The notes under the pieces: generated by a model
Databases searched by the model: none
The model's input: the letters and a program-made list of their open reading frames with translations, nothing else
Told to the model about the DNA's origin: nothing
In this document: in pieces, positions 1-64,000 of the stretch
How the letters are laid out: each line of letters begins with the position of its first letter
How positions within the stretch are numbered: the stretch's first letter is position 1
DNA from: an uncultured Ignavibacteria bacterium
Lineage (GTDB): Bacteria > Zixibacteria > MSB-5A5 > JAABVY01
Direction of reading: 5' to 3'
NCBI GenBank assembly: GCA_964627935.1
Contig: CAZVLB010000001.1
Span: 308,626 to 372,625 of the forward strand
Length of the DNA stretch: 64,000 nt
Position numbers and translations under genes: made by a program

Positions 1-604
<604 letters not shown>

Positions 605-605
<1 letters not shown>

Positions 606-1870
606 TGAATCTTTTTCGTGCTAATAGATCTGTTTCCGGCGCAGTCAGCGTATCATTTCTGTTCAGGGTCTTTCTGATCCTGGGTTTTATATTGATTGCG
701 ATTGTTTTTATTTATTACACCCAGCATGTGGTCGGTAAGCTCAAGACCAATTCCTCCCGAATGGTCAACCTCAGTATCAAACTCCTGCAACTTGAACTAT
801 CCCAGGAGGCCTCCGGTGTGGCTACCGGCGTTATTTTCGACGAGATAATCGCGCCTACGAATATACCGATTATCATTACCGACCGGGAGGGCAACCCGCT
901 TTTCTTCAGGAATATATCTGCCATCGATGAGCGCGAGGTTACCCCGGAGAATATCGATAAGCTCAGGCAGATAATCAAGGGCATGTATGAAAAACACGGC
1001 CGTTTCCCGATCAAGCATATCGATCGCGAAACAGGCACTGAGACAATAATTAACTACTTCTATTATGGCGACCCGCAACTTATCCAGCAGCTACAGGCTA
1101 TGCCCTTGATCGAAATCGGCATAGTTGCAGCTTTTCTGATGGTGGGATATATAGGATACAGAAATATCAAACGCTCCGAACAGCATTTTATCTGGGTCGG
1201 CATGGCCAAGGAAACCGCACATCAACTGGGTACGCCGATCTCATCGCTATTGGGATGGCTCGAGCTTTTAAGGACGCGTGATGAGCAATCGGCCGCCACC
1301 AATGGAAAATATAATCTCGAGCAGGTCAGCGATCGGATGTCCATGGATATCGAAAGGCTGCAGAAAATTGCCAATCGCTTTTCGCTGATTGGTTCGCGGC
1401 CCACAATGGCCACGGTCGATTTGAACAAAATAATATCCGATGTGGTTGATTATTTTCGTGACCGCCTGCCATATCAGGGGAAGGGTATCACGATCAATTT
1501 TAACCCTGGTAAAATAGCGCCTGTCAGGATCAATGCCGAGCTGATAAGCTGGGTGGTGGAGAATTTGATCAAGAATTCGATGGAGGCCTGCGATCCCCGC
1601 GAGGGAAGAATTATGATCGCCACGAGCATGTCCGCTGATAAGAAATCAGTAATTGCCGAAATAGGCGATAACGGCCGCGGTATTCAGCCCAAAAATCAGA
1701 AAAAAATCTTTGATCCGGGATTCACATCCAAAAAGAGAGGGTGGGGCTTGGGGCTTTCGCTGGCACGCCGCATTATCCGCGATTACCATAAAGGAAAAAT
1801 ATTTCTGAAGTCATCAGTTCCCGGCCGCGAAACAGTAATACAGTTCACATTGCCGGCTGAAGCGGATTAA
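605..1870 (+). CDS. Membrane sensor histidine kinase (PorY-like, partner of the downstream REC-PglZ regulator)
   Basis: Two hydrophobic segments (VSFLFRVFLILGFILIAIVFIYY; IEIGIVAAFLMVGYIGY), H-box HQLGTPISSLLGWLELL, HATPase_c G-boxes (EIGDNGRGIQP; GWGLGLSLARRII). Start ATG overlaps the serS stop (TGATG). Confidence 0.85.
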
Positions 1871-1945
1871 GACGGATCAATTTGATTAATTGGATGTTTA
1901 ATGGGCATGGCCATTAATCTCAATCAAAATAAGAAGAAGGTATAG

Positions 1946-3514
1946 ATGCAGTCTAAAGAGGAAAGCCGACGGATTCTCTGGGTTGATGATGAAATTGAGC
2001 ATCTCAGGAGCCATATAATATTTCTCGAGGAACGCGGATTTGAAGTCACGCCGGTATCATCCGGCTTTGATGCCGTGCAGGAAGTTAAAGACAATGTTTT
2101 CGACCTTGTGCTGCTTGATGAAATGATGCCGGGTATGGATGGTCTGGCGACGATGGAAGAGATTAAGGCCATCAATCCCAATCTGCCCGTGGTCATGGTT
2201 ACCAAGAGCGAGGAGGAGGATTTGATGGTGCAGGCCATCGGCCGTCAGATAGCCGATTACCTGACCAAGCCGGTCAATCCCTCCCAGGTTCTTCTGGTTG
2301 CCAAGCGTATCCTGGAGAGCAAACGGATCCAGCAGGATCATTTCACCCGTGACTATGTGCAGCAGTCCAATGCCTTGCGCACGCGCCTCTATGGTCCCAT
2401 GGAACCGTCCGACTGGATCGATGTGCACAGATTGCTCTCGCAGTGGGACGTGGAGATGGATCGTAATCCGGATGTCGGCTTCAAGGAATCACAGGCTGAT
2501 TTTCGCAAGGAATGCAATGTCGAGTTTTCAAAACATCTCGAGAAAAACTATAAATCATGGGTAAATTCCAACAAGGGCCCGGTTATGTCTCCTCAGGTTG
2601 TAAGCGAATATGTTATTCCGCATCTTCGCAAAAACCAGAAGGTTTATTTTATAGTAATCGACTGCATGCGCCTTGATCAATGGCTGACTTTTGAGCCGGT
2701 GGTTGCCGATTATTTTAAAGTTGAAAAGGACTACTATTTTTCGATACTGCCCACCGCCACGCCATTCGCCCGTAACGCCATCTTCGCCGGCGAATACCCG
2801 GATAAAGTGGCCGAGATACTTCCCAACCTGTGGAAAAATGACGGCCGTTCCGAATCATCATTAAACGCCGATGAAGATAAGCTTCTAAAACGCCAATTGG
2901 AAAAGAAATTCGTCGATCTCAAGGGCGAACTCTATTATTCCAAGGTCCTGGAGCAGAGGGAGGCCGAAAACCTGGCCAAAAAAGTGCCATCATACCAGAA
3001 TGTCGGATTGATGGCTATGGTATTCAATGCCCTTGACCTGATGGTTCATGGCCGCTCGGAATCAGATATTTTGCTTGAGGTTGCTCCCGATGAATCAGCT
3101 TTCAGGTCCCTGATGAAATCATGGTTCATGCATTCCTCTCTGTTTAGCATCCTGAAATACCTTTCACGCATTGATTGCAGGGTTGTAATCACAACCGATC
3201 ATGGCTCGATCCTGGCCAACAAGGAAACTACGGTCAAGGGACGCAAAGAAGCCTCAACCAATTTGCGTTACAAATATGGCGATAACCTGAACTGCAATCC
3301 ACGGGAAGTTGTGCTGATTAAAAATCCCGAGGATTATCGGCTTCCGCGTTTTGGCGTATCGACCACGTATATTTTCGCCAAGGAAGATTACTATTTCGTC
3401 TATCCGACACAATACCACAAGTATGTTGCCAAATATGCCAATACGTTCCAGCATGGCGGCATCTCACTTGAAGAATGTGTCCTGCCGGTGATAACTTTGT
3501 CTCCGCGAGGATGA
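1946..3514 (+). CDS. Response regulator with N-terminal receiver domain and C-terminal PglZ (alkaline-phosphatase-like) domain, PorX-like
   Basis: REC motifs (ILWVDDEIEHL; DLVLLDEMMPGMDGLATMEEIK; phospho-acceptor Asp context), followed by a ~350-aa region consistent with PglZ. Length 522 aa matches PorX (518 aa). Confidence 0.75.
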   Translation: MQSKEESRRILWVDDEIEHLRSHIIFLEERGFEVTPVSSGFDAVQEVKDNVFDLVLLDEMMPGMDGLATMEEIKAINPNLPVVMVTKSEEEDLMVQAIGRQIADYLTKPVNPSQVLLVAKRILESKRIQQDHFTRDYVQQSNALRTRLYGPMEPSDWIDVHRLLSQWDVEMDRNPDVGFKESQADFRKECNVEFSKHLEKNYKSWVNSNKGPVMSPQVVSEYVIPHLRKNQKVYFIVIDCMRLDQWLTFEPVVADYFKVEKDYYFSILPTATPFARNAIFAGEYPDKVAEILPNLWKNDGRSESSLNADEDKLLKRQLEKKFVDLKGELYYSKVLEQREAENLAKKVPSYQNVGLMAMVFNALDLMVHGRSESDILLEVAPDESAFRSLMKSWFMHSSLFSILKYLSRIDCRVVITTDHGSILANKETTVKGRKEASTNLRYKYGDNLNCNPREVVLIKNPEDYRLPRFGVSTTYIFAKEDYYFVYPTQYHKYVAKYANTFQHGGISLEECVLPVITLSPRG

Positions 3515-3517
3515 TAT

Positions 3518-3949
3518 ATGCGAGACAGGGAGGCCGTTACTACATCGCCGGAGCAGACCAAAAAACTGGCCGGTGAACTTGCACTGGAACTCAAGAGGGG
3601 TGATGTGGTCGCCCTGATTGGTGAGCTGGGCGCCGGTAAAACGGTCTTTACCCGCGGTTTATGTCATGCTTTGGGCAGCAAGAATCAGGTCAATTCTCCT
3701 ACATTTACGCTGGTGAATATTTACAGCGGCAAATTTATGATAAACCATGTCGACTGCTACCGGCTCGATGATCCTTCCGAATTCGAGGATCTCGACCCGG
3801 AATCACTTCTTGAGCCCGAGGGGATTACGATAATCGAATGGGCCGAAAAAATTGAATCATATTTGCCCGACAATTACTGGCGGGTGGAAATACAACTTAA
3901 AAGCGAAAATGAGCGGGCTATCAAAATACTCAGAATCGGATCAAATTAA
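3518..3949 (+). CDS. tsaE: tRNA threonylcarbamoyladenosine biosynthesis ATPase TsaE
   Basis: P-loop GELGAGKTVFTRGL and conserved SPTFTL motif; ~140 aa. Confidence 0.85.
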   Translation: MRDREAVTTSPEQTKKLAGELALELKRGDVVALIGELGAGKTVFTRGLCHALGSKNQVNSPTFTLVNIYSGKFMINHVDCYRLDDPSEFEDLDPESLLEPEGITIIEWAEKIESYLPDNYWRVEIQLKSENERAIKILRIGSN

Positions 3950-3991
3950 TATTCATTTGCATTAAAACGTTTCGATTATTACCATAATCCC

Positions 3992-4690
3992 ATGAATATA
4001 CTCTGTTTGGACAGCTCCGGGTATTTTTTGAGAAGCGGTATTTATTCTGAAAACAGTAAACTGGCAGAAGCCGTTTCCGACAGCCAGGGCAACCATTCCG
4101 AGCGGATTATTTATCAGGTTGATAATATGCTCAGGGATGCGGGGTTACAACTTGATGATCTCGAGGGACTGGCGATCAATCTCGGGCCCGGATCATTTAC
4201 CGGCCTGCGGATCGGCCTGGCGGCAATGGCCGGTATTTCGGCATCTCAGAAGCTTCCTCTGGCCGGTTTTCCGGCATTCGAGATCATCGCAAGAGATTTG
4301 GCCGGCCGGGATGGAGATTATCTGGCCCTGATACCATGCCGCGGCAACGAGTTCTATTCCGCGCGTTACAAGGTGTCGGGCAATAAAGTCGCACTTACAG
4401 GAGGCTATCGAGTTATTTCGCCCGAACGGCAAGAGTCTCCGAAAGAGTCAGTAATATTGATCGGTACAGGGGCCGAGAGGTTCTATGAGCTGTCTACAGA
4501 TAATGATCGCAAGAAGCTGAAATTACAGGAAAATGCTGATCGATTCCCCGGCCTTAAGTCACTGGCTGCACTTGCTGTGGACAGAATAAAACAGGACTAT
4601 TCATTTGATGACGGGATTCCGAATTTGTTTTATATTGCGCCATCACAGGCGGAGGTAAACTATGCCCGCAAAAAGGGTATACATAGATGA
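3992..4690 (+). CDS. tsaB: tRNA threonylcarbamoyladenosine biosynthesis protein TsaB (YeaZ-like)
   Basis: MNILCLDSS start and GPGSFTGLRIGLAAMAG motif typical of YeaZ/TsaB; position between tsaE and rimI is the conserved gene order. Confidence 0.8.
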   Translation: MNILCLDSSGYFLRSGIYSENSKLAEAVSDSQGNHSERIIYQVDNMLRDAGLQLDDLEGLAINLGPGSFTGLRIGLAAMAGISASQKLPLAGFPAFEIIARDLAGRDGDYLALIPCRGNEFYSARYKVSGNKVALTGGYRVISPERQESPKESVILIGTGAERFYELSTDNDRKKLKLQENADRFPGLKSLAALAVDRIKQDYSFDDGIPNLFYIAPSQAEVNYARKKGIHR

Positions 4691-5138
4691 TATGGCTGTC
4701 GAGGATCTGGAACGGGTATATGAAATCGAAAAAACATCCTTTCCCGATCCCTGGCCCTATTCGATTTTCCTGAATGATCTCAAGTCCGACGACATGATCA
4801 CCATCGTCGCCCGTCAGAACAGAACTGTTGTGGGATTTGCCATTTGCCAGCAAATCCTTGACGAGCTTCATCTTATGAATATCGCCGTGGATCCGGAGTT
4901 TCGCAGGAAAAAGATTGGACATGCATTAATCGAACATTTATTTTATATTGGCGATGAAAAAAGATGCCGTATAATGTACCTGGATGTACGTGAATCCAAT
5001 TCCGCGGCCATCTCTTTTTATAAAGGATATGGTTTTAAAGTACTTTATGAAAGGAAAGGCTATTATCGCAAGCCGCCGGAGAGCGCTCTGGTTATGGTCC
5101 TGGATTTAAAAGAAAGGTCAAAAAGTGGAGTGGTTTAA
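4662..5138 (+). CDS. rimI: Ribosomal-protein-alanine N-acetyltransferase (GNAT family)
   Basis: GNAT acetyl-CoA binding motif (IAVDPEFRRKKIGHALIEHL); classic tsaE-tsaB-rimI arrangement; overlaps tsaB by 29 nt. Confidence 0.8.
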   Translation: MPAKRVYIDDMAVEDLERVYEIEKTSFPDPWPYSIFLNDLKSDDMITIVARQNRTVVGFAICQQILDELHLMNIAVDPEFRRKKIGHALIEHLFYIGDEKRCRIMYLDVRESNSAAISFYKGYGFKVLYERKGYYRKPPESALVMVLDLKERSKSGVV

Positions 5139-5982
5139 GAAGGCACGTGAAGGATTAATATCACAGAAGAAGAAAGATATTCCCGAGGGTCTCTGGACCA
5201 AATGTCCCGATTGCGGTGAGATAATATATGTCCGTCAATTGGAGCAAAATTTTTCCACCTGTCCCAATTGCGAGTATCATTTCCGCCTGAAAAGCTCCGA
5301 TTATATAAAATTGCTTTTTGATGACGGTGATTATGAGGAGCATGATCAGGGGCTGATCTCGGGCGATCCACTGGAATTCAGGGATTCCAAGCGCTATCCC
5401 GACCGGATAAAAACTGCCCGAAAAAACACCGGCCTCAATGATGCGGTCGTTTCCGGCCTGGCCAAAATCGATGGCCGCCCGCTGTCATTCGCAATCATGG
5501 ATTTCGCATTCATCGGCGGAAGTATGGGCTCGGTTGTTGGCGAAAAGGTAGCCCGGACAATTGAACGTGCCATAAATATGCGTCTGCCTTTGATTATAAT
5601 TTCCTGCACCGGAGGAGCCCGTATGCAGGAGGGGATTCTTTCGCTGATGCAGATGGCCAAGACCTCGGCCCTGCTGGCTCGTTTGGATGACCTCAAGTTA
5701 CCCTTTATATCGATCTTAACCAATCCCACAACCGCCGGAGTAATGGCCAGTTATGCGTCGCTGGGAGATGTCATCATAGCTGAACCGAAAGCCCTCCTGG
5801 GATTTGCCGGTCAACGTGTGATTAAACAGACCATCAGGCAGGACCTTCCCGAGGGATTCCAGACTTCCGAATATTTCCTTGATCATGGATTCCTGGACAA
5901 AATCGTTCATCGCCGCGACCTGAAGAAAACACTTTCACAATTCCTGGAATATTTTAGCAATGACATACACTCAGGCTCTTGA
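5125..5982 (+). CDS. accD: Acetyl-CoA carboxylase carboxyltransferase beta subunit
   Basis: N-terminal Zn-ribbon CPDCGEIIY...CPNCEYHF, then carboxyltransferase motifs (GGSMGSVVGEKV; GGARMQEG). Confidence 0.9.
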   Translation: MEWFKKAREGLISQKKKDIPEGLWTKCPDCGEIIYVRQLEQNFSTCPNCEYHFRLKSSDYIKLLFDDGDYEEHDQGLISGDPLEFRDSKRYPDRIKTARKNTGLNDAVVSGLAKIDGRPLSFAIMDFAFIGGSMGSVVGEKVARTIERAINMRLPLIIISCTGGARMQEGILSLMQMAKTSALLARLDDLKLPFISILTNPTTAGVMASYASLGDVIIAEPKALLGFAGQRVIKQTIRQDLPEGFQTSEYFLDHGFLDKIVHRRDLKKTLSQFLEYFSNDIHSGS

Positions 5983-7237
5983 GTTTCTCTATGGCCTGGA
6001 GCTTTTCGGCGTTAAGCTGGGTCTCGAGAATATTACCAAATTCCTGAATCGTATCGATAATCCACAGGCCTCATTCAAGGGAATTCATGTTGCCGGCACC
6101 AATGGCAAGGGGTCGGTAGCATCGATTATCGAATCGATTCTTGTAGCGGGCGGATATAAAGTCGGCAAATTCACATCGCCGCATCTGTATGATTTCAAGG
6201 AAAGATTTCATATCAACAAGCAAAAAGTGAGTGAGGAAAGTATTGCCGATTTTATTGGCGCACATGCGGAATACATAAAAGCCAGCCGGACCACGTTTTT
6301 TGAAACATGCACCGGCTTTGCCTTCGATACATTCAGGCGGGAAAAAGTCGATTTCGGCGTGGTCGAGGTCGGGCTGGGTGGCCGTCTGGATGCCACGACT
6401 TTAATCAATCCGTTATTGACGCTGATTACCAAAATTGCCTTCGATCATACCAAGACACTGGGCGATACGATCGCCAAAATCGCCTATGAAAAATGCGGCA
6501 TAATCAAGAAGGGCATACCATTGGTTTCAGCCGCAATAGATCCGGAGGCAATCGCGGTAATAGAGAACATCGCCGCCGAAAGGAAGGCCCCGCTGACATT
6601 TCTTAAGCCGGACGACATGATCAGCGCTATTGAGATGTCTGCAAATGAGATGGGTTTCAGTTTCAGCGCCAATTCCGTTCCCCCTGTGCACTATTCGGGC
6701 AACCTTGTCGGCTATCATCAGGCCGAGAATTACGCCCTGGCGCTGATGGCTGTCGAACAACTGCGCAAACAGGGTTTTGAGCTTTCCGATGAGAATGTCA
6801 GGCAGGGTATGAAAGACGTTTTCTGGCCGGCCCGTCTGCAATATGTGACCGGCGAACCGTCGCTGATTTTTGATTGCGCACATAATCCTGATGGTTTCAG
6901 GAAGCTGGTCAGATCGATACAGGCTATTTATCCAGATCGTAAATTCGTATTACTTATAGGAATGTTGCGCCGTCCGGATTACCCGGAGATATTCGATGAG
7001 CTCAGAAAGATAGGCAAGAAGATAGTTTTCACGGTTCCCGATCATGATCGTGCGCCGATTCCGGAAGCTCTGGCACATGAAGCTGTTGAGGCGAGACTCA
7101 ATTTTACCTTGATTCCCCGCGTGCTGGAGGCATATAATTATGCCAGGGGGATTGTTGATCGCGATGATGTCTTGATTATCGCCGGTTCCCATTTCAGCGT
7201 GGGCGAGATAATGAAATCCGAAAACATCCCGACCTGA
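5960..7237 (+). CDS. folC: Bifunctional folylpolyglutamate synthase / dihydrofolate synthase
   Basis: Mur-ligase P-loop HVAGTNGKGSVASIIESIL and C-terminal Mur ligase domain; directly downstream of accD as in many bacteria. Confidence 0.88.
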   Translation: MTYTQALEFLYGLELFGVKLGLENITKFLNRIDNPQASFKGIHVAGTNGKGSVASIIESILVAGGYKVGKFTSPHLYDFKERFHINKQKVSEESIADFIGAHAEYIKASRTTFFETCTGFAFDTFRREKVDFGVVEVGLGGRLDATTLINPLLTLITKIAFDHTKTLGDTIAKIAYEKCGIIKKGIPLVSAAIDPEAIAVIENIAAERKAPLTFLKPDDMISAIEMSANEMGFSFSANSVPPVHYSGNLVGYHQAENYALALMAVEQLRKQGFELSDENVRQGMKDVFWPARLQYVTGEPSLIFDCAHNPDGFRKLVRSIQAIYPDRKFVLLIGMLRRPDYPEIFDELRKIGKKIVFTVPDHDRAPIPEALAHEAVEARLNFTLIPRVLEAYNYARGIVDRDDVLIIAGSHFSVGEIMKSENIPT

Positions 7238-7246
7238 TATATATAG

Positions 7247-8608
7247 GTGGTTTTTTTACTTATGTCTGATGATGAATCAAAAACCGGTATGGGTAATACT
7301 GATAAGGTCATAAAGCTCGAAGAGGAAATCTCGCGCCATATAGCCGAGTTAACATCGGCCAATAAGCGTCTGAAAAGAAAAATCTTCGATCTCTATACGA
7401 TTTTCGAGATATCCCGTCATCTCAACTCTGTACTGGATACCGAAAGCCTGCTGGATGGTATTATCCTGACCATTATCGGCCAGATGGGTGTCAGCGGATG
7501 TGCCATATTTATCGCCAATCCGGATGAGTCGGGGCTGGTTCTGGCCAAGAGCAAGGGCCTCAATCTTGATCACAATCGCAAATATTTCCTGCCTTATGGT
7601 AGCCCTATTTTCGAGGCCGCTGAGGATTCGACCACACAGACTCATCATGTGGCCGAACTGGAGGCGAGATTTCCGGAAGCCGAAAATGAGATCAGGCTGT
7701 TAAAGTCAATCGACTGCGAACTGGTGATCCCGATGACCCTCAAGAACAAGGCTATTGGCATGTTGGTTGTGACGGAGAAAATATCGCGCACACCGTTTTT
7801 TGAGGATGACAAGGATTTTCTTGGAATCCTGGCCAATCAGCTTTCGGTTGCCGTTGAAAATGCGCGCCTGTTCGAATCGGAAAAAAAGGCTTACAATCAA
7901 CTTGCCAAAGCGCAACGTCAGCTGGTGGAAACAGAAAAGCTGGCCGCATTGGGGCAACTCTCGGCGCGAGTGGCTCATGAGGTCAACAATCCCCTGGGCA
8001 TAATCAAAAACTATCTCGAGCTGATGACTCAGCAGTCGCAGGGGGCGGATCAAATGATCGGTTATATTGATATCCTTAAAGAGGAGGTTAATCGTATAGC
8101 CGGCATTGTGCGCCAGCTTCTGGACTTCTATCAGCCACAGTCGATAGACAAAAAAGAGGTCAATATTGGCCGTGTGCTGGATGAAATTATGGTATTGATC
8201 TCGATGCAGATGGAAAAGCATAGAATCGAAGTTGTGAAAGAGTATTCAGCAGAACTGCCCACAATCTGGGCCTCGGCCGAACAGCTAAAGCAGGTATTTC
8301 TGAATCTTTTGATGAATTCACGGGATTTCATGCCGGAAGGGGGAAAGATCGTGATAAATGGCAGCCGTAATGGTGACTTCATTATACTCGACTTTATGGA
8401 TACCGGAATAGGAATAGAACCTGATTCATTGTCAAAAGTATTCGACCCGTTTTATACGACCAAGAAAGACGGTGCCGGAAGCGGATTGGGGCTTTCGGTC
8501 TGTTACGGAATCATCAAGAATCATGGCGGAAGCATAAACGCCAGAAATCGCAGGGAAGGCGGGGCGCAGTTTACGGTTAAACTGCCGGTGTATCATGCAA
8601 AGAAGTGA
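7247..8608 (+). CDS. Cytoplasmic sensor histidine kinase with GAF domain
   Basis: GAF-like region, HisKA H-box (HEVNNPLGIIKNYLELM), HATPase_c (DTGIGIEPD; GSGLGLSVCYGIIKNHGG). No transmembrane segment seen. Confidence 0.85.
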   Translation: MVFLLMSDDESKTGMGNTDKVIKLEEEISRHIAELTSANKRLKRKIFDLYTIFEISRHLNSVLDTESLLDGIILTIIGQMGVSGCAIFIANPDESGLVLAKSKGLNLDHNRKYFLPYGSPIFEAAEDSTTQTHHVAELEARFPEAENEIRLLKSIDCELVIPMTLKNKAIGMLVVTEKISRTPFFEDDKDFLGILANQLSVAVENARLFESEKKAYNQLAKAQRQLVETEKLAALGQLSARVAHEVNNPLGIIKNYLELMTQQSQGADQMIGYIDILKEEVNRIAGIVRQLLDFYQPQSIDKKEVNIGRVLDEIMVLISMQMEKHRIEVVKEYSAELPTIWASAEQLKQVFLNLLMNSRDFMPEGGKIVINGSRNGDFIILDFMDTGIGIEPDSLSKVFDPFYTTKKDGAGSGLGLSVCYGIIKNHGGSINARNRREGGAQFTVKLPVYHAKK

Positions 8609-10700
8609 ACAGGACGCAAAAATACTGGTGATCGATGATGAGCGTCGTATGGCGGAAAGCCTGCAGACGCTTTTAAGCGGCCTCGGTTATGAGGTGGAGA
8701 TTGCCTTTGATGGAAACCAGGGTGCCGAGAAAATCCGCAACAGCGAATATGACCTGATCATATCCGATATCAAGCTGCCCTATAAAAATGGCCTGGAGCT
8801 TCTCAACCTGGCCCGCGAAAAAGATCCTGAAGCGGTGGTAATTCTAATGACCGCCTATGCCTCACTGGAATCGGCGGTCGATGCGATCAGCCAGGGCGCC
8901 TATGATTATATTCTCAAGCCGGTTGAGTTTACTCATCTGAAGATCGCTGTCAGTCGTGCGCTTGATAAGCATTTCTCCAACAAATCCCGTCTTGAACTTT
9001 TGGAAGAGTTGCAGGAGAAGAATGAAACACTCAGCAAACGTCTGGCTGAGCTTAATGCACTATATAAAGCGGGCCATTCGCTTTCCACAACAATCGAAAC
9101 GCGCGAACTTCTGACCCAGATTATCGAGCTGGCCACCAAGGTTATCGGGGCACGAACCGGTTCAATTATGCTTCTGGATACAGAAAACAACTGCCTGAAT
9201 ATTTCGGCCTCGATCGGAATAAAAAAGGAAATCATAGAAAACACACAACTTCCACTTGGCTCATCTATTGCCGGTACAGTGGCACAGAGTGGAAAGCCTG
9301 TCATAATCGAGGATATCGAAACCGATTCTGATTTTAGACGCAAAGCCAAGAGTCAATATGCCACCAATTCGCTCATTTCGGTTCCCCTGATTGTTAAGGG
9401 CGAGGTGATCGGCGTTATCAACCTGACGGATAAAATCGAGGATGAAAAATTTACCGAAGAAGACCTTAAACTCCTGAATGCGCTGGCTTCGCAGGCCGCG
9501 ATAGCAATCGATGATGCCCGTCATTACGAGGAATCGACCAAAAAACTGCGAGAGTTTGTGGCCCTCTATGAAATCGCCTCGGAACTTCCCAACCTCGAGG
9601 ATTTCCCCCAGATGGCCCGGCTGGTGCATTTCCATATCAAGAACATCATGCCGGTCGAGATGACCTTGTGGCTATCCTATGAGCATAGGCCGGGTGTGCT
9701 GACATTCAACTTCTGGGATGGCTGGGGCAGAGAGAATTATTCCAAAGTCGAAAGCTCTGAAATTCCGCTGGTCAAGGATCAGATAAACAGCCCGACCCAG
9801 AGAGCCGAGGCGGTACTGAACTTCCTGGATGAAAAGCTATCACTCAACGGGCAAATCAAATCATTCCGCGCTGTTCCAATTTATACCAAGGGTCACCTGT
9901 ACGGTCTTTTCTGCATGGGTTCCCGTCAGGAGAAGGCCTTCATCACCGATCATGAATACCTGGCCTCGATTATTACCTCTCAGGCGGCATCATTGTATGA
10001 ACGCCAGCGGTCAATGCTCAATGCCACACGGCTCATGACCATGGGCAATATGATGTCTGAGATTTCACATGACCTGCGCAAGCCGTTGACCAATATCAAG
10101 GGTGGTCTGCAGGTGATGCGCGACCGCTGGCCGGAAAATGCCAAAAAGGATGGCTTCTTTGAGATGGCCGAGCAGGAACTTTCCCGTCTGTCTGAACTTG
10201 TCAAAGAGCTGGTTGACTTTTCGAATCCGACCCGTTATCAGACCGAGCGCAAAAAAATCGAGGATCCGATTAGCCGTGCGGTAAAACTGGTTGGACCTGA
10301 TCTGAAACGCTATAAAATAATGATGAAAACCGAATTTGAGGAAAACCTGCCGCTGGTTTCAATCAATTATAATCAGATTATCGAGACGCTTTTAAACATG
10401 TTTATCAATGCCATCGATGCCATGGATGAGGGCGGAACGCTGATCGTACGGGCATTACGCTATTTTGATGAAAAAGAGAAGCGTTCATATGTGCAGATCC
10501 AGATCGAGGATGACGGCAAGGGCATTCCGCCTGAGGACCAGGAACGTATTTTTGACCGCTATTTTACCACGAAGGATACAGGCACCGGGCTGGGACTGGC
10601 TGTGGTTGACCGCATTATAAAATCTCATAATGGCCGGATCGAGCTTCGTTCACGCCTGGGCAAGGGCACGACCTTCTATATCAACCTGCCGGTCAGCTAA
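8595..10700 (+). CDS. Hybrid signal protein: receiver domain - GAF - histidine kinase
   Basis: N-terminal REC (ILVIDDERRMAESL; DLIISDIKLP), GAF region, H-box HDLRKPLTNIKGG, HATPase_c (DTGTGLGLAVVDRIIKSHNG). Overlaps the upstream kinase gene by 14 nt, suggesting translational coupling. Confidence 0.85.
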   Translation: MQRSEQDAKILVIDDERRMAESLQTLLSGLGYEVEIAFDGNQGAEKIRNSEYDLIISDIKLPYKNGLELLNLAREKDPEAVVILMTAYASLESAVDAISQGAYDYILKPVEFTHLKIAVSRALDKHFSNKSRLELLEELQEKNETLSKRLAELNALYKAGHSLSTTIETRELLTQIIELATKVIGARTGSIMLLDTENNCLNISASIGIKKEIIENTQLPLGSSIAGTVAQSGKPVIIEDIETDSDFRRKAKSQYATNSLISVPLIVKGEVIGVINLTDKIEDEKFTEEDLKLLNALASQAAIAIDDARHYEESTKKLREFVALYEIASELPNLEDFPQMARLVHFHIKNIMPVEMTLWLSYEHRPGVLTFNFWDGWGRENYSKVESSEIPLVKDQINSPTQRAEAVLNFLDEKLSLNGQIKSFRAVPIYTKGHLYGLFCMGSRQEKAFITDHEYLASIITSQAASLYERQRSMLNATRLMTMGNMMSEISHDLRKPLTNIKGGLQVMRDRWPENAKKDGFFEMAEQELSRLSELVKELVDFSNPTRYQTERKKIEDPISRAVKLVGPDLKRYKIMMKTEFEENLPLVSINYNQIIETLLNMFINAIDAMDEGGTLIVRALRYFDEKEKRSYVQIQIEDDGKGIPPEDQERIFDRYFTTKDTGTGLGLAVVDRIIKSHNGRIELRSRLGKGTTFYINLPVS

Positions 10701-10824
10701 TTCTCTATATTTCTTTCATTTACGATTTTTTGTTTGACTAATGGGACAATATTGGTGATTTTGCAACTGATTGCTTAAAATAGGCATCAGATTGCTCAAC
10801 AAATTGCCGAATATACCGATATGA

Positions 10825-12297
10825 GTGGTAGAACAACATGGATGGCATAAAATGAAGAAAGACAAAGTAAAGCTGCTGATAATAGATGATGACCCCAAAG
10901 TGGGCTGGATTCTAACAGAAGGCCTTGAGGGACAATATGATATAAGTATCGCCCGGGATGGTGTGGAGGGCATTCAGATGGCCTCCAAGGAAAAGCCGGA
11001 ACTGGTGCTATTAGACATCAAAATGCCGGGCATGGATGGTATCGAGGTTTTGCGTAAGCTAAAAAAGGCCGATGTGCCCTCCGAGGTGGTGATGCTTTCC
11101 GGTCATGGCGAGACACAATATATTGTAGAGACGATCCAGCTCGGAGCCGCGGAATTCATCAATAAGCCCTTCGATGTAAAAGAGGTCGAGATTCATCTGC
11201 AAAAGGTCCTCGAACGCAGTCATCTTCAGCGCCGTCTCGATGAAGCTGTGGAGGAACTCCAGAAACGTAATCAGTTTGAGTCCTTCATTGGCGATTCGCC
11301 CAAGATGGTTGAGGTCAAAAACATCATTGAGCAGGTGGCCGACAGCGACCTGACTATGCTGATTCGCGGCGAATCGGGAACAGGCAAGGAAATCGTTGCG
11401 CGCACATTGCATAATCTTTCCGGCAGGGCCAATGTATCATTTACCAAGGTTAACTGCGCCGCGATCCCTCGTGACCTCCTGGAGGCCGAGCTTTTCGGCT
11501 ATGAGAAGGGCGCGTTCACCGGGGCGCATAAAACCAAGCCGGGAAGATTCGAGGTGGCCCATAAAGGCACGATTTTCCTGGATGAAATAGGCGATATGCA
11601 TATGGATCTGCAATCAAAGTTGTTGCAGGTGCTGGAACAGCAGGAATTCGTGCGCGTGGGTGGAATCCAGAATATCAAGGTCGATGTGCGCATAATCTGT
11701 GCCACCAACCGAAACCTGGAACAGGCCATTGCCGAACAGAGGTTCCGTGACGATCTGTTTTACAGGCTGAACGAAATCACCATTTTCATTCCTCCGCTCA
11801 GGGAACGCCGTGAGGATATTCCGCTCCTGGTGGATCATTTTCTCAAGAAATACAATGCCATGTATAAAAAGGATTTCGGTACAATCAGCCAGGAGACGGT
11901 TAACCGTTTGAGCGACGCGCCATGGCCCGGCAATGTTCGTCAGCTCGAAAATGTGATCAAGCAGATCGTGGTACGTGAGGATGAAAATATTGCCGAAAAT
12001 CTGCTCAAATCCGGCGCCGCGGTTGCGCCCCAGGCGGCGGCCAATAATCCCGCCCAGCAACAGGCACAGAATGCGGCATCAGCAGATACGCCCCAGCAGT
12101 CATCGAGTGAGGAGAAAGACTACGATCTGAAAAAGACTGTTTCCAAGGCTGTGGCTCGCGAGGAGAAGGCCCTGATTGCCGAGGTCTTAAACAAGGTCAA
12201 TTGGAACAGGCGCAAGGCCTCGGAGATACTGGGCGTGTCTTACCGTTCTCTGCTTTACAAAATAAAAGAGTATAAGATCAACGAGATGAACGGCTGA
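10825..12297 (+). CDS. Sigma-54-dependent transcriptional activator (NtrC family: REC - AAA+ - Fis-type HTH)
   Basis: REC (LLIIDDDP; LVLLDIKMPGMDG), sigma-54 interaction domain (GESGTGKE Walker A, GAFTGA loop, FRDDLFYRLN), C-terminal HTH. The true start may be the ATG at 10852 (MKKDKVK). Confidence 0.9.
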   Translation: MVEQHGWHKMKKDKVKLLIIDDDPKVGWILTEGLEGQYDISIARDGVEGIQMASKEKPELVLLDIKMPGMDGIEVLRKLKKADVPSEVVMLSGHGETQYIVETIQLGAAEFINKPFDVKEVEIHLQKVLERSHLQRRLDEAVEELQKRNQFESFIGDSPKMVEVKNIIEQVADSDLTMLIRGESGTGKEIVARTLHNLSGRANVSFTKVNCAAIPRDLLEAELFGYEKGAFTGAHKTKPGRFEVAHKGTIFLDEIGDMHMDLQSKLLQVLEQQEFVRVGGIQNIKVDVRIICATNRNLEQAIAEQRFRDDLFYRLNEITIFIPPLRERREDIPLLVDHFLKKYNAMYKKDFGTISQETVNRLSDAPWPGNVRQLENVIKQIVVREDENIAENLLKSGAAVAPQAAANNPAQQQAQNAASADTPQQSSSEEKDYDLKKTVSKAVAREEKALIAEVLNKVNWNRRKASEILGVSYRSLLYKIKEYKINEMNG

Positions 12298-12311
12298 TCT
12301 GAATTTTCACT

Positions 12312-14573
12312 CTATGTCTGCAAGAGATACTGAATCTTGAAAAATATCTGTCTTGAATATTGCTTCAGGCCGATATTCTCCTGCCCGTCGTAATCATGAA
12401 AATCATGCGTCGAACCGAAATACATCAGGGTAAACGGATTGAACCTGTAGGTGATCAGCGGATCGAATTCCCAGACTTGCGAGAAATCATTGTACTGGCT
12501 GATTAGGCGCAATGAAAGCTGTTTCCAGATCAGGTAGTCGACACGTGCACGCATGGCATAGCCATCGAAGATGTTCCCGCCGGTATCCAGGGAATCCGAT
12601 TTATAGTATCTGAAATTGGGTGAAATGGTCATCCGATTAAAGGGCTTTACAGTTGCCCAGAGCGAGGCTGAAAACTCGTTGCCCATGATTGGTTTCGGTT
12701 GCAAAGTCCTCGCAATCTGATGGCCGAAGCTGACTCTTGTCCCGAATCCGAGAAGATTACTGGGACGGGTATCCAGATAGACTGTCATATAGCGAATGCC
12801 CGGAAAATCGACTTCACGAAGCCTTTCCCAGCTTTCCAGGAAATGCAGGCCCAGGAAGGTTTGACCCTTGAGCTGGAATTCTGCATTGGCCCGGAACCAT
12901 TCATCCTTCTTGCGTTTATCAAAGTTCCATTTGCGCCCGATATCGAAATTGGGCTGGAAGCGTATCAGCATACCCTTGTTGACATAGAAATTGAAGCCGA
13001 ATGAAAAATCACCCAGACGGTAATTGTTCTGGCCCTCGAACCCATTTTCGGCACGAAATGTGGGTGATGCTTCCCAGTAATCCAGATCGAACCACCAGTG
13101 CTTGGTGAATCTTTCGAAGCTGGCATAAACCGCATGCCCCCAGTATTTTTCGCCGTCAAAATCTGCGGTGTTTCGCCCGCGGTTGAATTCCAAACCGTTA
13201 ATTCCATTTGTGATTGTGGGATCGTCCGGCTCATTCATATGGCTGGCGATAATCTGGGTTTCGATCTGGAAATTTTTCCAGAATTTGTATCCCATTTCCG
13301 CACTCAGGGCCGAACCGGCACCGCCCTCCGTATAACGTCTGTCAGTGATTGTTGCGCCCAGATGCGAATCCTCACCCATACTCTGTTTGACGCGGAAAAT
13401 ATTTGTGTAACTCTTGCCGTTTTCCAGGAATGCACTGCCTTCCTCGAAGGGAATGATGACCGGCGAGTGTTCATCATAGGCGGTCAGGAAAGCGATATTG
13501 GTTTTGTTCATTCGCGCGATATACTTGCCGGCCGCGATCGGATCATTGATTGAGCGTGTATAAACCAGATCGAACCATGAGTTAAACAGGTCACTGCCTT
13601 CCTGGAAGAAGGGTCGTCTTTCCGGGTAGAACAGGGCAAAGGTCGAGTTGACATTGATTTCGGTTGCATCCGATTCGACCTGGCTGAAATCCGGATTTAT
13701 CGTGGCCTCGGCGGTCATGTCGGATGAGATCGAATATTTCATGCCCAGCGAGGCTTCGCCCTGAATATCACCATTTACAAAGTTTGATGTCGGATCGCCG
13801 GTATTGGCAAGTGAACCGCTCTGGTAACTTACGAATGAGGGCAGAAACTCGATCGGGTTGCCCGATTCGACATTCCTGATTCCACGCAGGGTGCCCCATT
13901 GGCAGACAAAACAGGGTTCATCACGATCATAGGCGGCAAGTGAATATTGACGGCGGATTTCACGCGGGTGATTGCGCCAGAATTCCGCTTTCCAGACCTG
14001 TTCCTCGCGGTTGGGGAATTTCAGGCTGGAGAACGGAATCGCTATCTCCACCTGAAAACCGGAATCGGTGACATAGCCGTGCGAATCCCAGATCAGGTCA
14101 AAGCTGGCGTCCTCGCCGCCTTCGCTCGACCAGAGCGCATCGACCTGAACTCCATAGGGATTGACATTGAAGAAATAGGCCCATGACGCGTTACCGTAGG
14201 TATCTATAAAAAAGCCGACATTATCATCGCCGCCAAAGTTATCTCTTTCACTGTGTGAGGCTCTTACTTCCGATGGGTCATCATGAGCTATAAAGGCCAC
14301 ATAGATTTTATCCGCATCGTATGTGATCAAAGCTTCGGTTTTAACCGGCGGCTGACACATATCGCCGGGAAAACGCTCATGGAAATGATCGAAACGGGCG
14401 GCATCATGCCATCCCGGATCATCCAGATTGCCATCGATTTCTATTTTACTTTTGGTTGGATTGACTTCTATATCTGGTGAAAATATCTGTGTAAATGATG
14501 CGTAAGCAGGTTGTATGGCAAAGATACAAATGCCCGTAAGTATTAAAGTTAAGGTCTTTTTGCTAATCCCCAT
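12312..14573 (-). CDS. Large secreted protein, N-terminal CBM9/DOMON-like domain plus beta-rich C-terminal region (DUF5916-like); paralog of 14720-16978
   Basis: Signal peptide (LTLILTGICIFAIQPAYA), SD GGGAG upstream of the ATG at 14573, ~40% identity by eye to the adjacent paralog over the full length, shared C-terminus FFFKIQYL. Family assignment is from memory and unverified. Confidence 0.6.
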   Translation of the reverse strand: MGISKKTLTLILTGICIFAIQPAYASFTQIFSPDIEVNPTKSKIEIDGNLDDPGWHDAARFDHFHERFPGDMCQPPVKTEALITYDADKIYVAFIAHDDPSEVRASHSERDNFGGDDNVGFFIDTYGNASWAYFFNVNPYGVQVDALWSSEGGEDASFDLIWDSHGYVTDSGFQVEIAIPFSSLKFPNREEQVWKAEFWRNHPREIRRQYSLAAYDRDEPCFVCQWGTLRGIRNVESGNPIEFLPSFVSYQSGSLANTGDPTSNFVNGDIQGEASLGMKYSISSDMTAEATINPDFSQVESDATEINVNSTFALFYPERRPFFQEGSDLFNSWFDLVYTRSINDPIAAGKYIARMNKTNIAFLTAYDEHSPVIIPFEEGSAFLENGKSYTNIFRVKQSMGEDSHLGATITDRRYTEGGAGSALSAEMGYKFWKNFQIETQIIASHMNEPDDPTITNGINGLEFNRGRNTADFDGEKYWGHAVYASFERFTKHWWFDLDYWEASPTFRAENGFEGQNNYRLGDFSFGFNFYVNKGMLIRFQPNFDIGRKWNFDKRKKDEWFRANAEFQLKGQTFLGLHFLESWERLREVDFPGIRYMTVYLDTRPSNLLGFGTRVSFGHQIARTLQPKPIMGNEFSASLWATVKPFNRMTISPNFRYYKSDSLDTGGNIFDGYAMRARVDYLIWKQLSLRLISQYNDFSQVWEFDPLITYRFNPFTLMYFGSTHDFHDYDGQENIGLKQYSRQIFFKIQYLLQT

Positions 14574-14649
14574 GTATACTCCCAGCTGTTTATATCACTC
14601 TACGAAATCATTTCTTTCAGGTTTCGATTTGTTTTTAAATGGTCAAATA

Positions 14650-14686
14650 TTGCTTAAAGAAATGGCCCTATCAAATGACAGGGCCA
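14650..14686 (-). terminator. Rho-independent terminator after the CBM9/DUF5916-like paralog 14720-16978
   Basis: Inverted repeat GGCCCT / AGGGCC (14664-14685) followed on the minus strand by a U-rich tract. Confidence 0.5.
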
Positions 14687-14719
14687 GCCTTTCAACCGAT
14701 TGCCCGGAGAATCCCCGCC

Positions 14720-16978
14720 TCAAATTTGCATCAGGTATTGAATCTTGAAAAAGAACTGCTGTGACGTCTGCCTGAAACTGGTATCATTAAAATTTTCGTA
14801 ATCATGAATATCATGAGTCGACCCGGCATACAGCATCGTAAATGGATTGATCTGGTATGTGATCAGGGGATCGATCTCGAGATTTTTATAATAATCGTTG
14901 TACTGGGTAATCAGCCTGAATGAAAGTTCGCGGCTGAACTGGTAGTTTATTTTCATGCGCGTTGTATAGATTTCGAACAACTGGCGGTCGACACCAAGCT
15001 CATCGCTAACCATGTACCGATATGAAGGGCTGAATGTAATCCGGTCAACAGGCCTGAGGTTGAGGCTTAAATATAGTGAAAGCTCTCTTCCCATTACTGC
15101 CGGTGCCACATTGCGTGCAATCTGATTGCCATAATTGACCGCCATTCCCAAACCTACGGTTTTTGACAGCTGGCTGTTCATGCAATAATGCGCCATCCAG
15201 ATATTATCAAACTGGATGCCAGCGAAATTTTCCGCACCGTAGTAAAAACGCGGATGAATACCGGTCTGGCCAATGGCTCTAAAATCGGCTTCCAGGCTGA
15301 TATATTCATCTTTAATCAGTCCGTTAAAATTCCAGACCCGTCCGGCCATGACATAGGGCCTGATCTTCTGGAATATTTTGCCCTGCGGATAAAAATTATA
15401 TCCGCTGTAGATTGACACCTTGCGCTGGTTATTGACCGGCTCGAAACCATTAGCGGCTCGGAATGTCGGGCTTCGTTCAAAATAGCTCACATCAACAACG
15501 AGTCCTCTCGAGGAATAACCGGTGGAGCCATAAAGCGCATGCCCCCAGAATTTTTCTCCGTCAAAGACAGCCGTATGTTTGCCGTCGTCAAACGTGTAAT
15601 CGCCAAATCCTGCAGTCTGCCCGGGATCATCATCCTCCGCAGTGCGGCTGGCCGTGGCCATCCATTGCAGGTAAAAGTTTTGGCTGAGACGGATATCACC
15701 GTCGACACCGAATAACGTCCCCGATCCGCCATCCTCAAACCTGCGGTCTGTTAAGACCAGGCCCATGAGTGAATTGTCGCCCATTGTCCGGCGCAGCCTG
15801 AAAATATTGGAGATGCTTTTTCCGGCCTGGATGTATGCGCTGTTTTCCTCGAAAGGCAGGATGATGGGCGAATGCTGATCACGTGCTGTCAGGAGGGCAA
15901 TACTTGTTCGGCCGCTACGGTTAACCAGCTTGGCGGCGTATTGCGGATCATTGATCGAACGTGTATAGACCACATCGATCCAGCTGTTGTAGAGGTCCGA
16001 GCCCTCCTGGAAAAAGGGCCGCTTTTCGGGATAGAACAGGGCGAAAGTCGTATTCACGTCTATCTGAGTAGCATCTGACTCAACCTGGCTGAAGTCAGGA
16101 TTAAAGGTAGCCTCAGCCACAAGACTGGACGAAAGTGAATATTTAATGCCCATTGATATTTCGCCGTCGATATCGGCCCGCTGCCAATCCGATGATGGAT
16201 CACGCAGGTCGCTCAGGCTGCCGCTTTGATAGCCGATTAATGAGGGCAGGATCTCGATACCCTGGCCGGGGGAAACATCTTCGATACCATGTAATGAGCC
16301 CCAGTTGCATGACAGGCAGGTTTCATTGCGGTCATAGGCCGACCAGCAGTACTGGTATTCGATTTCGCGCGGCCGATGGCGCATGATATCCAGGCTCCAT
16401 TGCTGTTCATTTTTGTCGGGAAAACGCAGGCTGGAAAAGGGAATGGCCAGTTCCACCTGATAGCCGGAGTCGGTTATCTGTGCCGCGGCATGCCAGATCA
16501 GGTCATAGCTGAAATCATCACTGTTGCCCTTTACGAAAATTGCATCGCCCTGGATTCCGCGCGGATTGACCTGGAAGATATACCCCTGGGCGCCGTCGCC
16601 GTATGTGTCGAACATAAAACAGACATCGTCATCATTGGATATTTTATCCCGTTCGCACAATGAGGCACGGATCAACTCAGGATTGTCATGACAGACTATA
16701 AAGGCATATAGATTGCTGTTATCATAGGTTACATAGGCTCTGGTTTCGACTGCAGGCTTTGTGTTTTCGCCGGGATAGTTTTCGCAGAAATTATCCATGA
16801 CCGCCGCATTGCGCCAGCCCGGGTCGCCGTATTTGCCGTCAATTGAAATCTCCCGGTCTGTTTTTTTGACAGTTAATTTCGGATGAACATTTGGTGAAAA
16901 ATCAGGTCCGGCTTTCAGGCCCGGACCTATCAGCAATATTGAAAAAAGTGTGATCAGCGATAGCAGTTTTGTTTTCAT
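14720..16978 (-). CDS. Large secreted protein, CBM9/DOMON-like plus DUF5916-like; tandem paralog of 12312-14573
   Basis: Start chosen at the internal ATG (MKTKLLSLITLFSILLIGPGLKA signal peptide), preceded by GGAGGAGG. The ORF track extends to 17032 but that N-terminus lacks a signal peptide. Confidence 0.6.
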   Translation of the reverse strand: MKTKLLSLITLFSILLIGPGLKAGPDFSPNVHPKLTVKKTDREISIDGKYGDPGWRNAAVMDNFCENYPGENTKPAVETRAYVTYDNSNLYAFIVCHDNPELIRASLCERDKISNDDDVCFMFDTYGDGAQGYIFQVNPRGIQGDAIFVKGNSDDFSYDLIWHAAAQITDSGYQVELAIPFSSLRFPDKNEQQWSLDIMRHRPREIEYQYCWSAYDRNETCLSCNWGSLHGIEDVSPGQGIEILPSLIGYQSGSLSDLRDPSSDWQRADIDGEISMGIKYSLSSSLVAEATFNPDFSQVESDATQIDVNTTFALFYPEKRPFFQEGSDLYNSWIDVVYTRSINDPQYAAKLVNRSGRTSIALLTARDQHSPIILPFEENSAYIQAGKSISNIFRLRRTMGDNSLMGLVLTDRRFEDGGSGTLFGVDGDIRLSQNFYLQWMATASRTAEDDDPGQTAGFGDYTFDDGKHTAVFDGEKFWGHALYGSTGYSSRGLVVDVSYFERSPTFRAANGFEPVNNQRKVSIYSGYNFYPQGKIFQKIRPYVMAGRVWNFNGLIKDEYISLEADFRAIGQTGIHPRFYYGAENFAGIQFDNIWMAHYCMNSQLSKTVGLGMAVNYGNQIARNVAPAVMGRELSLYLSLNLRPVDRITFSPSYRYMVSDELGVDRQLFEIYTTRMKINYQFSRELSFRLITQYNDYYKNLEIDPLITYQINPFTMLYAGSTHDIHDYENFNDTSFRQTSQQFFFKIQYLMQI

Positions 16979-17245
16979 GACCTCCTCCATCTCTGAAATC
17001 TGGATACGAAAAACTGGACAAAATAGTTTCATTTCAACTTTGAGCGAGAAATCATCGCCTTACAAAAAACCGATGACATTTATGTCCAGAAGGGAGGTTG
17101 TTTTTTGAAAGCCCATATATAGTATTGGTTTTGATGTAAATTGATTTTAAATTGTCAGGGTCATGAAATGCGCATAGGAAATCAAAAAAAATCTAACTTG
17201 CTTTTTTTTGAATAGGCTCTTAATTGGGCGGTAATTGGTGTAGTT

Positions 17246-17977
17246 ATGATCGAAGCAAAAGAATTATTAAAAGTATTTCGGGATAAAAAGCGGGGCGAGG
17301 TCTATGCTGTGGACGGTATCTCCTTTTTGGCCAGACCTGGTGAAATTTTCGGGCTGCTGGGTCCCAACGGCGCCGGCAAAACGACCACGCTCAGGCTTCT
17401 TTCAACTGCTTTGAAACCGACCTCCGGCACTGCTACGATTGCCGGGCTGGATGTAGTCAGGGATGCCCGCAAGGTCCGCCAGAGCATCGGCTTTCTCTCC
17501 GGTAGTACAGGCCTTTACGGTCGCCTGACTGCCCGTGAGATGGTTACTTATTTCGGGCGTTTGTATGGCATGAAATCAGCCGAGATAAAAAAGCGCAGCG
17601 AGCTTTTATTTGATATGCTGGATATGCATGAATTTGTCGACACGCGCAATGACAAGCTGTCGACCGGCATGAAGCAGAAGGTTTCGATCGCCCGTTCGGT
17701 TCTGCATGATCCGCCGGTGATGGTGTTCGATGAGCCGACCAGCGGGCTGGATGTCATGAGTTCGCGTACAATCGTGCAGTTTATCAACGGCTGCCGCGAT
17801 GACGGCAAATGCGTGATTTTTTCAACCCATATAATGTCCGAGGCCTCACGTCTGTGTGACAGAATCGGCATAATACATAAGGGTAAATTGTATTTTGAGG
17901 GCACGGTGGATAAAATCCTGAAAAAGACCGGGCAGGATAATCTCGAGGATGCTTTTATTGAGATAGTCGAGAGTTGA
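17246..17977 (+). CDS. ABC transporter ATP-binding protein (ABC-2 / NatA-like)
   Basis: Walker [13 protein letters not shown] signature [12 protein letters not shown], Walker [13 protein letters not shown]. Confidence 0.9.
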
Positions 17978-19197
17978 TTATGAATATGCGCAATATCGGA
18001 ACAATTTACCGCAAGGAGATGAAGGATACGCTGCGTGACCGGCGTACCCTGATTTTCATGCTGTTGATACCCATAGTTGCTTTCCCTCTGATGATTATGA
18101 TCATGTCCAGCATCATTATGGATGTGGTCACCAAGGCCGAGGAGGAGAAGGCGGAGGTGCTGGTTTCAGGCATGGAACATCTTCCGCCCGATCTGTCACG
18201 GGCCCTGAGTGAATCGGAACGAATCAATCTGACGCCGGTGAATGAAAGAGGTGGTACCGGGCCGATTGACCTGGTCAGGCAGGGGGAATACCTGGCCTAC
18301 CTGGAAATCCCGGAAAACTTTGCCGAGGCGTTGGAAAGCGAATCGGTTACTGATCTTGAGATATATTACGATAAGGCCGAATTGCAATCCGAGATGGCGG
18401 TCGAAAAGATCGAAGGGATTCTTGAACCTTACCGGGATGAAATGGTTGCCACACGTTTAAAGGCACGCGATCTTTCGCCGGATATATTGAAGCCATTTAA
18501 TATAAATTCAGAGAATGTGGCCTCGGCCCAGAAAGTTGCCGGTCGTGAGCTCGGTTCGATGTTGCCGTATCTTATTATTATTATGTGCTTTATGGGTGCA
18601 ATGTACCCGGCGATTGACCTGGCTGCGGGGGAAAAAGAAAGAGGAACTCTGGAGACATTGCTGGTGGCTCCGGCTGGACGGGGAGAGCTGGTATTCGGCA
18701 AATACCTGGTGATCCTGACCACGGCCATTGTGGCGGCGGTGCTTTCCATGGCCAGCCTGGTTTTTTCGTTGAATTACATGATGGGCAATATCATTGGCGA
18801 AGTTGCCTCGCAGGTGCTGGAACTGTCAATATCGTTCGAAATGCTGGTTTTGATCATTATGATAGTTTTGCCCCTGGCAGGGATTTTTTCGAGCATCATG
18901 CTCTGCCTTTCGATTTTCGCAAGGTCATTCAAGGAAGCCCAGAGCTATATCACGGCAATTTATATGTTTATTATACTGCCGGCCTTTATTTCATTTTTGC
19001 CGGGTATAAAACTTGACTTTACTATGTCCCTGATCCCGGTGGTAAATGTCAGCCTGATTATTAAGGACGCCATCTCGGGCACTATCGAATGGCAGTTCGT
19101 TTTTACCGCATTCTTCTCCACCCTCATACTGGCCGCCCTGGCGCTGGTTTTTGCCAAGAAATGGTTTGAACGCGAAAGCGTGATATTCAGGATGTAA
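17974..19197 (+). CDS. ABC-2 family transporter permease (NatB-like)
   Basis: Overlaps the ATPase gene by 4 nt; N-terminal TM helix, large extracytoplasmic loop, then a cluster of C-terminal hydrophobic helices. Confidence 0.75.
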   Translation: MIMNMRNIGTIYRKEMKDTLRDRRTLIFMLLIPIVAFPLMIMIMSSIIMDVVTKAEEEKAEVLVSGMEHLPPDLSRALSESERINLTPVNERGGTGPIDLVRQGEYLAYLEIPENFAEALESESVTDLEIYYDKAELQSEMAVEKIEGILEPYRDEMVATRLKARDLSPDILKPFNINSENVASAQKVAGRELGSMLPYLIIIMCFMGAMYPAIDLAAGEKERGTLETLLVAPAGRGELVFGKYLVILTTAIVAAVLSMASLVFSLNYMMGNIIGEVASQVLELSISFEMLVLIIMIVLPLAGIFSSIMLCLSIFARSFKEAQSYITAIYMFIILPAFISFLPGIKLDFTMSLIPVVNVSLIIKDAISGTIEWQFVFTAFFSTLILAALALVFAKKWFERESVIFRM

Positions 19198-19448
19198 TCG
19201 TATGTCGTACAATTATTAATAAGTTCAGTTTCGCATTCCAAGTCTTAATAAGCCAGAAAAAAACGAGTAATTTAGACTTTTTTTATTGACATGCTTGTCA
19301 AGGTTTCTTTGTTAAGGCAGGACATTAACATTATTTCAATGGATGATTGAATGTAAAACCAGGGGGTGGCTATGACCCATAACATTCGCAGCTAGTGTCC
19401 GGCAGCAGTTGTTCTTATTTTATTAACATTATTTCTGGGGGAAATTAC

Positions 19449-20606
19449 ATGTTTACTTTATTCCAGAGGCATCCTGGAACTGTTGTCCTTGGAATGATCC
19501 TCATTGGCTTGGTAATATCCGGTTGCGGGCAATCTCCCAACGGCCCGGAGAAGTCCGGCAGGTTCTGGGTGTTTGCCGCGGATTATGGAAATAATCAGGT
19601 ATACCGGATTGATTGTCAGAACGACCAGTTGACTGACAGCATCAGCTCTGCCGGTAATCCGGATAACTCACCCGCCCTGGTCAGGGCATCAATGGACGGT
19701 AATTATCTGTTTGTTGGCTATACTCGGGGAGGTGCCGCAATTTATGATGCCCAGACGCTCGGGCTGATAAAACAGATTGACATAAATATTGAGCCATTAT
19801 TCATAACAGAAAATAACATCATGCTCGGTTTCGAGGCCAGTGGAAGTCAGACCATTATCCATACTTATTCGCTGCCTTCTTTTGGCGAGACCGAGACGGA
19901 TCATTTGCCCTTCGCTTTACTTTACCCGAAATACAATCCGGCTGATGATTTGATATATGGGGTAGGAGAAGATGATCTGTCCAGATTTGACTCCACTTAT
20001 ATAGTCATCTATAATTATGTGGAAAATACAATTGAGCAAACAATGGAATTGTCTGGTGCCGATGGCACGGTTTACATGATTCAAAGTCTGGGTTTTGAGC
20101 TCGATGCCGCCAATAAGCTGCTGTACTTTAACGGCACGTATCAGGGGGTATCGATATCCAATTATTATTTAATCTGCTATGACCTGGAGGCGATGCAGGT
20201 AGTATATGCCAGGGAACTCACCGACAGCTACTGGATTACCGGGTTGCAGCTGATGCCGGCTGAACATCAGCTGGTCACAGTTGACAGGGATGGAGATTAT
20301 TTTCCGCAGGCCGGGCGGATTTCAATTTATGATTCACAAACCGGCGGGGTCCTGGGGCAAATGAATCTGGTTATCGAGCAAAACAGCGAGGTCGTACCGA
20401 TAGTTGCTCCTCTGCCATTGGCAGTTACGCTCGATGGCAAAAAGTCCTATGTCGGTTCCGGTGAGCTGGGCTCATTCGGCGACGGCTCGCAAGAAGGTAC
20501 CATAACCGTTATTAACATGGAGACCAGGGAGATCATCAAACACATCTGGCCTGACAGAAAGCACTACATCATAGACCTGACCATAGCACCAAAACGATCA
20601 TTATAG
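19449..20606 (+). CDS. Hypothetical lipoprotein, probably beta-propeller-like
   Basis: Start at the internal ATG with SD GGGGGA; signal peptide with lipobox (LVISGC); repetitive beta-strand-like segments. No recognisable catalytic motif. Confidence 0.55.
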   Translation: MFTLFQRHPGTVVLGMILIGLVISGCGQSPNGPEKSGRFWVFAADYGNNQVYRIDCQNDQLTDSISSAGNPDNSPALVRASMDGNYLFVGYTRGGAAIYDAQTLGLIKQIDINIEPLFITENNIMLGFEASGSQTIIHTYSLPSFGETETDHLPFALLYPKYNPADDLIYGVGEDDLSRFDSTYIVIYNYVENTIEQTMELSGADGTVYMIQSLGFELDAANKLLYFNGTYQGVSISNYYLICYDLEAMQVVYARELTDSYWITGLQLMPAEHQLVTVDRDGDYFPQAGRISIYDSQTGGVLGQMNLVIEQNSEVVPIVAPLPLAVTLDGKKSYVGSGELGSFGDGSQEGTITVINMETREIIKHIWPDRKHYIIDLTIAPKRSL

Positions 20607-20790
20607 TTTACAGCTAAGCGAAAATTGGGGGCGCCCGACCGCTTGATTGCTGTTTATTGGCAAGAAATATCTATTCTTGATATTTCTATACTGGCCTGTT
20701 TTGTCCATTTATACCCCGATTTTATCGCGAACCCATCAGCCCAATATTTGTTTACATCTATGGTAATTGAATACAACTGGAAGGGTAAAT

Positions 20791-22278
20791 ATGAAATTAG
20801 CAAAGACACTGGGCGAACTGAAAAAGATGGGCTATAAAAGCCTCTCCACAAAAGATGAACTCAGAAAAAACCTGATTCGCATGATAAAGGAAAATAAACC
20901 TCGTTTTCCGGGCATAATCGGCTACGAACGCAGTGTTATACCACAACTGGAAAACGCCATACTTTCAAGGCATGATCTGCTTCTGCTGGGTCTGCGCGGC
21001 CAGGCCAAGACACGGATCCTGCGTCAGTTGAGTAACCTGCTGGATGAGTATATACCGGTCATCAAGGGCAGTCAATTGAACGAGGATCCATTTGTGCCGA
21101 TTTCGGATAAATATATCAAACTGGCCTCAGAGGCCGGGGATGAACTGGAAATCGAATGGCTGCATCGTGACCAGCGCTACAATGAAAAGCTGGCCACCCC
21201 GGATGTGACCGTGGCCGACCTGATCGGCGATCTCGATCCGATTAAGGCCGTGCGCGAGAAGCTGGATATTTCCAATGAAGAGGTGATTCACTGGGGTATT
21301 GTCCCGCGCACAAACCGGGGCATATTTGCAATCAATGAGCTTCCCGATCTTCAGCCGCGTATCCAGGTGGCGCTCTTAAATATTCTCGAGGAAAACGATC
21401 TTCAGATTCGCGGATTTCCGATTCGAATTCCATTGGATATGGTGCTGGCATTTACAGCCAATCCGGAGGATTATACCAACCGGGGCAATATCATCACGCC
21501 CCTGAAGGATAGAATTGCCTCGCAAATAAATACGCATTATCCGAAAAATCTCGAAGATTCGCGCAGGATCACCGAGCAGGAGGCCTGGGCCACGCGTGAT
21601 GTCACCATCCAGGTACCGGATATAATGAAAGATATCATCGAGGAAATAGCATTCCGTGCCCGTGAAAGCGAATATGTCGATCAGACCTCCGGAGTATCGG
21701 CCCGTCTGACAATATCGGCCTATGAAAACCTGCTTTCCAATATCGAGCGGCGCGCGGCAATAAATAACGACAGTGATATATATCCGCGAGTTTCCGACCT
21801 GTATGCGGTTCTTCCATCTATTATGGGCAAGATTGAACTGGTTTATGAAGGCGAGCAGGAGGGGCCCAATATCGTGGCCGTAAATCTTATCGGTGAGGCG
21901 GTCAGGGCCGTATTCGATCGTGTATTTCCTCCTCCCAGGACCGAGCACAGAAGAGCACAAATTGATGATGATGAAATCGATCATCCCTCACTGCGCGAGG
22001 AATCTATCTATGAGCCGATTGTCGATTTCTTTTCGTCCGGCCGCAAGCTGGAGATTTCCGATGAAATGCCCTATGCCGAGTATAAGAAATCGCTGTATGA
22101 TATTGTGGGATTGAAAGAGATCGTCAAGAAATACCTTGAGCCCAAAGATGAACATGAGCTTCTGGTGATGATGGAATTCGTGCTCGAGGGGCTCCATCAG
22201 TTCAATATCATAGCCAAGGAATCGCCGGACAACAAATATATTTACACCGATATGATTCAGAGAATCCTGAGGAGCTGA
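20791..22278 (+). CDS. AAA+ ATPase of the Mg-chelatase/MoxR-like group with deviant Walker A
   Basis: GLRGQAKTR P-loop-like motif, Walker B-like IFAINELPD, arginine-rich sensor region; start at ATG 20791 with SD GGAAGG (the ORF track begins at an upstream TTG). Followed immediately by a VWA gene. Confidence 0.6.
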   Translation: MKLAKTLGELKKMGYKSLSTKDELRKNLIRMIKENKPRFPGIIGYERSVIPQLENAILSRHDLLLLGLRGQAKTRILRQLSNLLDEYIPVIKGSQLNEDPFVPISDKYIKLASEAGDELEIEWLHRDQRYNEKLATPDVTVADLIGDLDPIKAVREKLDISNEEVIHWGIVPRTNRGIFAINELPDLQPRIQVALLNILEENDLQIRGFPIRIPLDMVLAFTANPEDYTNRGNIITPLKDRIASQINTHYPKNLEDSRRITEQEAWATRDVTIQVPDIMKDIIEEIAFRARESEYVDQTSGVSARLTISAYENLLSNIERRAAINNDSDIYPRVSDLYAVLPSIMGKIELVYEGEQEGPNIVAVNLIGEAVRAVFDRVFPPPRTEHRRAQIDDDEIDHPSLREESIYEPIVDFFSSGRKLEISDEMPYAEYKKSLYDIVGLKEIVKKYLEPKDEHELLVMMEFVLEGLHQFNIIAKESPDNKYIYTDMIQRILRS

Positions 22279-22283
22279 CAACT

Positions 22284-23375
22284 ATGCGTTTTATATATTC
22301 GGAATGGGATGATTCCGCTTTTGAACAATTGAAATATATGCGCGACCTGATGTCGATCTTTAATTACCTGTTGCTTCAAGTCAATGGCGATGCGGATCGG
22401 GCATTGGAGCTGATGCGCAAATTGAAGGGCGCGGGAGTCCTGCCCAAAGATTATGATCTGGAGAAATTCGAAAAACAGCTCCAGAAAGACAACATGGTTC
22501 AAAAGCAGGATCAAAGATTTTCCCTGACACGCAAGGGTGAGCGTGGTCTCAGGCGCGATTCCTTCGAGCAGATTTTCCAGCATCTGCGCAAAGCCGGTCC
22601 GGGTGGCCACAAAATACCGCTGGATGGCGGGGCATCAGAAGAAGCATTGCCCGAAAAGCGGGATTATAAGTTCGGCGATGAATTCAGTAAGATCGATTTT
22701 AAATCATCGTTGATGAATTCGATCACACGCACCGGTTCGCTGGGCATGGATATGTCCGAGGAGGACCTGGAGGTTTATGAGGCCGAGCAGAAAACCAGTT
22801 GCGCGACTGTGATGCTGATCGATGTTTCTCATTCGATGGTACTCTACGGCGAGGATAGAATTACGCCTGCCAAGCAGGTGGCCATGGCATTTTCGGAGCT
22901 GATTCTTACAAAGTATCCCAAGGACAGCCTCAATATCGTTCTTTTCGGCGATTTCGCTAAAGAGGTGCAGGTCAAGGAACTGCCTTACATCGGGGTGGGA
23001 CCGTATCATACCAATACCAAGGCCGGGTTGCAGATGGCGCGCAATATTCTCTTGAAAAAGAAGAATGTAAACAAGCAGATCTTCATGATCACCGACGGTA
23101 AGCCCTCGATGATTAACCGCCGCAATGGCAGTATATACAAAAACCCGATCGGGCTCGATCCGGTGATTGTTAATCGTACGCTGGATGAGGCGATAATCTG
23201 CCGCCGCAAAAAAATCCCGATTACGACATTCATGATTACTGACGATCCCTATCTGCAGCAGTTCGTGGCCAGGATGACCGAACTCAATCATGGCCGGGCC
23301 TATTTTTCATCTGCGCAGAATCTGGGCGATTATATCTTCTGGGATTTCGTCAGCCATCGACGCAAAAAGAAATAA
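22284..23375 (+). CDS. von Willebrand factor type A (VWA) domain protein, partner of the upstream AAA+ ATPase
   Basis: MIDAS-like motif (VMLIDVSHSM) and Rossmann-like VWA core (IFMITDGKPS). Confidence 0.7.
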   Translation: MRFIYSEWDDSAFEQLKYMRDLMSIFNYLLLQVNGDADRALELMRKLKGAGVLPKDYDLEKFEKQLQKDNMVQKQDQRFSLTRKGERGLRRDSFEQIFQHLRKAGPGGHKIPLDGGASEEALPEKRDYKFGDEFSKIDFKSSLMNSITRTGSLGMDMSEEDLEVYEAEQKTSCATVMLIDVSHSMVLYGEDRITPAKQVAMAFSELILTKYPKDSLNIVLFGDFAKEVQVKELPYIGVGPYHTNTKAGLQMARNILLKKKNVNKQIFMITDGKPSMINRRNGSIYKNPIGLDPVIVNRTLDEAIICRRKKIPITTFMITDDPYLQQFVARMTELNHGRAYFSSAQNLGDYIFWDFVSHRRKKK

Positions 23376-23378
23376 AAA

Positions 23379-23407
23379 ATACCGCACGGGCCCCGGGCGG
23401 TATTTCT
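23379..23407. terminator. GC-rich hairpin between convergent genes (VWA gene and OMP gene), probably bidirectional
   Basis: ATACCGCACGGGCCCCGGGCGGTAT with an A-run on one side and TTTCT on the other. Confidence 0.5.
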
Positions 23408-23430
23408 ATGAGCATATTAATTAGCCCTAA

Positions 23431-24513
23431 TCAAAATCTTACCAGAAATCCGAGTGTTGCCGAGAAGCTGTCATATTCAAAAAGCTTATAGGTTGAATTA
23501 TTATTCTGATAATCTATTCTTAAAGATGGCTCCAGGTGTAAACCCGAACTCATCGGCATCGGCCAGCTGGCATTCAGGTACAGCCGCCTCTGGTCGTCAT
23601 TGCGATGCCTGACCCAATCGAGGGGCTCGAGGCTGGTCAGAAAACGTTTATCCCAGTAACCCGCTCCGCCTGTCAGGATTACGCTGGGTATTATATATGC
23701 CTTAAGATTCAAGATAACCGACCTGCCATCCCAGACCGAGGCCCATGGCGACAAAAAGCCGGTGGCATAACTGAGCACATACTGCCCTCCATAATCGGAG
23801 AACTCGGAATAATAAAATGTCAGGTTCATGCCGATTTTATTGCCCAGCGGACGGGAATAGCGGGGGGAGAAGTAAAACATCTTCAGGTCACCTTCGATAA
23901 AACCCAGCACCTGGGGCCAGGTGTAAATCGTTGATGTGTCGATGTAATTATAATTGGCGAATGAATAACCGACCTCGAGGTCAAAGCTGTTTTTGCCGAA
24001 CAGGGTGACATTGCTTCCCGCGAAAATCTCGAAGGCCTCTTTATCGGCTTCATCGGAGTTGACATATTTCGAACTGCTGTATTTGGCCCCAAAACGTATC
24101 TGCGCAGTACCCGTAAGATTAAATCCCATAGATGCCAGCATATCCAGGTCATTTGTGTTATAGACACTGAATGACTCTCGATATGAACGACTCTGATAGT
24201 TAAGATTGAGGTACAGCGCCAGGGGAAAATTATCGGGAGTCGGAATGGCGGTTATCGATCCGCCCGCTACAATATTGCCCAGGCCGACAATTTCATGATA
24301 ATAATTGTATTCGCTGTTCAGACTGATTTCCACCTGGGGAATTGGATAATAATTAAATCTGCCGGCCGAGCGTGAATAAGAATCGCTTATCCCCGATGAA
24401 TCGAGCAGAAGATTGTCGCTGAAGTTCTTGCTGAAATTGAATTCAAAACCGAAATCGGCATAGGCGCCTGATGCCATCAGGAGAATTAAAGCGGAAACAA
24501 GTAATGATTTCAT
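23431..24513 (-). CDS. Putative outer-membrane beta-barrel protein
   Basis: Signal peptide (LLVSALILLMASGAYA), alternating hydrophobic/aromatic-rich beta-strand pattern, C-terminal ...LGFLVRF ending in Phe. Confidence 0.6.
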   Translation of the reverse strand: MKSLLVSALILLMASGAYADFGFEFNFSKNFSDNLLLDSSGISDSYSRSAGRFNYYPIPQVEISLNSEYNYYHEIVGLGNIVAGGSITAIPTPDNFPLALYLNLNYQSRSYRESFSVYNTNDLDMLASMGFNLTGTAQIRFGAKYSSSKYVNSDEADKEAFEIFAGSNVTLFGKNSFDLEVGYSFANYNYIDTSTIYTWPQVLGFIEGDLKMFYFSPRYSRPLGNKIGMNLTFYYSEFSDYGGQYVLSYATGFLSPWASVWDGRSVILNLKAYIIPSVILTGGAGYWDKRFLTSLEPLDWVRHRNDDQRRLYLNASWPMPMSSGLHLEPSLRIDYQNNNSTYKLFEYDSFSATLGFLVRF

Positions 24514-24531
24514 AATCAGGTCCCGGGATGA

Positions 24532-24978
24532 TCAGTAACACACTCCGCCCGGGCAGCCGCTCGAGACTGCGCCGCTGCCAATACCATTGCCGGCCCCGAA
24601 ATCATTACCGGCCTCGAAGCCGCCGCGCAGGCTGGAAATCCCGCAGCAGTTGCTTGAAAGCCTGCCGAATCTTTCGGAGTTGGCCATGTATATTGTCAGG
24701 TCGAATGTGTTTAGCTGTCCAAAAGGTGAATTGGTGGGCTGTTCTATATCTTCATTTGATTCCTGATTGTATTCGTTTTCCTTGTTCTCGGAAACATCCG
24801 GGATCCCGTTGGCATCTTCATCAGTCAGATTATCATCAAAACCATCGCCGTCACGGTCGACAAATGATTCTTCGGCCTGTTTGTCCCTCTCAACATCATT
24901 CGCCGAAACAAATGCCGGTATGATCAGAAATAGAGTAAACATAAGGAGTGTGAGAGTTTTAATCAGGGTTGATCTCAT
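24532..24978 (-). CDS. Small secreted acidic protein with calcium-binding-like DxDGDG motifs and a Cys/Gly-rich C-terminus
   Basis: Start at internal ATG preceded by AGGAGG; signal peptide; DRDGDGFDDNLTDEDANGIPD (TSP3/EF-hand-like); C-terminal GNDFGAGNGIGSGAVSSGCPGGVCY. 19 bp upstream of the OMP gene, likely co-transcribed. Confidence 0.5.
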   Translation of the reverse strand: MRSTLIKTLTLLMFTLFLIIPAFVSANDVERDKQAEESFVDRDGDGFDDNLTDEDANGIPDVSENKENEYNQESNEDIEQPTNSPFGQLNTFDLTIYMANSERFGRLSSNCCGISSLRGGFEAGNDFGAGNGIGSGAVSSGCPGGVCY

Positions 24979-25183
24979 GCTGATCCTCCTGCTGTCTATA
25001 CAAAGCTTTAGGTTTGATTTTTCTCGCATTCAATTGAACTATAATATATACGCTTAAAAATATAATCAATTAGCTAAGTTTATCAAGAAGATAAACTATT
25101 TTCTTCGTATCACATATAAACAAAATAACACAAGTGATCCAATATCAGCAAATTAAACCAATTTGGCCGGAAAATGCCATAAA

Positions 25184-25210
25184 ATTATGCAATAAAATAT
25201 GTTGCATAAT
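25184..25210 (+). promoter_or_regulatory. Perfect 9-bp inverted repeat, candidate operator upstream of the first dockerin-family gene
   Basis: ATTATGCAA-n9-TTGCATAAT in the AT-rich region ~85 bp upstream of the start at 25295. Confidence 0.3.
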
Positions 25211-25294
25211 TGCAAAATTTACTTATTTTATAATGATTACTGGCCAAAATGCCTTGCTTAAATGCTACTGCTAACATATAGGAGGAATAGCCTC

Positions 25295-26722
25295 ATGCGC
25301 ATCACGAGATGTAAACACATCCGGCATTCTGGCGCAATTCTATTTTCTCTCCTGTTTTTATTGATCTCAGCAGTTACACTGACAGCCTCGGACTTCGTGG
25401 CTGACAAGGACAAAGCCTGTCTCTATGAAGGCAATCTTGAAAGTGTGCAACCGGCTGATCATGAATTTCCGGAGGGTCTTAAGAATCGTGCGCCCTACCA
25501 GGGGGTATTGAAAATTTATGTCTGCGAAAAGGTCTCACGTTATAATGATTATCAGGGCGATCCCTACGAGCATGGATTTCTTGAGTTTGCCTATGATACG
25601 TCATTGAATCTCGAGTATCAGCAGACATTTAATCGCACGCTTACATGGGATCCCGCCAATCATGGCTGGAGCGGCGTTACCTCCGATAATATCGAGGTGA
25701 TCGCGGTACTTTTTAACCACATGGAAGGCCATCATGCTTATTCCGATCCGCCCAGCGGTGGTCATTTTCTGGCCTACTATGCTGATGCGACTGCAAAGGC
25801 CGAACCGGGTGGAACCGGCCATAATCAGGCCAGTGGCAGTTATACTCATACAGTATTTGTTGAAGAAGCAACATCGGGTACATGAGGATCCTGTCCAGCA
25901 ACGCGGGTCGCGTTGAGCACACTGTACGGGTTCGGAACCCACAATTTCCACTATGTTGCATTAGTTACCCAAAATTCATATGTTGGCCAGAGATTGAGCC
26001 AGCTAAATACCTACTATACTCCAACGACATACATCGATGCCGGCCAATCGCTTGTGGTCGGTGGCTACAGTAACCCCAGTTATTATGGCGGATTTATTGA
26101 AACCTCCGGCGAAAGACAGGTGCCCGAAATAGACCTTATCGTCAGTATGACCGCACAGGCAGGAAATACATATGAAATTGATATTTCGGCAACCCTGAAT
26201 ACTTTTATCAATGCCCCACCAAACAAGCCCTCGATCCCGGCCGGCGTGCAGCAGGGCACACTCATGACCGATTAAACTTACACAAGCTCGACAACTGATA
26301 TTGAAGGTGACCAGTTGTGGTACAAGTGGGACTGGGGTGACGGTCAGCAGAGTGACTGGCTGGGACCGTATGAATCCGGCGAGGAAGCTTCGGCTACTCA
26401 CAGCTGGGATGTGTCAAATACATACCAGATCAAGGTCAAGGCCAAAGATATCTATGATGCCGAAAGCTTATGGTCGACAGCATTCTTTGCTTATTTTGAA
26501 GGTATGCCATATATTTGCGGTGATGCAAACGGCGATGAGGGGATCAATGTCTCCGATGCTGTCTGGATCATCAACTATGTGTTCGTAACCGGAAGTCCTC
26601 CACCGGATCCATTGGAATCCGGCAATGTCAATTGTGACAGCGGAGTGAATGTCTCCGATGCTGTCTGGATCATCAATTACGTTTTCGTAACCGGCAGCCC
26701 CGGACCATGCGAATGCAAGTAA
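25295..26722 (+). pseudogene. Secreted PKD-domain / dockerin-like protein gene interrupted by two in-frame stop codons (TGA 25883-25885, TAA 26273-26275)
   Basis: ORFs 25262-25885, 25913-26275 and 26315-26722 are all in the same frame. SD GGAGG and signal peptide at the 5' end; a PKD domain (TYTSSTTDIEGDQLWYKWDWGDG...) straddles the TAA; the dockerin-like module is at the 3' end. Confidence 0.6.
26546..26694 (+). repeat. Intragenic tandem duplication of the dockerin-repeat coding segment (two ~47-bp near-identical copies, 102-bp period)
   Basis: AATGTCTCCGATGCTGTCTGGATCATCAACTATGTGTTCGTAACCGG (26546-26592) vs AATGTCTCCGATGCTGTCTGGATCATCAATTACGTTTTCGTAACCGG (26648-26694); related copies occur in the five other dockerin-family genes on both strands. 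Confidence 0.8.
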
Positions 26723-26740
26723 TATAGAATACCACTATTG

Positions 26741-26777
26741 ATCCGCGTCTGATATACTGGACGCGGATTTTTTTTTG
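26741..26777 (+). terminator. Rho-independent terminator after the interrupted dockerin gene
   Basis: ATCCGCGTC-tgatatactg-GACGCGGAT followed by a 9-T run. Confidence 0.8.
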
Positions 26778-26790
26778 GCTTTTCCACATA

Positions 26791-26815
26791 ATACAAGATG
26801 TAAAAAGTCTTGTAT
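26791..26815 (+). promoter_or_regulatory. 8-bp perfect inverted repeat between terminator and promoter upstream of the C25-like gene
   Basis: ATACAAGA-tgtaaaaag-TCTTGTAT immediately 5' of the putative promoter. Confidence 0.25.
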
Positions 26816-26842
26816 GGCATTCAATCACATAGAGTTAAATGG

Positions 26843-26870
26843 TTGACATTGAAGTAAATCTAAATATATT
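26843..26870 (+). promoter_or_regulatory. Putative sigma-70-type promoter for the C25-like peptidase gene
   Basis: TTGACA (26843-26848), 16-bp spacer, TATATT (26865-26870), ~155 bp upstream of the start codon. Confidence 0.3.
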
Positions 26871-27026
26871 TAGAGTACAAATGATGGTCATATCTGTCTC
26901 ATTTATGGTCTTACATACGCTATCCTCAAAAGGATGGACTTCTATGGGATAAAGCAACAGGCTTCCAAAAGTTTTTTCTCACAAAAGTGAAAATGATAAT
27001 CTTCATATAATCCGAAGGGAAAAAAG

Positions 27027-29531
27027 ATGCAATCGGACAGCTCATGCGCCAAAAAATCAAATGTGATTAGAATCACTATTCTTTCATTTTTTTCTGTACT
27101 GGTCTTGACTGCGGCCCTCTATGGCGGAGAGGTCACGGTCAGTTATGATTTCCAGGCTCCTGTTATTGAGAAGGTCATAATCGATGGCAAGATGTATGAT
27201 CGAGTGATCATGCCACAGACCTCGAATGGGGGAGAGACGGGCGAGCCCTCATTGCCATCCTCCGGAGCAAAAATTCTGATTCCGGCCAACTCCCGGGTTG
27301 AATCAATCCAGGTTACATTGGGTGATGAAATCTCCCTGGGCGATGGATTCTCAGTCGAGCCGTGTGGCTATCCGTTCAAGCTAAGCGCGCCCGAAGAGAT
27401 AGTTCCACCGCAACCGGATGCACAGATATATTCATCCGATGAGGCTTTTCCGGGAATAACGTATGAGCGAATAAATACTTATACATTGCGTGGCTATGAT
27501 ATCCTTATCCTTAAGCTTAATCCGGTACAGTATAAGCCGCTCAGCGGTGAACTTTCCTATTCTGATCAAATGCAGATTACTGTCAATACTGCAGATGCAG
27601 TTTACAGCAGGGAGACTTTTCGGGGAACGGCATCGGATGAACAGTCCGTGATCGATATCGTGGACAATCCCGAGACAGTTTTTTCGTATCGATCACTGCC
27701 GTCAAAAAATTATGGCGGCCGCGATCAATATGATCTGTTGATCATCACCAGCGAGGCGCTTAAACCGGCTTTCGATACGCTCAAGGCCTACCATGATTCC
27801 ACCGGAATGTCGACCTCGATACGAACCGAAGTCGATCTTGATATTTCCAGCGCATACCTGGTGAGAAAGTATATCAGGGATTTCTATAATGACTATGGAA
27901 TCGAGTATGTCCTGATAGGTGCGGATGATAATATCATCCCGGCTATGGATCTGTATGTGAAATCGTGGGACGGATATAATCCAGAAATTGAATATGAAAT
28001 GCCCGGCGATATCTACTTCGCCTGCCTTGATGATACATGGAATCATGACCGCGATGAGCACTGGGGAGAACCCAATGATGGGCCCGACGGCGGTGATGTC
28101 GATCTTATGGCCGATGTAAATGTCGGCCGTGCCTCTGTGGGCAATATCCCTGAGGCCAACAACTTTGTGCGCAAGACCATTGATTATGCCAACCTGTCCC
28201 GTTCGCAGCCGTATTTGCAGAATATCCTGCTGGTGGGTGAACATCTCGGTTTCGGGGGAGTCAGCGAATATGCCGGTAACTGCATGGATCAGCTCAAAAA
28301 CACATCATCATCAGACGGCTATACGACAACCGGGTTCGACACCAGCCTGTATGTTGTCGACCAGCTTTATGACCGCGACTGGACCGGAAACAACTGGCCC
28401 AAGGCTCAGGTTGTAAATCGCATAAATGAGGGCCGTCATTTTGTAAATCACCTCGGTCATGGCAGTCCCGGCTATGCCATGAAAATGTATAACAGCGATG
28501 TTGCCTATCTGACCAATGATGATTACTGCTTTGTATACTCGCAAACCTGCCTGGCGGGACATTTTGATAACACAGATTGTTTTGCCGAGTATATGACCAT
28601 AAAATATATGAATGGCGCATTTGCAATTGTCATGAATGCCCGTTACGGCTGGGGAATGTCAAACAGCACCGATGGTCCCTCGCAGAGATTCCACAGGCAG
28701 TTCCTGGATGCGATTTATGCCGAAAACACGCGCTCATTCAGCAAAGCCAACCATGATTCCAAACATGACAACCTGTATCGAATAAATCAGAGCTGTATGC
28801 GCTGGTGCTATTATGAGCTCAACCTTTTCGGCGATCCGACACTGGAGATGAATTATCACTGCGTCGATCCGGATGCCGATGGTTTTGCCACGCCCGGTTA
28901 TGAAAACAGCGAATGCCCGACCGACAACTGCCCCGGTTTTTATAACCCGGATCAGCTCGACAGCGACGGCGATGGTTTCGGCGACAGCTGTGACCTGTGC
29001 CAGGGATTCGATGATAATATAGACAGCGATGCCGATGGTGTCCCGGATGGCTGTGATATGTGCGCCGGTTATGACGATTATGCCGATGCGGATGAAGACA
29101 CTGTTCCGGATGGCTGCGATGTCTGCCCGGGTCATGATGACCTTCTGGACAGCGATGGCGATCTGCTGGCAGATGGATGTGATAACTGCCCCGATCATGC
29201 CAACGCCGAACAGCTCGATTATGACCAGGATGGGGTCGGAGATTTATGTGATAACTGTCCCGGCGACAGCAATCCGGATCAGGCCGATTCAGATTCTGAC
29301 GGTACCGGCGATGTCTGCGAATACATATGCGGTGACTGTAATGCCGATGGCGCGGTGAATGTCTCCGATGCGGTCGGTATTATCAATTACGTGTTCGTCT
29401 CAGGCAGTCCGGAACCGGATCCGATGGAATCCGGGGATGTTAATTGTGATGATAATGTTGATGTGTCCGATGGTGTTTACATCATCAACTTTATCTTTAC
29501 AAATGGGGATAACCCCTGCGACTGTGAATAG
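27027..29531 (+). CDS. Secreted clan-CD cysteine peptidase (gingipain/C25-like) with thrombospondin type 3 repeats and C-terminal dockerin-like module
   Basis: Signal peptide; His-Gly (VNHLGHGSPG) and Cys (YSQTCLAGHFD) dyad motifs in caspase-like order; ~8 TSP3-like repeats (DxDxDGxxDxCDxC); C-terminal CGDCNADGAVNVSDAVGIINYVF...PCDCE. Confidence 0.6.
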   Translation: MQSDSSCAKKSNVIRITILSFFSVLVLTAALYGGEVTVSYDFQAPVIEKVIIDGKMYDRVIMPQTSNGGETGEPSLPSSGAKILIPANSRVESIQVTLGDEISLGDGFSVEPCGYPFKLSAPEEIVPPQPDAQIYSSDEAFPGITYERINTYTLRGYDILILKLNPVQYKPLSGELSYSDQMQITVNTADAVYSRETFRGTASDEQSVIDIVDNPETVFSYRSLPSKNYGGRDQYDLLIITSEALKPAFDTLKAYHDSTGMSTSIRTEVDLDISSAYLVRKYIRDFYNDYGIEYVLIGADDNIIPAMDLYVKSWDGYNPEIEYEMPGDIYFACLDDTWNHDRDEHWGEPNDGPDGGDVDLMADVNVGRASVGNIPEANNFVRKTIDYANLSRSQPYLQNILLVGEHLGFGGVSEYAGNCMDQLKNTSSSDGYTTTGFDTSLYVVDQLYDRDWTGNNWPKAQVVNRINEGRHFVNHLGHGSPGYAMKMYNSDVAYLTNDDYCFVYSQTCLAGHFDNTDCFAEYMTIKYMNGAFAIVMNARYGWGMSNSTDGPSQRFHRQFLDAIYAENTRSFSKANHDSKHDNLYRINQSCMRWCYYELNLFGDPTLEMNYHCVDPDADGFATPGYENSECPTDNCPGFYNPDQLDSDGDGFGDSCDLCQGFDDNIDSDADGVPDGCDMCAGYDDYADADEDTVPDGCDVCPGHDDLLDSDGDLLADGCDNCPDHANAEQLDYDQDGVGDLCDNCPGDSNPDQADSDSDGTGDVCEYICGDCNADGAVNVSDAVGIINYVFVSGSPEPDPMESGDVNCDDNVDVSDGVYIINFIFTNGDNPCDCE

Positions 29532-29550
29532 TATAATTTAGTATAAAGAC

Positions 29551-29590
29551 GGCCCGGTCAGAGCTTTTGGCCGGGCTTCTTATTATTTGA
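29551..29590 (+). terminator. Rho-independent terminator after the C25-like peptidase gene
   Basis: GCCCGG-tcagagcttttg-CCGGGC followed by TTCTTATTATTT. Confidence 0.6.
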
Positions 29591-29614
29591 CAAATTTCGC
29601 ACTTGAGTTATATT
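29587..29614 (+). promoter_or_regulatory. Putative sigma-70-type promoter for gene 29729-31210
   Basis: TTGACA (29587-29592), 16-bp spacer, TATATT (29609-29614); same architecture as the 26843 element. Confidence 0.3.
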
Positions 29615-29728
29615 CTCATAAGGTACAACCGGCCATCAGGGCCGAAATTACCTGCCTTAAATTTACAGGCTTGATTCATAGACCTTAGTACCCGATAGTA
29701 AATATATATTGCCTGAAAGGGACCTGTT

Positions 29729-31210
29729 ATGAAATTAAAATCAGCATCACTAATTATTTTCATGCTTCTAATGGCCGCTGTAACATTAAACGCTGCCAAC
29801 CGGGTGATAATGAATTCGATTCCGCAATCGCCGGTTCATAATACGGAAACTGTTCTTCAGATTGTGACTCAATGGGAAAACGACATCCTTCTGCAGGGCG
29901 TTTCCAATGGATTCGAGTTGACTGTCAGTGGAAATATCGTTTGTGAGATAGATTCCGGAAGTGCCGCAATCGTAGCAGGAAGCCGTCTTGACGGCGCAAT
30001 GGGCTGGAATTTCCGCTATTACCAGGCGCCGTTCGATTCAATAATCATGGGCGGTATCTATATTCCCGGCACATATGATGGTGTGCCCGCCGGAGCATTA
30101 GCTGATGCCTGGACAATGGACCTGAACCTGTCTTATCCCGGCGGAGATCCGGTAACAGATACAGGAACGGTATGTATTGACTCATTGTCGATCTCACCCT
30201 CGGGGCAGTGGATCTGGGATGACGGTACGGGAAACATCAATCCGACTTTTAATGACGGCACGGGTCCGTTGTGCATAGAGGTTGTCTGGCAGATTTGTAC
30301 CGATTCCGATAATGACGGCTATGGTGATCCCGGATTTCCCGAGAATGAATGCCCTGATGATAACTGTCCCGATGTCTTCAATCCGGATCAGCTTGATTCC
30401 GACGGTGATGGTGTCGGCGATTTGTGTGATATCTGCCCCAATCATGAGCTGGATGATTGCTGTAATCCCACAGTAGATAATAATGCACCTCAGATTACAT
30501 CACCATCCAGTATAACGGTTCTTCCGGTTGTGGATGAGGTCAATTATATTGCTGAATGTGATGATCCCGATTGTTCGGGCGGTGAATTGATTTTCAGTGT
30601 CGAGAATGTGCCCGCATGGCTGATTCTCAATGGCGATACGATAAGCGGCACGGCATCATGCGGCGAAGAGGATGCATTGCTGAGACTGATCGTTTCCGAC
30701 GGCACATTGGCGGATACGCTGATAGTCACGGTTGATGTCGATAATAGCAACCAGGCACCACAGATTACAGATCCGGCCGATACGATCAAAGTCTATAACG
30801 GTACTGAATTTGTGTATTATCCGACCATCGATGATCCTGATGATGCTACCCATACGATTAATTATCTGGCATTGCCCGACTGGGCCTCGGTCGTAAATGA
30901 CAGTGTTAAGGCCACCGTACCGTTGGTCAATAATATTCAGGACCTGACAGTGGCTGTCTCCGATGTTTGCGGCGCGGACACATTGAGCTTCCCGGTCTGG
31001 GCCTATATCTGCGGTGATGGTAATAATGACGGCGATGTAAATGTCAGTGATGCTGTCTGGATCATCAACTATGTTTTTGTCAGTGGTGATGCTCCGCTGC
31101 CGATTGAGGCCGGAGATGCTAACTGCGACGGCGATGTTAATGTCAGCGACGCGGTCTGGATCATTAACTTTGTATTCGTCAGCGGCCCGGCCCCCTGCGA
31201 GTGCCCATAA
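29729..31210 (+). CDS. Secreted protein with TSP3 repeats, Ig/cadherin-like domains and C-terminal dockerin-like module
   Basis: Signal peptide (LIIFMLLMAAVTLNAA), TSP3 repeats (DSDNDGYGD...CPDVFNPDQLDSDGDGVGDLCDIC), C-terminal [23 protein letters not shown]...PCECP. Confidence 0.65.
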   Translation: MKLKSASLIIFMLLMAAVTLNAANRVIMNSIPQSPVHNTETVLQIVTQWENDILLQGVSNGFELTVSGNIVCEIDSGSAAIVAGSRLDGAMGWNFRYYQAPFDSIIMGGIYIPGTYDGVPAGALADAWTMDLNLSYPGGDPVTDTGTVCIDSLSISPSGQWIWDDGTGNINPTFNDGTGPLCIEVVWQICTDSDNDGYGDPGFPENECPDDNCPDVFNPDQLDSDGDGVGDLCDICPNHELDDCCNPTVDNNAPQITSPSSITVLPVVDEVNYIAECDDPDCSGGELIFSVENVPAWLILNGDTISGTASCGEEDALLRLIVSDGTLADTLIVTVDVDNSNQAPQITDPADTIKVYNGTEFVYYPTIDDPDDATHTINYLALPDWASVVNDSVKATVPLVNNIQDLTVAVSDVCGADTLSFPVWAYICGDGNNDGDVNVSDAVWIINYVFVSGDAPLPIEAGDANCDGDVNVSDAVWIINFVFVSGPAPCECP

Positions 31211-31233
31211 TTTGTTTACAATTAAGTGATTTC

Positions 31234-31265
31234 AACCCGGTCGAAAAGTGGCCGGGTTTTTTTGT
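31234..31265 (+). terminator. Rho-independent terminator after gene 29729-31210
   Basis: ACCCGGTC-gaaaagtg-GCCGGGT followed by a 7-T run. Confidence 0.65.
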
Positions 31266-31569
31266 TTGCTGATCGTGATTTAGAAAACATATTTGTCAAT
31301 TTGCCGTACACCATACTGATCCCTCGAACCATAATTGAACTGTCAAAATTAAAACTGCGAATATTGTTCTCTCTGCCTTCCCCAGTGATGAGGGCGTTTT
31401 CCAATTTCTCCTTACCTTGTCACGCAACGATGCCGGGCGGATTGCATGGCCGCCCGGCGCTTTAATATTATCTGCAATTTTGCGATTGACTAATTAAACC
31501 AAAACCTTAGATTTATTATATACTCCATATAATTTGGAAATTCCGCATACCCTTTCCCTGGAGTGAAAA

Positions 31570-33222
31570 ATGAAAATCAAATATTTTTCCGTACCGGTGA
31601 TAATTTGTATGCTTTTTATGGGTGAAACACTTCTCGCCCAGCAAAGCACTACCGGCCCGGTACCGCCCGAAGGTGTTGATCTGGGCTCGACATTGAAGTC
31701 AAGGTCGCAGGTGACGATTGAAGGGGTACCCCGTTATATCTGGCATCACGGCTGTGGGCCGACTGCGGCCGGCATGGTGATTGGCTATTGGGATGGACAT
31801 GGCTATGGTGACCTTGTTGATGGTGAGGCGATGGTCCAGCTCGGAAATGTCAAGACAATGATTGCAAGCGATAACGGCCTGGCGGTCTGCAATGATGTCT
31901 TCGCCGATCATTACCGCGATTATTCATGTCCGCGTGATGACACGGGGCCGCTTCTGGCCGATAAATCTGAGACAGGTGGAGCGCATGAAAATGAATGCCT
32001 GGCTGATTTTATGAAAACATCATGGAGCTCAATCGGCAATCGTTATGGCTGGAGCTATGACAGTGATTTGCAGATTTCACTGGATCAATATGTGCCGTAT
32101 GTAAATCCGGCCTATAGCGTGGAGACCGAGAATATTGCCTGCTGGGATGCTGAATTCAGTTGGCAAAGATACAAGGCCGAAATCGATTCCGGGCGGCCGG
32201 TGGTACTTCTGGTTGACACTGACAGCGACGGTTCTACCGATCATTTTGTGACAGCGATCGGCTATGATGACTCAAGCCTGGAATATGGAATATATAATAC
32301 ATGGGACACACAGCTTCACTGGCACAGCTGGGCCGATATTTCCCCGGGCCAGCCCTGGGGAGTTTACAGCATGACGACAATGAAGTGGACCGGTATATGT
32401 GTTGATTCAGATGGCGATAACTGGGGCGACCCCGGTCATCCGGAAAACATATGCGATACCGATAACTGCCCGGATGTCTACAATCCAGCCCAGGATGATA
32501 CAGATGGCGATGGGCTGGGTGATGCCTGTGATCCTGATATCGATGATGATGGATTCCTTAATGAAGATGACAACTGTCCCTATGCTCACAATATTGATCA
32601 GTCCGACACTGACGGCGACAACATAGGTGATGTCTGCGATAATTGCCCGATAGTTTCAAATCCGATGCAGTGGGATGAAGATTCCGATGGCGTCGGAGAT
32701 GCCTGCGACGGCCAGTTGCATATGCAATGCTATGATGTGCCCGATGGAATAATAGGGGAGCCGTATTCATATCAATTCCAGGCTGTGGGTGGTGTGACAC
32801 CCTATAACTGGGAAAAAGTCTGGGGGCAGTTCCCCTATGGTTTGAGTTTCGACAATCAAACAGGGATACTGCAGGGCATACCGACATGGGAGTCGGATTA
32901 TAGTTTCCGTATGCGTGTTACCGATTCCGATTCACCGATGAATGAAGATACCATGCTGATTACGATAGTCATCAGCCAACCACCGCAACCGGATTATATC
33001 TGCGGGGATGCAAATTCCGATGACGACGTCAATATCAGCGATGCCGTATTTGTCATAAATTATATTTTCGTTGCCGGTACTACTCCCGATCCGATTGACT
33101 CGGCGGATACGAATTGTGATGATGGTGTCAATATCAGTGATGCAGTCTGGATTATAAATTTCGTTTTTGCCGGCGGCAATGCGCCCTGTGATACGAATGA
33201 TGATGGTCAGCCCGACTGCTGA
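31570..33222 (+). CDS. Secreted papain-like cysteine peptidase (C39/C10-like) with TSP3 repeats, He_PIG-type Ig domain and C-terminal dockerin-like module
   Basis: Signal peptide; putative catalytic Cys in [17 protein letters not shown]; TSP3 repeats; putative Ig motif ([29 protein letters not shown]); dockerin-like C-terminus. Confidence 0.55.
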
Positions 33223-33235
33223 TGATGGATATCGA

Positions 33236-33280
33236 GATTCAAACAAAAAAAACCGGCCTGTTTGATTTCGGGCCGGTTTA
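33236..33280. terminator. Bidirectional terminator between convergent genes 31570-33222 and 33297-33935
   Basis: A-run, CCGGCC-tgtttgatttcg-GGCCGG hairpin, then TTTATTTTT. Confidence 0.7.
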
Positions 33281-33296
33281 TTTTTGCGGTTTTAGT

Positions 33297-33935
33297 TTAA
33301 TATTCGGGTTGCATGCTGAATGCCTGCGACATCAACGCGCCCATGAGCGAAATGCGCCACTTGCCGCCTTCTTTGATCAGGGTGATCTCCTGTGTCTGGC
33401 TTTCCATGGCAAAGGTCTTGTCCTTGATATGCCTTTTAAAGCTGGCAATCATTGCCGCAATCAACATTGTTTTGTCGTCATACGATAATTCCTCAAAACC
33501 ATTCCCCAGCTTGTCCAGGCGGTCACGTATTTCCGGGTCAATATTATCTTTGATAATATTTTCGGGGTCATCTTTTATAATGCTGACAGTAATTGGCACA
33601 TAGGCGGTATCCCCGCTGCCGTAGGGCTTGCCGATTTTATAGTTAAGCAGATTTTCAGGAATGGGTGTAATATCGCTGAGGAAATATTGAAGCAACTTAA
33701 TCTCTTCGGGCATATCCTCATTGAATTTGCCTGCCAGTAATTCGCTGACACCCGGAAACATTCCGAGCATGGCCCGGTCACCGGCTGAAAGCAGATTATA
33801 AGCGCCCAAAAGATCACCCTCTTTGGCAATGCTGTCCATGAATTTCTGTGCCGTCTCGGCTTTATCATCACCGGAACCGCAGGCGATAAAAAGAGCCAAG
33901 AGAGCTGCTGAAAAAACAGCGCAATACTTTTTCAC
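33297..33935 (-). CDS. Hypothetical lipoprotein
   Basis: Signal peptide with lipobox (LALFIACGSG), hydrophilic mature region, no enzymatic motif; shares a bidirectional terminator with the upstream plus-strand gene. Confidence 0.6.
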   Translation of the reverse strand: MKKYCAVFSAALLALFIACGSGDDKAETAQKFMDSIAKEGDLLGAYNLLSAGDRAMLGMFPGVSELLAGKFNEDMPEEIKLLQYFLSDITPIPENLLNYKIGKPYGSGDTAYVPITVSIIKDDPENIIKDNIDPEIRDRLDKLGNGFEELSYDDKTMLIAAMIASFKRHIKDKTFAMESQTQEITLIKEGGKWRISLMGALMSQAFSMQPEY

Positions 33936-34230
33936 GAAAACCTCCTCCTGTATAAAGCGGGAATGTCTTATAATCCTCTAACAAACAAAAATCTACTTAT
34001 TAATGGATTTTACTTTTATTGAATCGTCAGATTTTGCGCGAACATACAGCCGCAAAATTGTATGAATTTTGGTCATATTCGCTTTCGTTAGTCGTCTAAA
34101 AGCCTTGACTTTACGGACGGATTTAGCTATTTTGCAGTTTTTAATATGGACCTTCAGGTACTGGAACACGTTGTCCTGGACACGGTTATATAAACGGGAA
34201 ATTAAATTAATCACAGAATAGAGAGGTAAT

Positions 34231-35277
34231 ATGGTAGGAATTGTTGGATATGGTGCCAAGATACCCCGGCATCGTATTAAAGTGGAAGAAATTGCCAAAG
34301 TGTGGGGTGCTGATGCCGAGAGTTACAAGCGCGGGCTTCAGCTGACAGAGAAATCGGTCCCCGCACCGGATGTCGACTGTGTCACACTTTCAGTGGAGTC
34401 GACACGCTATGCATTGAAGCGGGCCGGGATTCAGGGCAGTCAGATTGGCGCTCTGTATATCGGCTCCGAATCCCATCCCTATGCGGTCAAGCCCTCCGGC
34501 ACGATCTGTGCCGAGGCGATCGGTGCCACACCGCATTGTCATAATGCGGATTATGAATTTGCCTGCAAGGCCGGTTCCGAGGCGATGTTTGTCGCCATGG
34601 GCCTGGTCAAATCTGGCTTTGTCGAATATGCGGCCGGAATCGGCGCAGATACATCGCAGGGAGCTCCCGGCGACGCCCTGGAATATTCCGCGGCGGCTGG
34701 CGCTGCATCATTTATCATGGGCAGCGACAACATCATTGCCGAGCTTTTATTCCAGCACTCGTGGATGAGTGATACCCCTGACTTCTGGCGCCGCGAGCAT
34801 GAACATTATCCCCAGCATGGCGGAAGGTTCACTGGCGAACCGGCCTATTTCACGACTATCACAGGTTGCGCCAAGGCTCTTCTGGAAAAATCCGGAATGA
34901 AGCCCGAGGATTTCGCCTTTGCGGTATTTCATCAGCCCAACGGCAAATTCCCGATGAGGATCGGCAAGATGCTGGGCTTCGAGCGCGAACAGCTGGAAAC
35001 CGGATGGCTCGTGCCGGTTCTCGGTAACACCTATTCCGGCGCATCTCCGATCGGCCTGACGGCTATCCTGGATATCGCCAAGCCGGGTGATAAGATTTTC
35101 ATGTGCTCGTATGGCTCCGGCGCGGGATCTGACGGTTTCATATTCCAGGTCACCGACCGAATCAAAGAGGTCCAGGACCTGGCTCCCAAGACCCGTCCCC
35201 AGCTGGATGAAAACAAAATCTATGTCGACTATGGCACGTATGCCAAGTTCCGCAAGAAAATTTTGAAAAACGCTTAG
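34231..35277 (+). CDS. Hydroxymethylglutaryl-CoA synthase, archaeal-type (short ~350 aa form)
   Basis: N-terminus MVGIVGYGAKIPRHRIKVEEIAKVWG is the hallmark of archaeal-type HMGCS; thiolase-fold condensing enzyme with active-site Cys; followed by thiolase and OB-fold partner genes. Confidence 0.8.
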   Translation: MVGIVGYGAKIPRHRIKVEEIAKVWGADAESYKRGLQLTEKSVPAPDVDCVTLSVESTRYALKRAGIQGSQIGALYIGSESHPYAVKPSGTICAEAIGATPHCHNADYEFACKAGSEAMFVAMGLVKSGFVEYAAGIGADTSQGAPGDALEYSAAAGAASFIMGSDNIIAELLFQHSWMSDTPDFWRREHEHYPQHGGRFTGEPAYFTTITGCAKALLEKSGMKPEDFAFAVFHQPNGKFPMRIGKMLGFEREQLETGWLVPVLGNTYSGASPIGLTAILDIAKPGDKIFMCSYGSGAGSDGFIFQVTDRIKEVQDLAPKTRPQLDENKIYVDYGTYAKFRKKILKNA

Positions 35278-35289
35278 GAGTTAATAGAA

Positions 35290-36450
35290 ATGAGAGATGT
35301 AGCTATTATAGGCGTTGGCATGACCAAGTGGGGAGAGATTTGGGAAAAGTCCCTCCGCCAGCTTTTTGTTGATGTCGCCATCGAGGCGATTGCCGATGCC
35401 GGTATAGAAGATCTGGATGGTATGTATATTGGCAGCATGTCTCCCGGTCTGTTTGTCGGTCAGGAACATATTGGTTCCCTGATGGCCGACTACATGGGCC
35501 GCAGACATCTTCCCGCCGCCAGAGTTGAATCAGCCTGTGCCTCGGGCGGACTGGCAGTTAAAACCGCTTTTCTGGATGTGGCCTCCGGGTATTCCAATAT
35601 CGTCCTGGCGGGCGGTGTTGAAAAGATGACCGATGTTTCCGGTGACGGCGCCACATATGCGCTGGCAACCGCCGCCGACCAGGAATACGAAGTGTTCCAT
35701 GGCGCGACATTCCCGGGCCTGTATGCCATGATGGCCCGCCGTCATATGCATGAATACGGCACAACACGTCGCCAGCTTTCATCAGTGGCAGTCAAGAATC
35801 ATGAGAACGGCTCCAAGAATCCCTATGCCCAGTATCCTTTCAAGGTCACTCATGAGGGCGTGGAGAATTCGACTATGGTCGCCGATCCGTTGACAATCCT
35901 GGATTGTTCGCCGATCACAGACGGCGCCGCGGCGGTGATTCTGGCCGATATGGAAACGGCCAAGAGAGTCTGCAAGGATAAGCCGCTGGTTAAGATCATC
36001 GGCGTGGGCCATGCCACAGATTCGATCGCATTGCATGACCGCAAATCACTTTCCGGCCTGTCCGGTACTCGTGTGGCGGGCGAAAGAGCCTACAAGATGG
36101 CCGGCAAGACACCTGAGGATATCAATGTTGCCGAGTTCCATGACTGCTTCACGATTGCCGAGATCATGGTTTTGGAAGAACTTGGTTTTTGCGAGAAGGG
36201 CAAAGGCGGAGAATACACCGAATCCTGCAACACGCATATTGGCGGCAAGATTCCGGTCAACACCTCCGGCGGCCTGAAATCCAAGGGTCACCCGGTCGGC
36301 GCCACAGGCGTTGCCCAGGTGCTCGAAATCACCAAACAGCTTCGCGGCGAATGCGGTGATCGCCAGGTGGAAGGCGCCAAAGTCGGCCTGACACAGAATA
36401 TGGGCGGTACCGGTGGTTCAACTGTTGTGCATATACTGGAGGTGGTCTAA
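35290..36450 (+). CDS. Acetyl-CoA C-acetyltransferase, archaeal-type thiolase (partner of HMGCS)
   Basis: [17 protein letters not shown]-terminus, thiolase-fold motifs ([11 protein letters not shown]; GHPVGATG); stop overlaps the next start (TAATG). Confidence 0.8.
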
Positions 36451-36845
36451 TGTTTCCGGCAAGAATATGGAGAGAAAGGCCGCAGAGATATCGTCTCGAG
36501 GCGGTCAAGAATAAAGCCACCGGCGAGGTCTATTTCCCGCCCCGCGTGGTAGACAGAGACGGCAAGAAGTTCGAAGCCGAAAATTATATCCTTCCCAGCG
36601 AAGGAAAGATTCATACCTATACAATCATCGAGGTTCCTCCCAGCCAGTTCAAAGATGAGGCTCCCTATGTTGTCGGTATAGTCGAGCTTTCCGATGGTAC
36701 TAAGCTGACCTGCCAGATCACCGATCTGGCCGACAAAAGCTGGCTTGGCATCGGCAAGAAAGTTCGCCTGGAATTCAGAAGAGTCCAGACCGACAGCCAT
36801 CATGGAGTATTGTCTTACGGCTATAAAGCCGTGCCGGCGGAGTAA
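36450..36845 (+). CDS. OB-fold (DUF35-like) acyl-CoA-associated protein, scaffold partner of thiolase/HMGCS
   Basis: 131-aa protein in the conserved third position of thiolase-HMGCS-DUF35 operons; OB-fold-like pattern; the Zn-ribbon cysteines appear to be absent. Confidence 0.6.
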
Positions 36846-36847
36846 CG

Positions 36848-38458
36848 ATGTATTCACGAATTGAATCGAAGATCGACACATCCTCGGCGGACTTCAAAAA
36901 AAATCGGGAGGAAAACCTAAAACTCAGAGATGGGTTTTTAGAGAAACTGGAAGTCATCAAAAAGGGCGGACCGGATTACATGGTCGAGCGCCACAAGAAA
37001 CGTGGCAAGATGACCGCGCGTGAACGTCTGGCCGCTCTCTTCGACAAGAATACGCCGTTTCTGGAATTATCGCCCCTGGCGGCATATGACATGTACGAAA
37101 ATGAAGCCCCCTCGGCCGGGATGATCACCGGTATCGGTGTTGTCCGCGGCCGTGAGGTGCTGGTTATCGCCAATGATGCCACAGTCAAGGGCGGAACATA
37201 TTTTCCCATGACAATCAAGAAGCACGTGCGTGCCCAGCAGGTTGCCATGGAAAATCACCTGCCCTGTGTCTACCTGGTGGATTCCGGAGGAATCTTCCTG
37301 CCCCATCAAAGCGGGACATTCCCGGACCAGGGACATTTCGGACGGATTTTCTACAATCAGTCTGTCATGTCGGCCATGAGCATTCCACAGATTTCGGTGG
37401 TCATGGGTTCATGCACCGCCGGTGGTGCCTATGTGCCCGCTTTGTGCGATGAGACTGTCATTGTCAAGAAGCAGGGTACGATCTTTATCGGCGGCCCGCC
37501 TCTGGTGAAAGCCGCAACCGGTGAATCGGTAACCGATGAGGAATTGGGTGGCGCGGATGTACACTGCCGTATTTCAGGCGTGGCCGATCATTATGCGCAA
37601 AACGACCAGCATGCGATTGAAATCACACGTTCGGTTGTGGAATCGCTGGATCATCCGGCCAAATTCAAACTCAATCGTATCGAACCTGAGGATCCTTATT
37701 ATGATCCTGAGGAACTCTATGGCGTAGTGCCTGCCAACCTGCGCAAGCCCTATGATATTCGCGAAGCTATAGCACGAATTGTTGACGGCTCGAGATTCCA
37801 GGAATTCAAAGAATTATACGGCCAGACACTGGTGACCGGCTTCGCGCGAATTATGGGCTATCCGGTTGGCATAATCGGCAATAATGGTGTGCTTTTCTCG
37901 GAGAGTTCTGTCAAGGGAGCACATTTTATCGAGCTCTGCACCGAACGCCAGATTCCGCTTATCTTCCTGCAGAATATCAGCGGATTTATTGTCGGCAAGC
38001 AGTATGAGCATGGCGGCATTGCCAAAGACGGCGCCAAGATGGTGCATGCTGTGGCCAATGCCAAAGTGCCCAAGTTCACCGTTGTAATCGGTGGTTCATA
38101 CGGCGCCGGTAACTATGCCATGTGCGGACGTGGCTATTTCCCGCGTCTGATGTGGATGTGGCCGAATGCCAAGATCTGTGTCATGGGTGGTGAACAGGCT
38201 GCCGATGTGCTCTGGACCGTCAAGAAACGTCAGCTCGAGAAAAAGGGCGTGAAAATCACCGGGGATATGGAGCGGGAATTCAAGAAGCCGACACTGGAAC
38301 GCTACGAATTCGAATCGACGCCATATTATTCCGGGGCGAGGCTCTGGGATGACGGCATGATCGATCCGGTCGAGACGCGCAGGATGCTGGCGCTGGGTAT
38401 TTCCATGTCGCTCAATGCCGATGTGCCCAAGACCAAGTACGGTGTATTCAGGATGTAG
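36848..38458 (+). CDS. Acyl-CoA carboxylase carboxyltransferase subunit (methylcrotonyl-CoA carboxylase beta-like)
   Basis: Carboxyltransferase motifs ([22 protein letters not shown]; [11 protein letters not shown]; [13 protein letters not shown]); 536 aa as in MCC beta. Confidence 0.8.
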
Positions 38459-38475
38459 CCGGGAAGGATTATCCG

Positions 38476-39261
38476 ATGGCTGACTATGAAACCATTAAAT
38501 ACAATAAGGACGGCAATGTTGCACGGATAACGTTCTGCCGTCCCAAAATCCATAACGCCTTCAATTCGACTATGATCCGTGAGCTTTATGATCTCTTCAG
38601 CAAGATGAGAGATGATAATGACATCCGGGTTGTGGTCATAACCGGCGAGGGCAAGTCCTATTGCGCCGGGGCCGATTTGAACTGGATGCGCGATGTGGTC
38701 AGGTATTCCTATGAACAGAATCTCAAGGAATCGCTGGAACTGGCCATGCTCTTCCGCACAATCTATGAATTCCCGCGCCCGGTGATCGGGCGAATCAATG
38801 GTGCCGCTATCGGTGGCGGGACGGGATTCGTGGCTGTAACGGATATTGCAATTGCGGCCGAATCGGCAGTGTTTTCATTTTCGGAGGTCAAGATCGGCGT
38901 GGTGCCGGCCTGTATTTCGCCCTATGTGGTCAAACGCGTGGGCGAGGGCCGTGCCCGTGAATTCTTCCTGACCGGCGAACGGCTGACCGCGCAACGCGCA
39001 TTGGATTCGGGCCTGGTCAATCGTATGGTGCCGGATGATAAGCTGGATGACGAGGTAGAGGCCATGGTCAAACAGCTGTTATCTTCCGGGCCGGATGCCC
39101 TGGCTATGTGCAAGGAACTTTTGGCAACCATAGCCGACCAGAATATCGGCGAATTCGAAAAATATACCGCCGAGGTGATCGCGACATTGCGCAAATCAGA
39201 TGAGGGACAGGAGGGTATGGACGCTTTTCTGAACAAACGCAAACCGAATTGGGTGGAGTAG
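38476..39261 (+). CDS. Enoyl-CoA hydratase (crotonase family; probable methylglutaconyl-CoA hydratase)
   Basis: Crotonase fold motifs (VVVITGEGKSYCAGADL; GRINGAAIGGG); position between MCC subunits. Confidence 0.75.
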   Translation: MADYETIKYNKDGNVARITFCRPKIHNAFNSTMIRELYDLFSKMRDDNDIRVVVITGEGKSYCAGADLNWMRDVVRYSYEQNLKESLELAMLFRTIYEFPRPVIGRINGAAIGGGTGFVAVTDIAIAAESAVFSFSEVKIGVVPACISPYVVKRVGEGRAREFFLTGERLTAQRALDSGLVNRMVPDDKLDDEVEAMVKQLLSSGPDALAMCKELLATIADQNIGEFEKYTAEVIATLRKSDEGQEGMDAFLNKRKPNWVE

Positions 39262-39271
39262 ATAATCAAAC

Positions 39272-40774
39272 ATGTTTAAAAAAATACTGGTCGCCAACCG
39301 CGGAGAAATCGCCTGCCGGATCATCCAGGCGGCCTCTGAAATGAATATTCCCACGCTGGCGGTTTATTCTGAAGCGGATGAGAAAGCTCTGCATGTGCTC
39401 AGGGCCGACGAAGCCGCGCTCCTGGGACCGCCGTCGCCGCTTGAAAGCTACCTGAATATTGATCGCTTGATTGAAGTCGCGAAGGAATTTGGCTCCGATG
39501 CGATTCATCCCGGCTACGGTTTCCTGGCCGAAAATCATAATTTTGCCAGGCAGTGCGAAGATGAAGGGATTACCTTTATCGGCTCGCATTCGGAATCGAT
39601 TCGCGCAATGGGCAACAAGGTCGAGGCGCGTCAGATGATGATCAACTCCGGTGTGCCCGTGATACCGGGCATGGAGGGTTCAGCCGAGGATGTCGAGCTG
39701 TTCAAGAAAGAGGCCGAACGGGTTGGCTATCCGGTGCTTCTGAAAGCCGCCGCAGGTGGCGGTGGTAAAGGCATGCGGGTTGTCCATGATCCGGATAATA
39801 TCGAGGATGCCCTGCATGGCGCCATGCGCGAGGCCAAATCGGCTTTTGGCGATGATTCGGTCTATCTCGAAAAATATATTCAGGAACCGCGTCATATCGA
39901 GTTCCAGGTATTCGGCGATAAGCACGGAAACTATATTCATCTGTTCGAACGCGAGTGTTCGATCCAGCGCCGTCACCAGAAAATAATCGAGGAAACACCC
40001 TCGGTGGCGGTTGATGATCTGTTGCGTACCAAGATGGGTGAGGCGGCTGTGCAGGTTGCCCGCGCATGTGAGTATACCAATGCCGGTACGGTCGAATTTT
40101 TGCTGGATAAGGACAAGAATTTTTATTTCCTGGAAATGAACACGCGCATACAGGTTGAACACCCGATCACTGAAATGGTAGTCGGTGTGGACCTGGTCAA
40201 GGAACAGATTCGTGTCGCGTCGGGCGAACCATTGTCTATCGGGCAGGGTGATGTCGAGCAGCGCGGGCATGCAATCGAATGCAGGGTATATGCCGAGGAT
40301 GCCGAGAATAAATTCCTGCCGTCATCGGGCAAACTGCTCTTCCATCGTGAACCGCGCGGGCCATTTATCCGCGTCGATACGGGCGTCTATTCCGGGGTTG
40401 ATGTAACCGTTTACTATGATCCGATTCTATCCAAGCTGGTTGTCTGGGGTGAAAACAGGGCCGATGCGATCGAGCGAATGAAGAAGGCCCTGGATAATTA
40501 TATCGTGTTGGGAGTCAAGACATCCATCCATTATCTTAAAGCGATACTTGAACACAGGGAATTCATCGAGGGCCGCACCTACACTGATTTCATCGATACC
40601 AATATGAAAGATTGGGTCCCGCCGGAATTATCTGATGATAACAAAAAGATAGTTCTCCTGGCGGCCGCAGTGAACGAGATGAACAGGAAGCCGGAATACG
40701 CCGAGGGCGGTCCGCAGGAGATGCCATCGCCATGGCAAACCATTGGCAAATGGGAAATTGGGATGGGAGGTTAA
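39272..40774 (+). CDS. Biotin carboxylase subunit of acyl-CoA carboxylase (no fused BCCP)
   Basis: MFKKILVANRGEIACRIIQAA N-terminus, ATP-grasp motifs (GYPVLLKAAAGGGGKGMRVV; EMNTRIQVEHPITE). Confidence 0.9.
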   Translation: MFKKILVANRGEIACRIIQAASEMNIPTLAVYSEADEKALHVLRADEAALLGPPSPLESYLNIDRLIEVAKEFGSDAIHPGYGFLAENHNFARQCEDEGITFIGSHSESIRAMGNKVEARQMMINSGVPVIPGMEGSAEDVELFKKEAERVGYPVLLKAAAGGGGKGMRVVHDPDNIEDALHGAMREAKSAFGDDSVYLEKYIQEPRHIEFQVFGDKHGNYIHLFERECSIQRRHQKIIEETPSVAVDDLLRTKMGEAAVQVARACEYTNAGTVEFLLDKDKNFYFLEMNTRIQVEHPITEMVVGVDLVKEQIRVASGEPLSIGQGDVEQRGHAIECRVYAEDAENKFLPSSGKLLFHREPRGPFIRVDTGVYSGVDVTVYYDPILSKLVVWGENRADAIERMKKALDNYIVLGVKTSIHYLKAILEHREFIEGRTYTDFIDTNMKDWVPPELSDDNKKIVLLAAAVNEMNRKPEYAEGGPQEMPSPWQTIGKWEIGMGG

Positions 40775-40775
40775 A

Positions 40776-41285
40776 GTGGATTATGAACTTGTTTTAGATG
40801 GTCAGGAATACTTCGTTTCGATTTCCAAAGGCAAGAACGGCTATACAGCCAAAATCGGCGATGAGGAATTTTCGTTCGAGCAAATAGATTTTGAAACCGC
40901 CTGCTTAAAGTTAAATGTTAACGGTGTGCCCAAAACCGTATATGTGGCAGGTGAAAATGAAAAGTGCTACGTTCATGTCGACGGGCTCGTGCATACGCTC
41001 GAAATCCCCTCGGAGGAATCATCGGCAGGCGCCGGATCATCGGATTTAATTGTCGATGGCAAACAACTGGTGGTCGCGCCTATGCCGGGCAAGATTGTCG
41101 ATATTCCGGTCAAGGTCGGGCAGGCGGTCAAGGAAAAAGATATTCTCTGCGTGGTCGAGGCGATGAAGATGGAAAACGAAATCCGCTGCATGGTCAAGGG
41201 TGTGGTCAAGGAAATCGGCTACAAGGCCGGTGACCTGGTCGGCACCGAGGAAACGATCCTGATAGTCGAGGCGGCCGAGGAATAG
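40776..41285 (+). CDS. Biotin carboxyl carrier protein (biotinyl domain)
   Basis: Biotin attachment motif CVVEAMKMENEI; start set at GTG 40776 with SD GGGAGG 6 nt upstream (the ORF track begins at 40743). Confidence 0.8.
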   Translation: MDYELVLDGQEYFVSISKGKNGYTAKIGDEEFSFEQIDFETACLKLNVNGVPKTVYVAGENEKCYVHVDGLVHTLEIPSEESSAGAGSSDLIVDGKQLVVAPMPGKIVDIPVKVGQAVKEKDILCVVEAMKMENEIRCMVKGVVKEIGYKAGDLVGTEETILIVEAAEE

Positions 41286-41319
41286 ACTTTTTCTGCATAT
41301 GTGGCCCTTCAAAATTTTC

Positions 41320-41353
41320 AACCCACCGTTCCATGATGGTGGGTTTTGTTTTG
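41320..41353 (+). terminator. Rho-independent terminator after the BCCP gene (end of the acyl-CoA carboxylase operon)
   Basis: CCCACC-gttccatgat-GGTGGG followed by TTTTGTTTTG. Confidence 0.7.
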
Positions 41354-41731
41354 TACGTTATTATGGACCGCGTCAGTTCACCGTTCCGATAAATCGGGAC
41401 TAAGGAACTGATGCAACACCGGTAGCATTTGCATCGATGAATAGGGATCGGGATAAAGATAACCAAAATGTTGTAATTGCAGGCGCTGGGTGGCCGGCTC
41501 AAACTTTGTTTGGGCCGGATAGAAACGCAAAATATGCCTATATCATCCAAACCTCGACTTGAATACCATACCTCTTTAGTATACATAATCTTATTGCCCG
41601 AAATGATTTGCCCGCAGGCGTGATATTTATTATATTTGAGAATTGTTTCACAAGATAGAGGCCTTCCATCCGGGAGGGAATACCTGTAAATAGTAGTATT
41701 TATCAATAAATCTGGACTCACGGAGGAATAG

Positions 41732-42922
41732 ATGGATTATCCTGAAGCTTATATTGTTGCCGGATGCCGTTCCGCTATCGGTATTCTGCACAGTCATCTT
41801 TCCGCATTTTCAGCGCCACAGCTGGGCGCATTTGCTATCAAAGAAGTGGTAAAAAGAGCCGGTATCGATCCCGCCACAGTTGACGAGGTCATTATGGGCC
41901 AGGTGGTGCAGGGCGGATCGGGCCAGGCCCCGGGCCGTCAGGCCGCAATCCATGGCGGAGTACCGCCCGAGGTCCCGGCTGTGACAATCAACAAGGTCTG
42001 CGGATCAGGGCTAAAGGCCGTTATGATGGCCGCCTCGCAAATCAAAGCCGGCGATGGCCATTGTTTCATCTGCGGCGGTATGGAAAGCATGTCCAATGCC
42101 CCCAATATCCTGCCCGCCAAGGCCAAGCGCGGATTTAAGTTCGGCAATCAGCAGTTGATTGATATTATGATCACAGATGGCCTGTGGGACTCATTCAATA
42201 ACTTCCACATGGGCAATGCCGCCGAATATACTGCCGAAAAAGCCGGTATCACGCGTGAGATGCAGGATGAGTTTGCGCATAATTCTCATCAGAAAGCGCT
42301 CAAGGCCTGGGATGAGGGCAAATTCGACGCTGAAGTTTTCCCGATCGAGATTCCCCAGCGCAAGGGTGATCCGGTTGTGTTCAACAAAGATGAAAATCCG
42401 CGTGTGACCACACCGGAAAAGCTGGGCTTTCTCAAGCCGGCCTTTGTCAAAGAAGGAACGGTAACGGCAGGTAACGCCCCGGGTCTGAATGATGGCTCAG
42501 CGGCAGTGATAGTATGTTCGAAGGAATATATCGACAAGCATAACCTGACACCAATTTGCAAAATCACGGCCTATGATTCGGCCAGCCTCGACCCCAAAGA
42601 ACTTTTCTTTACACCGATTTATGCCGTGCGCAAGGTCATGAAGAAACTGGGTACCGATGATGTCAATTTCTTCGATCTGATCGAAGCCAATGAGGCCTTC
42701 AGCGCACAGGCCTTAGCCGATGGCAAAGAACTCGGCTGGGACTGGGATCGTGTCAATGTCCATGGCGGCGCGGTGGCGCTGGGTCATCCGATCGGAGCAT
42801 CGGGCGCACGTGTGCTGGTGACTCTGATGAATGCGCTCAAGGATCGCGGCAAGAAGACCGGTATCGCCACGCTCTGCCTTGGCGGCGGATCTGCGGTGGC
42901 CCTTTCAATCGAGATGGTATAA
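41732..42922 (+). CDS. Acetyl-CoA C-acetyltransferase (thiolase II, bacterial type)
   Basis: Thiolase motifs (INKVCGSGLKAVMMAA active Cys; NVHGGAVALGHPIGASGAR; CLGGGSAVAL). Confidence 0.9.
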   Translation: MDYPEAYIVAGCRSAIGILHSHLSAFSAPQLGAFAIKEVVKRAGIDPATVDEVIMGQVVQGGSGQAPGRQAAIHGGVPPEVPAVTINKVCGSGLKAVMMAASQIKAGDGHCFICGGMESMSNAPNILPAKAKRGFKFGNQQLIDIMITDGLWDSFNNFHMGNAAEYTAEKAGITREMQDEFAHNSHQKALKAWDEGKFDAEVFPIEIPQRKGDPVVFNKDENPRVTTPEKLGFLKPAFVKEGTVTAGNAPGLNDGSAAVIVCSKEYIDKHNLTPICKITAYDSASLDPKELFFTPIYAVRKVMKKLGTDDVNFFDLIEANEAFSAQALADGKELGWDWDRVNVHGGAVALGHPIGASGARVLVTLMNALKDRGKKTGIATLCLGGGSAVALSIEMV

Positions 42923-42946
42923 GACAACTTACGGGAGGTTTTCGAG

Positions 42947-43801
42947 TTGGATATAACAAAAGTAGTAGTATTTGGCGCGGGCACGATGGGTAATGGCATC
43001 GTGCATGTTTTCTCACAGAACGGATATGACGTTACCATGATAGATACGAAACAGGATTTTCTGGATCGCGGCCTTTCCATGATCAAGAAAAACATGGAGC
43101 GCCAGATTAAAAAAGAGATCATAACCGAAGATCAGATGAATGAATCCCTGGGACGAATCAAAACCTCGGTTTCACCCGAGGATGCTAGGGATGCCGACCT
43201 GGTGGTCGAAGCGATATTTGAAGATCTCGAAACGAAACTTGATCTGTTCAAAAAGCTGGATGCGATCACTCGTGATGAAATCATCCTGGCCTCGAACACG
43301 TCATCGCTGCCGATAACAAAACTGGCCAGCGCCACCAATCGTCCGGACAAAGTGATCGGAATGCACTTCATGAATCCGGTTCCGATGATGAAGCTGATCG
43401 AATTGATCCGCGGTATGGCTACCTCGGATGAAACATTCAATTTCATTTTCGAGCTTTCCAGGAAGCTGGGCAAAACGCCGGTCGAAGTCAACGACTACCC
43501 CGGATTTATTGCCAACAGGATCCTGATGCCGATGATCAATGAAGCCGCCTTTGCGCTTTTTGAGGGTGTGGGAACGGCAGAGGCGATTGACACTGTTATG
43601 AAACTGGGCATGGCCCATCCAATGGGACCGTTGACACTGGCCGATTTTATCGGGCTGGATGTCTGCCTGGCGATTCTGGAGGTGCTTCATGAGGGATTGG
43701 GCGATCCCAAGTATCGTCCCTGTCCGCTTCTGAAGAAGATGGTTGAAGCCGGATACCTTGGCCGCAAGAGTGGCCGGGGATTCTATGATTACTCCAAATA
43801 G
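42947..43801 (+). CDS. 3-hydroxyacyl-CoA (3-hydroxybutyryl-CoA) dehydrogenase
   Basis: NAD-binding [13 protein letters not shown] Rossmann motif; [13 protein letters not shown] and C-terminal dimerisation domain; probable TTG start with SD GGGAGG. Confidence 0.88.
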
Positions 43802-43814
43802 ATGAGGAGTTTAT

Positions 43815-44957
43815 ATGAATTTCGAACTTTCTGAAGATCATATAATGATGCGCGATTTCGGTCGCGAATTCGCGGTCAAACGCCTTGCTCCGATTGCCGA
43901 GGAAATGGACGCCAAGGGTGAGATGCCCGATGAGATCATGAAAGAGGCCGCGGAACTGGGTTTCTTCGGACTACTGTGTCCTGAACAATATGGCGGCCAG
44001 GATGTCGACACCCTGAGCTATGCCCTGATTATCGAGGAACTTTCCAGGGCCTGCGCCGGATTTGCGATTACGGTTTCGGTTCATAACTCGCTGGTAATTC
44101 CGGCTATTTTAAATTTTGGAAATGATGAGCTCAAACAGGAATGGCTTCCCAGGTTGGCCTCTGGTGAAATAATCGGCGCCTATTCATTATCGGAGCCCGG
44201 TTCCGGTACCGATGCCGGTAGCCTGAGTTGCCAGGCTCTGCCGCAGGGTGACGATTTCATCTTCAACGGTACCAAGAGCTGGGTAACCTCGGCCAAGTTC
44301 GCCGGTGTTTTTGTGGTATTTACCCTGACCAATCCCGAAGCCGGCCCCAAGGGTATATCAGCCATTATTGTGCCCGCCGGCCTTGATGGGATGTCACTGG
44401 GCGCACCGGAAAAGAAGATGGGCCTGAAATGTTCCGATACCCGTGAGCTGTCATTTATGGATGCCAGGGTTCCGCAGAAAAACCTCCTGGGCGAACAGGA
44501 TCATGGATTCAAGATCGCGCTTTCGCTTCTGGATAACGGCAGAATCGGAGTCGGTGCCCAGGCGCTGGGAATCGCCGAAGCGGCCTATAAAGAAGCCCTG
44601 GAATATTCCAAAGAACGCAAGCAGTTCGGCAGACCGATTTCAGCATTCCAGGCAATTCAGTTTAAGCTGGCCGACATGGCCACACAGATCGATGCCGCCA
44701 GGCTGATGGTGTATCGTGCCGCGGTTCTGAAAGATTCCGAGGGCCGTCACAGCCGCGAAATTTCCATGGCCAAGTTGTATGCATCAGAGATGGCCAATTA
44801 TGTCGTCGATGAGGCGGTGCAGATTCATGGCGGTTACGGCTATGTCAAGGAATATCCGGTGGAACGGTATTTCCGCGATGCCCGTGTGACAGAGATTTAT
44901 GAGGGCACATCGGAGGCCCAGAGAGTTGTAATTTCACGCGATATCCTGAAGGATTGA
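43815..44957 (+). CDS. Acyl-CoA dehydrogenase (short/branched-chain)
   Basis: ACAD motifs (LSEPGSGTDAGSL; QIHGGYGY; YEGTSEAQRVVISRDIL). Confidence 0.88.
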   Translation: MNFELSEDHIMMRDFGREFAVKRLAPIAEEMDAKGEMPDEIMKEAAELGFFGLLCPEQYGGQDVDTLSYALIIEELSRACAGFAITVSVHNSLVIPAILNFGNDELKQEWLPRLASGEIIGAYSLSEPGSGTDAGSLSCQALPQGDDFIFNGTKSWVTSAKFAGVFVVFTLTNPEAGPKGISAIIVPAGLDGMSLGAPEKKMGLKCSDTRELSFMDARVPQKNLLGEQDHGFKIALSLLDNGRIGVGAQALGIAEAAYKEALEYSKERKQFGRPISAFQAIQFKLADMATQIDAARLMVYRAAVLKDSEGRHSREISMAKLYASEMANYVVDEAVQIHGGYGYVKEYPVERYFRDARVTEIYEGTSEAQRVVISRDILKD

Positions 44958-46105
44958 TTATGGATCTGGATATTAAATACACAGACTTCAAAGCGCAGGT
45001 GCGCTCCTATGCCGAGGAGAAGATCGCACCCCATGCGGCCAAAATCGACAGTGAGCAGTTCTACTCCAAAGACGTTCATGAGGCGATAAACGACAAGGGC
45101 TGGTGGGGATGTCTTGTACCCAGAGATTATGGCGGACTAGACCTGAAGACAATAGAATACGCCATCATAGTGGAAGAGGTTGCCCGAGTCTGCGGTTCGA
45201 CCGCATTGACACTGGCGGCGCATAATTCCCTGGGTACCTGGCCGATCTGGAAATTCGGCAATGAGGAGCAGCGCAAAAAGTATCTTCCGCCCGCGGCCGA
45301 AAAAGGCAGTTTGATTGCATTCGGCCTGACCGAGCCGGAGGCCGGTTCCGATGCCGGTGGTACCAAGAGCAAGGCTGTTAAACAGGATGGCGGCTATCTG
45401 CTTAACGGCACAAAATGCTGGATAACCTCGGCCACAGTTTGCGATACCGCCATTGCCACGGCTCGTACCAGCGATGAGGGCGGCGTAAAGGGCATTTCAT
45501 CGTTTATTCTCGAAAAAGGCATGGAGGGTTTCACATCCGGCAAAAAGGAGAATAAGCTGGGATGCCGCGGTTCGGATACGGCCTATATGCATTTCGATGA
45601 TGTCAAGCTTCCAAAAGAACAGCTTATGGGCGAAGAGGGAAAGGGATTCAAGCAATTCATGATGACCCTTGACGGGGGACGCATATCAATTGGTGCAATG
45701 GCGCTTGGATTGGCACAGGCCGCATTGGATGTCGCCCTAAAGTATGCTTCCGAGCATGAATTCGACGGCAGGCCCATGGCAAAGGGACAGGGTGTGCAGT
45801 TTCAACTGGCTGATATGGGTATGCAGATCGAGGCGGCCAGGTTGATGATATATAAAACCGCCTGGATGAAGGATAATGACATTCCCTATACCAAGTATTC
45901 GGCCATGTGCAAGCTGTACGCTTCGGAGGTTGCCAATTTCTGCACCGGTACCGCCATGAAGCTGATGGGCGCCGACGGTATCAGTGAGAAATATCCGGCA
46001 GAACGCTATTATCGTGATATGAAATTATGTGAAATCGGCGAGGGTACCTCGGAGATTCAGCGCGTGGTCATAGCCCGTGAGCTGCTTTCCGGTCTCACAA
46101 AGTAA
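44954..46105 (+). CDS. Acyl-CoA dehydrogenase, second paralog
   Basis: ACAD motifs (LTEPEAGSDAGG; YEGTSEIQRVVIAREL style C-terminus); overlaps the previous ACAD by 4 nt. Confidence 0.88.
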   Translation: MIMDLDIKYTDFKAQVRSYAEEKIAPHAAKIDSEQFYSKDVHEAINDKGWWGCLVPRDYGGLDLKTIEYAIIVEEVARVCGSTALTLAAHNSLGTWPIWKFGNEEQRKKYLPPAAEKGSLIAFGLTEPEAGSDAGGTKSKAVKQDGGYLLNGTKCWITSATVCDTAIATARTSDEGGVKGISSFILEKGMEGFTSGKKENKLGCRGSDTAYMHFDDVKLPKEQLMGEEGKGFKQFMMTLDGGRISIGAMALGLAQAALDVALKYASEHEFDGRPMAKGQGVQFQLADMGMQIEAARLMIYKTAWMKDNDIPYTKYSAMCKLYASEVANFCTGTAMKLMGADGISEKYPAERYYRDMKLCEIGEGTSEIQRVVIARELLSGLTK

Positions 46106-46130
46106 ATCTTTACAGATTAGTTAAAAATAT

Positions 46131-46163
46131 AAAGGTCAGGCCGAAAAGCCTGACCTTTTTTCG
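46131..46163 (+). terminator. Rho-independent terminator after the second acyl-CoA dehydrogenase gene
   Basis: AGGTCAGGC-cgaaaa-GCCTGACCT followed by TTTTTT. Confidence 0.85.
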
Positions 46164-46376
46164 CGGCATCGGGATATATTTACAATAACAGGGGGCTGGG
46201 AAAAGCGGATATTAATCCGAATTCCTTACAGTATTTATCGGAGTTTTAGGAATGCTATGCAGTTGAAATTCTGAACAGTTAATTGGCTCAAAGATGCTGT
46301 TTAGAGTTGAAATAGGCGAGCATTATCAATATATTGTTGCAAAGATTTTTGATTAATTGCTGAAGGGAGATAGCGA

Positions 46377-47309
46377 ATGAATAAAGTGGATAAAATCTGG
46401 ATGAATGGCAAGCTGGTGGATTGGGATGATGCCAAAATTCATGTGCTGTCCCATGGTCTGCATTATGCTTCTTCGGTTTTCGAGGGTGCCCGCTGCTATG
46501 AGACCAAGAAGGGATCGGCAATATTCCGTCTGCAGGAACATACCGACCGGCTGTTCGAGTCGGCCAAGATTTGCCGCATGGAAATACCCTTCACCAGGGA
46601 AGAAATCAATAATGCCATTATCGAACTGATCCAAATTAACAAGCTCAAAAACTGCTATATCCGCCCAATAGTATATCGCGGCTATGAATCTCTCGGGGTT
46701 TATCCGGGTGACTGCCCGATAGATGTTTCCATCGCTGTATGGGAATGGGGTAAGTACCTGGGTGCCGATGCGCTCGAGAATGGTGTCGATGTCTGCGTTT
46801 CATCGTGGAACCGTCCCGCACCCAATACGCTTCCGGCCATGGCCAAGACCGCCGCCAACTACCTGGGTGGCCAGTTGATCAAGATGGAGGCGATTTCGCA
46901 TGGCTATGTGGAGGGAATCGGCCTGGATGTGGAAGGCTTCGTTTCAGAGGGATCGGGCGAGAATATATTCCTGGTCAGAAACGGGGTTTTGATAACACCG
47001 CCCTTCTGTGCATCGATCCTGGCAGGCATAACACGCCGCACTGTAATTCACCTGGCCGAGGAAATGGGAATTACGGTAAAAGAGGAGAATATACCGCGTG
47101 AGGCTCTGTATGTTTCCGATGAGGTTTTCTTTACAGGCTCGGCGGCGGAGATTACACCGATTGCAACAATTGACCGGATTCCGATCGGTCAGGGAAGAGG
47201 GCCGATCACCAAGAAGCTTCAGGATGCTTTCTTTAATGTCGTTGTCGGTGGCAACGATCCCTATGGCTGGCTGACATTTGTTTATAAAGAAGCCGGAGTG
47301 ACTGCCTGA
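46377..47309 (+). CDS. ilvE: Branched-chain amino acid aminotransferase
   Basis: Fold-type IV PLP enzyme motifs ([35 protein letters not shown]; [14 protein letters not shown]). Confidence 0.88.
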
Positions 47310-47743
47310 TGAAGATAGCGCTGGGCGCGGATCATAAGGGCTATCCGCTCAAGGAAAAGATCAAGGCGTATTTGATTGAACGCGGCGATGAGGTTGTCGA
47401 TTTCGGCACCGATTCGGAAGAATCCGTGGATTTTCCGGATTTTGGCCTGAAAGTCGCTCATGCAGTGGCTGATAGTCAGGTAGATTATGGTATCAATATC
47501 TGCTGGACAGGCAATGGCATGAATATGGCCGCCAACAAGGTTGACGGTATCCGATCGGGTCTGTGCCTTTCCGAAGAGATGGCGGAACTGACCCGTTCCC
47601 ATAATGACGCCAACGTTTTATCGCTGGCCTCGAAATATGTTCCAGAGGATGCAGGCTTGAAAATCGTGGAAAAGTTCCTGAGCACCTCTTTCGAGGGCGG
47701 CCGTCATGTACAGCGCCTGGAAAAGGTCATGGCGGAAGAGTAG
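47309..47743 (+). CDS. rpiB: Ribose-5-phosphate isomerase B
   Basis: [19 protein letters not shown]-terminus and CWTGNGMNMAANK motif typical of RpiB/LacAB family; start overlaps ilvE stop (TGATG). Confidence 0.85.
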   Translation: MKIALGADHKGYPLKEKIKAYLIERGDEVVDFGTDSEESVDFPDFGLKVAHAVADSQVDYGINICWTGNGMNMAANKVDGIRSGLCLSEEMAELTRSHNDANVLSLASKYVPEDAGLKIVEKFLSTSFEGGRHVQRLEKVMAEE

Positions 47744-47767
47744 AGAATATAGATTTGATCAAATCAT

Positions 47768-47796
47768 GCGGCGGATTTCGATCCGCCGTTTTTTTA
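47768..47796. terminator. Bidirectional terminator between rpiB and the convergent hypothetical gene
   Basis: CGGCGGAT-ttcg-ATCCGCCG followed by TTTTTTT. Confidence 0.8.
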
Positions 47797-48177
47797 TGCG
47801 CTCTGGCTGTATGATGCTGTTTGCGATGATCCGCGGAAAACATTTATCAGGCCGATGACATCATTGCGATCTTTGGAAACAATGAAGCCGGATGAAAGCA
47901 GCATAAAATTCTTGCGCCAGACGATTTTCAGGATCGGAATTCCCATCGACCACCGCCCGGCGTGCCAGGTGCTGATCTTGAACTCCTGCATCAGATTGAA
48001 AGGGATAAACATGGGCGTCTTTGTCAGGTAGCGGTGAAAATATATGCCTTTGTCATCAAACCAGAACTTGCCGTTACCGCGCGCGAACATCTTATCCTGC
48101 TTGTAGCGCTTCCACCAGATTTCATCAATCTCGGTACCGATATAGGCACCCTTATAGTGCTGTCCGGATTTCCACAT
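47794..48177 (-). CDS. Hypothetical protein (possible bacterial PH/GRAM-like domain)
   Basis: 127-aa ORF with protein-like composition, better than the overlapping plus-strand ORF 47962-48279; ends at the bidirectional terminator shared with rpiB. No motif recognised. Confidence 0.4.
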   Translation of the reverse strand: MWKSGQHYKGAYIGTEIDEIWWKRYKQDKMFARGNGKFWFDDKGIYFHRYLTKTPMFIPFNLMQEFKISTWHAGRWSMGIPILKIVWRKNFMLLSSGFIVSKDRNDVIGLINVFRGSSQTASYSQSA

Positions 48178-48262
48178 AAAGTTCTCCCGCCAGGATTTAT
48201 TTATTGTATCGGACAGATTCAGGATAAATTCGCAATGTTTGATGGAAAATTGAGGGACGTTA

Positions 48263-48664
48263 TTATTCGGTTACATTAATGATAAAACTGTAATAGGACT
48301 CATCGGCCTGATAAAAGTGCAGGAGATACTGACCCGCTTTTGCCGGACGCCAACCCAGCGCCTCGGAAATCGGTATTTCGGTTTCACTGCATCCCGGAGA
48401 AGTCTGGCGCACAAAAGGCGTGATAAAAATCTCCTTGCCATCCTGTCTGAGCTCAAAACGTGCGAATTGATAGCAGGGATAGCCGATCTGAAGCCGTGCC
48501 TTGAGCTGTGCCTGACGGCCGAGTTTGAGGTGCTGCGGATAATTGACAAAATTGGTGGCGGCCTTGATCAGTTCTCCGGCATCTTCGGGACCAGAGAGAT
48601 TATCATCCGATCCACAGGCAAGCAGAAACAAGGGCAGTAAAATCAGCAAAAGTATTCTTTTCAT
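48263..48664 (-). CDS. Small lipoprotein, paralog of 48706-49128
   Basis: Lipobox (LLACGS); conserved block GYPCYQFARF...EIFITP...PGC...YLLHFYQADESYYSFIINV shared with the neighbouring gene. Confidence 0.6.
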   Translation of the reverse strand: MKRILLLILLPLFLLACGSDDNLSGPEDAGELIKAATNFVNYPQHLKLGRQAQLKARLQIGYPCYQFARFELRQDGKEIFITPFVRQTSPGCSETEIPISEALGWRPAKAGQYLLHFYQADESYYSFIINVTE

Positions 48665-48705
48665 GATTTTGCTCCGGGGCTGTAGATTATATATGCTTGT
48701 AATTG

Positions 48706-49128
48706 CTAATTAATTTGAGAGCTGTCGACAACATTTATCTCAAAATTATAGAAAGTGCTGTCGGTCTGATAGAAATGTATCAGGTATTTGCCGGGATTTT
48801 CGGGCTCAAAAATAAATATCCGTTCCATACGGCTCTCGAAATAGTTACATCCACGAAATGATTGATAGGCCATGGGTGTGATGAATACCTCGCCGCCGTC
48901 AGATGTGCTTTTAAAATGTGAGAATTCATAACAGGGGAAACCGGCCTCGAGTATGGTTCGGAACCTGATTGACTGATTTATATCTGATGTGTCGGAATAG
49001 ATGACATTCCAGGTAGAGACCTCGGTCAGGATACGGTCATCGCCCTGGGAACCCGGTAAAATTTTTGTTTCCGATTCACAGCCTGTTAGGAGGACCGTGG
49101 CAATTAGTATTACAATAATCTTTTTCAT
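48706..49128 (-). CDS. Small lipoprotein, paralog of 48263-48664
   Basis: Start at the internal ATG giving MKKIIVILIATVLLTGCES lipobox; conserved block GFPCYEFSHF...EVFITP...RGC...YLIHFYQTDSTFYNFEINV. Confidence 0.6.
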   Translation of the reverse strand: MKKIIVILIATVLLTGCESETKILPGSQGDDRILTEVSTWNVIYSDTSDINQSIRFRTILEAGFPCYEFSHFKSTSDGGEVFITPMAYQSFRGCNYFESRMERIFIFEPENPGKYLIHFYQTDSTFYNFEINVVDSSQIN

Positions 49129-49296
49129 GATTTTGATCTCCGTTGATACACGAAATGGGAGCGGCCTACGCCTATCTCCATTATATAAACCACGCTGATA
49201 GAGAAACGTTTGTAAATTTATTATGAAAAATGGACGGTTGATTTGCAATTAAAATCTTCCGATAGTGTAAGGCTTTGTTGCGGATGAGGTTATATG

Positions 49297-50007
49297 CTAT
49301 TTGCGCTTTATGTGGATGATGTTTGCCGATCTGAATTGCATTGGTTCGCTGAACTCGAATCCCTCAAATCTGGCCTTGATTTCATCCAATGTCCATTTGC
49401 GCACATAGAAAAGATGCCGTTTGCCTTCCCTCCAGACAGATGAGATAACAAACACACCATCATCTTTCAGGCAGCGTTTGACATTCTCCATGCAGAACGT
49501 AAGCTTATCATCGTTAACTATATGTTCGAGGACCTCGATCATTATGATCAGGTCATAACTGCCATCGTGTTTTTGCGTGGTGAAGTCTTTTTTGATGAAT
49601 TCGTAATGGGGAAGGCGTTTTTCGTGTTTTTCAAAGAGGGTATCGGTTATATCGATACCGGTATAGTTTTTGACACCCATTCGATTTAAGATATCGGCAT
49701 AGAACCCGGTACCACAGCCGATATCCAGCACGCTTATATTCTGCATATCCAATCCCAGGGATTGAATATATTCGGAAAAGATCTTTTCATCGCGTTCGTA
49801 TTCGCGAATATTGTCCTGATCCGACTTGCCCTCATCGCCTGCGCCTTTAAGCGATTCGCCATAGCGGGAAAGACGGTCATCCCAGTAACGTGCGGCATCA
49901 TAATCATTGCCGCGACCATATTTTATGGGCCCGATTATGGTCTTGTAAATTACCCTTTTTATGAATCCGAGCGGGTCCTTTGTAAACCGTGACAAAATAT
50001 CCGACAT
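49297..50007 (-). CDS. Class I SAM-dependent methyltransferase
   Basis: SAM-binding motif I VLDIGCGTGFYADIL and downstream motifs of the Rossmann-fold MTase. Confidence 0.8.
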   Translation of the reverse strand: MSDILSRFTKDPLGFIKRVIYKTIIGPIKYGRGNDYDAARYWDDRLSRYGESLKGAGDEGKSDQDNIREYERDEKIFSEYIQSLGLDMQNISVLDIGCGTGFYADILNRMGVKNYTGIDITDTLFEKHEKRLPHYEFIKKDFTTQKHDGSYDLIIMIEVLEHIVNDDKLTFCMENVKRCLKDDGVFVISSVWREGKRHLFYVRKWTLDEIKARFEGFEFSEPMQFRSANIIHIKRK

Positions 50008-50022
50008 ATCCTTTAACAGAAT

Positions 50023-51549
50023 TTATGAGTTGATCTTGCCGATGACTTTTTCAACCGCTTCCAGTATTTCGCCCGATTTTACCACCTCACTGAGTTTATT
50101 AATGTCATTATAAAGCGGACGGTCCTCTTCGAGGAAATCGACATGCTTTCTGACTACCTCATAGGCGGCATTGGAGCCGGGGCTGAGCTTAAGCGGCTTT
50201 CTGAAATCGGCCGCCTGGGCCGCATTGAGAAATTCTATCGCCAGCACACCGTTGGCATTTTCTATAATATCACGTGACTTGATAGCCGAGGTCATACCCA
50301 TGGAGACGAAATCCTCCTGGTCGGCCGCGGCCGGAATCGATCCCGTAGCGGCCGGATGAGACAATATGCGATTTTCATTGACCAGTGCTCCGGCGGTGTA
50401 CTGCGCCAGCATCAATCCCGAAAACATTCCCGCGCCCTTGGTCAAAAATGCCGGCAGTCCGGAGGAGAGATGCGGGTTGGTCAGACGATTCACGCGTCTT
50501 TCCGACAGCACGCATAATGTCGTAATCGACATACCCAGAAATTCTGTTGCGAAAGCAATTGGTGAACCCTGGAAATTGGCGCCGGAGATGACCGTGTCAT
50601 CTTCCGGGAAGAAAATCGGGTTATCGGAAACGCCGTTTAATTCCGTCTCGATCAGCTTCCTGATAAATGCCATTGTATCTTTAGCTGTGCCGACTGCCTG
50701 CGGTGTGCTGCGCAGTGAATAGGCATCCTGCACTTTCTTGCCCTTTTGCGCCAGCATTTCGCTGTCTGCCGATATGCGGCGGATATTTTCTGCGCAGGTT
50801 ATGGCGCCCTTATGCCCGCGTACCCGATGCAGTCTGTCATCGTAGCCGGACATGTTTGCATTGAGCACCTCGAGCACCATGGCAGTGGCAATCTCATGCT
50901 GCCTGATCCATCTGTCGGCATCGTACCATTGCAGGCAGGACATGCCGGTGATGACATTGGAGCCGTTGATAGTCGCCAGGCCGTCACGGGCCTGATATGT
51001 GATCGTCTCGATACCGGCACGTTTCATTGCCTCGGCGCCGGGCAGACGTTCACCCTCGAAAAACGCTTCACCCTCGCCCATCGGCACGAGAGCCATCTGA
51101 CCCATGGGTGAAAGGTCTCCCGAGGCTCCCACCGAGCCTTTCTGGCACATTACCGGCGTAACGCCTTTGTTGATCATCTCCACCAGCGTTTCCACGACTT
51201 TCAGGCGCAGTGCGGAATGACCGTTGCAGTGCACATTGATGCGGCTCAGTATCGATGCGCGCGCATCCTCAATCGGAACCGGGTCGCCGATCCCGGCGGC
51301 ATGGCTGTAGATCAGGTAGCGCTGGAATTTCTCCACCTGTTCGGGTGTCAGCACAACCTCTGAAAGTTCGCCGATCCCGGTGTTGACGCCGTACATGATG
51401 GCGTTTTCCTTTAGCTTTTTCTCCACCAGTTCACGGCAGACCTTTATTCTTTCGATAGCTTCCTGCGATAACTCTATTTTTTCATTATGGCGGGCAATTT
51501 CAACCATTTTTTCGATTGACAGGTTATTCCCGTTGATGCTTATAGCCAT
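50023..51549 (-). CDS. hutH: Histidine ammonia-lyase (HAL/PAL family, MIO cofactor)
   Basis: MIO-forming Ala-Ser-Gly triad in GSVGASGDLSPMG; overall HAL-like length. Start set at the ATG preceded by GGAGG (MAISINGN...). Substrate could be His or an aromatic amino acid. Confidence 0.8.
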   Translation of the reverse strand: MAISINGNNLSIEKMVEIARHNEKIELSQEAIERIKVCRELVEKKLKENAIMYGVNTGIGELSEVVLTPEQVEKFQRYLIYSHAAGIGDPVPIEDARASILSRINVHCNGHSALRLKVVETLVEMINKGVTPVMCQKGSVGASGDLSPMGQMALVPMGEGEAFFEGERLPGAEAMKRAGIETITYQARDGLATINGSNVITGMSCLQWYDADRWIRQHEIATAMVLEVLNANMSGYDDRLHRVRGHKGAITCAENIRRISADSEMLAQKGKKVQDAYSLRSTPQAVGTAKDTMAFIRKLIETELNGVSDNPIFFPEDDTVISGANFQGSPIAFATEFLGMSITTLCVLSERRVNRLTNPHLSSGLPAFLTKGAGMFSGLMLAQYTAGALVNENRILSHPAATGSIPAAADQEDFVSMGMTSAIKSRDIIENANGVLAIEFLNAAQAADFRKPLKLSPGSNAAYEVVRKHVDFLEEDRPLYNDINKLSEVVKSGEILEAVEKVIGKINS

Positions 51550-51657
51550 CATTACCTCCGCAAAAATTGGCCAAAAAATATCAAGCTTGTAATTTACCAG
51601 ACCAGCCCGGAAAGTCAAGCGCAATCGCTATCGCTCTTGTTCAATTGATATTTCAGC

Positions 51658-51689
51658 AATAAAAAAGGCACCTGTATGAACAGATGCCT
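51658..51689 (-). terminator. Rho-independent terminator after the M1 peptidase gene 51714-53969
   Basis: Minus-strand hairpin AGGCAUCUG-uucaua-CAGGUGCCU (one G-U pair) followed by UUUUUUAUU. Confidence 0.6.
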
Positions 51690-51713
51690 AAAATTCCAGT
51701 GTTTGCATTATGA

Positions 51714-53969
51714 TCAGCAATCACAAGGCGCGGGGCCGTTTGCGAAAACCCAGTTAATCAGCCAGACTGCGTCGGAGACGTTTACATCGCCGTCGCAATT
51801 GACCTCGCCCGACTCTATCGGGTCAGGGGAGGGGCCGTTCAGGAAGACATAGTTGATAATCCAGACCGCGTCGGAAACATTAATCTCGCCGTCATTATTG
51901 GCATCGCCACAGGTATAGCCGTTATCCTCGGTTACCACTATTGTAAGCCAGATTGTGTCCGAACTGGGCGGATTGGATGAATCCTCGACACCCATCTTGA
52001 AGCTGAATTCCGAGGCCCAGGTGGGAACGCCGGAGAGAATCGGCGGATCACCATCAGTATATTCCAGGCCATAGGGGAATTGTCCGGTCAGATGTGTCCA
52101 GGTATAAGGTGGTACACCACCGATAGCATTGAATTCCTTTTCGAAATACTGCCCCAGATAGGCCGTATCGACCGGATTGGAGATTATCGCCATCCCGAAG
52201 GGCGCTTCTGTCTTGGTGCAAAGAACCCATTCTGTCGGATCGAATTTAATCGAATCAACCGGTTGCGGAACATCCAGCACAAAACTCTGCGTGCGTGTCG
52301 AATTAAATACCTTGTAGATCGAATCCTGGCCATTGTAGAAAACCTGTATATCTATCAGCATGGGGAAGACATTCCAGTTGAACTGAGGTCCAACCTGCGT
52401 CTGTTCGATATACAAGACCACTTTATCGCCATTGCCGTTATTGTAATTGGTCCAGCCATATTCATAGTGGGGATTACCATATTGATATACCCAGGCGTTA
52501 AAGAACCACTCCAGATCATCACCATATACCGCCTCGGCATGAGCGACGAAATCATCGGTAACGGCTGTACCGTAGCGAAGATCAGGATCGGACTGATAGT
52601 TGCGCAATATCTGGAACATGGCTGAATCTCCGACAATGGAACGCAACATATGCAGAACTCTGGAACCCTTATTGTAGGTTGATCCGCCATCGAATATATA
52701 GCCGGTGTCGAGATCATAAACATAAACCGGATCTTCATTCAGGCAGGACTGCGTATGAATATAATCATGATAAAACCCGGTGCCGAAGATCTCTTCGAAA
52801 TACAGCGCTTCCGAATACGTGGCAAAACCCTCATTGAGCCAGATATGATGAAAGCTTTCACAAGTGATCAGGTCGCCCCACCAGTGATGAGCCATTTCGT
52901 GGATAATGATCCATTCATTTACGATGTAATGTACCAGTGCTACCATGGTCTGGTTTTCCATGCCCCACAGATCATAAATCGTCTGGCCGTATTTCTCGTC
53001 GATGAAGGGATAGAGGCCGAATATATCCGAAAAAATCTGCAGTCCCGGAATCGTATAGGTCAGATAATTATTCACTGCCTGAGGGTAACCGTCATAGGCG
53101 TAGACCACCACCGGCATAGTGTCGCCGGGAGCATATTCCCAGGCCTGTTCATAAAGATTCTGGTTGGCGCAGGTAAAATGGATCAGGTAGATTGCCATCG
53201 GGTATGTGCTCTTCCAGTGTGTGGTGCTGGTCCCGTCGCCGTTGGAATTAATACTTTGCAGGAGACCATTGGCGCAGGCTGTCATGGACGATGGATGGGT
53301 CACACGCAGGTCGAGGCTGTCGATTTTATCATAGGGGAAATCTTTGCATGGAAACCAGTTTCGTGAACCGAACGGTTCGCATTCTGTCTGGCAGATGGAG
53401 CCGTTGTAAATCGCATCGAAACTCAATCCTCCGCCGGTGTTATTCTGGGGAGTTCCTATAAATGGCGGCGAGCCATGATACTGCACAGTTACCGCGAAAT
53501 CTTCGCCGATATTTGCAGGCTCATTAAGATAAACGGTAAACAGCACTCCGTTTTGCAGATAGCTTGCCGGCTGACCGTTGATACTGACATCGTCGATGGT
53601 AAGCGCGCTGGTGAAAGTCAGGTCAACGAGTGCAAGATTGTCCACATTGGATTTTGCATTAACTGTCGTAACACCGGAAATTGTCTGGCCGGAAAAATCC
53701 AGGGCGATATCGATATCATAATGGGTGACATCATACTGAAACATGTTGGATGTGGGGCTGCTCAGGCCATAGGGGCCGTCCAGCCTTTTTGTGTCATGCC
53801 CATGATTCTTGATAATCTCCGGGCCTAAGATTTTTCTGCTTTCCAGAATCCATTCTCTGATATCACCTTCATACGGCGGCAGTTGCGGAATCTCCCGGTC
53901 GTTTTCGGCCAGCAATACACCGCACAGGATAAGGCATACCAGTCCTGTCAGATAAAACAAGAGCTTCAT
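51714..53969 (-). CDS. Secreted M1-family zinc metallopeptidase with He_PIG-type Ig domain and C-terminal dockerin-like module
   Basis: Signal peptide; HEMAHHWWGDLITCESFHHIWLNEGFATY (HExxH-x18-E M1 signature); putative Ig motif GGVPPYTWTHLTGQFPYGL; C-terminal [23 protein letters not shown]...PCDC. SD GAGGAGG upstream. Confidence 0.82.
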   Translation of the reverse strand: MKLLFYLTGLVCLILCGVLLAENDREIPQLPPYEGDIREWILESRKILGPEIIKNHGHDTKRLDGPYGLSSPTSNMFQYDVTHYDIDIALDFSGQTISGVTTVNAKSNVDNLALVDLTFTSALTIDDVSINGQPASYLQNGVLFTVYLNEPANIGEDFAVTVQYHGSPPFIGTPQNNTGGGLSFDAIYNGSICQTECEPFGSRNWFPCKDFPYDKIDSLDLRVTHPSSMTACANGLLQSINSNGDGTSTTHWKSTYPMAIYLIHFTCANQNLYEQAWEYAPGDTMPVVVYAYDGYPQAVNNYLTYTIPGLQIFSDIFGLYPFIDEKYGQTIYDLWGMENQTMVALVHYIVNEWIIIHEMAHHWWGDLITCESFHHIWLNEGFATYSEALYFEEIFGTGFYHDYIHTQSCLNEDPVYVYDLDTGYIFDGGSTYNKGSRVLHMLRSIVGDSAMFQILRNYQSDPDLRYGTAVTDDFVAHAEAVYGDDLEWFFNAWVYQYGNPHYEYGWTNYNNGNGDKVVLYIEQTQVGPQFNWNVFPMLIDIQVFYNGQDSIYKVFNSTRTQSFVLDVPQPVDSIKFDPTEWVLCTKTEAPFGMAIISNPVDTAYLGQYFEKEFNAIGGVPPYTWTHLTGQFPYGLEYTDGDPPILSGVPTWASEFSFKMGVEDSSNPPSSDTIWLTIVVTEDNGYTCGDANNDGEINVSDAVWIINYVFLNGPSPDPIESGEVNCDGDVNVSDAVWLINWVFANGPAPCDC

Positions 53970-54021
53970 TATATCAGGCCTCCTCTATTGTGCTGAGCGG
54001 CCGGAATAAGGTTTCGTCAGG

Positions 54022-56607
54022 CTAAATTGGACACGGTGGCGGACCACCGGAGAAGATATAGTTAATGATCCAGACCGCATCGGAAATATTCACCGCATCA
54101 TCGCAGTTGACATCGCCCATATACAATGGATTGGGCGGCGGACCGCCGGTGAAGACATAGTTGATAATCCAGACCGCATCGGAGACATTAATCTCGCCAT
54201 CACCATTACAGTCGCCTCTTATACTGGGTGATTGAGAGTCCAGGATGAAGAAAAACGGTTGCGCCTGGTAACCGCTTCCGAATCCATCCTGGTTGAATGC
54301 CTCGACATGCCAGTAATAGAAGCCGTCGGTCAATGATGCGGCAGGTGTATATGTGGTGTCATTGATATCTGCATAAGTGGCTACATTGACAGTGAAATTC
54401 TGGTCCTGGGCGATTTGCAATGTATAATCTCCGCCGCTACCGGCTGTTGAGGTCCAGACGAACTGGGGCGTTTCATCGCTGGTTGTACCGCCGTTGGCGG
54501 GACTGATCAGAGTCGGCTTATCAGGCGATTCACCTTCGAGCACATATATTCTGATCGTTATCGTGTCGGCATTGGGCGGAGTGTCGCTGTCTTCTACTGC
54601 CAAAGTGAACTGAAAATCCGAGGCCCAGGTTGGAGTACCATCCAGGTAAGCCGTATTTTCGTTATGGAATGTCAGCCCATAGGGGAACTGGCCGGTTACC
54701 AGGCTCCAGTCGTAATCCGGCACACCTGCCACCGCGGAGAATTCCATGTAATAGGGCTGACCGACATAGGCCGTATCGACTTCTTTGCTGGCCAGGATAG
54801 CCATCTGAAATTCCTCGCTGAACTCAACCGTCCGGAGTATTTTTTCATCCGGATCGATCTGCACCGAATCAGGCGGATTGGGAACATCAAACTGCCAGAC
54901 CTGTCCACGCTGGCTGTTGAAGACTGTCAGAGAGGTGTCATATCCACCGGCAAAGATGTTGACATCGATTGGCATGGGAAAAATCGCGCCGGCCTGTTCC
55001 TGCTTGATCAGGAGATACATGTCATATCCACCATTTACCGTATCCGCCTCATGCTGGAAAGCGTAAACATAATTTGGGTTGCCGGGCTGATATATCCAGC
55101 TGTTAAAAAACCAGCCCATATCCTGACCGTAAACCTGGCTGCAGACTGCGGAAAGGTCCTCGGTTGAGGCATCACCATAAGAATACAGCGGATGATTGAA
55201 ATAGCTGTCCAGGGCCTCGCGAAAGAGCGAATCGCCCATCACCTGGTGCAGCATATATACAACCCATGATCCCTTGTCGTAGACGGTAATGCCATCGAAT
55301 ATATCATCGTTAATCAGGTCCTCGACATAGGGAGTTCCGGCGTCGAGATGTTTCTGGCCCTCGAGCCAGCTTTTATAATAGTTCTCTCCATAATGATATT
55401 TGAAATAAAGCGCTTCCGAATAAGAGGCAAAACCCTCGTTGAGCCACATATGATGAAATGTCCGGCAGGTTACCTGATCGCCGGCCCATTGATGGCCGAG
55501 CTCATGCGCAATCACATATTCTGAATCGAAATAGGGCGAAATCGAAGTCAGCGTTTGGTGTTCCATGGCACCGCCCCAGCCATAGTTGCTGTGGCCATAC
55601 TTTTCATCTATAAAGGGATACAGGGTAAACCAGTAGGATAAAGCTTCCAGCGAGGGATTGGTATAATTCAGCGCATAGTAGACTGAATAGTACTGGCTGT
55701 GCTGGCTGATTCCGGGATAGCCGTAGGTCTCGATCGGCATAGTCTGGCCCGGAGCATATTCCCATGTGTCGGTGAACAGGTTATAATCCGTACATCCGAG
55801 ACTTACCAGATAAGTTGCAATCGGATATTTATGCGACCAGTGAGTTGTGTATGTACCATCGCCGTTACTTGTGGAACTGATCTTGACACCGTTGGAGGCG
55901 GCCAGGTAACCGGATGGATGCGTGATCAGGATGTCGATTGAATCCGGTTTGTCATTGGGATGATCCTCGCAGGGCCACCACAGCCGTGAGCCCCATGGCT
56001 CGCAATTGGTATACGCAACCGGGACGCTTCCCCAGCTATAGAATTGAAGCCCGTCGGTGCCGTCAAAGCCCGGTGTGCCGCCATATTCAACTTTGACAGT
56101 GAACTCATCACCGACGCTAAAGCTTTGCCCCAGGTAGATCGTCAGAAGTTCCGCGTTGTGATTGTAATTGCTGATCGGGCTGCCGTTTAAATAAACCGCG
56201 GAAACATTCAGGAGCCCGCCGTTATTGGTCAGATTGAAATCAACGGCATTTGTATTGTCGTAAAGTGCCTTAAGGCGGGATTCGACATAGCCGTCGATCG
56301 TATAGCTCGAAAAATCCAGCTCGATAGCGATCTTGTAGTAAAGTATATCGACCTTGTTCTGATTGGTGGTTGGTTCGATATTGGTTGATACCAGTGTGGA
56401 TTTCAGATTGTTCTGGAATTTTTCTGTTTTATGCATGCAGGCATGTTTCTCGAGCCTCTGCTCGAGCATCTGCTGCCATTCTTCCGCATCCGGCGGATCA
56501 AGGGTGCCGCGATAAGTTTGCAGCAATTCAGCTTCGGCTGATGGCTGGAAAATTAATATTGCAAAGATCAGGAAGGCTATAAAACCGGCTGTATTTTTAA
56601 GACTCAT
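54022..56607 (-). CDS. Secreted M1-family zinc metallopeptidase, paralog, with C-terminal dockerin-like module
   Basis: Signal peptide; HELGHQWAGDQVTCRTFHHMWLNEGFASY; putative Ig motif; extra beta-rich domain; C-terminal [22 protein letters not shown]...PCPI. Only 52 bp upstream of the paralog, probably co-transcribed. Confidence 0.82.
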   Translation of the reverse strand: MSLKNTAGFIAFLIFAILIFQPSAEAELLQTYRGTLDPPDAEEWQQMLEQRLEKHACMHKTEKFQNNLKSTLVSTNIEPTTNQNKVDILYYKIAIELDFSSYTIDGYVESRLKALYDNTNAVDFNLTNNGGLLNVSAVYLNGSPISNYNHNAELLTIYLGQSFSVGDEFTVKVEYGGTPGFDGTDGLQFYSWGSVPVAYTNCEPWGSRLWWPCEDHPNDKPDSIDILITHPSGYLAASNGVKISSTSNGDGTYTTHWSHKYPIATYLVSLGCTDYNLFTDTWEYAPGQTMPIETYGYPGISQHSQYYSVYYALNYTNPSLEALSYWFTLYPFIDEKYGHSNYGWGGAMEHQTLTSISPYFDSEYVIAHELGHQWAGDQVTCRTFHHMWLNEGFASYSEALYFKYHYGENYYKSWLEGQKHLDAGTPYVEDLINDDIFDGITVYDKGSWVVYMLHQVMGDSLFREALDSYFNHPLYSYGDASTEDLSAVCSQVYGQDMGWFFNSWIYQPGNPNYVYAFQHEADTVNGGYDMYLLIKQEQAGAIFPMPIDVNIFAGGYDTSLTVFNSQRGQVWQFDVPNPPDSVQIDPDEKILRTVEFSEEFQMAILASKEVDTAYVGQPYYMEFSAVAGVPDYDWSLVTGQFPYGLTFHNENTAYLDGTPTWASDFQFTLAVEDSDTPPNADTITIRIYVLEGESPDKPTLISPANGGTTSDETPQFVWTSTAGSGGDYTLQIAQDQNFTVNVATYADINDTTYTPAASLTDGFYYWHVEAFNQDGFGSGYQAQPFFFILDSQSPSIRGDCNGDGEINVSDAVWIINYVFTGGPPPNPLYMGDVNCDDAVNISDAVWIINYIFSGGPPPCPI

Positions 56608-56628
56608 GGCTCCTCCGCAGAAATGTTT

Positions 56629-57159
56629 TCAAGAGCCCGAAGGCGCTTGAAAGGAGAGTTTTTTCAGGATGTCAGATTTTATATCAGAATAATTTTTTCT
56701 TTCAAGGTAGTGAATCAATACATCGTCTCTTGATTTTATCTTATCGGCTACCGGATGAGATATATATATTATAGAAGCTAATAGAGTCTTACCGGAATCA
56801 AGGATATCAAAAACCAGGTTTCTGAAAACATCGGAGAATAGTTCCATTTTCCCGATTTCATCGATTATAACGCAGGATTTGTCCGATATGTTTAATCTTT
56901 TTCTCCGCAAGCTTTCTTCAAATCCTTTCAGATCAACACCATAGTCGGCAACACGATATTTGCTGTCGATATTTTTGTGGGCCAGAATCATTTCCTCGCC
57001 ATCGAGGTAGCTTAGCCTGAATCCCACTCTTTTGTTGCTATTGCGAATCTCATCGGTAAGAAAGCCGCCAAAATCAAAGCCGGGATGCCGGGAAATCTCC
57101 CGCAGGAGCGTGGTCTTGCCGCATCCGGGTTTTCCGGTGACCAGAATTTTATTAATCAC
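56629..57159 (-). CDS. Small P-loop NTPase (THEP1/NTPase_1-like)
   Basis: MINKILVTGKPGCGKTTLLREI Walker A at the extreme N-terminus, Walker B-like VIIDEIGKME; 21 bp upstream of the M1 peptidase gene on the same strand. Confidence 0.7.
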   Translation of the reverse strand: MINKILVTGKPGCGKTTLLREISRHPGFDFGGFLTDEIRNSNKRVGFRLSYLDGEEMILAHKNIDSKYRVADYGVDLKGFEESLRRKRLNISDKSCVIIDEIGKMELFSDVFRNLVFDILDSGKTLLASIIYISHPVADKIKSRDDVLIHYLERKNYSDIKSDILKKLSFQAPSGS

Positions 57160-57430
57160 ATCAAAAAGACGATAAGTAAAACAATGACGGTAACGCGAAT
57201 AAGGTCGATTCCGTTATATAATAACAGCATACATAAGTTACTTCAATTTCTCGAATTGTCAAGAATGAACTTGGATCATCCACTTTCGGGATCGATTTCG
57301 AACTCGGCCGCTTTTGTCGATTTTTTTATCAAAAATTTCCCTTTAAGTATTTATCAGTACAGAATTTAGTTCAACGGCCGATAATAAGATAGACTCTTGA
57401 TGCCTAAAATGGAATCAGCATGGAGAATCA

Positions 57431-58741
57431 ATGAAGATTGACCAACTACTGGAAAGGTTCGGCTCGCTCGAAAACAAGCTGATTGACCTCGAGGTGCAGC
57501 TCGAATCAAAAAACACTGAACTCTATGAGATGGCGCGGGTTGGCGCCATGATTACCTCATTTCTGGAACTTGAAGGCATACTTTCGGCCATGATCGAAAT
57601 GTCCTTGAGGCTTCTGCATGCCGAGGTGGGTTGCATAATCCTGTGGGATGAGAAAACCGATGAGCCCCGGACCCGCATATCATGGGGAATCGATTATTCC
57701 ATGGTTAAGCTCATGAAACTCGAGGGGGATATTGATATTGCGCAATGGGCCCGGGATACCGGCGAATCCGTGATAATCAATGATTTCCCGCCCGAAACCG
57801 AAATCCCGGCCATGGTTAACTCAGTTATTGCCGCACCATTGCGTTGCCGTGACGAGACTATTGGCGTACTCGTGGCAGTCAATAAAACGGATGAAGACGG
57901 TTTCAATAATGAAGACAAAAATATGCTCGAGACGCTGACCAATTTCGCCGGCGTGGCAATTGAAAATTCCAAGTTGATGGATGAACGGCTCAAGCGCCAG
58001 AAACTCGAGGATGAGCTGGCACTGGCCAATGTCGTCCAGCAGGCCCTTTTGCCCGACGATGTGAGCGGTTTTGATGGCGCCTCTGTTTCGCATATCTATT
58101 ATCCCGCGGGCCAGGTCGGTGGCGATTATTATGATGTTGTCCCGCTGGATGACAAGCATTTTGTGATCGTTGTCGGCGATGTTTCCAATAAGGGCGTGCC
58201 GGCGGCCCTGATGATGACCGCGGTTCGTTCGGTGGTGCGCCATGAGGTGCGTAATTCAACCGATATTGCCGCGATTATGACCAATATCAACCGCACTTTG
58301 TGCCGCGATGTGATGCGCACGGATGGCATGTTTATCAGCCTGGTTCTGGCCTATATCGATCTGGAGCAGATGGAGATGACGGCTTGTAATGCGGGCCATC
58401 TGCCGCCCCTGTTCTACAATCCGCAAAATGGCGATATCGAGCAGCTAAAGCAGGGCGGAATAATCCTGGGCACATTCGAGGACTGCGAATACAAATCCGA
58501 AACAGTCAAGCTCAAGTCAGGAGATATGCTGCTCTGTTTCACCGACGGCGTCACCGAATCAATGGACAGGCATGATAATATGTTCGGCCGTGATGGCCTG
58601 ATCGAATACACGCGCAAGCACATGGAAATGGAAGAGGACAGCTTCCTGAAAGGCCTCAAAGCACGAATTGACAAATTCGTGGAGGGTGCCGGGGATACCC
58701 AGTTCGATGATATCACCTGCGTATTAGTGAGGATTTCATGA
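57431..58741 (+). CDS. GAF-domain PP2C-type serine phosphatase (RsbU/SpoIIE-like)
   Basis: N-terminal GAF, then PP2C/SpoIIE motifs (GGDYYDVVPLDD; VVGDVSNKGVPAALMMTAVRS; FTDGVTE). Confidence 0.82.
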   Translation: MKIDQLLERFGSLENKLIDLEVQLESKNTELYEMARVGAMITSFLELEGILSAMIEMSLRLLHAEVGCIILWDEKTDEPRTRISWGIDYSMVKLMKLEGDIDIAQWARDTGESVIINDFPPETEIPAMVNSVIAAPLRCRDETIGVLVAVNKTDEDGFNNEDKNMLETLTNFAGVAIENSKLMDERLKRQKLEDELALANVVQQALLPDDVSGFDGASVSHIYYPAGQVGGDYYDVVPLDDKHFVIVVGDVSNKGVPAALMMTAVRSVVRHEVRNSTDIAAIMTNINRTLCRDVMRTDGMFISLVLAYIDLEQMEMTACNAGHLPPLFYNPQNGDIEQLKQGGIILGTFEDCEYKSETVKLKSGDMLLCFTDGVTESMDRHDNMFGRDGLIEYTRKHMEMEEDSFLKGLKARIDKFVEGAGDTQFDDITCVLVRIS

Positions 58742-59202
58742 GTGACAGCAGTTTTGAAGATAAAATCGAGGTCAGCGTTCCCAGCCGTCTTGAAAACCTG
58801 AACTGGCTTTACCCGATCTGCGACAGCATCCTCAGCGAGCTGCCCTTTGACAGGAAACGCCGCCATATGCTTTTGGTGGCAATCAGCGAAGGTTTCACCA
58901 ATGCGTTTCAACATGGAAACCAGAAAAGCCCGGATACGCAGATCAGGCTAACCTTTTATGTTAGTGAAAAATCGCTCAAAATTCTAATTGAGGATGAAGC
59001 CGTTTTGCCGATAAAAAGTACAGACAACCTGTTTACGGAATACTCCGACCAGGAAAGCACAAGCGGCAGGGGGCTGCACATGATAGGGAAAATTGTCGAT
59101 AATTTATATTTCGAGCACGGTTTGAAGGGAAAGAACAGGCTCGTATTGGAAATTAACTTTGCAGATAAAAGGGAGAAAGCGAACTCTTTCTCGGGGAGAT
59201 GA
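58738..59202 (+). CDS. Anti-sigma regulatory factor / serine protein kinase (RsbW-like, HATPase_c)
   Basis: GHKL ATPase motifs (EGFTNAFQHGN; GRGLHMIGKIVD); overlaps the phosphatase gene by 4 nt. Confidence 0.75.
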   Translation: MSDSSFEDKIEVSVPSRLENLNWLYPICDSILSELPFDRKRRHMLLVAISEGFTNAFQHGNQKSPDTQIRLTFYVSEKSLKILIEDEAVLPIKSTDNLFTEYSDQESTSGRGLHMIGKIVDNLYFEHGLKGKNRLVLEINFADKREKANSFSGR

Positions 59203-59205
59203 ATT

Positions 59206-59565
59206 ATGGAGATCACAGTAAAATCTTCAGACAACTTTAACACATTTTATTTAAAGGGCCGTCTTGACCTGACCAGCTCATCAGAGCTCAAGGAAAAAGT
59301 CAAGGAATATCTGGAGCAGGGCAAGGTCTATATTCTTCTGAACCTGGCCCAGGTTGATTTTATCAACAGTTCCGGCCTGGGGACACTGGTTTCGACTTTA
59401 AAGGAAGTTCGTTCCGTTAAGGGCCGTATTGCTCTTTGCTGCCTGGCTCCATACGTACAGGAAATCTTTGAGATCACGCAGCTCTCGCACATCTTCGATA
59501 TCTATGTTAGCGAAAACGAAGCACGGTCAGCATTCACGGATAGCAAGGTGGCCAGCAGAAGCTAA
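59206..59565 (+). CDS. Anti-sigma factor antagonist (STAS domain)
   Basis: STAS pattern with the conserved phosphorylatable Ser in DFINSSGLGTLVS. Confidence 0.8.
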   Translation: MEITVKSSDNFNTFYLKGRLDLTSSSELKEKVKEYLEQGKVYILLNLAQVDFINSSGLGTLVSTLKEVRSVKGRIALCCLAPYVQEIFEITQLSHIFDIYVSENEARSAFTDSKVASRS

Positions 59566-59575
59566 GGGGTGCCGT

Positions 59576-61483
59576 ATGGAAACTATTGATGCACGTCAGC
59601 AGGAGCTTTTAACCTGGCTGACAAGCGAAGATGTCGACCAGCGGGAGGCGGCTTGTCTGCAATTGCGCCAGTTCGACAATGATACTTCGCGAGCCGCATT
59701 GGTGGCCATGTTTGAGGATCCGGATAAAGGAATCCGCGAACTTGCCGCCGAGGGCCTGATTTCCATGGGCGGGGAGAGAACCGCCTTCTTTCTGGCGGAT
59801 CTGCTCGGACACGAGGATATTTCCATCAGAAATCTATCGGCCGAGACGTTGTCGAAGATCGGCCCGGAAAGCGTCAATCCGCTGATCGAAAAAGTAAGGG
59901 ATGCAGATAAGGATATCCGCAAATTTGCAGTCGATGTCCTGGGACTGATCGGCGACAGCCGTGCCCTGGATGCAATTATCGCGGCTCTTGAAGACGAGAA
60001 TCCCAATGTTGTTTGCTCGGCTGCCGAAGCGTTGGGTGAAATCGGCGATCCCTGTGCTGTGGATGCGCTTGTTAACAAGATGAATAACAGCGAGGATGCC
60101 GCCCTGCAGGCAATTGAAGCGCTGGGCAAAATCGGCGATCATACCGCTCTTGAGGCGCTGGTGAAGGGTCTTGAATCCGATGATCCGGTAATGATCTTTG
60201 CGGTTATCGATGCCATGGGCAATCTCAAACATGCCGAGGCCGCGCCGCATCTGAAAGCGCTCCTGGACAATGCCGATGATGCGCTCAAGGAAGCCATAAT
60301 CGCCTCTTTGATCAAGCTGGCCAAACATGCTGGACGCGTGATTCTCGAGGAACTGCCGGTCAAAAAAATGCAGGAATGCCTGTTCAATGCGCTGGAAGGT
60401 GACAACAAGGCCAACAAGCTTTTCGCGCTGGATGAGCTGGAGCAATGGGAAGGTCCGACCGTTGTCGACCGCCTGTTAAAGGCTCTGGCCGACGAGGATG
60501 AGGATGTCCGCGCCCGTGCCAAAGAGGTGCTCAAGATTTGCGCAGTGAGTTCATGCGACAGAATTTCAGTGGCTCTGAAAGAGGGCGACAGCCGGTACAT
60601 TATAAATCTGCTCGAGACAATCGCATCAACCGGAAATTCACGCTTCATACCGGATATTGTGCGACTGTGCAACCATCCCGATCCAGAGGTCCGTGAAGAA
60701 GTGGCCTATACTCTGGGTAAGATCGGTGACCGCACGGTGATGGAAAGCATATACAAGCTGGCCGAAGATGATATCGGGCATGTGCGCAGCGCGGCTATCA
60801 AATCGATCGGCTGGGTCGGTGACGAACGCGATATCGATAAATTATTGCAGTGGCTGGATGACCAGTATGTCGATGTGCGCGAAGCCTGCCTTGGCGCGCT
60901 GGTGTTGATCGGCGGAGAAAAGGTTATCGCTAAATTCAGGCATGACCTGGACCATGATGATAAGGAACGCCAGAAAATGGCCGCCACTGCTCTGGGATGG
61001 ATCGGCGAAAGTGAAGTTGTCGAACCGCTTATTTCGGCCCTCAATCATCCCGAATGGGAGGTGCGCAGATCGGCCGTAGAAGCCCTGGGCAGAATCGCCG
61101 ACAAACGAGCCCTGGATCCGCTTCGCTATGTACTTAACGACGATCATTCGCAGGTACGCAAATCGGCTATTGATGCTATAGTCGGGCTGGAAGGCAAACG
61201 TGCCACCCAGAGCATCAATATGCTACTGGACGATCAGGATATCTGGGTGCGCTTTCACGCCATCAATGTCATCAGCCGCCTGGGCGACACGTCGGTGACC
61301 GAAAAGATCGTGGCTCTGCTCTCGGATGAAAACGACATTATCCGTGTGGCCGCGGCCAAGGCCCTTTCAAATTTGAAAGATCAGAGATCATTACCGATCC
61401 TGAGAAATATAGCCAATGACCCCAACCGTGATGTGGCCGAGGCCGCATCACAGGCTCTTCACGTTTTGGAAGGGAGTAGCTGA
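59576..61483 (+). CDS. HEAT-repeat (PBS-lyase type) protein
   Basis: About 18 tandem ~31-aa repeats of the form D.D..VR..AA.ALG.IGD..A...L; start set at ATG 59576 (the ORF track extends upstream into the STAS gene). Confidence 0.75.
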   Translation: METIDARQQELLTWLTSEDVDQREAACLQLRQFDNDTSRAALVAMFEDPDKGIRELAAEGLISMGGERTAFFLADLLGHEDISIRNLSAETLSKIGPESVNPLIEKVRDADKDIRKFAVDVLGLIGDSRALDAIIAALEDENPNVVCSAAEALGEIGDPCAVDALVNKMNNSEDAALQAIEALGKIGDHTALEALVKGLESDDPVMIFAVIDAMGNLKHAEAAPHLKALLDNADDALKEAIIASLIKLAKHAGRVILEELPVKKMQECLFNALEGDNKANKLFALDELEQWEGPTVVDRLLKALADEDEDVRARAKEVLKICAVSSCDRISVALKEGDSRYIINLLETIASTGNSRFIPDIVRLCNHPDPEVREEVAYTLGKIGDRTVMESIYKLAEDDIGHVRSAAIKSIGWVGDERDIDKLLQWLDDQYVDVREACLGALVLIGGEKVIAKFRHDLDHDDKERQKMAATALGWIGESEVVEPLISALNHPEWEVRRSAVEALGRIADKRALDPLRYVLNDDHSQVRKSAIDAIVGLEGKRATQSINMLLDDQDIWVRFHAINVISRLGDTSVTEKIVALLSDENDIIRVAAAKALSNLKDQRSLPILRNIANDPNRDVAEAASQALHVLEGSS

Positions 61484-61866
61484 TGCCCAGGGTATTAGTT
61501 GTCGATGATGAGCTTTTGATCCGGGATCTGCTGTATGATTTCTTCTCCTCCCGAGATTATGAAATCATCCTGGCGGAATCGGGCCATAAGGCTCTGGATA
61601 TCTTGGCCAATGAGCATATCGATGTGGTCCTGACCGACCTGAAAATGCCGGATATGGACGGGCTCGAGATGATTCGCAGGGCGGATATCAAAAAAAGCGG
61701 ACCCCCGGTTATCATTATGACCGGCTTTCCCTCAATCGAGTCGGCCATTGAGGCGATTCGACTGAAAGTATCGGATTACGTAATCAAGCCATTCAACATT
61801 AACCGGCTGTTTGAAAGCATTGAAGGCGCGCTGGAGGAATACAAAGGTGTTACAGTCGGACAATAG
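61483..61866 (+). CDS. Single-domain response regulator (CheY-like receiver)
   Basis: VLVVDDELLIRDLL; DVVLTDLKMPDMDGLEM; start overlaps the HEAT gene stop. Confidence 0.85.
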   Translation: MPRVLVVDDELLIRDLLYDFFSSRDYEIILAESGHKALDILANEHIDVVLTDLKMPDMDGLEMIRRADIKKSGPPVIIMTGFPSIESAIEAIRLKVSDYVIKPFNINRLFESIEGALEEYKGVTVGQ

Positions 61867-61874
61867 GAGTATAT

Positions 61875-62387
61875 ATGTCAACTGACAGGGTCCTGGTCGT
61901 AGATGACGAATTATTCGTAAGGGAGCTGCTCGACGAGTATTTTTCAAAGCTGAAATTCGCGGTTGATGTGGCTGAATCGGGAGAGGCGGCCGTGGAACGT
62001 GTGCGCGAAAACAAATATCATGTGGCTTTGATAGACCTGAAGATGACCGGCATGGACGGCCTGGGGACGTTGCGCAAGATCAAGGAGATCGACCCGGATG
62101 TGGTCCTGGTTCTAATGACCGGCTACCCCACGGTGGAATCTTCGATCGACGCGTTGCGTGCGGGCGCCTATGACTATATAGTCAAACCCTTCCGCTTAAA
62201 TGAGCTAAAAGACATTATCACCGGCGCGATCAAGGAGTACGAGGTACGTAGAGATATCTCCGAACTCAAACACAAGGTCAGGCTGCTGGAGGAATCGTTA
62301 AGACGCTCCGGCACTGAGATTGTCGGTGATGAAGATATTGAGAGGGACAGCTCGGAAATTCCCGCACGGGCCAAGTTTTCGCAATAG
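61875..62387 (+). CDS. Response regulator receiver protein with short C-terminal extension
   Basis: VLVVDDELFVRELL; VALIDLKMTGMDGLGT; ~50-aa charged C-terminal tail. Confidence 0.85.
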   Translation: MSTDRVLVVDDELFVRELLDEYFSKLKFAVDVAESGEAAVERVRENKYHVALIDLKMTGMDGLGTLRKIKEIDPDVVLVLMTGYPTVESSIDALRAGAYDYIVKPFRLNELKDIITGAIKEYEVRRDISELKHKVRLLEESLRRSGTEIVGDEDIERDSSEIPARAKFSQ

Positions 62388-62506
62388 AACGACCCGCGCA
62401 TGGGTGAGGATTAATCTCGGCGATTTGATCGCTGCAGGATAAGTAAAAAAAGGGTGTGTGTCTGGTAGGGAGCGGCCCCAGCCGGCCTTCCTTACGGGAG
62501 AAAATT

Positions 62507-63469
62507 ATGATAACAGGTTCGAATACACAGCTTACGCTGAGTCAGGAAGACTTTGTCGCGGTTCGGGATTTTATCTATGAAAAGGCCGGAATCTGGTTTG
62601 CAGACAATAAAAAGTACCTGATCGAGAGCCGCCTGACCAAGCGTATGAATGAACTCGGTATTACCAGCTACAAGGATTATTTCTACCGGGTCAAATATGA
62701 CACCTCGAATAAAGAATTTGATGCGTTGATGAATGTGGTCACGACCAACGAGACCTCATTCTTCCGCAATCCGCCGCAACTCAAGGCTTTTTCCGACGAA
62801 GTTTTGCCTCAGATGTTAAAGGAGAAGTCGGAAAACAAGGCCGGCGGCAAAAAAATCAAAATTTGGTCGGCGGGATGTTCAACCGGCGAGGAGCCATATA
62901 CATTGTCGATTATCCTGATGGAGAAGCTGAAACCGTTGACCTCCTGGAATATCGAAATAATCGCCAATGATATTTCACAGAATGTGCTCTATGCCGCCCG
63001 CAAGGGAATCTACCATGAGCTCAGCCTGCGTACCACCGAACAGGCTATAAAGGACAGGTATTTCATACCCGAGGGCAACAAATACCGCATAAAAGATGAA
63101 GTCAAGCGGCTGGTGAAATTCAATCATGTCAATCTCAATGATTCGCGCCAGGTGGGCTCGATCACGGATTGCGATTTCATCTTCTGCCGCAATGTAATGA
63201 TATATTTTTCGGATGATATAAAAAGGTCGCTGATCAAGCAGTTCTACAAGAGCCTGCGTCCCGGCGGCTATATGTTTATTGGACACTCGGAATCGCTGCA
63301 TGGCATTTCCAAGTCGTTCAAGCTGGAATATTTTAAAAGCGCCCTGGTTTACAAGAAGGAAATCGCCTCAGCGGCGGCAGTAAATCAGACCACTGACAAA
63401 GTTGCCAGTTCTCACAGCAGTACCATGGATACGCTGGCGAAAATCAGGCAGCTTCTGGAAAAGAAGTAA
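62507..63469 (+). CDS. cheR: Chemotaxis protein methyltransferase CheR
   Basis: CheR N-terminal helical domain and SAM-binding motif KIWSAGCSTGEEPYTLSIIL; start at ATG 62507 with SD GGGAG. Confidence 0.85.
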   Translation: MITGSNTQLTLSQEDFVAVRDFIYEKAGIWFADNKKYLIESRLTKRMNELGITSYKDYFYRVKYDTSNKEFDALMNVVTTNETSFFRNPPQLKAFSDEVLPQMLKEKSENKAGGKKIKIWSAGCSTGEEPYTLSIILMEKLKPLTSWNIEIIANDISQNVLYAARKGIYHELSLRTTEQAIKDRYFIPEGNKYRIKDEVKRLVKFNHVNLNDSRQVGSITDCDFIFCRNVMIYFSDDIKRSLIKQFYKSLRPGGYMFIGHSESLHGISKSFKLEYFKSALVYKKEIASAAAVNQTTDKVASSHSSTMDTLAKIRQLLEKK

Positions 63470-63491
63470 ATTCTATAAGAGGTGAATATAT

Positions 63492-63863
63492 ATGAAGCAG
63501 ACAATCTTAATTGTTGATGATTCACCGACGGTACTGAAGTTCGTCAGTTACAGCCTTAAGAATTCCGGTTTTAAGGTGGTAACTGCCATGGATGGTATGG
63601 ATGCCCTCGAAAAGATGTCATCGCTCGAGAATCCGGTGGATATGGTTATCACCGACCTGAACATGCCCAATATGGACGGCTACGAGCTGATCGCCACTCT
63701 GAGAAAGAATGCGCAGTTCGAGTCAACTCCGATCATCATTCTCTCATCAGAAGAGGATGACAAGGACAAGAAAATGGGCCAACAGGTTGGAGCGGACTCA
63801 TATCTGACCAAGCCGTTTAAATCGTCGGTTCTGCTGTACGAGGTCAGCAAGTTTTTGTCCTGA
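63492..63863 (+). CDS. Single-domain response regulator (CheY-like)
   Basis: ILIVDDSPTVLKF; DMVITDLNMPNMDGYELI; KPF motif. Confidence 0.85.
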   Translation: MKQTILIVDDSPTVLKFVSYSLKNSGFKVVTAMDGMDALEKMSSLENPVDMVITDLNMPNMDGYELIATLRKNAQFESTPIIILSSEEDDKDKKMGQQVGADSYLTKPFKSSVLLYEVSKFLS

Positions 63864-63900
63864 AAAATGAAATAGTTATTTGAATATATAAGGAGGCAGA

Positions 63901-64000
63901 AGTGCAAAACCTTAAGATTCTGGCGGTTGACGATTCTCCGACAATGCGCCGGATTATAATCAATACCCTCAAGAGAGCGGGCTTCAATGATGTTGCTGAG
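63901..64000 (+). CDS. Response regulator receiver (CheY-like), 5' fragment running off the window
   Basis: GTG start with SD AAGGAGG upstream; translation VQNLKILAVDDSPTMRRIIINTLKRAGFNDVAE is a typical CheY N-terminus. Confidence 0.7.

Follow-up and report, generated by a model that had tools for sequence, protein, structure and literature searches.

What do two adjacent genes for a membrane histidine kinase and a receiver-PglZ (REC-PglZ) response regulator encode, and what might they control? Work on the PorY-PorX two-component system comes almost exclusively from Porphyromonas gingivalis; its genes are unlinked there, and what the PglZ domain does is a matter of debate. The initial annotation of the 64,000-nucleotide stretch analyzed here (the window) described such a pair, and suggested that it may regulate a dockerin-tagged secretome encoded in the same window. 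Our analysis favors, with a probability of roughly 0.8, a Zixibacterial orthologue of PorY-PorX, in an operon-like unit, whose output would be the tuning of type IX secretion (T9SS).

The regulator is a PorX orthologue

Both reading frames lie on the plus strand, at the positions initially annotated; the features of the second are as follows.

1946..3514, plus strand: porX orthologue, by NCBIfam and PDB matches; response regulator of 522 aa with REC, three-helix linker and PglZ (alkaline-phosphatase-like phosphodiesterase)
1973..2293, plus strand: PorX receiver domain (aa 10-116; Pfam Response_reg, 86.6 bits)
2117..2119, plus strand: PorX Asp58 codon, phospho-acceptor (codon checked)
2636..3508, plus strand: PorX PglZ/APS domain (aa 231-521; Pfam PglZ, 58.1 bits)
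2759..2761, plus strand: PorX Thr272 codon, nucleophile (aligns with P. gingivalis T272)

To judge from its sequence, this protein is a PorX orthologue, as the initial annotation had proposed. It matches the NCBIfam equivalog NF052313 (T9SS_RR_PorX) with 665.2 bits, for a cutoff of 300, over profile positions 2-513 of 513, and its matches to the PDB entries 7pv7 (E 2.7e-134) and 8ted (E 6.3e-124) are both full length. In a Pfam scan, Response_reg and PglZ (the latter at aa 231-426) both exceed their gathering scores; that is, the C-terminal region is indeed a PglZ domain. The receiver retains D14, D15, T86 and K108 in addition to Asp58 (codons checked), while the metal ligands of the two-zinc site are D239, D364, H368, D418, H419 and H503. 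T272 and D364/H368 align with T272 and D361/H365 of P. gingivalis PorX, the residues mutated in PMC9757075. All 12 of these receiver and PglZ catalytic residues (D14, D15, D58, T86, K108, D239, T272, D364, H368, D418, H419 and H503) are intact in the window protein, and they are invariant in 82/82 PorX orthologues.

Because PglZ is a hallmark BREX domain, and because a secondary NCBIfam match is to the BREX-3 PglZ (NF033449, 115.7 bits), we considered whether this protein belongs to a BREX-type phage-defense system rather than being PorX. The odds of this are negligible: the match is far below its cutoff of 250, whereas the PorX profile scores 665; the protein carries a receiver domain at its N-terminus; and neither pglX, brxC nor any other BREX gene is found nearby. 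With 522 aa it is also of the length of PorX (500-530 aa) and not of a BREX PglZ, which exceeds 600 aa, and its host falls in the FCB group, as expected of PorX (PMC9757075).

The kinase is a PorY orthologue

605..1870, plus strand: porY orthologue, by BLASTP to P. gingivalis PorY and HATPase_c; membrane sensor histidine kinase, 421 aa
629..742, plus strand: PorY hydrophobic segment 1 (aa 9-46), signal-anchor or first TM helix (Kyte-Doolittle)
743..1087, plus strand: PorY periplasmic sensor domain (aa 47-161), a loop of ~115 aa with a predicted PDC/Cache-like fold
1088..1162, plus strand: PorY TM helix 2 (aa 162-186; hydropathy analysis)
1220..1222, plus strand: PorY His206 codon, predicted autophosphorylation site (alignment and motif)
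1541..1861, plus strand: PorY catalytic ATP-binding domain (aa 313-419; Pfam HATPase_c)

The genuine P. gingivalis porY (PGN_2001) was retrieved via the primers published in PMC8050853 (loci L089-L093). Compared directly with this protein (L090:1201-2388) by BLASTP, the window kinase shows 33% identity over 404 aa (224 bits, E 5e-74), in an alignment that runs end to end (aa 19-421 against 16-393) and includes the periplasmic sensor; the sensor region on its own gives 30.9 bits (E 8e-8). The H-box of the window kinase, KETAHQLGTPISSL, is that of P. gingivalis PorY, with no difference, and an N box (aa 320), a G1 motif (aa 355) and a G2 motif (aa 379) follow. In about 1.3 Mb of sequence, 21/21 kinases linked to porX score 181-220 bits against P. 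gingivalis PorY, and the remaining kinases 67 bits or less.

HATPase_c is found with 66.5 bits; HisKA stays below threshold (21.5 bits vs 26.9); and the top curated NCBIfam kinase family, AtoS, matches the core only, with 122 bits, below the PorY match. Hydropathy analysis (Kyte-Doolittle, 19-residue windows above 1.6) delineates the two membrane segments, and P. gingivalis PorY has a similar layout, namely a hydrophobic N-terminus, a periplasmic loop, a TM helix, the phospho-acceptor and the ATPase domain, in ~395 aa (PMC4800418). The PDB search returned no solved PorY structure. On the strength of these alignments the kinase is a PorY orthologue, which agrees with its original description as PorY-like.

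The two genes are part of an operon-like unit in a Zixibacterium

1..605, plus strand: serS 3' part (seryl-tRNA synthetase; Pfam tRNA-synt_2b, 129 bits), which opens the conserved array
1871..1945, plus strand: porY-porX spacer, 75 nt (sequence read)
3518..3949, plus strand: tsaE (UbK/YjeE family P-loop ATPase/kinase; Pfam TsaE, 134 bits)
3992..7237, plus strand: tsaB, rimI, accD and folC (Pfam), the remainder of a co-directional, tightly spaced array

The two genes are adjacent and lie between serS and tsaE, just as initially annotated. The TGA stop of serS and the ATG of porY share 1 nt (TGATG; read from the sequence); at locus L001, a complete serS precedes the kinase gene. The porY-porX spacer contains a Shine-Dalgarno-like AAGAAGG, 7 nt ahead of the porX ATG, and a 20-nt palindrome (at about 1898-1917). 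From the porX stop to tsaE the gap is 3 nt, and the Shine-Dalgarno sequence of tsaE (GAGGA) is within the 3' end of porX. A regulatory RNA or terminator in the spacer was also considered and rejected, as its folding is that of shuffled sequences (z 0.05), it contains no terminator-like site and it has no Rfam match. Because of the 1-nt overlap, the spacer with its ribosome-binding sequence, the 3-nt gap and the lack of a terminator, serS-porY-porX-tsaE(-tsaB-rimI-accD-folC) appears to be a co-transcribed, operon-like unit.

The host belongs to the Zixibacteria, an FCB lineage, and not to the Bacteroidia: the nearest homologues are named Zixibacteria, and the window PorX falls among Zixibacteria in a PorX tree. 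A Shine-Dalgarno core is present at -18..-5 in 25/46 starts of the window, compared with 10.6% of random positions, and strong 5-mers precede 22% of starts vs 1.6% of random positions. Use of Shine-Dalgarno sequences and a host outside the Bacteroidia, both postulated from the outset, are thus substantiated. The latter is expected rather than surprising, since PorX is restricted to the FCB group and is spread across it (PMC9757075).

Linkage of porY and porX is conserved in five FCB phyla

The order serS-porY-porX-tsaE is found in Zixibacteria, Eisenbacteria, Latescibacterota, Gemmatimonadota and Fibrobacterota. A linked porY is present in 19/73 informative loci, all in one cluster of the PorX tree, which tracks phyla; L094 and L097 likewise carry one. 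Synteny of the array on the side of tsaB, rimI, accD and folC is seen in L003-L007, L013, L015, L021, L037, L043, L047, L048 and L061. Conversely, linked porY is absent from the sampled loci of Bacteroidota, Ignavibacteria, Calditrichota, Cloacimonadota and Marinimicrobia, and in all Bacteroidota loci sampled there is no PorY-family kinase within 7 kb upstream of porX. Nor was serS found beside porY in the P. gingivalis porY contigs recovered. The adjacency, set against the unlinked genes of P. gingivalis in the initial annotation, is therefore real and yet not peculiar to this genome: as a conserved gene order, it is shared by five FCB phyla.

The linked order is probably ancestral, and the unlinked, "orphan" arrangement of the Bacteroidota is most simply explained as a derived split of the operon; the PorX tree, which is unrooted or midpoint-rooted, is compatible both with a split on the Bacteroidota side and with the two genes having come together in the other clade. 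In the complete Zixibacterial genome CP070796.1, porX looked like a pseudogene, a reading that we dismissed because its sequence is interrupted by a scaffold gap of 100 N. Separately, a flagellin gene occurs near porY in three phyla, in only 3 of ~21 linked loci.

Type IX cargo occurs in the lineage and is distinct from the dockerin proteins

Proteins that end in a T9SS type A sorting domain (TIGR04183) were detected in three Zixibacterial genomes, the domain lying at the very C-terminus and scoring 39.1, 40.9 and 37.9 bits (cutoff 23). One of these proteins is encoded on the 138-kb contig of the closest relative, which also carries porYX. A secreted cargo of the T9SS type, i.e., a secretome that PorXY could regulate, is thus present in the lineage. 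Core T9SS genes (porK/L/M/N, sprA/sov, porV, porU) were not seen in the window or among ~150 sampled Zixibacterial genes, and no ECF sigma factor or SigP-like protein was identified near the locus. In Bacteroidota, PorX and T9SS co-occur throughout (PMC9757075), and published work locates SprA or cargo with sorting domains in Fibrobacter and Gemmatimonas (PMC12611786, PMC6851124, PMC11285876). Our searches found no publication that deals with Zixibacteria together with either T9SS or dockerin.

Dockerin tags were correctly recognized in the initial annotation: Dockerin_1 is above the Pfam cutoff at the C-terminus of five window proteins. The proposal that PorXY controls these secreted peptidases derives some appeal from the presence of five dockerin-tagged hydrolases within the same 64 kb, from the closest relative, in which porYX and a dockerin/C25 cluster are ~25 kb apart on one contig, and from the C25 family itself, which is that of the gingipains, secreted by T9SS in P. 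gingivalis. Nevertheless, we consider it very improbable. A T9SS sorting domain (TIGR04183 or PF18962) is absent from the five dockerin proteins and from all other window ORFs tested, and none was found among the 120 closest homologues of the C25 peptidase. The dockerin could not be construed as a disguised sorting domain either, as it matches neither profile, and an iterative search seeded with a Zixibacterial sorting domain retrieved nothing in the window; likewise, the C25 peptidase is not the sortase PorU (60 bits vs a cutoff of 420).

Without a sorting signal, nothing links the dockerin peptidases to PorXY. Their genes and porYX are separated by 23-53 kb, in which unrelated genes lie, and the porYX array is a housekeeping operon whose conserved neighborhood stops well short of them. 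More distant Zixibacterial loci and those of other phyla keep the array with no such cluster within 7-10 kb, and we found no sign of regulation, of whatever kind, between the two. Where this lineage has T9SS-type cargo, the protein bears the usual TIGR04183 domain, not dockerin.

The gene downstream of porX is a conserved partner

The window TsaE has all four motifs of its family: Walker A GELGAGKT (aa 35), SPT (aa 60), HVDCYR (aa 77) and EW (aa 107). Its gene is immediately 3' of porX in 71/78 informative loci, from all FCB lineages sampled. We conclude that tsaE is a near-universal downstream partner of porX and no neutral landmark. In P. gingivalis, UbK1, a TsaE-family protein, phosphorylates PorX in vitro, and the porX-ubK linkage has been documented within 81 strains of that species only (PMC13241743). 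At the UbK1 phosphosite, Tyr79, the window PorX has Asn, and among the 82 orthologues Tyr is found only in P. gingivalis; therefore, that specific UbK1-PorX coupling is not ancient. That is, the association of porX with tsaE/ubK is old and FCB-wide, yet Tyr79 is not kept, which alters how the UbK1-PorX result can be generalized.

These data also bear on another reading, in which PorX chiefly serves translation and tRNA modification, as a housekeeping regulator or an oligonucleotide phosphodiesterase; PorY and TsaE/UbK would feed envelope and translation status into it, and control of T9SS would be secondary or absent. The array has serS on one side and the t6A genes tsaE-tsaB-rimI on the other, with accD and folC in the same orientation; the constancy of the porX-tsaE adjacency and the action of UbK1 on PorX point in the same direction, as do the degradation of short oligonucleotides by PorX (PMC9757075) and the lack of T9SS machinery genes in any sampled neighborhood. 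We nonetheless judge this reading unlikely. T9SS type A cargo is encoded in three Zixibacterial genomes and PorX accompanies T9SS across the Bacteroidota; the UbK1 target tyrosine is confined to one species; and, with accD and folC among its genes, the array is evidently a mixture of unrelated housekeeping functions.

A broader reading, less likely than not but more likely than the preceding one, is that porY-porX-tsaE(ubK) is an ancient three-gene signaling module of the FCB superphylum, which was originally transcribed along with serS and the t6A genes. In it, PorX would combine the envelope signal of PorY with TsaE/UbK, an ATPase/kinase linked to translation or tRNA modification. Control of T9SS would be just one output, perhaps a later one, and the Bacteroidota orphans would be what remains after porY and serS moved.

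Proposed mechanism

Orthology, intact residues, tight spacing, linkage in five phyla and sorting signals are read from the DNA itself; the sequence of events below is modeled on the biochemistry of P. gingivalis and F. johnsoniae. PorY would sense a periplasmic cue through its PDC/Cache-like loop of ~115 aa, autophosphorylate on His206 and pass the phosphate to Asp58 of PorX. Phosphorylated PorX would then dimerize, activating the zinc-dependent PglZ phosphodiesterase, with Thr272 as the nucleophile and short linear and cyclic oligonucleotides as targets. The PorX dimer may engage the motor protein PorL/GldL and/or an ECF sigma factor, and thereby tune type IX secretion, while the co-encoded TsaE/UbK is likely to be a second input to PorX or its partner. 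We infer the phosphotransfer, the phosphodiesterase activity and the PorL binding of the window proteins by analogy with these better-studied orthologues.

The periplasmic signal of PorY is probably a general one, to do with the envelope or with metabolism, as opposed to a host-specific cue like hemin, because the sensor, predicted to be PDC/Cache-like, is kept from Zixibacteria to Porphyromonas. This conservation also widens the choice of proteins for ligand screening to more tractable ones. Moreover, in five other phyla a kinase of the same family immediately precedes porX, which is independent genomic support for the PorY-PorX pairing. Taken together, the pair is an orthologous system of an ordinary kind whose gene order is informative; this is a refinement by comparative genomics that does not overturn current understanding.

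Comparison with known systems

The closest reference is PorXY of P. gingivalis. Its PorX is orthologous to that of the window (7pv7, 42% identity in alignment A1), and its PorY is a third identical, end to end, with the same H-box; both proteins have the same domain architectures, all catalytic residues are kept, and tsaE/ubK1 is directly 3' of porX in both. The differences are that porX and porY are far apart in P. gingivalis, whereas the window pair is adjacent and apparently co-transcribed; that the window derives from a Shine-Dalgarno-using Zixibacterium; that Tyr79 is replaced by Asn; and that neither a SigP-like sigma factor nor a core gene of T9SS was identified in the available sequence.

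PorX of F. johnsoniae (Fjoh_2906; PDB 8ted) is homologous over its full length and has the same organization of REC, three-helix bundle and APS domain. Phosphodiesterase activity and GldL binding have been shown for that protein; it has no characterized cognate kinase, and the Bacteroidota loci sampled lack a PorY-family kinase in the 7 kb upstream of porX. With the UbK1-PorX system of P. gingivalis (PMC13241743), the window shares the gene order porX-tsaE/ubK, a linkage that extends here from the strains of that study to the whole FCB group, although Tyr79 is not kept outside P. gingivalis. Finally, BREX PglZ proteins, e.g., that of BREX-3 (NF033449; 116 bits for the window protein vs a cutoff of 250), have the same alkaline-phosphatase-like fold and metal-binding residues as the window protein, but they are larger, have no receiver domain and are found in defense islands.

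The porY-porX gene pair and its flanks

The initial annotation described two adjacent genes, for a histidine kinase and a regulator joining a receiver to a PglZ domain, set between serS and tsaE. Each element of this description was recovered, at the stated coordinates and with both reading frames in one direction:

605..1870: porY, 421 aa, histidine kinase (Pfam HATPase_c, 66.5 bits; HisKA match weak)
1946..3514: porX, 522 aa, receiver plus PglZ by domain scan (Pfam Response_reg, 86.6 bits; PglZ, 58.1 bits)
3518..3949: tsaE

Upstream is the serS 3' end, and tsaE is followed by tsaB, rimI, accD and folC. The stop codon of serS and the start codon of porY share one base (TGATG), the porY-porX spacer is 75 nt long with a Shine-Dalgarno-like AAGAAGG, and 3 nt separate porX from tsaE, whose Shine-Dalgarno sequence falls inside porX. 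No terminator-like site was found between serS, porY, porX and tsaE; promoter-like and terminator-like counts were at chance level. Given the overlap, the tight spacing and the lack of a terminator-like site, these genes are likely co-transcribed. Folding of the porY-porX spacer is no stronger than that of shuffled controls, and the spacer has no Rfam match. It contains a 20-nt palindrome, TTAATGGGCATGGCCATTAA (about 1898..1917), with no T-run after it.

Beyond folC, at 7247..12297, are a GAF histidine kinase, a hybrid REC-GAF histidine kinase and a sigma-54-dependent response regulator; both kinases occupy the same place in the Zixibacteria-like loci L004, L005, L007, L015 and L097. Next, on the minus strand, come two neighbouring paralogues (12312..14573 and 14720..17032), both roughly 760 aa long and both combining CBM9-like with DUF5916 domains. 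A long co-directional cluster at 34231..46105 resembles branched-chain or leucine-type acyl-CoA catabolism; its products are HMG-CoA-synthase-like and thiolase-like proteins, a carboxyltransferase, an enoyl-CoA hydratase, a biotin carboxylase and carrier protein, a thiolase, a 3-hydroxyacyl-CoA dehydrogenase and two acyl-CoA dehydrogenases. The signalling cluster at the 3' end (57431..63469) encodes a GAF-SpoIIE phosphatase, an HATPase_c_2 anti-sigma-type kinase, a 684-aa HEAT-repeat protein, a single-domain CheY-like receiver and CheR, the last of which suggests a chemotaxis pathway in the host.

Identity of PorX and PorY

The regulator scores 665 bits against the NCBIfam PorX equivalog model (cutoff 300), covering the whole profile, and aligns over its full length with the crystal-structure sequences of PorX from P. 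gingivalis (7pv7, E 2.7e-134) and F. johnsoniae (8ted, E 6.3e-124). The residues D58, T272 and D361/H365, mutated by Schmitz et al. (PMC9757075), correspond in the alignment to D58, T272 and D364/H368 of the window protein. Twelve positions are unchanged in 82 of 82 aligned orthologues, namely D14, D15, D58, T86, K108, D239, T272, D364, H368, D418, H419 and H503. The PorX-type architecture first noted in this protein is thus that of a PorX orthologue with its active-site residues kept, and by sequence we identify the regulator as PorX. A BREX-3 PglZ identity was rejected, at 116 bits, far under the model cutoff of 250.

For PorY, neither a curated model nor a solved structure was found, and the P. 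gingivalis gene itself was therefore recovered. Nucleotides 26-526 of porY are amplified by primers listed in Yang et al. (PMC8050853), and a metagenome collection was scanned by exact match for both priming sites at the published spacing. This yielded five contigs, all bearing a 395-aa reading frame whose 1,185-nt coding sequence equals the published porY length (PMC4800418). In BLASTP, the window kinase is 33% identical to the recovered PorY over 404 residues (aa 19-421 against aa 16-393; 224 bits, E 5e-74), and the H-box KETAHQLGTPISSL is the same in both. The periplasmic region of PorY as sole query still retrieves the window kinase (30.9 bits, E 8e-8); this conservation of the sensor domain is a useful by-product of the analysis. 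Scores against PorY form two distinct groups without overlap: 181-220 bits for all porX-adjacent kinases versus at most 67 bits for the remaining kinases in about 1.3 Mb of sequence compared, both window GAF kinases included. The topology agrees with the published description of PorY: aa 9-46 and 162-186 are hydrophobic, and His206 is present, as are the N, G1 and G2 boxes. The kinase, proposed at first as PorY-like, can accordingly be assigned as PorY.

The family varies in length, from 395 aa in P. gingivalis and about 420 in Zixibacteria to about 600 in Latescibacterota and Gemmatimonadota (L023:5103-6962, L029:5133-6929, L042:5151-6986), where the N-terminal or sensor region would be enlarged.

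The closest homologues of both proteins carry the name Zixibacteria, and the identical proteins are encoded on a contig of 392 kb. Of 46 starts in the window, 25 have a Shine-Dalgarno core ahead of them, versus 10.6% at random positions, consistent with the host outside Bacteroidia that had been anticipated. Schmitz et al. reported PorX as restricted to the FCB group, chiefly Bacteroidetes (PMC9757075), and Zixibacterial PorX therefore falls within its known distribution. The pair represents an orthologous PorXY system, and its phylum is one from which no such system had been described.

Gene order across the FCB group

The PorX alignment was used to scan one genome per species, giving 80 porX loci from Zixibacteria, Eisenbacteria, Latescibacterota, Gemmatimonadota, Fibrobacterota, KSB1, Calditrichota, Cloacimonadota, Marinimicrobia, Ignavibacteria, Rhodothermales/Balneolales and many Bacteroidia, whose reading frames were searched with the window proteins. 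In 19 of the 73 informative loci, the region upstream of porX encodes a PorY-family kinase, its gene mostly preceded by serS. All 19 belong to Zixibacteria, Eisenbacteria, Latescibacterota, Gemmatimonadota, Fibrobacterota or unlabelled relatives, and no linked porY occurs among the 73 in Bacteroidota, Ignavibacterium/Melioribacter, Calditrichota, Cloacimonadota, Marinimicrobia or Rhodothermales. This linkage in five phyla is a second useful by-product. The closest relative has the linked order, as does the complete Zixibacterial genome CP070796.1, in which the sole break in porX is a 100-N scaffold gap. A neighbour-joining PorX tree mirrors the phyla, which suggests vertical inheritance, and places all linked loci within one cluster.

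A single event, in either direction, would account for the distribution. Two-component pairs as a rule originate co-encoded, and for this reason we favour the splitting of an ancestral operon; the linked order is probably ancestral. No serS lies near P. gingivalis porY, so the serS-porY linkage is also missing there; the 584-aa frame after that porY (L090:2847-4601) resembles, by eye, a RecJ-type exonuclease.

Linked-order genomes labelled 'Ignavibacteriales', three loci in all, fall within the Zixibacterial branch and are therefore probably mislabelled. More broadly, the labels of several 'binchicken' MAG records (Ignavibacteriales, Chromatiales, Limnohabitans) conflict with tree position and synteny at L004, L007 and L015, with further label conflicts at L019, L032 and L066. 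In several Eisenbacteria (L028, L033, L040, L061) an insert of 0.8-5.4 kb parts porY from porX, with serS-porY and porX-tsaE kept. A flagellin gene lies one or two genes upstream of porY or serS-porY in a Zixibacterium (L094:7333-8097), a Latescibacterium (L023:3202-4029) and a Gemmatimonadete (L042:3608-4963), and is absent both from the other linked loci and from the window's own upstream flank (L001).

The porX-tsaE pair

The gene directly 3' of porX is tsaE in 71 of the 78 informative loci, with Bacteroidota loci among them. In the literature this linkage is described for P. gingivalis alone, where, as reported in a 2026 paper, ubK1 (TsaE/YjeE family) comes after porX in 81 strains and UbK1 phosphorylates PorX Tyr79 in vitro (PMC13241743). 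The present loci extend the pair over every FCB lineage sampled, a further useful by-product. Among 82 orthologues only P. gingivalis has Tyr at position 79 (Asn in the window), so this phosphosite does not explain the ancient linkage. The genes tsaE, tsaB and rimI are the usual t6A set; with tsaB and rimI following it, the window tsaE is therefore the housekeeping gene. Its product has four of four UbK motifs.

Secretion context and the dockerin proteins

The initial annotation also raised possible PorXY control of the dockerin-tagged secretome in the window. Five hydrolases of secreted type have a C-terminal dockerin:

27027..29531 (+), dockerin-ended hydrolase
29729..31210 (+), dockerin-ended hydrolase
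31570..33222 (+), dockerin-ended hydrolase
51714..53969 (-), dockerin-ended hydrolase
54022..56607 (-), dockerin-ended hydrolase

A type I dockerin terminates a C25 gingipain-family peptidase (with propeptide), a C39-like protein, two M1 aminopeptidases and one function-unassigned protein; thrombospondin type 3 repeats occur in several of them. The window showed no cohesin and no T9SS (type IX secretion system) core gene or sorting domain. These genes are far from porYX, carry no T9SS signal and lie outside the conserved neighbourhood, and no link to PorXY was found. Among the 120 closest homologues of the C25 peptidase, PF18962 occurs in none and dockerin in about 32. An identity of this peptidase as PorU was rejected.

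Three proteins in the sampled Zixibacterial neighbourhoods have a TIGR04183 type A sorting domain at the extreme C-terminus (cutoff 23 bits):

L082:4502-7324 (+), in CP070796.1, 39.1 bits
L095:18649-22793 (-), in the closest relative, 40.9 bits
L096:1-785 (+), Zixibacterial, 37.9 bits

The second is on the relative's 138-kb contig, about 35 kb from porYX, and adjoins a dockerin/C25 cluster syntenic with that of the window; dockerin and T9SS tags there stand in adjoining genes. Judged by these domain matches, T9SS-type cargo is present in the Zixibacterial lineage, which makes T9SS a plausible output of PorXY; no gene of the secretion machinery was observed in the window or the sampled neighbourhoods. 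In the library searched, no publication was found to pair Zixibacteria with T9SS; SprA or sorting-domain cargo has been placed in Fibrobacter, Gemmatimonas and Caldithrix (PMC12611786, PMC6851124, PMC11285876).

Comparison with characterized PorXY systems

The direct results for the window PorXY are orthology, intact active sites, and gene order with its conservation. The mechanism is modelled on work in P. gingivalis and F. johnsoniae (PMC4800418, PMC9757075, PMC10951265, PMC8050853). By this analogy, PorY would sense a periplasmic cue, autophosphorylate on His206 and pass the phosphate to Asp58 of PorX. The phospho-PorX dimer would act as a zinc-dependent phosphodiesterase, cutting short linear and cyclic oligonucleotides, and PorX may touch the PorL/GldL motor, work via an ECF sigma factor, or both, with TsaE/UbK as a candidate second input to PorX.

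Follow-up and report, generated by a model that had tools for sequence, protein, structure and literature searches.

A type I dockerin shared at the C-termini of secreted Zixibacteria enzymes, most of them peptidases, and its possible docking on T9SS-anchored scaffoldins

Zixibacteria genomes each encode dozens of secreted enzymes, most of them peptidases, that share a dockerin as their C-terminal tag. The DNA analysed here, a stretch of 64 kb (the window), comes from an uncultured Zixibacterium from sediment and encodes six proteins that end with the same module. Judged by its sequence and predicted fold, this module is a true type I dockerin and not merely a 'dockerin-like' one; it belongs to an already defined Pfam family and is neither a new kind of domain nor a new sorting signal. 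We think it fairly likely that the tagged enzymes form a protease-rich, cellulosome-like complex at the cell surface, carried by a scaffoldin that is anchored by means of a type IX secretion system (T9SS).

An HMM built from the alignment of the module (A1) and run against all six-frame open reading frames (ORFs) of at least 60 aa found the module in exactly six ORFs of the window, the same six that had been listed in the initial annotation (Table 1). All six proteins start with a Sec-type signal peptide, as read from the sequences. They comprise four peptidases, one Ig-like/thrombospondin type 3 (TSP3) protein and one interrupted PKD protein. The diversity of heads claimed earlier (C25, C39_2, two M1, PKD and Ig-like/TSP3) was reproduced with Pfam, and the heads together with the signal peptides agree with the earlier description of a modular, secreted, mainly proteolytic enzyme set under a common tag. 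The HExxH motifs of the two M1 peptidases are intact, and the tandem of genes 5 and 6 is kept in L006, L033 and L063. Pfam recognised no family in the N-terminal domain (about 170 aa) of gene 3. A cryptic cohesin was considered for this head and rejected: hhalign against the alignment of Zixibacteria scaffoldins returned a probability of 0.2, and Pfam returned nothing.

Table 1. Positions of the genes, dockerin modules and other features in the window
Feature	Position	Strand	Evidence or remark
Histidine kinase, PorY-like by position only	605..1870	+	HisKA + HATPase_c; just upstream of PorX
PorX, T9SS response regulator (receiver + PglZ)	1946..3514	+	NF052313 665 bits (cut-off 300), full length; Pfam Response_reg + PglZ
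Gene 1: signal peptide, head without family, PKD, dockerin	25295..26722	+	Translation, Pfam
In-frame TGA in T-[TGA]-G-S-C-P (gene 1)	25883..25885	+	Same aligned position in three orthologues
SECIS-like hairpin CAACGCG-GGU-CGCGUUG (gene 1)	25899..25915	+	Begins 13 nt past TGA
In-frame TAA within PKD domain (gene 1)	26273..26275	+	Aligns with Tyr in 3/3 orthologues
Gene 1 dockerin module, YICGD ... PCECK	26510..26719	+	PF00404 29 bits, alignment A1
Gene 2: signal peptide, C25 propeptide, peptidase C25 (gingipain family), TSP3, dockerin	27027..29531	+	Pfam bits: C25 171.8, Propeptide_C25 33.6, TSP_3 25.5, Dockerin_1 32.1
Gene 2 dockerin module	29322..29528	+	PF00404, alignment A1
Gene 3: signal peptide, ~170-aa head, TSP3-like repeats, two Ig-like (weak He_PIG), dockerin	29729..31210	+	
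Gene 3 dockerin module (copy modelled)	31004..31207	+	PF00404 35.1 bits
Gene 4: signal peptide, C39-like (C39_2) cysteine peptidase, TSP3, He_PIG Ig, dockerin	31570..33222	+	Pfam
Gene 4 dockerin module, tail PC-x10-C	32995..33219	+	PF00404, alignment A1
Gene 5: signal peptide, M1 metallopeptidase (HEMAH), Ig-like, dockerin	51714..53969	-	Pfam
Gene 5 dockerin module	51717..51917	-	PF00404, alignment A1
Gene 6: signal peptide, M1 metallopeptidase (HELGH), Ig-like domains, dockerin	54022..56607	-	Pfam
Gene 6 dockerin module, three Cys only	54025..54225	-	PF00404, alignment A1

All six window proteins match PF00404 (Dockerin_1) with 29-43 bits, above the gathering score of 22.9, and 71 of 76 related module-bearing proteins match it at E<=1e-4; standard annotation already labels such proteins dockerin-containing. 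The initial annotation had counted a clear match to a known sorting domain against its reading; this is half the case, as the domain matched is a defined one, yet serves assembly and not sorting. The module is built as a tandem duplication: either repeat has about 22 residues and comprises a 12-residue calcium-binding loop (ligands at positions 1, 3, 5, 9 and 12) and then a helix. In both halves the loop spacing described initially is kept (D1, N3, D5, N9, D12, then a hydrophobic helix), the ligands being 95-100% conserved among 91 unique modules (D1 100%, N3 98%, D5 97-98%, N9 95-97% and D12 100% in either repeat). In an AF2 model of the gene 3 module (pLDDT 93), helices are predicted at residues 22-33, 42-45 and 55-67. 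When this model was compared with the PDB by Foldseek, ranks 1-33 were all solved dockerins, with TM values of 0.6-0.8.

Conservation extends beyond the calcium ligands. Helix and loop residues, among them surface-exposed residues of the helices, are more than 90% conserved in the 91 modules, repeats 1 and 2 alike, despite the unrelated heads, and in paralogues with unrelated heads the two repeats are 64-83% identical, far more than chance would give. At the conserved residues only about 52% of the synonymous third positions agree between module copies. This low agreement shows that the module is conserved by selection at the protein level; recent duplication and gene conversion were considered as sources of the similarity and rejected. 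Taken together, the conserved helices and loops and the diverged synonymous sites fit a single common partner surface; since the two halves are near-identical, either helix could face a cohesin (dual binding mode).

Cysteines are conserved at the N-terminal edge, at position 4 of loop 2 and in the tail, and their co-occurrence suggests a pairing into two disulfides per module. The cysteine bracket reported initially varies between copies: in gene 6 no Cys precedes GD (RGDCN) and the end is PCPI, and gene 4 has a PC-x10-C tail, which is the commonest tail of the family.

The use of the module as a tag was assessed in 1.12 Mb of sequence from Zixibacteria MAGs plus the window. In this set 156 ORFs bear the module, 154 of them in a single copy, and in 145 of 155 ORFs no more than 15 aa separate the end of the module from the stop. 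Related MAGs each contain at least 28-38 distinct bearers. At least 507 module copies were confirmed, and the module has matches in about 27,000 representative clusters of public data. The heads of 76 bearers scanned include S8, C1, C25, M1, M14, C39_2, M28, M4, PAD_porph, FG-GAP and PKD, and no glycoside hydrolase was found among their 25 commonest families.

As had been noted initially, the window encodes no cohesin: none was found by Pfam on 26 ORFs, and a scaffoldin-family profile run against all six-frame ORFs matched with its dockerin part alone. None was recognised either on the 392-kb contig of the window, where the searches with the scaffoldin family and with a cohesin-only profile (no match at all) were apparently limited to query-like protein lengths. 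Other Zixibacteria encode a conserved family of about 25 proteins (P0123-P0147) composed of a signal peptide, cohesins, an internal divergent dockerin and a T9SS type A C-terminal sorting domain (CTD; TIGR04183, PF18962), the last being the surface-anchoring module on the cohesin proteins of the related genomes. These scaffoldin-like proteins are tandem paralogues of 750-925 aa with 2-3 cohesin-like modules and a He_PIG domain, and no CBM was found on those examined. Their genes are present in at least six other Zixibacteria assemblies, and in L030, L079 and L085 a dockerin-bearing gene adjoins the cluster. The protein encoded at 16096-18372 of L030 joins a signal peptide to a Cohesin domain (Pfam, 59 bits), He_PIG and a weakly scoring internal dockerin, and it has TIGR04183 at its C-terminus (32.8 bits, cut-off 23); a neighbouring paralogue combines Cohesin (30.8 bits) with a CTD. 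For the central domain of the family a model with pLDDT 93.9 was obtained, and its top 50 PDB matches were all cohesins, the best ones including 2XDH (Archaeoglobus fulgidus) and 2JH2 (Clostridium perfringens toxin-complex cohesin). The three cohesin segments of L030 align too poorly for use, and phmmer searches with them against the collected loci gave self-matches only.

The initial annotation had offered two options for the module, an unseen cohesin scaffold and a terminal sorting signal. The former is the better of the two in view of the Zixibacteria family that joins cohesins to a T9SS CTD. One scaffoldin cluster (L084) derives from run SRR7048227, and the same run contains the C25 gene of the window at 100% identity. 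The tetranucleotide correlation between L084 and the window is 0.81, below the 0.87-0.96 found within the window, and this measure does not separate Zixibacteria genomes, other MAGs of the phylum correlating with the window genome as well as the window genome does with itself. We infer that the window genome may encode a scaffoldin of this kind and that Zixibacteria cohesins may bind the window dockerins. Cohesin modules are far fewer than dockerin proteins, with 2-3 per scaffoldin and about three paralogues; clostridial cellulosomes likewise have far fewer cohesins than dockerin proteins.

In the surface complex that we favour, a tagged protein would first cross the inner membrane, after which its dockerin would fold with Ca2+ and the disulfides would form. 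The dockerin would then plug non-covalently into the cohesins of the scaffoldin-like proteins, and the T9SS type A sorting domain would get these scaffoldins exported and fixed at the cell surface. The outcome would be a cell-bound multi-enzyme complex with the architecture of a cellulosome and with protein as its target. We assume in this scheme that the dockerin-tagged enzymes cross the outer membrane and reach the cell surface; no recognised outer-membrane export signal was found on them.

The dockerin could also act independently of cohesins, as an end-cap stabilised by calcium and disulfides or as a generic binder of polysaccharide, of the outer membrane or of another protein. In that case the peptidases would act free or loosely cell-associated, as is assumed for many non-cellulosomal dockerins. 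We regard this as unlikely, though deserving serious attention. It would agree with a window devoid of cohesins, with a cohesin-CTD family that is small, and with a number of matching dockerin clusters far above that of known scaffoldins. Moreover, as far as Peer et al. (2009) are cited in PMC8542988, many lineages have dockerins for which no cohesin partner is known, and such dockerins are recorded in all three domains of life. Against this reading, the conservation of exposed helix residues across unrelated heads is what would be expected for a common protein partner, and bona fide cohesins occur in the same phylum next to dockerin genes.

PorX indicates, as a sequence match, that the window genome runs a T9SS. 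Of the PorX/PorY-like pair described initially, PorX stands as a full-length protein, whereas no PorY-specific model matched the kinase. In Porphyromonas gingivalis, gingipains, peptidylarginine deiminase and a carboxypeptidase are T9SS cargo with C-terminal sorting domains. The Zixibacteria set resembles this cargo in the kinds of heads (C25 with propeptide, PAD_porph, M14), in having a uniform C-terminal tag and in the presence of PorX; it differs in the tag, which is a helical dockerin that the CTD models do not match. That the module is itself an export tag, required for crossing the outer membrane either as a new signal or by piggyback on the scaffoldin through the T9SS, is in our view improbable. 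Its extreme C-terminal position and its presence on heads whose Porphyromonas counterparts bear CTDs are compatible with such a role, as are PorX, the paired cysteines, which would suit folding in the periplasm, and the finding that none of the ORFs examined combines a terminal dockerin with a CTD. However, a C-terminal dockerin is typical of ordinary cellulosomal enzymes as well, and the module was predicted to be all-helical in the AF2 model, unlike the Ig-like beta-sandwich of the CTDs. In an NCBIfam scan TIGR04183 and TIGR04131 did not match any of the six window proteins at E<=1, in keeping with the earlier remark that the module does not resemble T9SS CTDs. This negative result is meaningful, because these models readily pick up QNYPNPFNP-type CTDs on other Zixibacteria proteins of the same genomes. 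These observations speak against the sorting-signal option of the initial annotation.

Even less credence is given to the specific form of piggyback in which the Cys-clamped dockerin would be an indirect secretion tag, docking on a CTD scaffoldin in the periplasm and passing jointly with it through the T9SS translocon. To our knowledge, piggyback export by a T9SS has no precedent. If it did occur, a single CTD would in Zixibacteria take a full set of enzymes to the outside and present them there, enzymes that in Bacteroidota need one CTD each. A divergent CTD directly recognised by the T9SS is scarcely credible, since all that speaks for it is the module's place at the C-terminus and a T9SS context indicated by PorX, while the CTD models do not match, the predicted fold is that of a dockerin and genuine CTDs co-exist on other proteins of the same genomes.

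The module shares PF00404 with the clostridial type I dockerins (C. thermocellum, C. cellulolyticum, C. acetobutylicum; PDB 1OHZ, 2MTE, 2VN5, 6KGC). It also shares with them the duplicated 12-residue calcium loop and helix, the three-helix fold (rmsd about 2 A for the model), the location at the C-terminus of secreted enzymes and the near-identity of the two halves, as in dockerins with a dual binding mode. Unlike the clostridial cellulosomes, the Zixibacteria system belongs to a diderm host of the FCB group, and its cargo consists of peptidases and not of CAZymes acting on plant cell walls. The conserved cysteines, with the two disulfides that they may form, also set the module apart from clostridial dockerins; a 2025 review of cellulosomes mentions disulfides for engineered systems only. 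A cellulosome in the strict sense this is not, since peptidases dominate the cargo and no CBM was found on the scaffoldins examined.

The closest parallel is the cellulosome-like system of Ca. Stygibacter (Cloacimonadota), inferred in silico (Front Microbiol 2021, PMC8542988). There, signal-peptide enzymes with C-terminal dockerins include S8 and gingipain-like C25 peptidases, and a scaffoldin joins cohesins to a C-terminal domain of the T9SS, by which it would attach to the surface. The two systems are alike in the FCB-group diderm host, the dockerin-tagged peptidases and the T9SS-CTD scaffoldin, and both are known purely in silico. The one scaffoldin of Ca. Stygibacter, 3,755 aa long, carries cohesins in tandem together with CBM2/CBM3, and GH18 and GH57 are among the cargo of that system (PMC8542988), whereas Zixibacteria have small tandem paralogues without detected CBM, an almost wholly peptidase cargo and a Cys-clamped dockerin. 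Taking into account that the same architecture had been proposed for Cloacimonadota in 2021, the novelty implied in the initial annotation was overstated: the design corresponds to a known architecture in a protease form, with the paired cysteines and the peptidase cargo as its variant features. Non-cellulosomal cohesin and dockerin modules (Peer et al. 2009), the A. fulgidus cohesin (PDB 2XDH) and the C. perfringens toxin-complex cohesins (PDB 2JH2, 2VO8) being among the relatives named, are alike in their use outside cellulose degradation, often on peptidases. They number one or a few per genome, in contrast to the dozens of dockerins and the T9SS-anchored cohesin family of Zixibacteria.

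If the surface complex exists as proposed, a single plug-and-socket system with T9SS anchoring would keep much of the secreted protease arsenal of Zixibacteria, which amounts to dozens of enzymes in each genome, at the cell surface, and the cellulosome principle would extend to the breakdown of proteins by a diderm phylum. Zixibacteria are widespread uncultured bacteria of sediment and groundwater, and their mode of feeding is known from genomes only. Such a complex would bear on the recycling of buried organic nitrogen. On the practical side, naturally disulfide-clamped dockerins and matching cohesins could serve as orthogonal parts for designer enzyme complexes.

The initial listing of gene 1 needs a correction: it is not an uninterrupted ORF, its reading frame containing one TGA and one TAA (Table 1). 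Its orthologues in three other Zixibacteria MAGs (L062, L003 and L015) are 55-58% identical to it, and the TGA is common to all four genes in the context U-x-x-C. The SECIS-like hairpin is kept as CAACGCG-GGC-CGCGUUG in L015 and as AACGC-GGUCU-GCGUU in L062 and L003. Among the orthologues it lies 13-16 nt downstream of the TGA, with the loops GGU, GGC or GGUCU. These features suggest that the TGA probably encodes selenocysteine in a U-x-x-C motif. Genes of the selenocysteine machinery (selA/B/D, tRNA-Sec) are absent from the 64-kb window. The head of gene 1 matched no Pfam or NCBIfam family, also when U was replaced by C; an assignment as Omp28-related selenoprotein (NF045500) was rejected after neither version matched. 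The TAA, judged from the aligned orthologues, is private to the window genome and appears to have arisen by nonsense mutation or to be an error in the sequence. The sole product of gene 1 in the protein collection searched is a tail of 135 aa (P0003, NCBI source).

Six ORFs carrying the module were confirmed at the positions listed in the table, and an HMM built from the six C-termini, run against every six-frame ORF in the window, retrieved these six and no others. All six proteins scored above the curated cut-off of the dockerin model PF00404 (29-43 bits vs 22.9), and both halves of the module have the dockerin loop spacing (D1-N3-D5-N9-D12) followed by a helix. Domain scans returned the varied heads described in the initial annotation; for the N-terminal domain of gene 3 no family match was found. 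Translations of all six genes start with a Sec-type signal peptide. Module repeats of the window paralogues share 64-83% protein identity, whereas third codon positions at conserved module residues agree in only ~52%, which argues that the similarity is kept by selection at the protein level and rules out recent duplication as its source.

Positions of the genes and sequence elements discussed in the text
Locus	Position	Strand	Feature
window	12312-14573	-	CBM9_1 + DUF5916 protein
window	14720-17032	-	CBM9_1 + DUF5916 protein
window	23431-24513	-	360-aa protein, outer-membrane beta-barrel-like, ends ...FLVRF
window	24532-25029	-	165-aa secreted acidic protein, Cys-rich tail
window	25295-26722	+	gene 1: PKD protein
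window	25883-25885		in-frame TGA of gene 1
window	25883-25915		TGA and hairpin of gene 1
window	26273-26275		in-frame TAA of gene 1
window	27027-29531	+	gene 2: peptidase C25, its propeptide, TSP3 repeats
window	29729-31210	+	gene 3: Ig-like/TSP3 protein, N-terminal domain ~170 aa
window	31570-33222	+	gene 4: C39-like peptidase, TSP3 repeats, He_PIG Ig domain
window	51714-53969	-	gene 5: M1 peptidase, HExxH motif intact
window	54022-56607	-	gene 6: M1 peptidase, HExxH motif intact
L003	~587		TGA in gene 1 orthologue
L015	~1206		TGA in gene 1 orthologue
L062	~9401		TGA in gene 1 orthologue
L030	16096-18372		scaffoldin with cohesin and CTD
L017	1738-2916		small CTD protein
L027	3-1046		small CTD protein
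L038	1204-2322		small CTD protein

Modelled with AlphaFold2 (125 homologues, pLDDT 93), the module of gene 3 consists of three helices. The best 33 matches of this model among solved structures were dockerins without exception (TM 0.6-0.8, rmsd ~2 Å), and EF-hand proteins such as parvalbumin appeared at noise level only. None of the six proteins matched TIGR04183 or TIGR04131, models of the C-terminal sorting domain (CTD) of type IX secretion systems (T9SS), even at E≤1; the same models do pick up sorting domains on other Zixibacteria proteins. The best structure matches, all of them dockerins, taken together with the lack of CTD-model matches, show that the module is a dockerin and not a variant CTD, and on every testable criterion it belongs to the type I dockerin family. 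The two options offered initially have fared differently: dockerin identity holds up, as does the option of an unseen scaffold, whereas the sorting-signal option does not.

Where homologues bear a name, their source is candidate division Zixibacteria. Two peptide patterns taken from the module, run against a single genome for each GTDB species, yielded at least 507 confirmed copies, the best 80 of which lie nearly all in four Zixibacteria MAGs. The family is expanded in these MAGs, with at least 28-38 distinct bearers in each (a lower bound). Its position is tag-like: 154 of the 156 module ORFs in 1.12 Mb of collected DNA have a single copy, and among 155 complete ORFs the module ends no more than 15 residues before the stop in 145 and no more than 40 in 153. 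By a crude test, a signal-peptide-like N-terminus is present in 95 of the 129 bearer ORFs with a complete 5' end. A Pfam scan of 76 bearers found mainly peptidase heads (S8, C1, C25, M1, M14, C39_2, M28 and M4), besides Porphyromonas-type peptidylarginine deiminase, FG-GAP, PKD and Ig domains; no glycoside hydrolase was among the 25 commonest families. Orthologues of the window genes in other MAGs are 55-68% identical and keep their order, as in the blocks gene 1 + C25 + C39 (loci L015, L003, L021) and the M1 tandem of genes 5 and 6 (L006, L033, L063).

In public data the module matched ~27,000 representative clusters at E≤0.001 and 5,543 at E≤1e-10, so dockerins of this general type are very common. 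Related dockerins in tandem, 8-21 copies, occur in proteins P0159-P0171, P0214 and P0268 of the representative library; P0159, for instance, has 12 dockerin stretches over a length of 1,187 aa. Such an architecture differs strongly from that of the Zixibacteria bearers with their one terminal tag. Modules flanked by Cys as in Zixibacteria, with 55-70% identity, were also seen in MAGs labelled Thermoplasmatales (L057, L073 and L076; CAZRMY01), Thorarchaeota (P0058, P0086) and Gammaproteobacteria (L060), through either mis-binned contigs or lateral transfer.

The cysteine bracket with a PC-x-C end, initially ascribed to all six modules, is not uniform: in gene 6 the Cys ahead of GD is missing and the module ends in PCPI, and gene 4 ends in PC-x10-C. 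The commonest pattern (39 of 91 unique modules) comprises four cysteines: the first stands two residues ahead of D1 in loop 1, the second at loop-2 position 4, and the other two in the tail. It is followed by a pattern with only the loop-2 and one tail Cys (12 of 91). The count is even in 75 of the 91, and the N-terminal Cys and the second tail Cys are present or absent together. Because of this co-occurrence we infer two disulfides, one joining loop-2 position 4 to the 'PC' Cys and the other the N-terminal to the terminal Cys; the latter would clamp both ends of the module together. In a review on cellulosome structure from 2025, disulfides come up for engineered systems only, so a natural clamp may be a little-described dockerin variant.

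One of the two ORFs with a non-terminal module, in locus L030 of the Zixibacteria MAG SpSt-1246, encodes Cohesin in two stretches (Pfam, 59 bits), together with a signal peptide, He_PIG, an internal dockerin (weak match) and the T9SS type A sorting domain (TIGR04183, 32.8 bits vs a cut-off of 23). The gene directly upstream has a like architecture (Cohesin 30.8 bits, CTD), and further upstream lie another CTD paralogue, the third, and a gene with a dockerin; scaffoldins in tandem close to a dockerin gene are also present in L079 and L085. A search with the L030 protein found ~25 relatives of 740-925 aa with matching domains, named by NCBI 'T9SS type A sorting domain-containing protein' or 'cohesin domain-containing protein' and assigned to Zixibacteria. 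The central domain was modelled as a nine-strand sandwich (pLDDT 93.9), whose best 50 PDB matches were all cohesins. Every member of the family alignment (A4, P0123-P0147) has an internal dockerin at profile positions 458-520, which is Cys-free and carries the helix consensus DVADLV as opposed to NVSDAV in the terminal modules. This would fit a different binding specificity; it hints at a second cohesin-dockerin pairing and, through it, at assembly of scaffoldin on scaffoldin. One scaffoldin cluster (L084, P0127) comes from run SRR7048227, in which the C25 gene of the window is also found at 100% identity; tetranucleotide similarity, by which L084 was compared with the window, does not tell Zixibacteria genomes apart.

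Small T9SS-CTD proteins of 350-390 aa were observed in three MAGs (L017, L027, L038), with a ~290-aa head that has no Pfam match and genes directly upstream of that for a 620-aa He_PIG + dockerin protein. They could be candidates for a second kind of dockerin receptor.

The PorX-like regulator noted initially in the window is a full-length PorX (NF052313, 665 bits vs a cut-off of 300), and its presence suggests that the organism very probably has a working T9SS. In related loci, CTD-bearing T9SS cargo is encoded alongside dockerin proteins (beta-helix proteins, a multicopper oxidase and proteins with unknown heads), and no ORF there combined a terminal dockerin with a CTD. We lean towards the explanation that the six proteins would be exported by Sec, that their dockerins would fold with Ca2+ and disulfides, and that the folded dockerins would plug into cohesins of scaffoldins which the T9SS would export and fix on the cell surface. 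The outcome would be a protease-rich, cellulosome-like complex, with cohesin-dockerin binding, a scaffoldin in the window's own genome and a route for the enzymes through the outer membrane presumed. As described initially, the window itself has no cohesin, either by Pfam (26 ORFs) or by the scaffoldin-family profile (all window ORFs); that the module acts without a cohesin, in stabilising or binding, we nevertheless consider rather unlikely. A role of the module in export, direct or by riding on a scaffoldin through the T9SS, appears improbable. A divergent CTD is scarcely conceivable, as it is contradicted by the lack of a CTD-model match (E≤1), the dockerin-fold model and the best PDB matches, all dockerins.

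The proposed surface complex would work in a manner similar to a cellulosome, but it is none in the strict sense, since plant-cell-wall enzymes and a CBM on the scaffoldin are absent. Of the systems described so far, the one inferred for Ca. Stygibacter (Cloacimonadota), likewise cellulosome-like, comes nearest (PMC8542988). Its enzymes, too, carry a signal peptide and a C-terminal dockerin and include S8 and C25 peptidases, and its scaffoldin combines cohesins with a T9SS C-terminal domain. Among the papers searchable here, none names Zixibacteria alongside a dockerin, a cohesin or type IX secretion; one has a single mention each of Zixibacteria and cellulosome. The putative Cys clamp, the near-purely proteolytic cargo and scaffoldins that are short, stand in tandem and contain an internal dockerin are variant features, and the novelty of the system is modest.

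Gene 1, listed initially with the other five, is not a single uninterrupted ORF, since TGA and TAA codons interrupt the frame. At the site aligned with the TGA, three orthologues of other MAGs likewise have TGA. The contexts at this codon are EEATSGT-U-GSCP, EEATWDG-U-PSCP and EECTWDG-U-PGCP, and a conserved hairpin with the loop GGU, GGC or GGUCU follows 13-16 nt downstream. Judged from these sequence features, gene 1 probably encodes a secreted selenoprotein with a U-x-x-C redox motif, PKD and dockerin; its head matched no Pfam or NCBIfam family. The TAA lies within the PKD domain, at a site where all orthologues have Tyr. It is a nonsense mutation private to this genome or else a sequence or assembly error; if it is real, the gene 1 dockerin is not made. 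The sole gene 1 product found in the protein collection is a 135-aa tail (P0003, NCBI source).

In the NCBIfam model NF045500, 'Omp28-related selenoprotein', the C-terminal part (positions ~271-377) can be aligned to the TSP3 repeats in genes 2-4; its alignment to the dockerin inside the L030 scaffoldin is weak (E 0.13). These alignments suggest that this known secreted selenoprotein family may share a TSP3/dockerin-type tail.

Elsewhere in the window, the two CBM9_1 + DUF5916 proteins are tandem paralogues of ~750-770 aa, in which the domain scan found neither dockerin nor CTD. The genes for the outer-membrane-like protein, which has no family match, and the 165-aa protein are divergent to the adjoining gene 1, and this three-gene arrangement is kept in L062 and L074 at 49-52% identity.

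Follow-up and report, generated by a model that had tools for sequence, protein, structure and literature searches.

Organization of the locus

In the 64-kb stretch of DNA analysed here (the window), a gene on the forward strand, with an ancestral extent of 25295-26722, carries two in-frame stop codons, TGA and TAA. This gene and its neighbours comprise the following features:

23431-24513, minus strand: 360-aa secreted protein ending in ...LGFLVRF; no Pfam match
24532-25029, minus strand: small secreted protein that contains DxDGDG and ends in GC[AP]GGVC[HY] (C-x4-C); no Pfam match
25280-25285, plus strand: Shine-Dalgarno sequence AGGAGG, 9 nt 5' of the ATG at 25295, read from the sequence
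25295-25882, plus strand: 5' part of the gene, encoding a signal peptide, a beta-sandwich and the first thioredoxin-fold strand (HTVFVEEAT), from homolog alignment and the AF2 model of the homolog P0005
25883-25885, plus strand: in-frame UGA, proposed selenocysteine (Sec) codon, from homolog alignment and retention of TGA across relatives
25883-25894, plus strand: redox motif U-G-S-C, with proposed Sec at 25883-25885 and resolving Cys at 25892-25894; both Cys columns (C132, C135) invariant in alignment A2
25899-25915, plus strand: bacterial SECIS-type hairpin with a 7-bp stem and a GGU loop, conserved family-wide
25886-26272, plus strand: coding sequence after the proposed Sec codon, comprising the remainder of the thioredoxin-like domain (cis-Pro-type PT motif, helices) and a linker, from the alignment, the AF2 model and dN/dS
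26273-26275, plus strand: premature TAA inside the PKD domain, where relatives have a conserved Tyr codon (TAC/TAT)
26276-26722, plus strand: in-frame remainder encoding PKD and dockerin and ending at the natural stop 26720-26722, from Pfam and dN/dS; translated from the upstream start only if the TAA is bypassed
27027-29531, plus strand: C25 (gingipain-type) cysteine peptidase with a dockerin, the first of a dockerin-bearing run up to 33222

The ATG at 25295 is also the start used by a database protein (P0001) and is followed by a signal peptide, MRITRCKHIRHSGAILFSLLFLLISAVTLTA and then SD, in which a charged n-region, a hydrophobic core and an A-x-A-like cleavage site were recognized by eye. 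In agreement with the original prediction, the frame of 25295-25885 continues without a frameshift through the TGA at 25883-25885 into the open reading frame (ORF) that begins at 25913, and translation from the ATG through the TGA yields ...VFVEEATSGT-U-GSCPATRVAL..., with the U-x-x-C arrangement that had been claimed. Once the TAA is read as Tyr, both PKD and Dockerin_1 match in Pfam above the gathering score. The product appears to be an exported multi-domain protein consisting of a signal peptide, an Ig/CBM-like beta-sandwich, a thioredoxin domain with U-G-S-C and, ancestrally, PKD and dockerin domains. In public gene calls, the genes of this family are split into a “hypothetical protein” of ~180-198 aa and a “PKD domain-containing protein.” Other same-frame ORF pairs separated by TGA in the window look like adjacent genes.

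The UGA codon in homologs

The original prediction proposed that orthologs be aligned and inspected for Cys or Sec at the UGA position. In the full-length homologs, the first Cys of an invariant CxxC aligns with TGA 25883-25885 (VFVEEATATW-C-PYCP versus VFVEEATSGT-U-GSCP in the window), and neither Cys column varies. Four related loci (L001, L002, L003 and L008) also have TGA here and, among 159 further loci retrieved by a motif search, the codon is TGA in 43 motif instances, representing 35 distinct sequences, and TGT or TGC in 105. Six more TGA sites outside the training set, each verified to have UxxC and open frames, were recovered with a covariance model, along with one further, unverified site. 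Altogether, at least 40 distinct relatives have TGA at this codon; they come from bacterial metagenome-assembled genomes (MAGs) that are assigned to Zixibacteria, labelled Ignavibacteria or unclassified, and the TGA-type sequences are just 35-75% identical at the protein level. The motif itself varies within the family (UGSC, UPGC, UPSC, UPYC, UQFC, USSC and others). All archaeal homologs have Cys at this position, and the Cys-type homologs are single uninterrupted ORFs.

The frame remains open for ~270-285 codons past the TGA in most of the TGA-type genes, compared to 129 in the window copy. The dN/dS ratio is 0.19 before the TGA (versus L001) and 0.215 after it (25886-26272, versus L003), and falls to 0.08-0.11 for 26276-26722 in comparison with relatives. 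The coding region downstream of the TGA is under purifying selection, with dN/dS of about 0.2.

The hairpin downstream of the UGA

The perfect hairpin CAACGCG-GGU-CGCGUUG at 25899-25915, described in the original prediction as starting 13 nt past the UGA, is present in the sequence, its loop lying 20 nt past this codon. In the E. coli fdhF SECIS, a 17-nt upper stem-loop must lie at a fixed short distance past the UGA, and a G-U in its apical loop is contacted by SelB. The window hairpin is likewise 17 nt long, with a GGU loop, but its spacing is 13 nt as opposed to 11 nt, its stem has no bulged U, and its sequence is unlike that of the fdhF element except for the loop.

Published constraints on bacterial SECIS elements (bSECIS; PMC13188914) comprise an apical loop of 3-9 nt, an upper stem of 4-16 bp, a G in the first two loop positions, a distance of 16-37 nt from the UGA and a minimum free energy of <= -7.5 kcal/mol; we applied our own hairpin-only version of these criteria. 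The window element, with its GGU loop, 7 bp and 20-nt spacing, lies within the published constraints (PMC13188914), and its energy is -8.0 kcal/mol alone and -9.3 kcal/mol with short flanks. However, the hairpin-only criteria are also passed by ~2.6% of all the window's TGA triplets. The 23-nt hairpin alone stands out from shuffled sequence (z = -2.5), and the fold energy of the surrounding 43-63 nt region is no better than that of shuffled sequence. Because the z-scores for this region are near zero, single-sequence thermodynamics was set aside in favour of comparative tests. At the Rfam gathering threshold, no family, and hence no SECIS model, matched the 64-kb window. On its own, the window hairpin is weak evidence for Sec.

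The best stem places its loop 18-23 nt past the UGA in 33 of the 35 TGA-type sequences, with a G in the first two loop positions in all. The stems differ between lineages (CAACGCG, GCAAGG, CAACCAG, CGCAGCC, AGGGCC, CAGUACG), with the pairing kept. The mean stem score is 5.73, against 4.55 +/- 0.18 in synonymous-codon shuffles, none of which (0/300) reaches the observed value. Covariation, uncorrected for phylogeny, amounts to 0.30-0.32, a level attained in 0 of 500 shuffles, and is lower in every slid register. In the pair counts, 66-68% of cells are paired and seven of the eight pairs have changed on both sides; these counts understate the pairing, since the covariance-model alignment left the lineages with 4- and 5-nt loops in different registers.

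The hairpin is also specific to the TGA-type genes. At +18 to +23, the stem score is 5.67 in Sec-type genes versus 2.53 in Cys-type genes (p = 1e-16, phylogeny not corrected for). Among genes that encode the same peptide (x..C.x[TAV]R..L), a score of at least 5 is found in 18 of 27 Sec-type versus 0 of 14 Cys-type genes (p = 3e-6, again uncorrected for phylogeny). Thus, the position of the hairpin is conserved, its stem covaries, and Cys-type genes lack it even where they code for the same peptide. The strict hairpin-only energy cut-off is passed by only 13 of the 35 TGA-type hairpins because stems of 4-6 bp alone fall short of -7.5 kcal/mol; this filter is too harsh for these elements.

The thioredoxin domain and its relation to known selenoproteins

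The thioredoxin domain of the window protein produced no Pfam match at E <= 10, and its fold was assigned through homologs. An AF2 model (pLDDT 82) of P0005, a Cys-type homolog 36% identical to the window protein, has the order beta-alpha-beta-alpha-beta-beta-alpha, in which CxxC opens helix 1, and Foldseek matched this model to the thioredoxins 1uvz, 3vfi and 7c3f with a probability of 1.0 and target TM of 0.57-0.60. P178-T179, invariant in A2, directly precedes a strand in the P0005 model, and P178 would be expected to adopt the cis conformation of a cis-Pro loop. Profile matches to the PDB are almost all to thioredoxins, glutaredoxin or thiol-disulfide oxidoreductases, with E-values of 0.002-1, and an archaeal homolog matches PF13098 with an E-value of 2.2e-5 and 25.2 bits, under the gathering score of 27.

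No curated selenoprotein model in Pfam or NCBIfam is significantly matched by the window protein. The only such model with any match is that of the Omp28-related selenoprotein (NF045500), at 10.8 and 14.1 bits against a cut-off of 200 and over 27-77 residues. NF045500 corresponds to “hypothetical protein GOS_C,” a UxxC protein with a thioredoxin-like fold, of unknown function and with many Cys homologs (PMC2398784). A local motif, E-E-x-T-x-x-x-[C/U]-x-x-C-P, is similar, but the order of domains and the accessory domains differ; NF045500 is at most a distant relative. The UGSC-containing selenoprotein model (NF041046) has no match at E <= 1 with the whole protein or at E <= 10 with the domain, and the literal UGSC match is coincidental, given that the motif varies within the window family.

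Among bacterial selenoproteins, thioredoxin-fold UxxC proteins form the most common type, so that the recoding mechanism proposed here is unsurprising. Those catalogued in bacteria include a Sec-containing thioredoxin, a thiol:disulfide interchange protein, DsbA-like, DsbG-like, redoxin and TlpA-like proteins (PMC13188914). As in the window family, the CxxC motif that opens helix 1 has its N-terminal Cys replaced by Sec, there are homologs of the Cys type, and a stem-loop whose apical loop contains G is found 16-37 nt past the UGA; several of the families are exported as well. The window family differs in that its thioredoxin domain is fused to a beta-sandwich, PKD and dockerin, and none of the Pfam or NCBIfam models of the catalogued proteins is matched, even by the isolated domain at E <= 10.

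The premature TAA and the state of the window copy

The original prediction mentioned a TAA stop further on in the gene and considered that the TGA could equally be a plain nonsense mutation. The TAA is present in frame but is not the natural stop: 148 more codons (26276-26719) complete the PKD and dockerin domains. Judging by the alignment, a conserved Tyr codon (TAC/TAT) has become a nonsense codon at 26273, separately from the proposed Sec codon. A plain nonsense mutation is the right explanation for the TAA, but we reject it for the TGA. L007, the one other assembly that carries the TAA, is 100% identical to the window and accordingly represents the same population.

The window copy would yield at best an untethered selenoprotein of 326 residues, without PKD and dockerin, and may be newly inactivated. 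In the more radical version of this scenario, the whole gene is a recently dead pseudogene in which the UGA and the hairpin persist as intact relics of an ancestral selenoprotein gene, which would not contradict the Sec reading. We regard this as a substantial possibility, albeit one that is more probably wrong than right. The replacement of a conserved PKD Tyr, the shortness of the frame past the UGA relative to most Sec-type relatives (129 versus ~270-285 codons) and the loss of the dockerin, presumably the anchor, all point to inactivation. Conversely, there is no frameshift or further stop in 475 codons, the hairpin is perfect, the ribosome-binding site and signal peptide are intact, and the truncated product would keep complete beta-sandwich and thioredoxin domains. 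Moreover, with the TAA found in one population only, it may be polymorphic or an artefact of sequencing or of the consensus.

Decoding of the UGA

The alignment with Cys, the conservation of TGA and the covarying, TGA-specific hairpin support the core of the original prediction, namely that a secreted redox protein has a Sec codon followed by a SECIS-like hairpin. UGA 25883-25885 very probably encodes Sec, and the hairpin is very probably the element that recodes it, in a secreted thioredoxin-like family. By analogy with the established bacterial mechanism, SelB carrying Sec-tRNA(Sec) would bind the 17-nt hairpin with its GGU loop, and Sec would be inserted at the UGA instead of termination, replacing the attacking Cys of a CxxC thiol-disulfide oxidoreductase. 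The gene neighbourhood suggests that the protein would act outside the cytoplasm, where it might exchange disulfides with the adjoining small C-x4-C protein or keep the dockerin-bearing cysteine peptidases or their substrates reduced. The change of TAC/TAT to TAA at 26273, which removes PKD and dockerin, would be a second, unrelated event.

The UGA could instead be bypassed without selenium, either through hairpin-stimulated read-through by a near-cognate (Trp or Cys) tRNA or through a lineage-wide reassignment of UGA. Downstream RNA structures can indeed stimulate stop codon read-through in some systems, and no selA, selB, selD or tRNA-Sec turned up either in the window or in 837 kb of related DNA. 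In the window, the tRNA scan detected no tRNA at all; in the 837 kb, where the flanks are short and a negative result carries little weight, ARAGORN and tblastn, the latter with E. coli SelA and SelD queries, gave no tRNA-Sec and no match. A literature search likewise yielded nothing on Sec use in Zixibacteria. However, TGA serves as an ordinary stop more often than any other codon in the window, where it ends 18 of the 40 annotated genes and is internal to none, which rules out a genome-wide UGA reassignment (codes 4 or 25) and implies that the recoding is local. Furthermore, the position is that of the catalytic Cys of CxxC, and a G in the first two loop positions at 18-23 nt is a specific bacterial SECIS signature. 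Finally, the archaeal members, all with Cys, belong to lineages in which Sec use is rare according to a review (PMC13188914). A selenium-free bypass is therefore improbable.

Still harder to sustain is the view that a plain nonsense mutation or an error in sequencing produced the TGA, with the hairpin and U-x-x-C coincidental. Such a hairpin does follow one in every few dozen random TGAs, as computed above, and the same gene holds one real nonsense codon, the TAA, but a chance lesion would hardly recur at the same codon in so many divergent sequences, with open downstream frames under purifying selection and a covarying hairpin that the Cys-type genes lack. Similarly far-fetched are two separate genes, a 196-aa protein ending at the TGA and a second one starting from TTG 25913: gene callers yield exactly this split, but it would separate the first strand of the thioredoxin fold from the helix that bears CxxC, the Cys-type homologs are single ORFs, and the two halves invariably share one frame, interrupted at one and the same codon.

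Gene neighbourhood and implications

Genes next to the Sec-type gene in the window recur beside other members of the family. The small C-x4-C protein adjoins a family gene in 24 entries, in several gene orders, the 360-aa protein ending in ...LGFLVRF in 42 entries, and a C25 homolog in 15 entries, where all three counts include the window and duplicate contigs. The locus from a Zixibacteria MAG (L003) shows the same C25/dockerin arrangement. The small C-x4-C protein is a candidate redox partner, and by eye the 360-aa protein is possibly an outer-membrane beta-barrel.

We tentatively propose, as a model that is more speculative than the Sec assignment and that we would not yet back over its alternatives, that these genes represent an uncatalogued selenoprotein family: an extracellular, dockerin-anchored Sec thiol-disulfide oxidoreductase of Zixibacteria and related bacteria that might work with the co-inherited C-x4-C protein and the putative outer-membrane protein within a cell-surface assembly of dockerin-bearing cysteine peptidases. 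A literature search found nothing linking Sec to a dockerin-bearing protein. If the model is correct, the dockerin-anchored family would be a selenoenzyme serving extracellular protein degradation.

With a Sec codon at this position, dozens of gene models in MAGs of Zixibacteria and related bacteria are wrong at the UGA codon, and the family implies Sec use by these uncultivated lineages. The many tandem Sec/Cys paralogs, together with the all-Cys archaeal homologs, make the family a good natural system for the study of Sec/Cys exchange, and the Sec site on a secreted dockerin protein beside cysteine peptidases points to a testable, extracellular selenium-dependent redox chemistry.

The UGA codon and its hairpin

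The gene is read in a single forward frame from ATG 25295, preceded by AGGAGG (25280–25285), through TGA 25883–25885 into the open reading frame listed from 25913, unbroken by any frameshift as originally predicted, and read-through yields ...HTVFVEEATSGT-U-GSCPATRVALSTLY..., the proposed U-x-x-C arrangement. The perfect 7-bp hairpin claimed 13 nt downstream of the UGA is likewise present and lies within the limits for bacterial SECIS elements (bSECIS) quoted in a 2026 review (loop 3–9 nt, stem 4–16 bp, G early in the loop, spacing 16–37 nt, MFE ≤ −7.5 kcal/mol; PMC13188914). Taken alone, this hairpin is weak evidence for a selenocysteine (Sec) codon, because a hairpin passing a hairpin-only version of the published bSECIS criteria follows about 2.6% of the window's TGA triplets, and the regional fold energy around the UGA and hairpin is no better than that of shuffled sequence. 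The genetic code is standard; TGA terminates 18 of the 40 Pfam-supported window genes, and none of these 40 contains an internal TGA.

Elements within the gene
25899–25915 (+): perfect 7-bp hairpin CAACGCG-GGU-CGCGUUG, 13 nt past the UGA; −9.3 kcal/mol with short flanks
26273–26275 (+): TAA in place of a conserved Tyr codon, inside the PKD domain; TAC/TAT in the related loci L001, L003 and L008

Conservation of the UGA across the family

Full-length homologs from a database search read VFVEEATATW-C-PYCP at this site, which puts the UGA opposite the first Cys of a CxxC motif. The ortholog comparison that the original prediction had called for thus gave Cys in the full-length homologs and TGA in many relatives. 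An alignment of 10 sequences shows no variation in either Cys column, in the THTVF strand that precedes them, or in a P-T pair further on. Among further database matches, two stop exactly at the UGA position and two start just past it; the DNA behind these truncated proteins has TGA at the equivalent codon, followed by xxC (L001, L002, L003, L008).

A further 159 loci came from scans of genome and metagenome collections; in these, the aligned codon is TGA in 43 instances (35 distinct sequences; Sec-type) and TGT or TGC in 105 (Cys-type). Trained on the 35 TGA-type sequences, a covariance model detected six TGA sites outside the training set (three in L053 and one each in L081, L073, and L055), all with UxxC and frames open on both sides, and also matches a candidate TGA site in L124. 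Archaea-labelled loci (Thermoplasmatota and others) all carry Cys. Of 13 Zixibacteria-labelled species representatives, 10 have one or more TGA copies, and both codon types occur among the Ignavibacteria-labelled MAGs and the unclassified bacterial ones.

The family is common to bacteria (Zixibacteria, Ignavibacteria-labelled MAGs) and archaea (Thermoplasmatota, one Aenigmatarchaeota MAG) at 35–45% identity (L011–L087 and metagenome loci), often beside C25 peptidases in both, which suggests transfer between the two domains. Tandem paralogs, Sec with Cys or Sec with Sec, occur within single loci (L016, L021, L022, L029, L035, L042, L043, L045, L053, L054), with three copies of the TGA type and one of the Cys type in L053, and provide a natural set for Sec/Cys comparison.

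The hairpin in Sec-type and Cys-type genes

The loop of the best local stem begins 18–23 nt past the UGA in 33 of the 35 TGA-type sequences, and the stem sequences vary from lineage to lineage (CAACGCG, GCAAGG, CAACCAG, CGCAGCC, AGGGCC, CAGUACG, GAAGCGGC). The mean best-stem score is 5.73, compared to 4.55 ± 0.18 in synonymous shuffles (amino acids held fixed, codons redrawn), none of which reached the observed value (0/300). In the window's register, 66–68% of the cells are paired, 7 of 8 pairs show two-sided changes, and the covariation score is 0.30–0.32, equalled by none of 500 shuffles; slid registers all score lower, the second best being the −2 slide, that is, the 5-nt-loop register.

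The hairpin is missing from Cys-type genes. The stem score at +18 to +23 is 5.67 in Sec-type and 2.53 in Cys-type genes (p = 1e-16), and among genes encoding the same x..C.x[TAV]R..L peptide, scores of at least 5 were found in 18/27 Sec-type and 0/14 Cys-type genes (p = 3e-6). None of the hairpin contrasts takes phylogeny into account, but the pairing of Sec and Cys paralogs inside single loci argues against a purely phylogenetic artefact. The covariance model assigns TGA-type sites 26–57 bits, except for two of the six out-of-sample sites (~21 bits), and Cys-type sites at most 24 bits; its sole match in the window is at 25883.

Coding past the TGA and the premature TAA

The frame past the TGA remains open for about 270–285 codons in most TGA-type genes. 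Comparing the window with L001 gives a dN/dS of 0.19 for the part 5′ of the TGA, and comparing it with L003, a Zixibacteria MAG locus, gives 0.215 for the stretch from the TGA to the TAA, so the region 3′ of the UGA evolved as coding sequence. Such evolution excludes two separate genes split at the TGA, a sequencing error, and a nonsense mutation. The last had been offered as an equal alternative; for the TGA it is contradicted by the conserved downstream frame, whereas for the TAA, if real, it would apply, with loss of the conserved Tyr.

The predicted further stop does exist as an in-frame TAA, but the natural gene end is 26720–26722, 148 codons beyond it (26276–26719). The Pfam PKD match straddles the TAA, the dockerin comes next, and relatives read ...LMT[DE]-Y-TYT... 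at the site. L007 is the only other assembly with the TAA; across 7172 nt it shows 100% identity to the window, so it represents the same population. The codons beyond are intact and conserved (dN/dS 0.08–0.11). The TAA is therefore a recent change, a polymorphism, or an error. A genuine TAA would leave this strain with a 326-residue protein devoid of the PKD and dockerin domains, or with nothing useful.

Protein architecture and known selenoprotein families

The N-terminus looks, by eye, like a Sec-pathway signal peptide. The structure was modelled on P0005, a Cys-type homolog of the same architecture standing in for the window protein; its AlphaFold model (mean pLDDT 82) comprises all-beta, thioredoxin-fold, PKD, and dockerin domains, and the thioredoxin fold is beta-alpha-beta-alpha-beta-beta-alpha, with CxxC beginning helix 1. 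A PDB-sequence profile search gave weak matches, nearly all to thioredoxins, glutaredoxin, and thiol-disulfide oxidoreductases, and an archaeal homolog matches PF13098 at 2e-5. UxxC therefore takes the position that the redox-active CxxC has in thiol-disulfide oxidoreductases. Some homologs have the core domains reversed, the thioredoxin-like domain preceding the 'RLKIYLTE..SRW' beta domain (P0009, P0011, P0012, P0014–P0016), and in two bacterial loci (L073, L081) the thioredoxin domain, with TGA at the equivalent position, lies near the N-terminus of a very long ORF (649–837 codons downstream).

Of the 119 prokaryotic selenoprotein families in the 2026 catalogue, many combine a thioredoxin fold with UxxC (PMC13188914). 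The window protein matched none of the models of catalogued families: the sole hit, NF045500 (Omp28-related selenoprotein, GOS_C), scored 10.8–14.1 bits against a cut-off of 200, and NF041046 (UGSC family) gave no match despite the literal UGSC tetrapeptide. Public records halve the gene into a ~180–198-aa 'hypothetical protein', ending six residues past HTV..E, and a 'PKD domain-containing protein' (split GenBank/MAG calls behind P0008, P0050, P0053, P0060, P0065), and none of the records examined for TGA-type genes annotates a Sec codon. A literature search found no paper that connects either Zixibacteria or dockerin proteins with Sec.

Genomic neighbourhood and putative role

Features around the gene
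20767–23375 (+): gene pair for an AAA_5 (MoxR-like) ATPase and a VWA-domain protein, immediately 5′ of the cluster and syntenic with L003
23431–24513 (−): 360-aa secreted protein ending ...LGFLVRF; 42 entries have it next to the family gene (window and duplicate contigs counted)
24532–25029 (−): small secreted 165-aa protein with DxDGDG motifs; adjoins the family gene in 24 entries (counted likewise)
27027–33222 (+) and 51714–56607 (−): many secreted peptidases with C-terminal dockerins (C25 gingipain-like, dockerin-only protein, C39-like, two M1 aminopeptidases)
34231–46105 (+): long same-strand run of genes for acyl-CoA metabolism (thiolases, carboxyltransferase, enoyl-CoA hydratase, biotin carboxylase and carrier, 3-hydroxyacyl-CoA dehydrogenase, two acyl-CoA dehydrogenases)

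The gene order is that of L003 (AAA_5 and VWA genes, two divergent genes without Pfam matches, the studied gene, and dockerin-bearing C25 and C39-like peptidases). This synteny and a protein identity of 53–57% to labelled MAGs suggest that the window comes from Zixibacteria or a near relative. Neither divergent gene product matched Pfam; the 360-aa protein is, by eye, outer-membrane beta-barrel-like. Both genes accompany the family gene in several orders, the strand of the 165-aa gene also varying. The 165-aa protein always terminates in ...GAV.GGC[AP]GGVC[HY], a strictly conserved terminal C-x4-C, and is a candidate redox partner.

The many secreted peptidases with C-terminal dockerins suggest a proteolytic surface assembly of the cohesin-dockerin type. 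The acyl-CoA run resembles a pathway for leucine or branched-chain degradation, which would fit a protein-degrading lifestyle. In this context, the probable thioredoxin-like selenoprotein may act in extracytoplasmic disulfide exchange, with the 165-aa C-x4-C protein, the cysteine peptidases, or the peptidase substrates as possible clients.

Follow-up and report, generated by a model that had tools for sequence, protein, structure and literature searches.

Within the window, by which we mean the whole 64,000-nt (64-kb) stretch of DNA analyzed here, a gene for a dockerin-bearing protein carries a TAA codon where its reading frame would otherwise run on, and the question is whether this stop is real, how it arose and what it has done to the gene. 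The TAA is in frame, at 26273-26275 on the + strand, and falls, as read in the sequence, within the first strand of a PKD domain, 980 bases downstream of the start of the gene. Translation of 25262-26725 in one frame gives ...GTLMTD*TYTSSTTDIEGDQLWYKWDWGDG..., identical to the translation quoted in the preliminary description.

Architecture of the interrupted gene

The whole coding frame, 25295-26722, is interrupted twice, by a TGA at 25883-25885 (codon 197) and by the TAA at 26273-26275 (codon 327), and encodes, in order, a signal peptide, a beta-sandwich, a thioredoxin-like UxxC domain, a PKD domain and a dockerin. The features are as follows.

25280-25285, + strand: Shine-Dalgarno-like AGGAGG, 9 nt 5' of the ATG at 25295, read in the sequence
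25295-26722, + strand: whole interrupted coding frame, 475 codons, from ATG 25295 to the natural stop TAA 26720-26722
25295-25390, + strand: predicted signal peptide MRITRCKHIRHSGAILFSLLFLLISAVTLTAS, a charged N-terminus followed by a hydrophobic core; the orthologs have a similar N-terminus
25496-25822, + strand: N-terminal beta-sandwich-like domain, YxGxLRxYVVEPxSRW...GFLxFA, from alignments and strands 47-155 of the AlphaFold (AF2) model of homolog P0001; boundaries approximate
25853-26110, + strand: thioredoxin-like domain with the active-site motif U-G-S-C (codons 197-200)
25883-25885, + strand: in-frame TGA, candidate selenocysteine codon, aligned with the first Cys of CxxC
25899-25915, + strand: SECIS-like hairpin CAACGCG-GGT-CGCGTTG of 7 bp, beginning 13 nt past the TGA (+17 to +33)
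26210-26482, + strand: PKD domain interrupted by the TAA (Pfam PF00801, 4xed_A)
26273-26275, + strand: TAA nonsense codon where Tyr is conserved, from ortholog codons and the homolog alignment
26315-26722, + strand: TTG-initiated remnant ORF of 135 aa, most of the PKD domain plus the dockerin, without a signal peptide
26519-26683, + strand: type I dockerin with two Ca-binding repeats
26740-26779, + strand: intrinsic terminator, a 12-bp stem plus T run, 3' of the natural stop 26720-26722

The domain cut by the TAA is a genuine PKD domain, as had been proposed from the sequence, and the cut falls in its first strand. With X written at the stop, the Pfam PKD family (PF00801) matches residues 318-392 across the TAA at 24.9 bits (cutoff 23.5), and Dockerin_1 (PF00404) matches residues 409-463 at 29 bits (cutoff 22.9), the duplicated Ca-binding segment of the dockerin being readable directly in the sequence. 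When Tyr was restored at the stop, the domain matched the solved PKD structure 4xed_A with E=5e-24, and 4XED has Tyr at the same position. 4XED is the PKD domain of an M14-like peptidase of Thermoplasmatales archaeon SCGC AB-540-F20, where it accompanies a different catalytic domain; unlike 4XED, the PKD domain of the window gene is broken by the TAA. The N-terminal beta-sandwich-like domain (25496-25822) matches no Pfam family. In the AF2 model of the Cys homolog P0001 (mean pLDDT 86), a signal helix (the N-terminal helix, residues 6-30) is followed by the beta-sandwich, the redox module, a beta-hairpin, the PKD domain and the dockerin, and the redox module is arranged as beta-alpha-beta-alpha-beta-beta-alpha with CxxC at a helix N-terminus. 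Judged from this model, the genes would form a thioredoxin-fold UxxC/CxxC family.

Protein records (NCBI and/or Logan) split the gene at 25295-26722 into three entries of 207/196, 120 and 135 aa. In a protein search, the joined translation retrieved full-length homologs, 450-470 aa long, with a coverage of 88-100%, while its closest relatives, at 60-63% identity, were fragments of 274-277 aa that begin just past the TGA position. Since homology runs through the TAA, the two sides are not two ORFs adjacent by chance. This corrects the gene model: the three separately recorded ORFs belong to one gene, and the first of its breaks would be a selenocysteine codon rather than a stop.

At least five further dockerin-bearing secreted proteins are encoded in the window, at 27027-29531, 29729-31210, 31570-33222, 51714-53969 (−) and 54022-56607 (−). 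In this order, they are a C25 peptidase, one protein with no other Pfam match, a multi-domain protein with thrombospondin type 3 repeat, C39-like peptidase and He_PIG domains, and two M1 peptidases. Most of them end, past the dockerin, in a short Cys-containing tail (CDCE, CECP, PCPI), which in the interrupted gene reads CECK. The two dockerin repeats of the interrupted gene (26546-26575 and 26648-26677) share an identical 30-nt run of DNA, and a 26-nt run is common to its dockerin and that of the gene at 29729-31210 (31049-31074), which hints at some sequence homogenisation among the dockerins. Elsewhere in the window, an acyl-CoA metabolism cluster at 34231-46105, unrelated to the TAA, encodes thiolases, a carboxyl transferase, an enoyl-CoA hydratase, a biotin carboxylase, a 3-hydroxyacyl-CoA dehydrogenase and two acyl-CoA dehydrogenases, and the gene at 1946-3514, which joins a response regulator receiver with a PglZ domain, has histidine kinases and a sigma-54 activator as neighbors (605-12297).

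The in-frame TGA as a candidate selenocysteine codon

In the homolog alignment, the TGA falls in the column of the leading Cys of a conserved CxxC motif (...TATWCPxCP...). Among 73 loci from species-representative genomes plus the orthologous loci fetched before, the codon at this position is TGA in 17 distinct genes and TGT or TGC in 57 homologs, and homology is continuous across it. The 17 TGA genes come only from assemblies labelled Zixibacteria, Ignavibacteria or "bacterium"; orthologous Zixibacteria loci show the same in-frame TGA, as in ...CTWDG*PGCPS... and ...CTWDG*PSCPT..., and in many Zixibacteria assemblies it splits the gene into two called ORFs.

The hairpin that follows the TGA distinguishes the two classes of genes. 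Across 12 genes, 92.9% of the alignment cells of the hairpin are paired, compared with 23-49% when its 3' arm was slid by 1-3 columns, and changes on both sides of the stem (compensatory changes) are found in four of the seven pairs; in four further genes, the hairpin is displaced by 1 base. The 17 TGA genes average 6.24 of 7 pairs with a local folding energy of −8.1 kcal/mol, whereas the 57 Cys genes average 4.07 of 7 pairs and −2.7 kcal/mol. In the interrupted gene, all seven pairs of 25899-25915 are intact. Folded alone, the hairpin showed no gain over shuffled sequence (z = −0.04), and Rfam gave no match at gathering thresholds in the whole 64-kb window and none at E<=10 in 25700-26400. 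ARAGORN found zero tRNA genes in the 64-kb window, hence neither a tRNA-Sec nor a suppressor tRNA, and a Pfam scan of 37 long ORFs placed no selA, selB or selD within it.

Because a conserved TGA occupies the position of the CxxC Cys and is followed by a covarying hairpin specific to the TGA genes, TGA 25883 almost certainly specifies selenocysteine, with the hairpin as its bacterial SECIS-type element; judged by comparison of sequences, such a conserved in-frame TGA with a TGA-specific covarying hairpin is the standard signature of a bacterial selenoprotein gene with a SECIS. The preliminary description had counted TGA among the ordinary stops, a reading that would fail for this gene, where the in-frame TGA 25883 appears as a conserved selenocysteine codon.

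The arrangement resembles that of the known thioredoxin-like selenoproteins, in which selenocysteine likewise replaces the first Cys of CxxC, Cys homologs are common, and the hairpin stands directly 3' of the UGA within the coding sequence. The difference is that the window gene adds a signal peptide, an N-terminal beta-sandwich, a PKD domain and a dockerin, which would make its product extracellular and tethered. In the fdhF-type SECIS of E. coli, the stem-loop starts no more than about 15 nt past the UGA, and its apical loop, G-rich and of the GGU(C) type, is about 20 nt from it. The hairpin at 25899-25915 shares this spacing and the GGU(C)-type loop; its stem sequence is unrelated to that of the E. 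coli fdhF SECIS, and no curated covariance model matched it.

Four same-frame ORF pairs separated by one stop were also inspected in the window (3515/3949, 23431/24532, 54022/56629 and 58711/59200), and all look like separate neighboring genes. The pair 23431-24513 (−)/24532-25029 (−), in the same frame with a TGA and 18 nt between them, is a coincidence and not a second selenocysteine site, because the downstream gene has its own signal peptide and the two are out of frame in the orthologous locus L001.

Origin of the TAA codon and its consequences

The orthologs share a syntenic order of a 361-aa gene (−), a 145-aa gene (−), the counterpart of the interrupted gene and a C25 peptidase-dockerin gene. 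At the TAA column, all close syntenic orthologs (L001-L007, L010, L011 and L044) have TAC or TAT, and Tyr is found in 16 of 21 aligned homologs; none of the orthologs or homologs examined has a stop codon there. Since the orthologs carry Tyr as TAC or TAT, the TAA is one transversion away from the ancestral codon. The preliminary description had held that a sense codon in related genomes would expose an assembly error. The relatives do have a sense codon, Tyr, but they belong to different species, which makes the TAA derived and is not proof of a wrong assembly. No intact allele turned up for this species: the best protein database match reached 63% identity and the best genome-contig match 58%, a search of the JGI metagenomes for the exact DNA, with the third codon base left as N, had 0 matches, and a protein-guided metagenome scan returned at most 56% identity, covering the PKD part only.

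Downstream of the TAA, the gene has not decayed. All 14 of the nearly invariant family residues 3' of codon 327 are kept, and the PKD and dockerin segments have 66-74% identity with those of the orthologs, while the intact ortholog groups L001/L005 and L010/L044 share 64-74% identity in the same segments. This undecayed sequence indicates that the lesion is young; as far as sequence can tell, an absence of decay would be equally expected if the PKD-dockerin part were still translated. It agrees with the recent inactivation that the preliminary description had considered for a "recently inactivated paralog", but the word paralog does not fit: neither the N-terminal nor the thioredoxin-like part recurs in the window, and the locus lies in synteny with orthologs that are single-copy.

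We therefore consider it probable that the TAA is a real, ordinary and recent nonsense mutation. The intact gene would have encoded a secreted protein whose type I dockerin would hold it at the cell surface by way of a cohesin-bearing partner, with TGA 25883 presumably read as selenocysteine with the aid of the hairpin at 25899-25915, as comparison among the homologs suggests. An evolutionarily recent point mutation of the Tyr codon at 26273 (TAC or TAT to TAA) would then end translation at residue 326, past the complete redox module, and detach the PKD domain and dockerin from the exported part. The gene would now be a young pseudogene, or else a truncated allele from which an untethered redox domain is still exported. 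As natural homologs without the PKD domain or without the dockerin exist (P0022, P0017-P0028), the shortened protein may likewise be able to fold and be exported. The TTG-initiated ORF at 26315-26722, predicted earlier as a remnant of 135 aa, is present and is also an NCBI protein record, with AAGGTG 5 nt upstream of its TTG; as it has no signal peptide, any product would stay in the cytoplasm as a PKD-dockerin fragment. The locus thus shares with the ordinary nonsense pseudogenes of metagenome-assembled genomes a one-base premature stop in a gene that is intact in relatives, and differs from them in that the affected gene would also be a selenoprotein gene and so appears as three ORFs.

A different reading of the same truncation is that it was selected, the loss of the PKD domain and dockerin freeing the redox module as a secreted or periplasmic enzyme. 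The stop does stand exactly in the linker/first strand past the complete redox module, and homologs without a dockerin, without a PKD domain or consisting of the core only (archaeal loci) are found in nature. Nevertheless, no other lineage has arrived at such an architecture by a stop at this site, and 447 nt of coding sequence that is intact but no longer of use remain together with the strong terminator, as expected of a very young lesion. Moreover, it is in its N-terminal and thioredoxin-like parts that the gene has diverged most, with 51-60% identity to the orthologs as against 75-82% between the ortholog groups, which could reflect a relaxed constraint on the whole gene. Selection for the truncated form is hence unlikely.

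A sequencing, consensus or assembly error, with the gene intact apart from its selenocysteine codon, would be suggested by the single base that parts TAA from the Tyr codons TAC/TAT and by the integrity of the rest of the gene. However, the NCBI contig carries both the TAA and the TGA, and so do three Logan contigs (SRR7048224, SRR7048225 and SRR7048227), which are 99.98-100% identical to the window, those of SRR7048224 and SRR7048227 being 100% identical; the corresponding loci L008, L009 and L097 have the identical TAA. The same base is thus given by a second pipeline in separate runs, with at least about 190 nt on each side, and neither a homopolymer nor a repeat surrounds the site. As the three Logan runs are probably the source data of the NCBI assembly, this agreement excludes an assembler artefact, not an allele specific to the sample, and intact alleles may coexist with the TAA as a minority. 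The presence of the TAA in all four contigs makes an assembly error unlikely, and the error proposed as one possible cause in the preliminary description, whether of assembly or of sequencing, finds very little room.

The sole mismatch of the SRR7048225 contig lies at 25217 (A in the window, G in the contig), in intergenic DNA 5' of the gene, and the TAA is in both haplotypes. All three Logan contigs end at 26463-26466, approximately 190 nt past the TAA and inside the KAKDIYDAES motif, where no 31-mer repeated within the window was found. These shared ends may stem from a paralogous PKD sequence elsewhere or from a strain variant just downstream, so heterogeneity just downstream of the TAA, near the contig ends, is possible.

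It is about as improbable as an error that the TAA is leaky or recoded, through a near-cognate tRNA-Tyr or a suppressor tRNA, and that the full-length, dockerin-anchored selenoprotein is still made. Such readthrough would fit the PKD domain and dockerin, which keep all of their hallmark residues and are as conserved as in the intact orthologs, and the gene would already rely on one recoding event, from UGA to selenocysteine. But the undecayed sequence is explained equally by a recent mutation, and a stop at this position in none of the orthologs, with Tyr in all of the close ones, argues against a conserved programmed event. Furthermore, TAA ends 12 of the 38 long ORFs in the window (the others end in TGA, 17, or TAG, 9), the window has no tRNA gene, and no RNA family matches around the TAA. 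A narrower version, with two recoding events in one gene, would read the UGA of codon 197 as selenocysteine and the UAA of codon 327 through at a low level, most simply as Tyr by a near-cognate tRNA-Tyr. The undecayed downstream sequence is compatible with it, and if it were true the cell would make a free redox module plus a little dockerin-anchored protein; we give it slightly less credence still.

Finally, a phase-variable locus or an altered genetic code has nothing in its favor beyond the in-frame stops and is hardly conceivable, since Tandem Repeats Finder returned 0 rows for 25200-26800 and the TAA site has no homopolymer or simple repeat, the stop arose by substitution and not by a frameshift, each of the three stop codons ends long ORFs of the window, and the TGA of the gene would be accounted for by its gene-specific hairpin; of the two, phase variation had been offered earlier as a possible cause and is not borne out, whereas the earlier exclusion of code reassignment holds.

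Relatives of the family and its significance

In single Zixibacteria genomes, the family also occurs in tandem arrays of 2-4 paralogs in which TGA (selenocysteine) and TGC/TGT (Cys) copies are mixed. The copies are at the following positions of their loci.

L017: 3385 and 4945
L025: 2025 and 3385
L026: 1510, 3370, 4862 and 6363
L027: 3361 and 4958

Thermoplasmatota archaea widely share the beta-sandwich with the thioredoxin-like core, in every case in its Cys form (L012-L016, L018, L023 and L029-L082). The family is thus common to bacteria and archaea, and among the loci examined the selenocysteine forms occur on the bacterial side only.

Among described families, the closest likeness is a faint one, to the Omp28 family (PF11551) and the Omp28-related selenoprotein (NF045500), at the active-site stretch ...EE.T.TWC..CP.... 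Omp28 relatives and the window family are both exported, and a selenocysteine form is known for the former. Pfam Omp28 matched five of 34 homologs with a best E-value of 0.0037, and in NCBIfam the homologs P0017 and P0014 scored 14-15 bits against NF045500, whose cutoff is 200 bits; at about 15 bits, these scores lie far below the cutoffs of 150-200 bits. The window protein itself has no match to NF045500 and so does not belong to it; its only NCBIfam match at E<=1 is an irrelevant one of 15.7 bits. On these sequence scores, the two would at most be distantly related, not members of one family. The review of the compared selenoproteins does not mention Zixibacteria, PKD, dockerin or Omp28, and our literature search returned nothing on Zixibacteria selenoproteins or dockerins, on Omp28 selenoproteins or on the runs SRR7048224, SRR7048225 and SRR7048227. 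Because of these negative searches, we lean towards regarding the genes as an uncatalogued family of extracellular, dockerin-tethered selenoproteins of Zixibacteria, with Cys-only relatives in Thermoplasmatota.

The TAA itself matters little, being just another recent nonsense mutation of a metagenome-assembled genome. A dockerin-tethered extracellular selenoprotein beside dockerin-tagged peptidases, on the other hand, would be an unusual setting for selenium redox chemistry, and the Sec/Cys family of secreted thioredoxin-fold proteins with PKD and dockerin domains would offer a concrete target for selenoproteome annotation.
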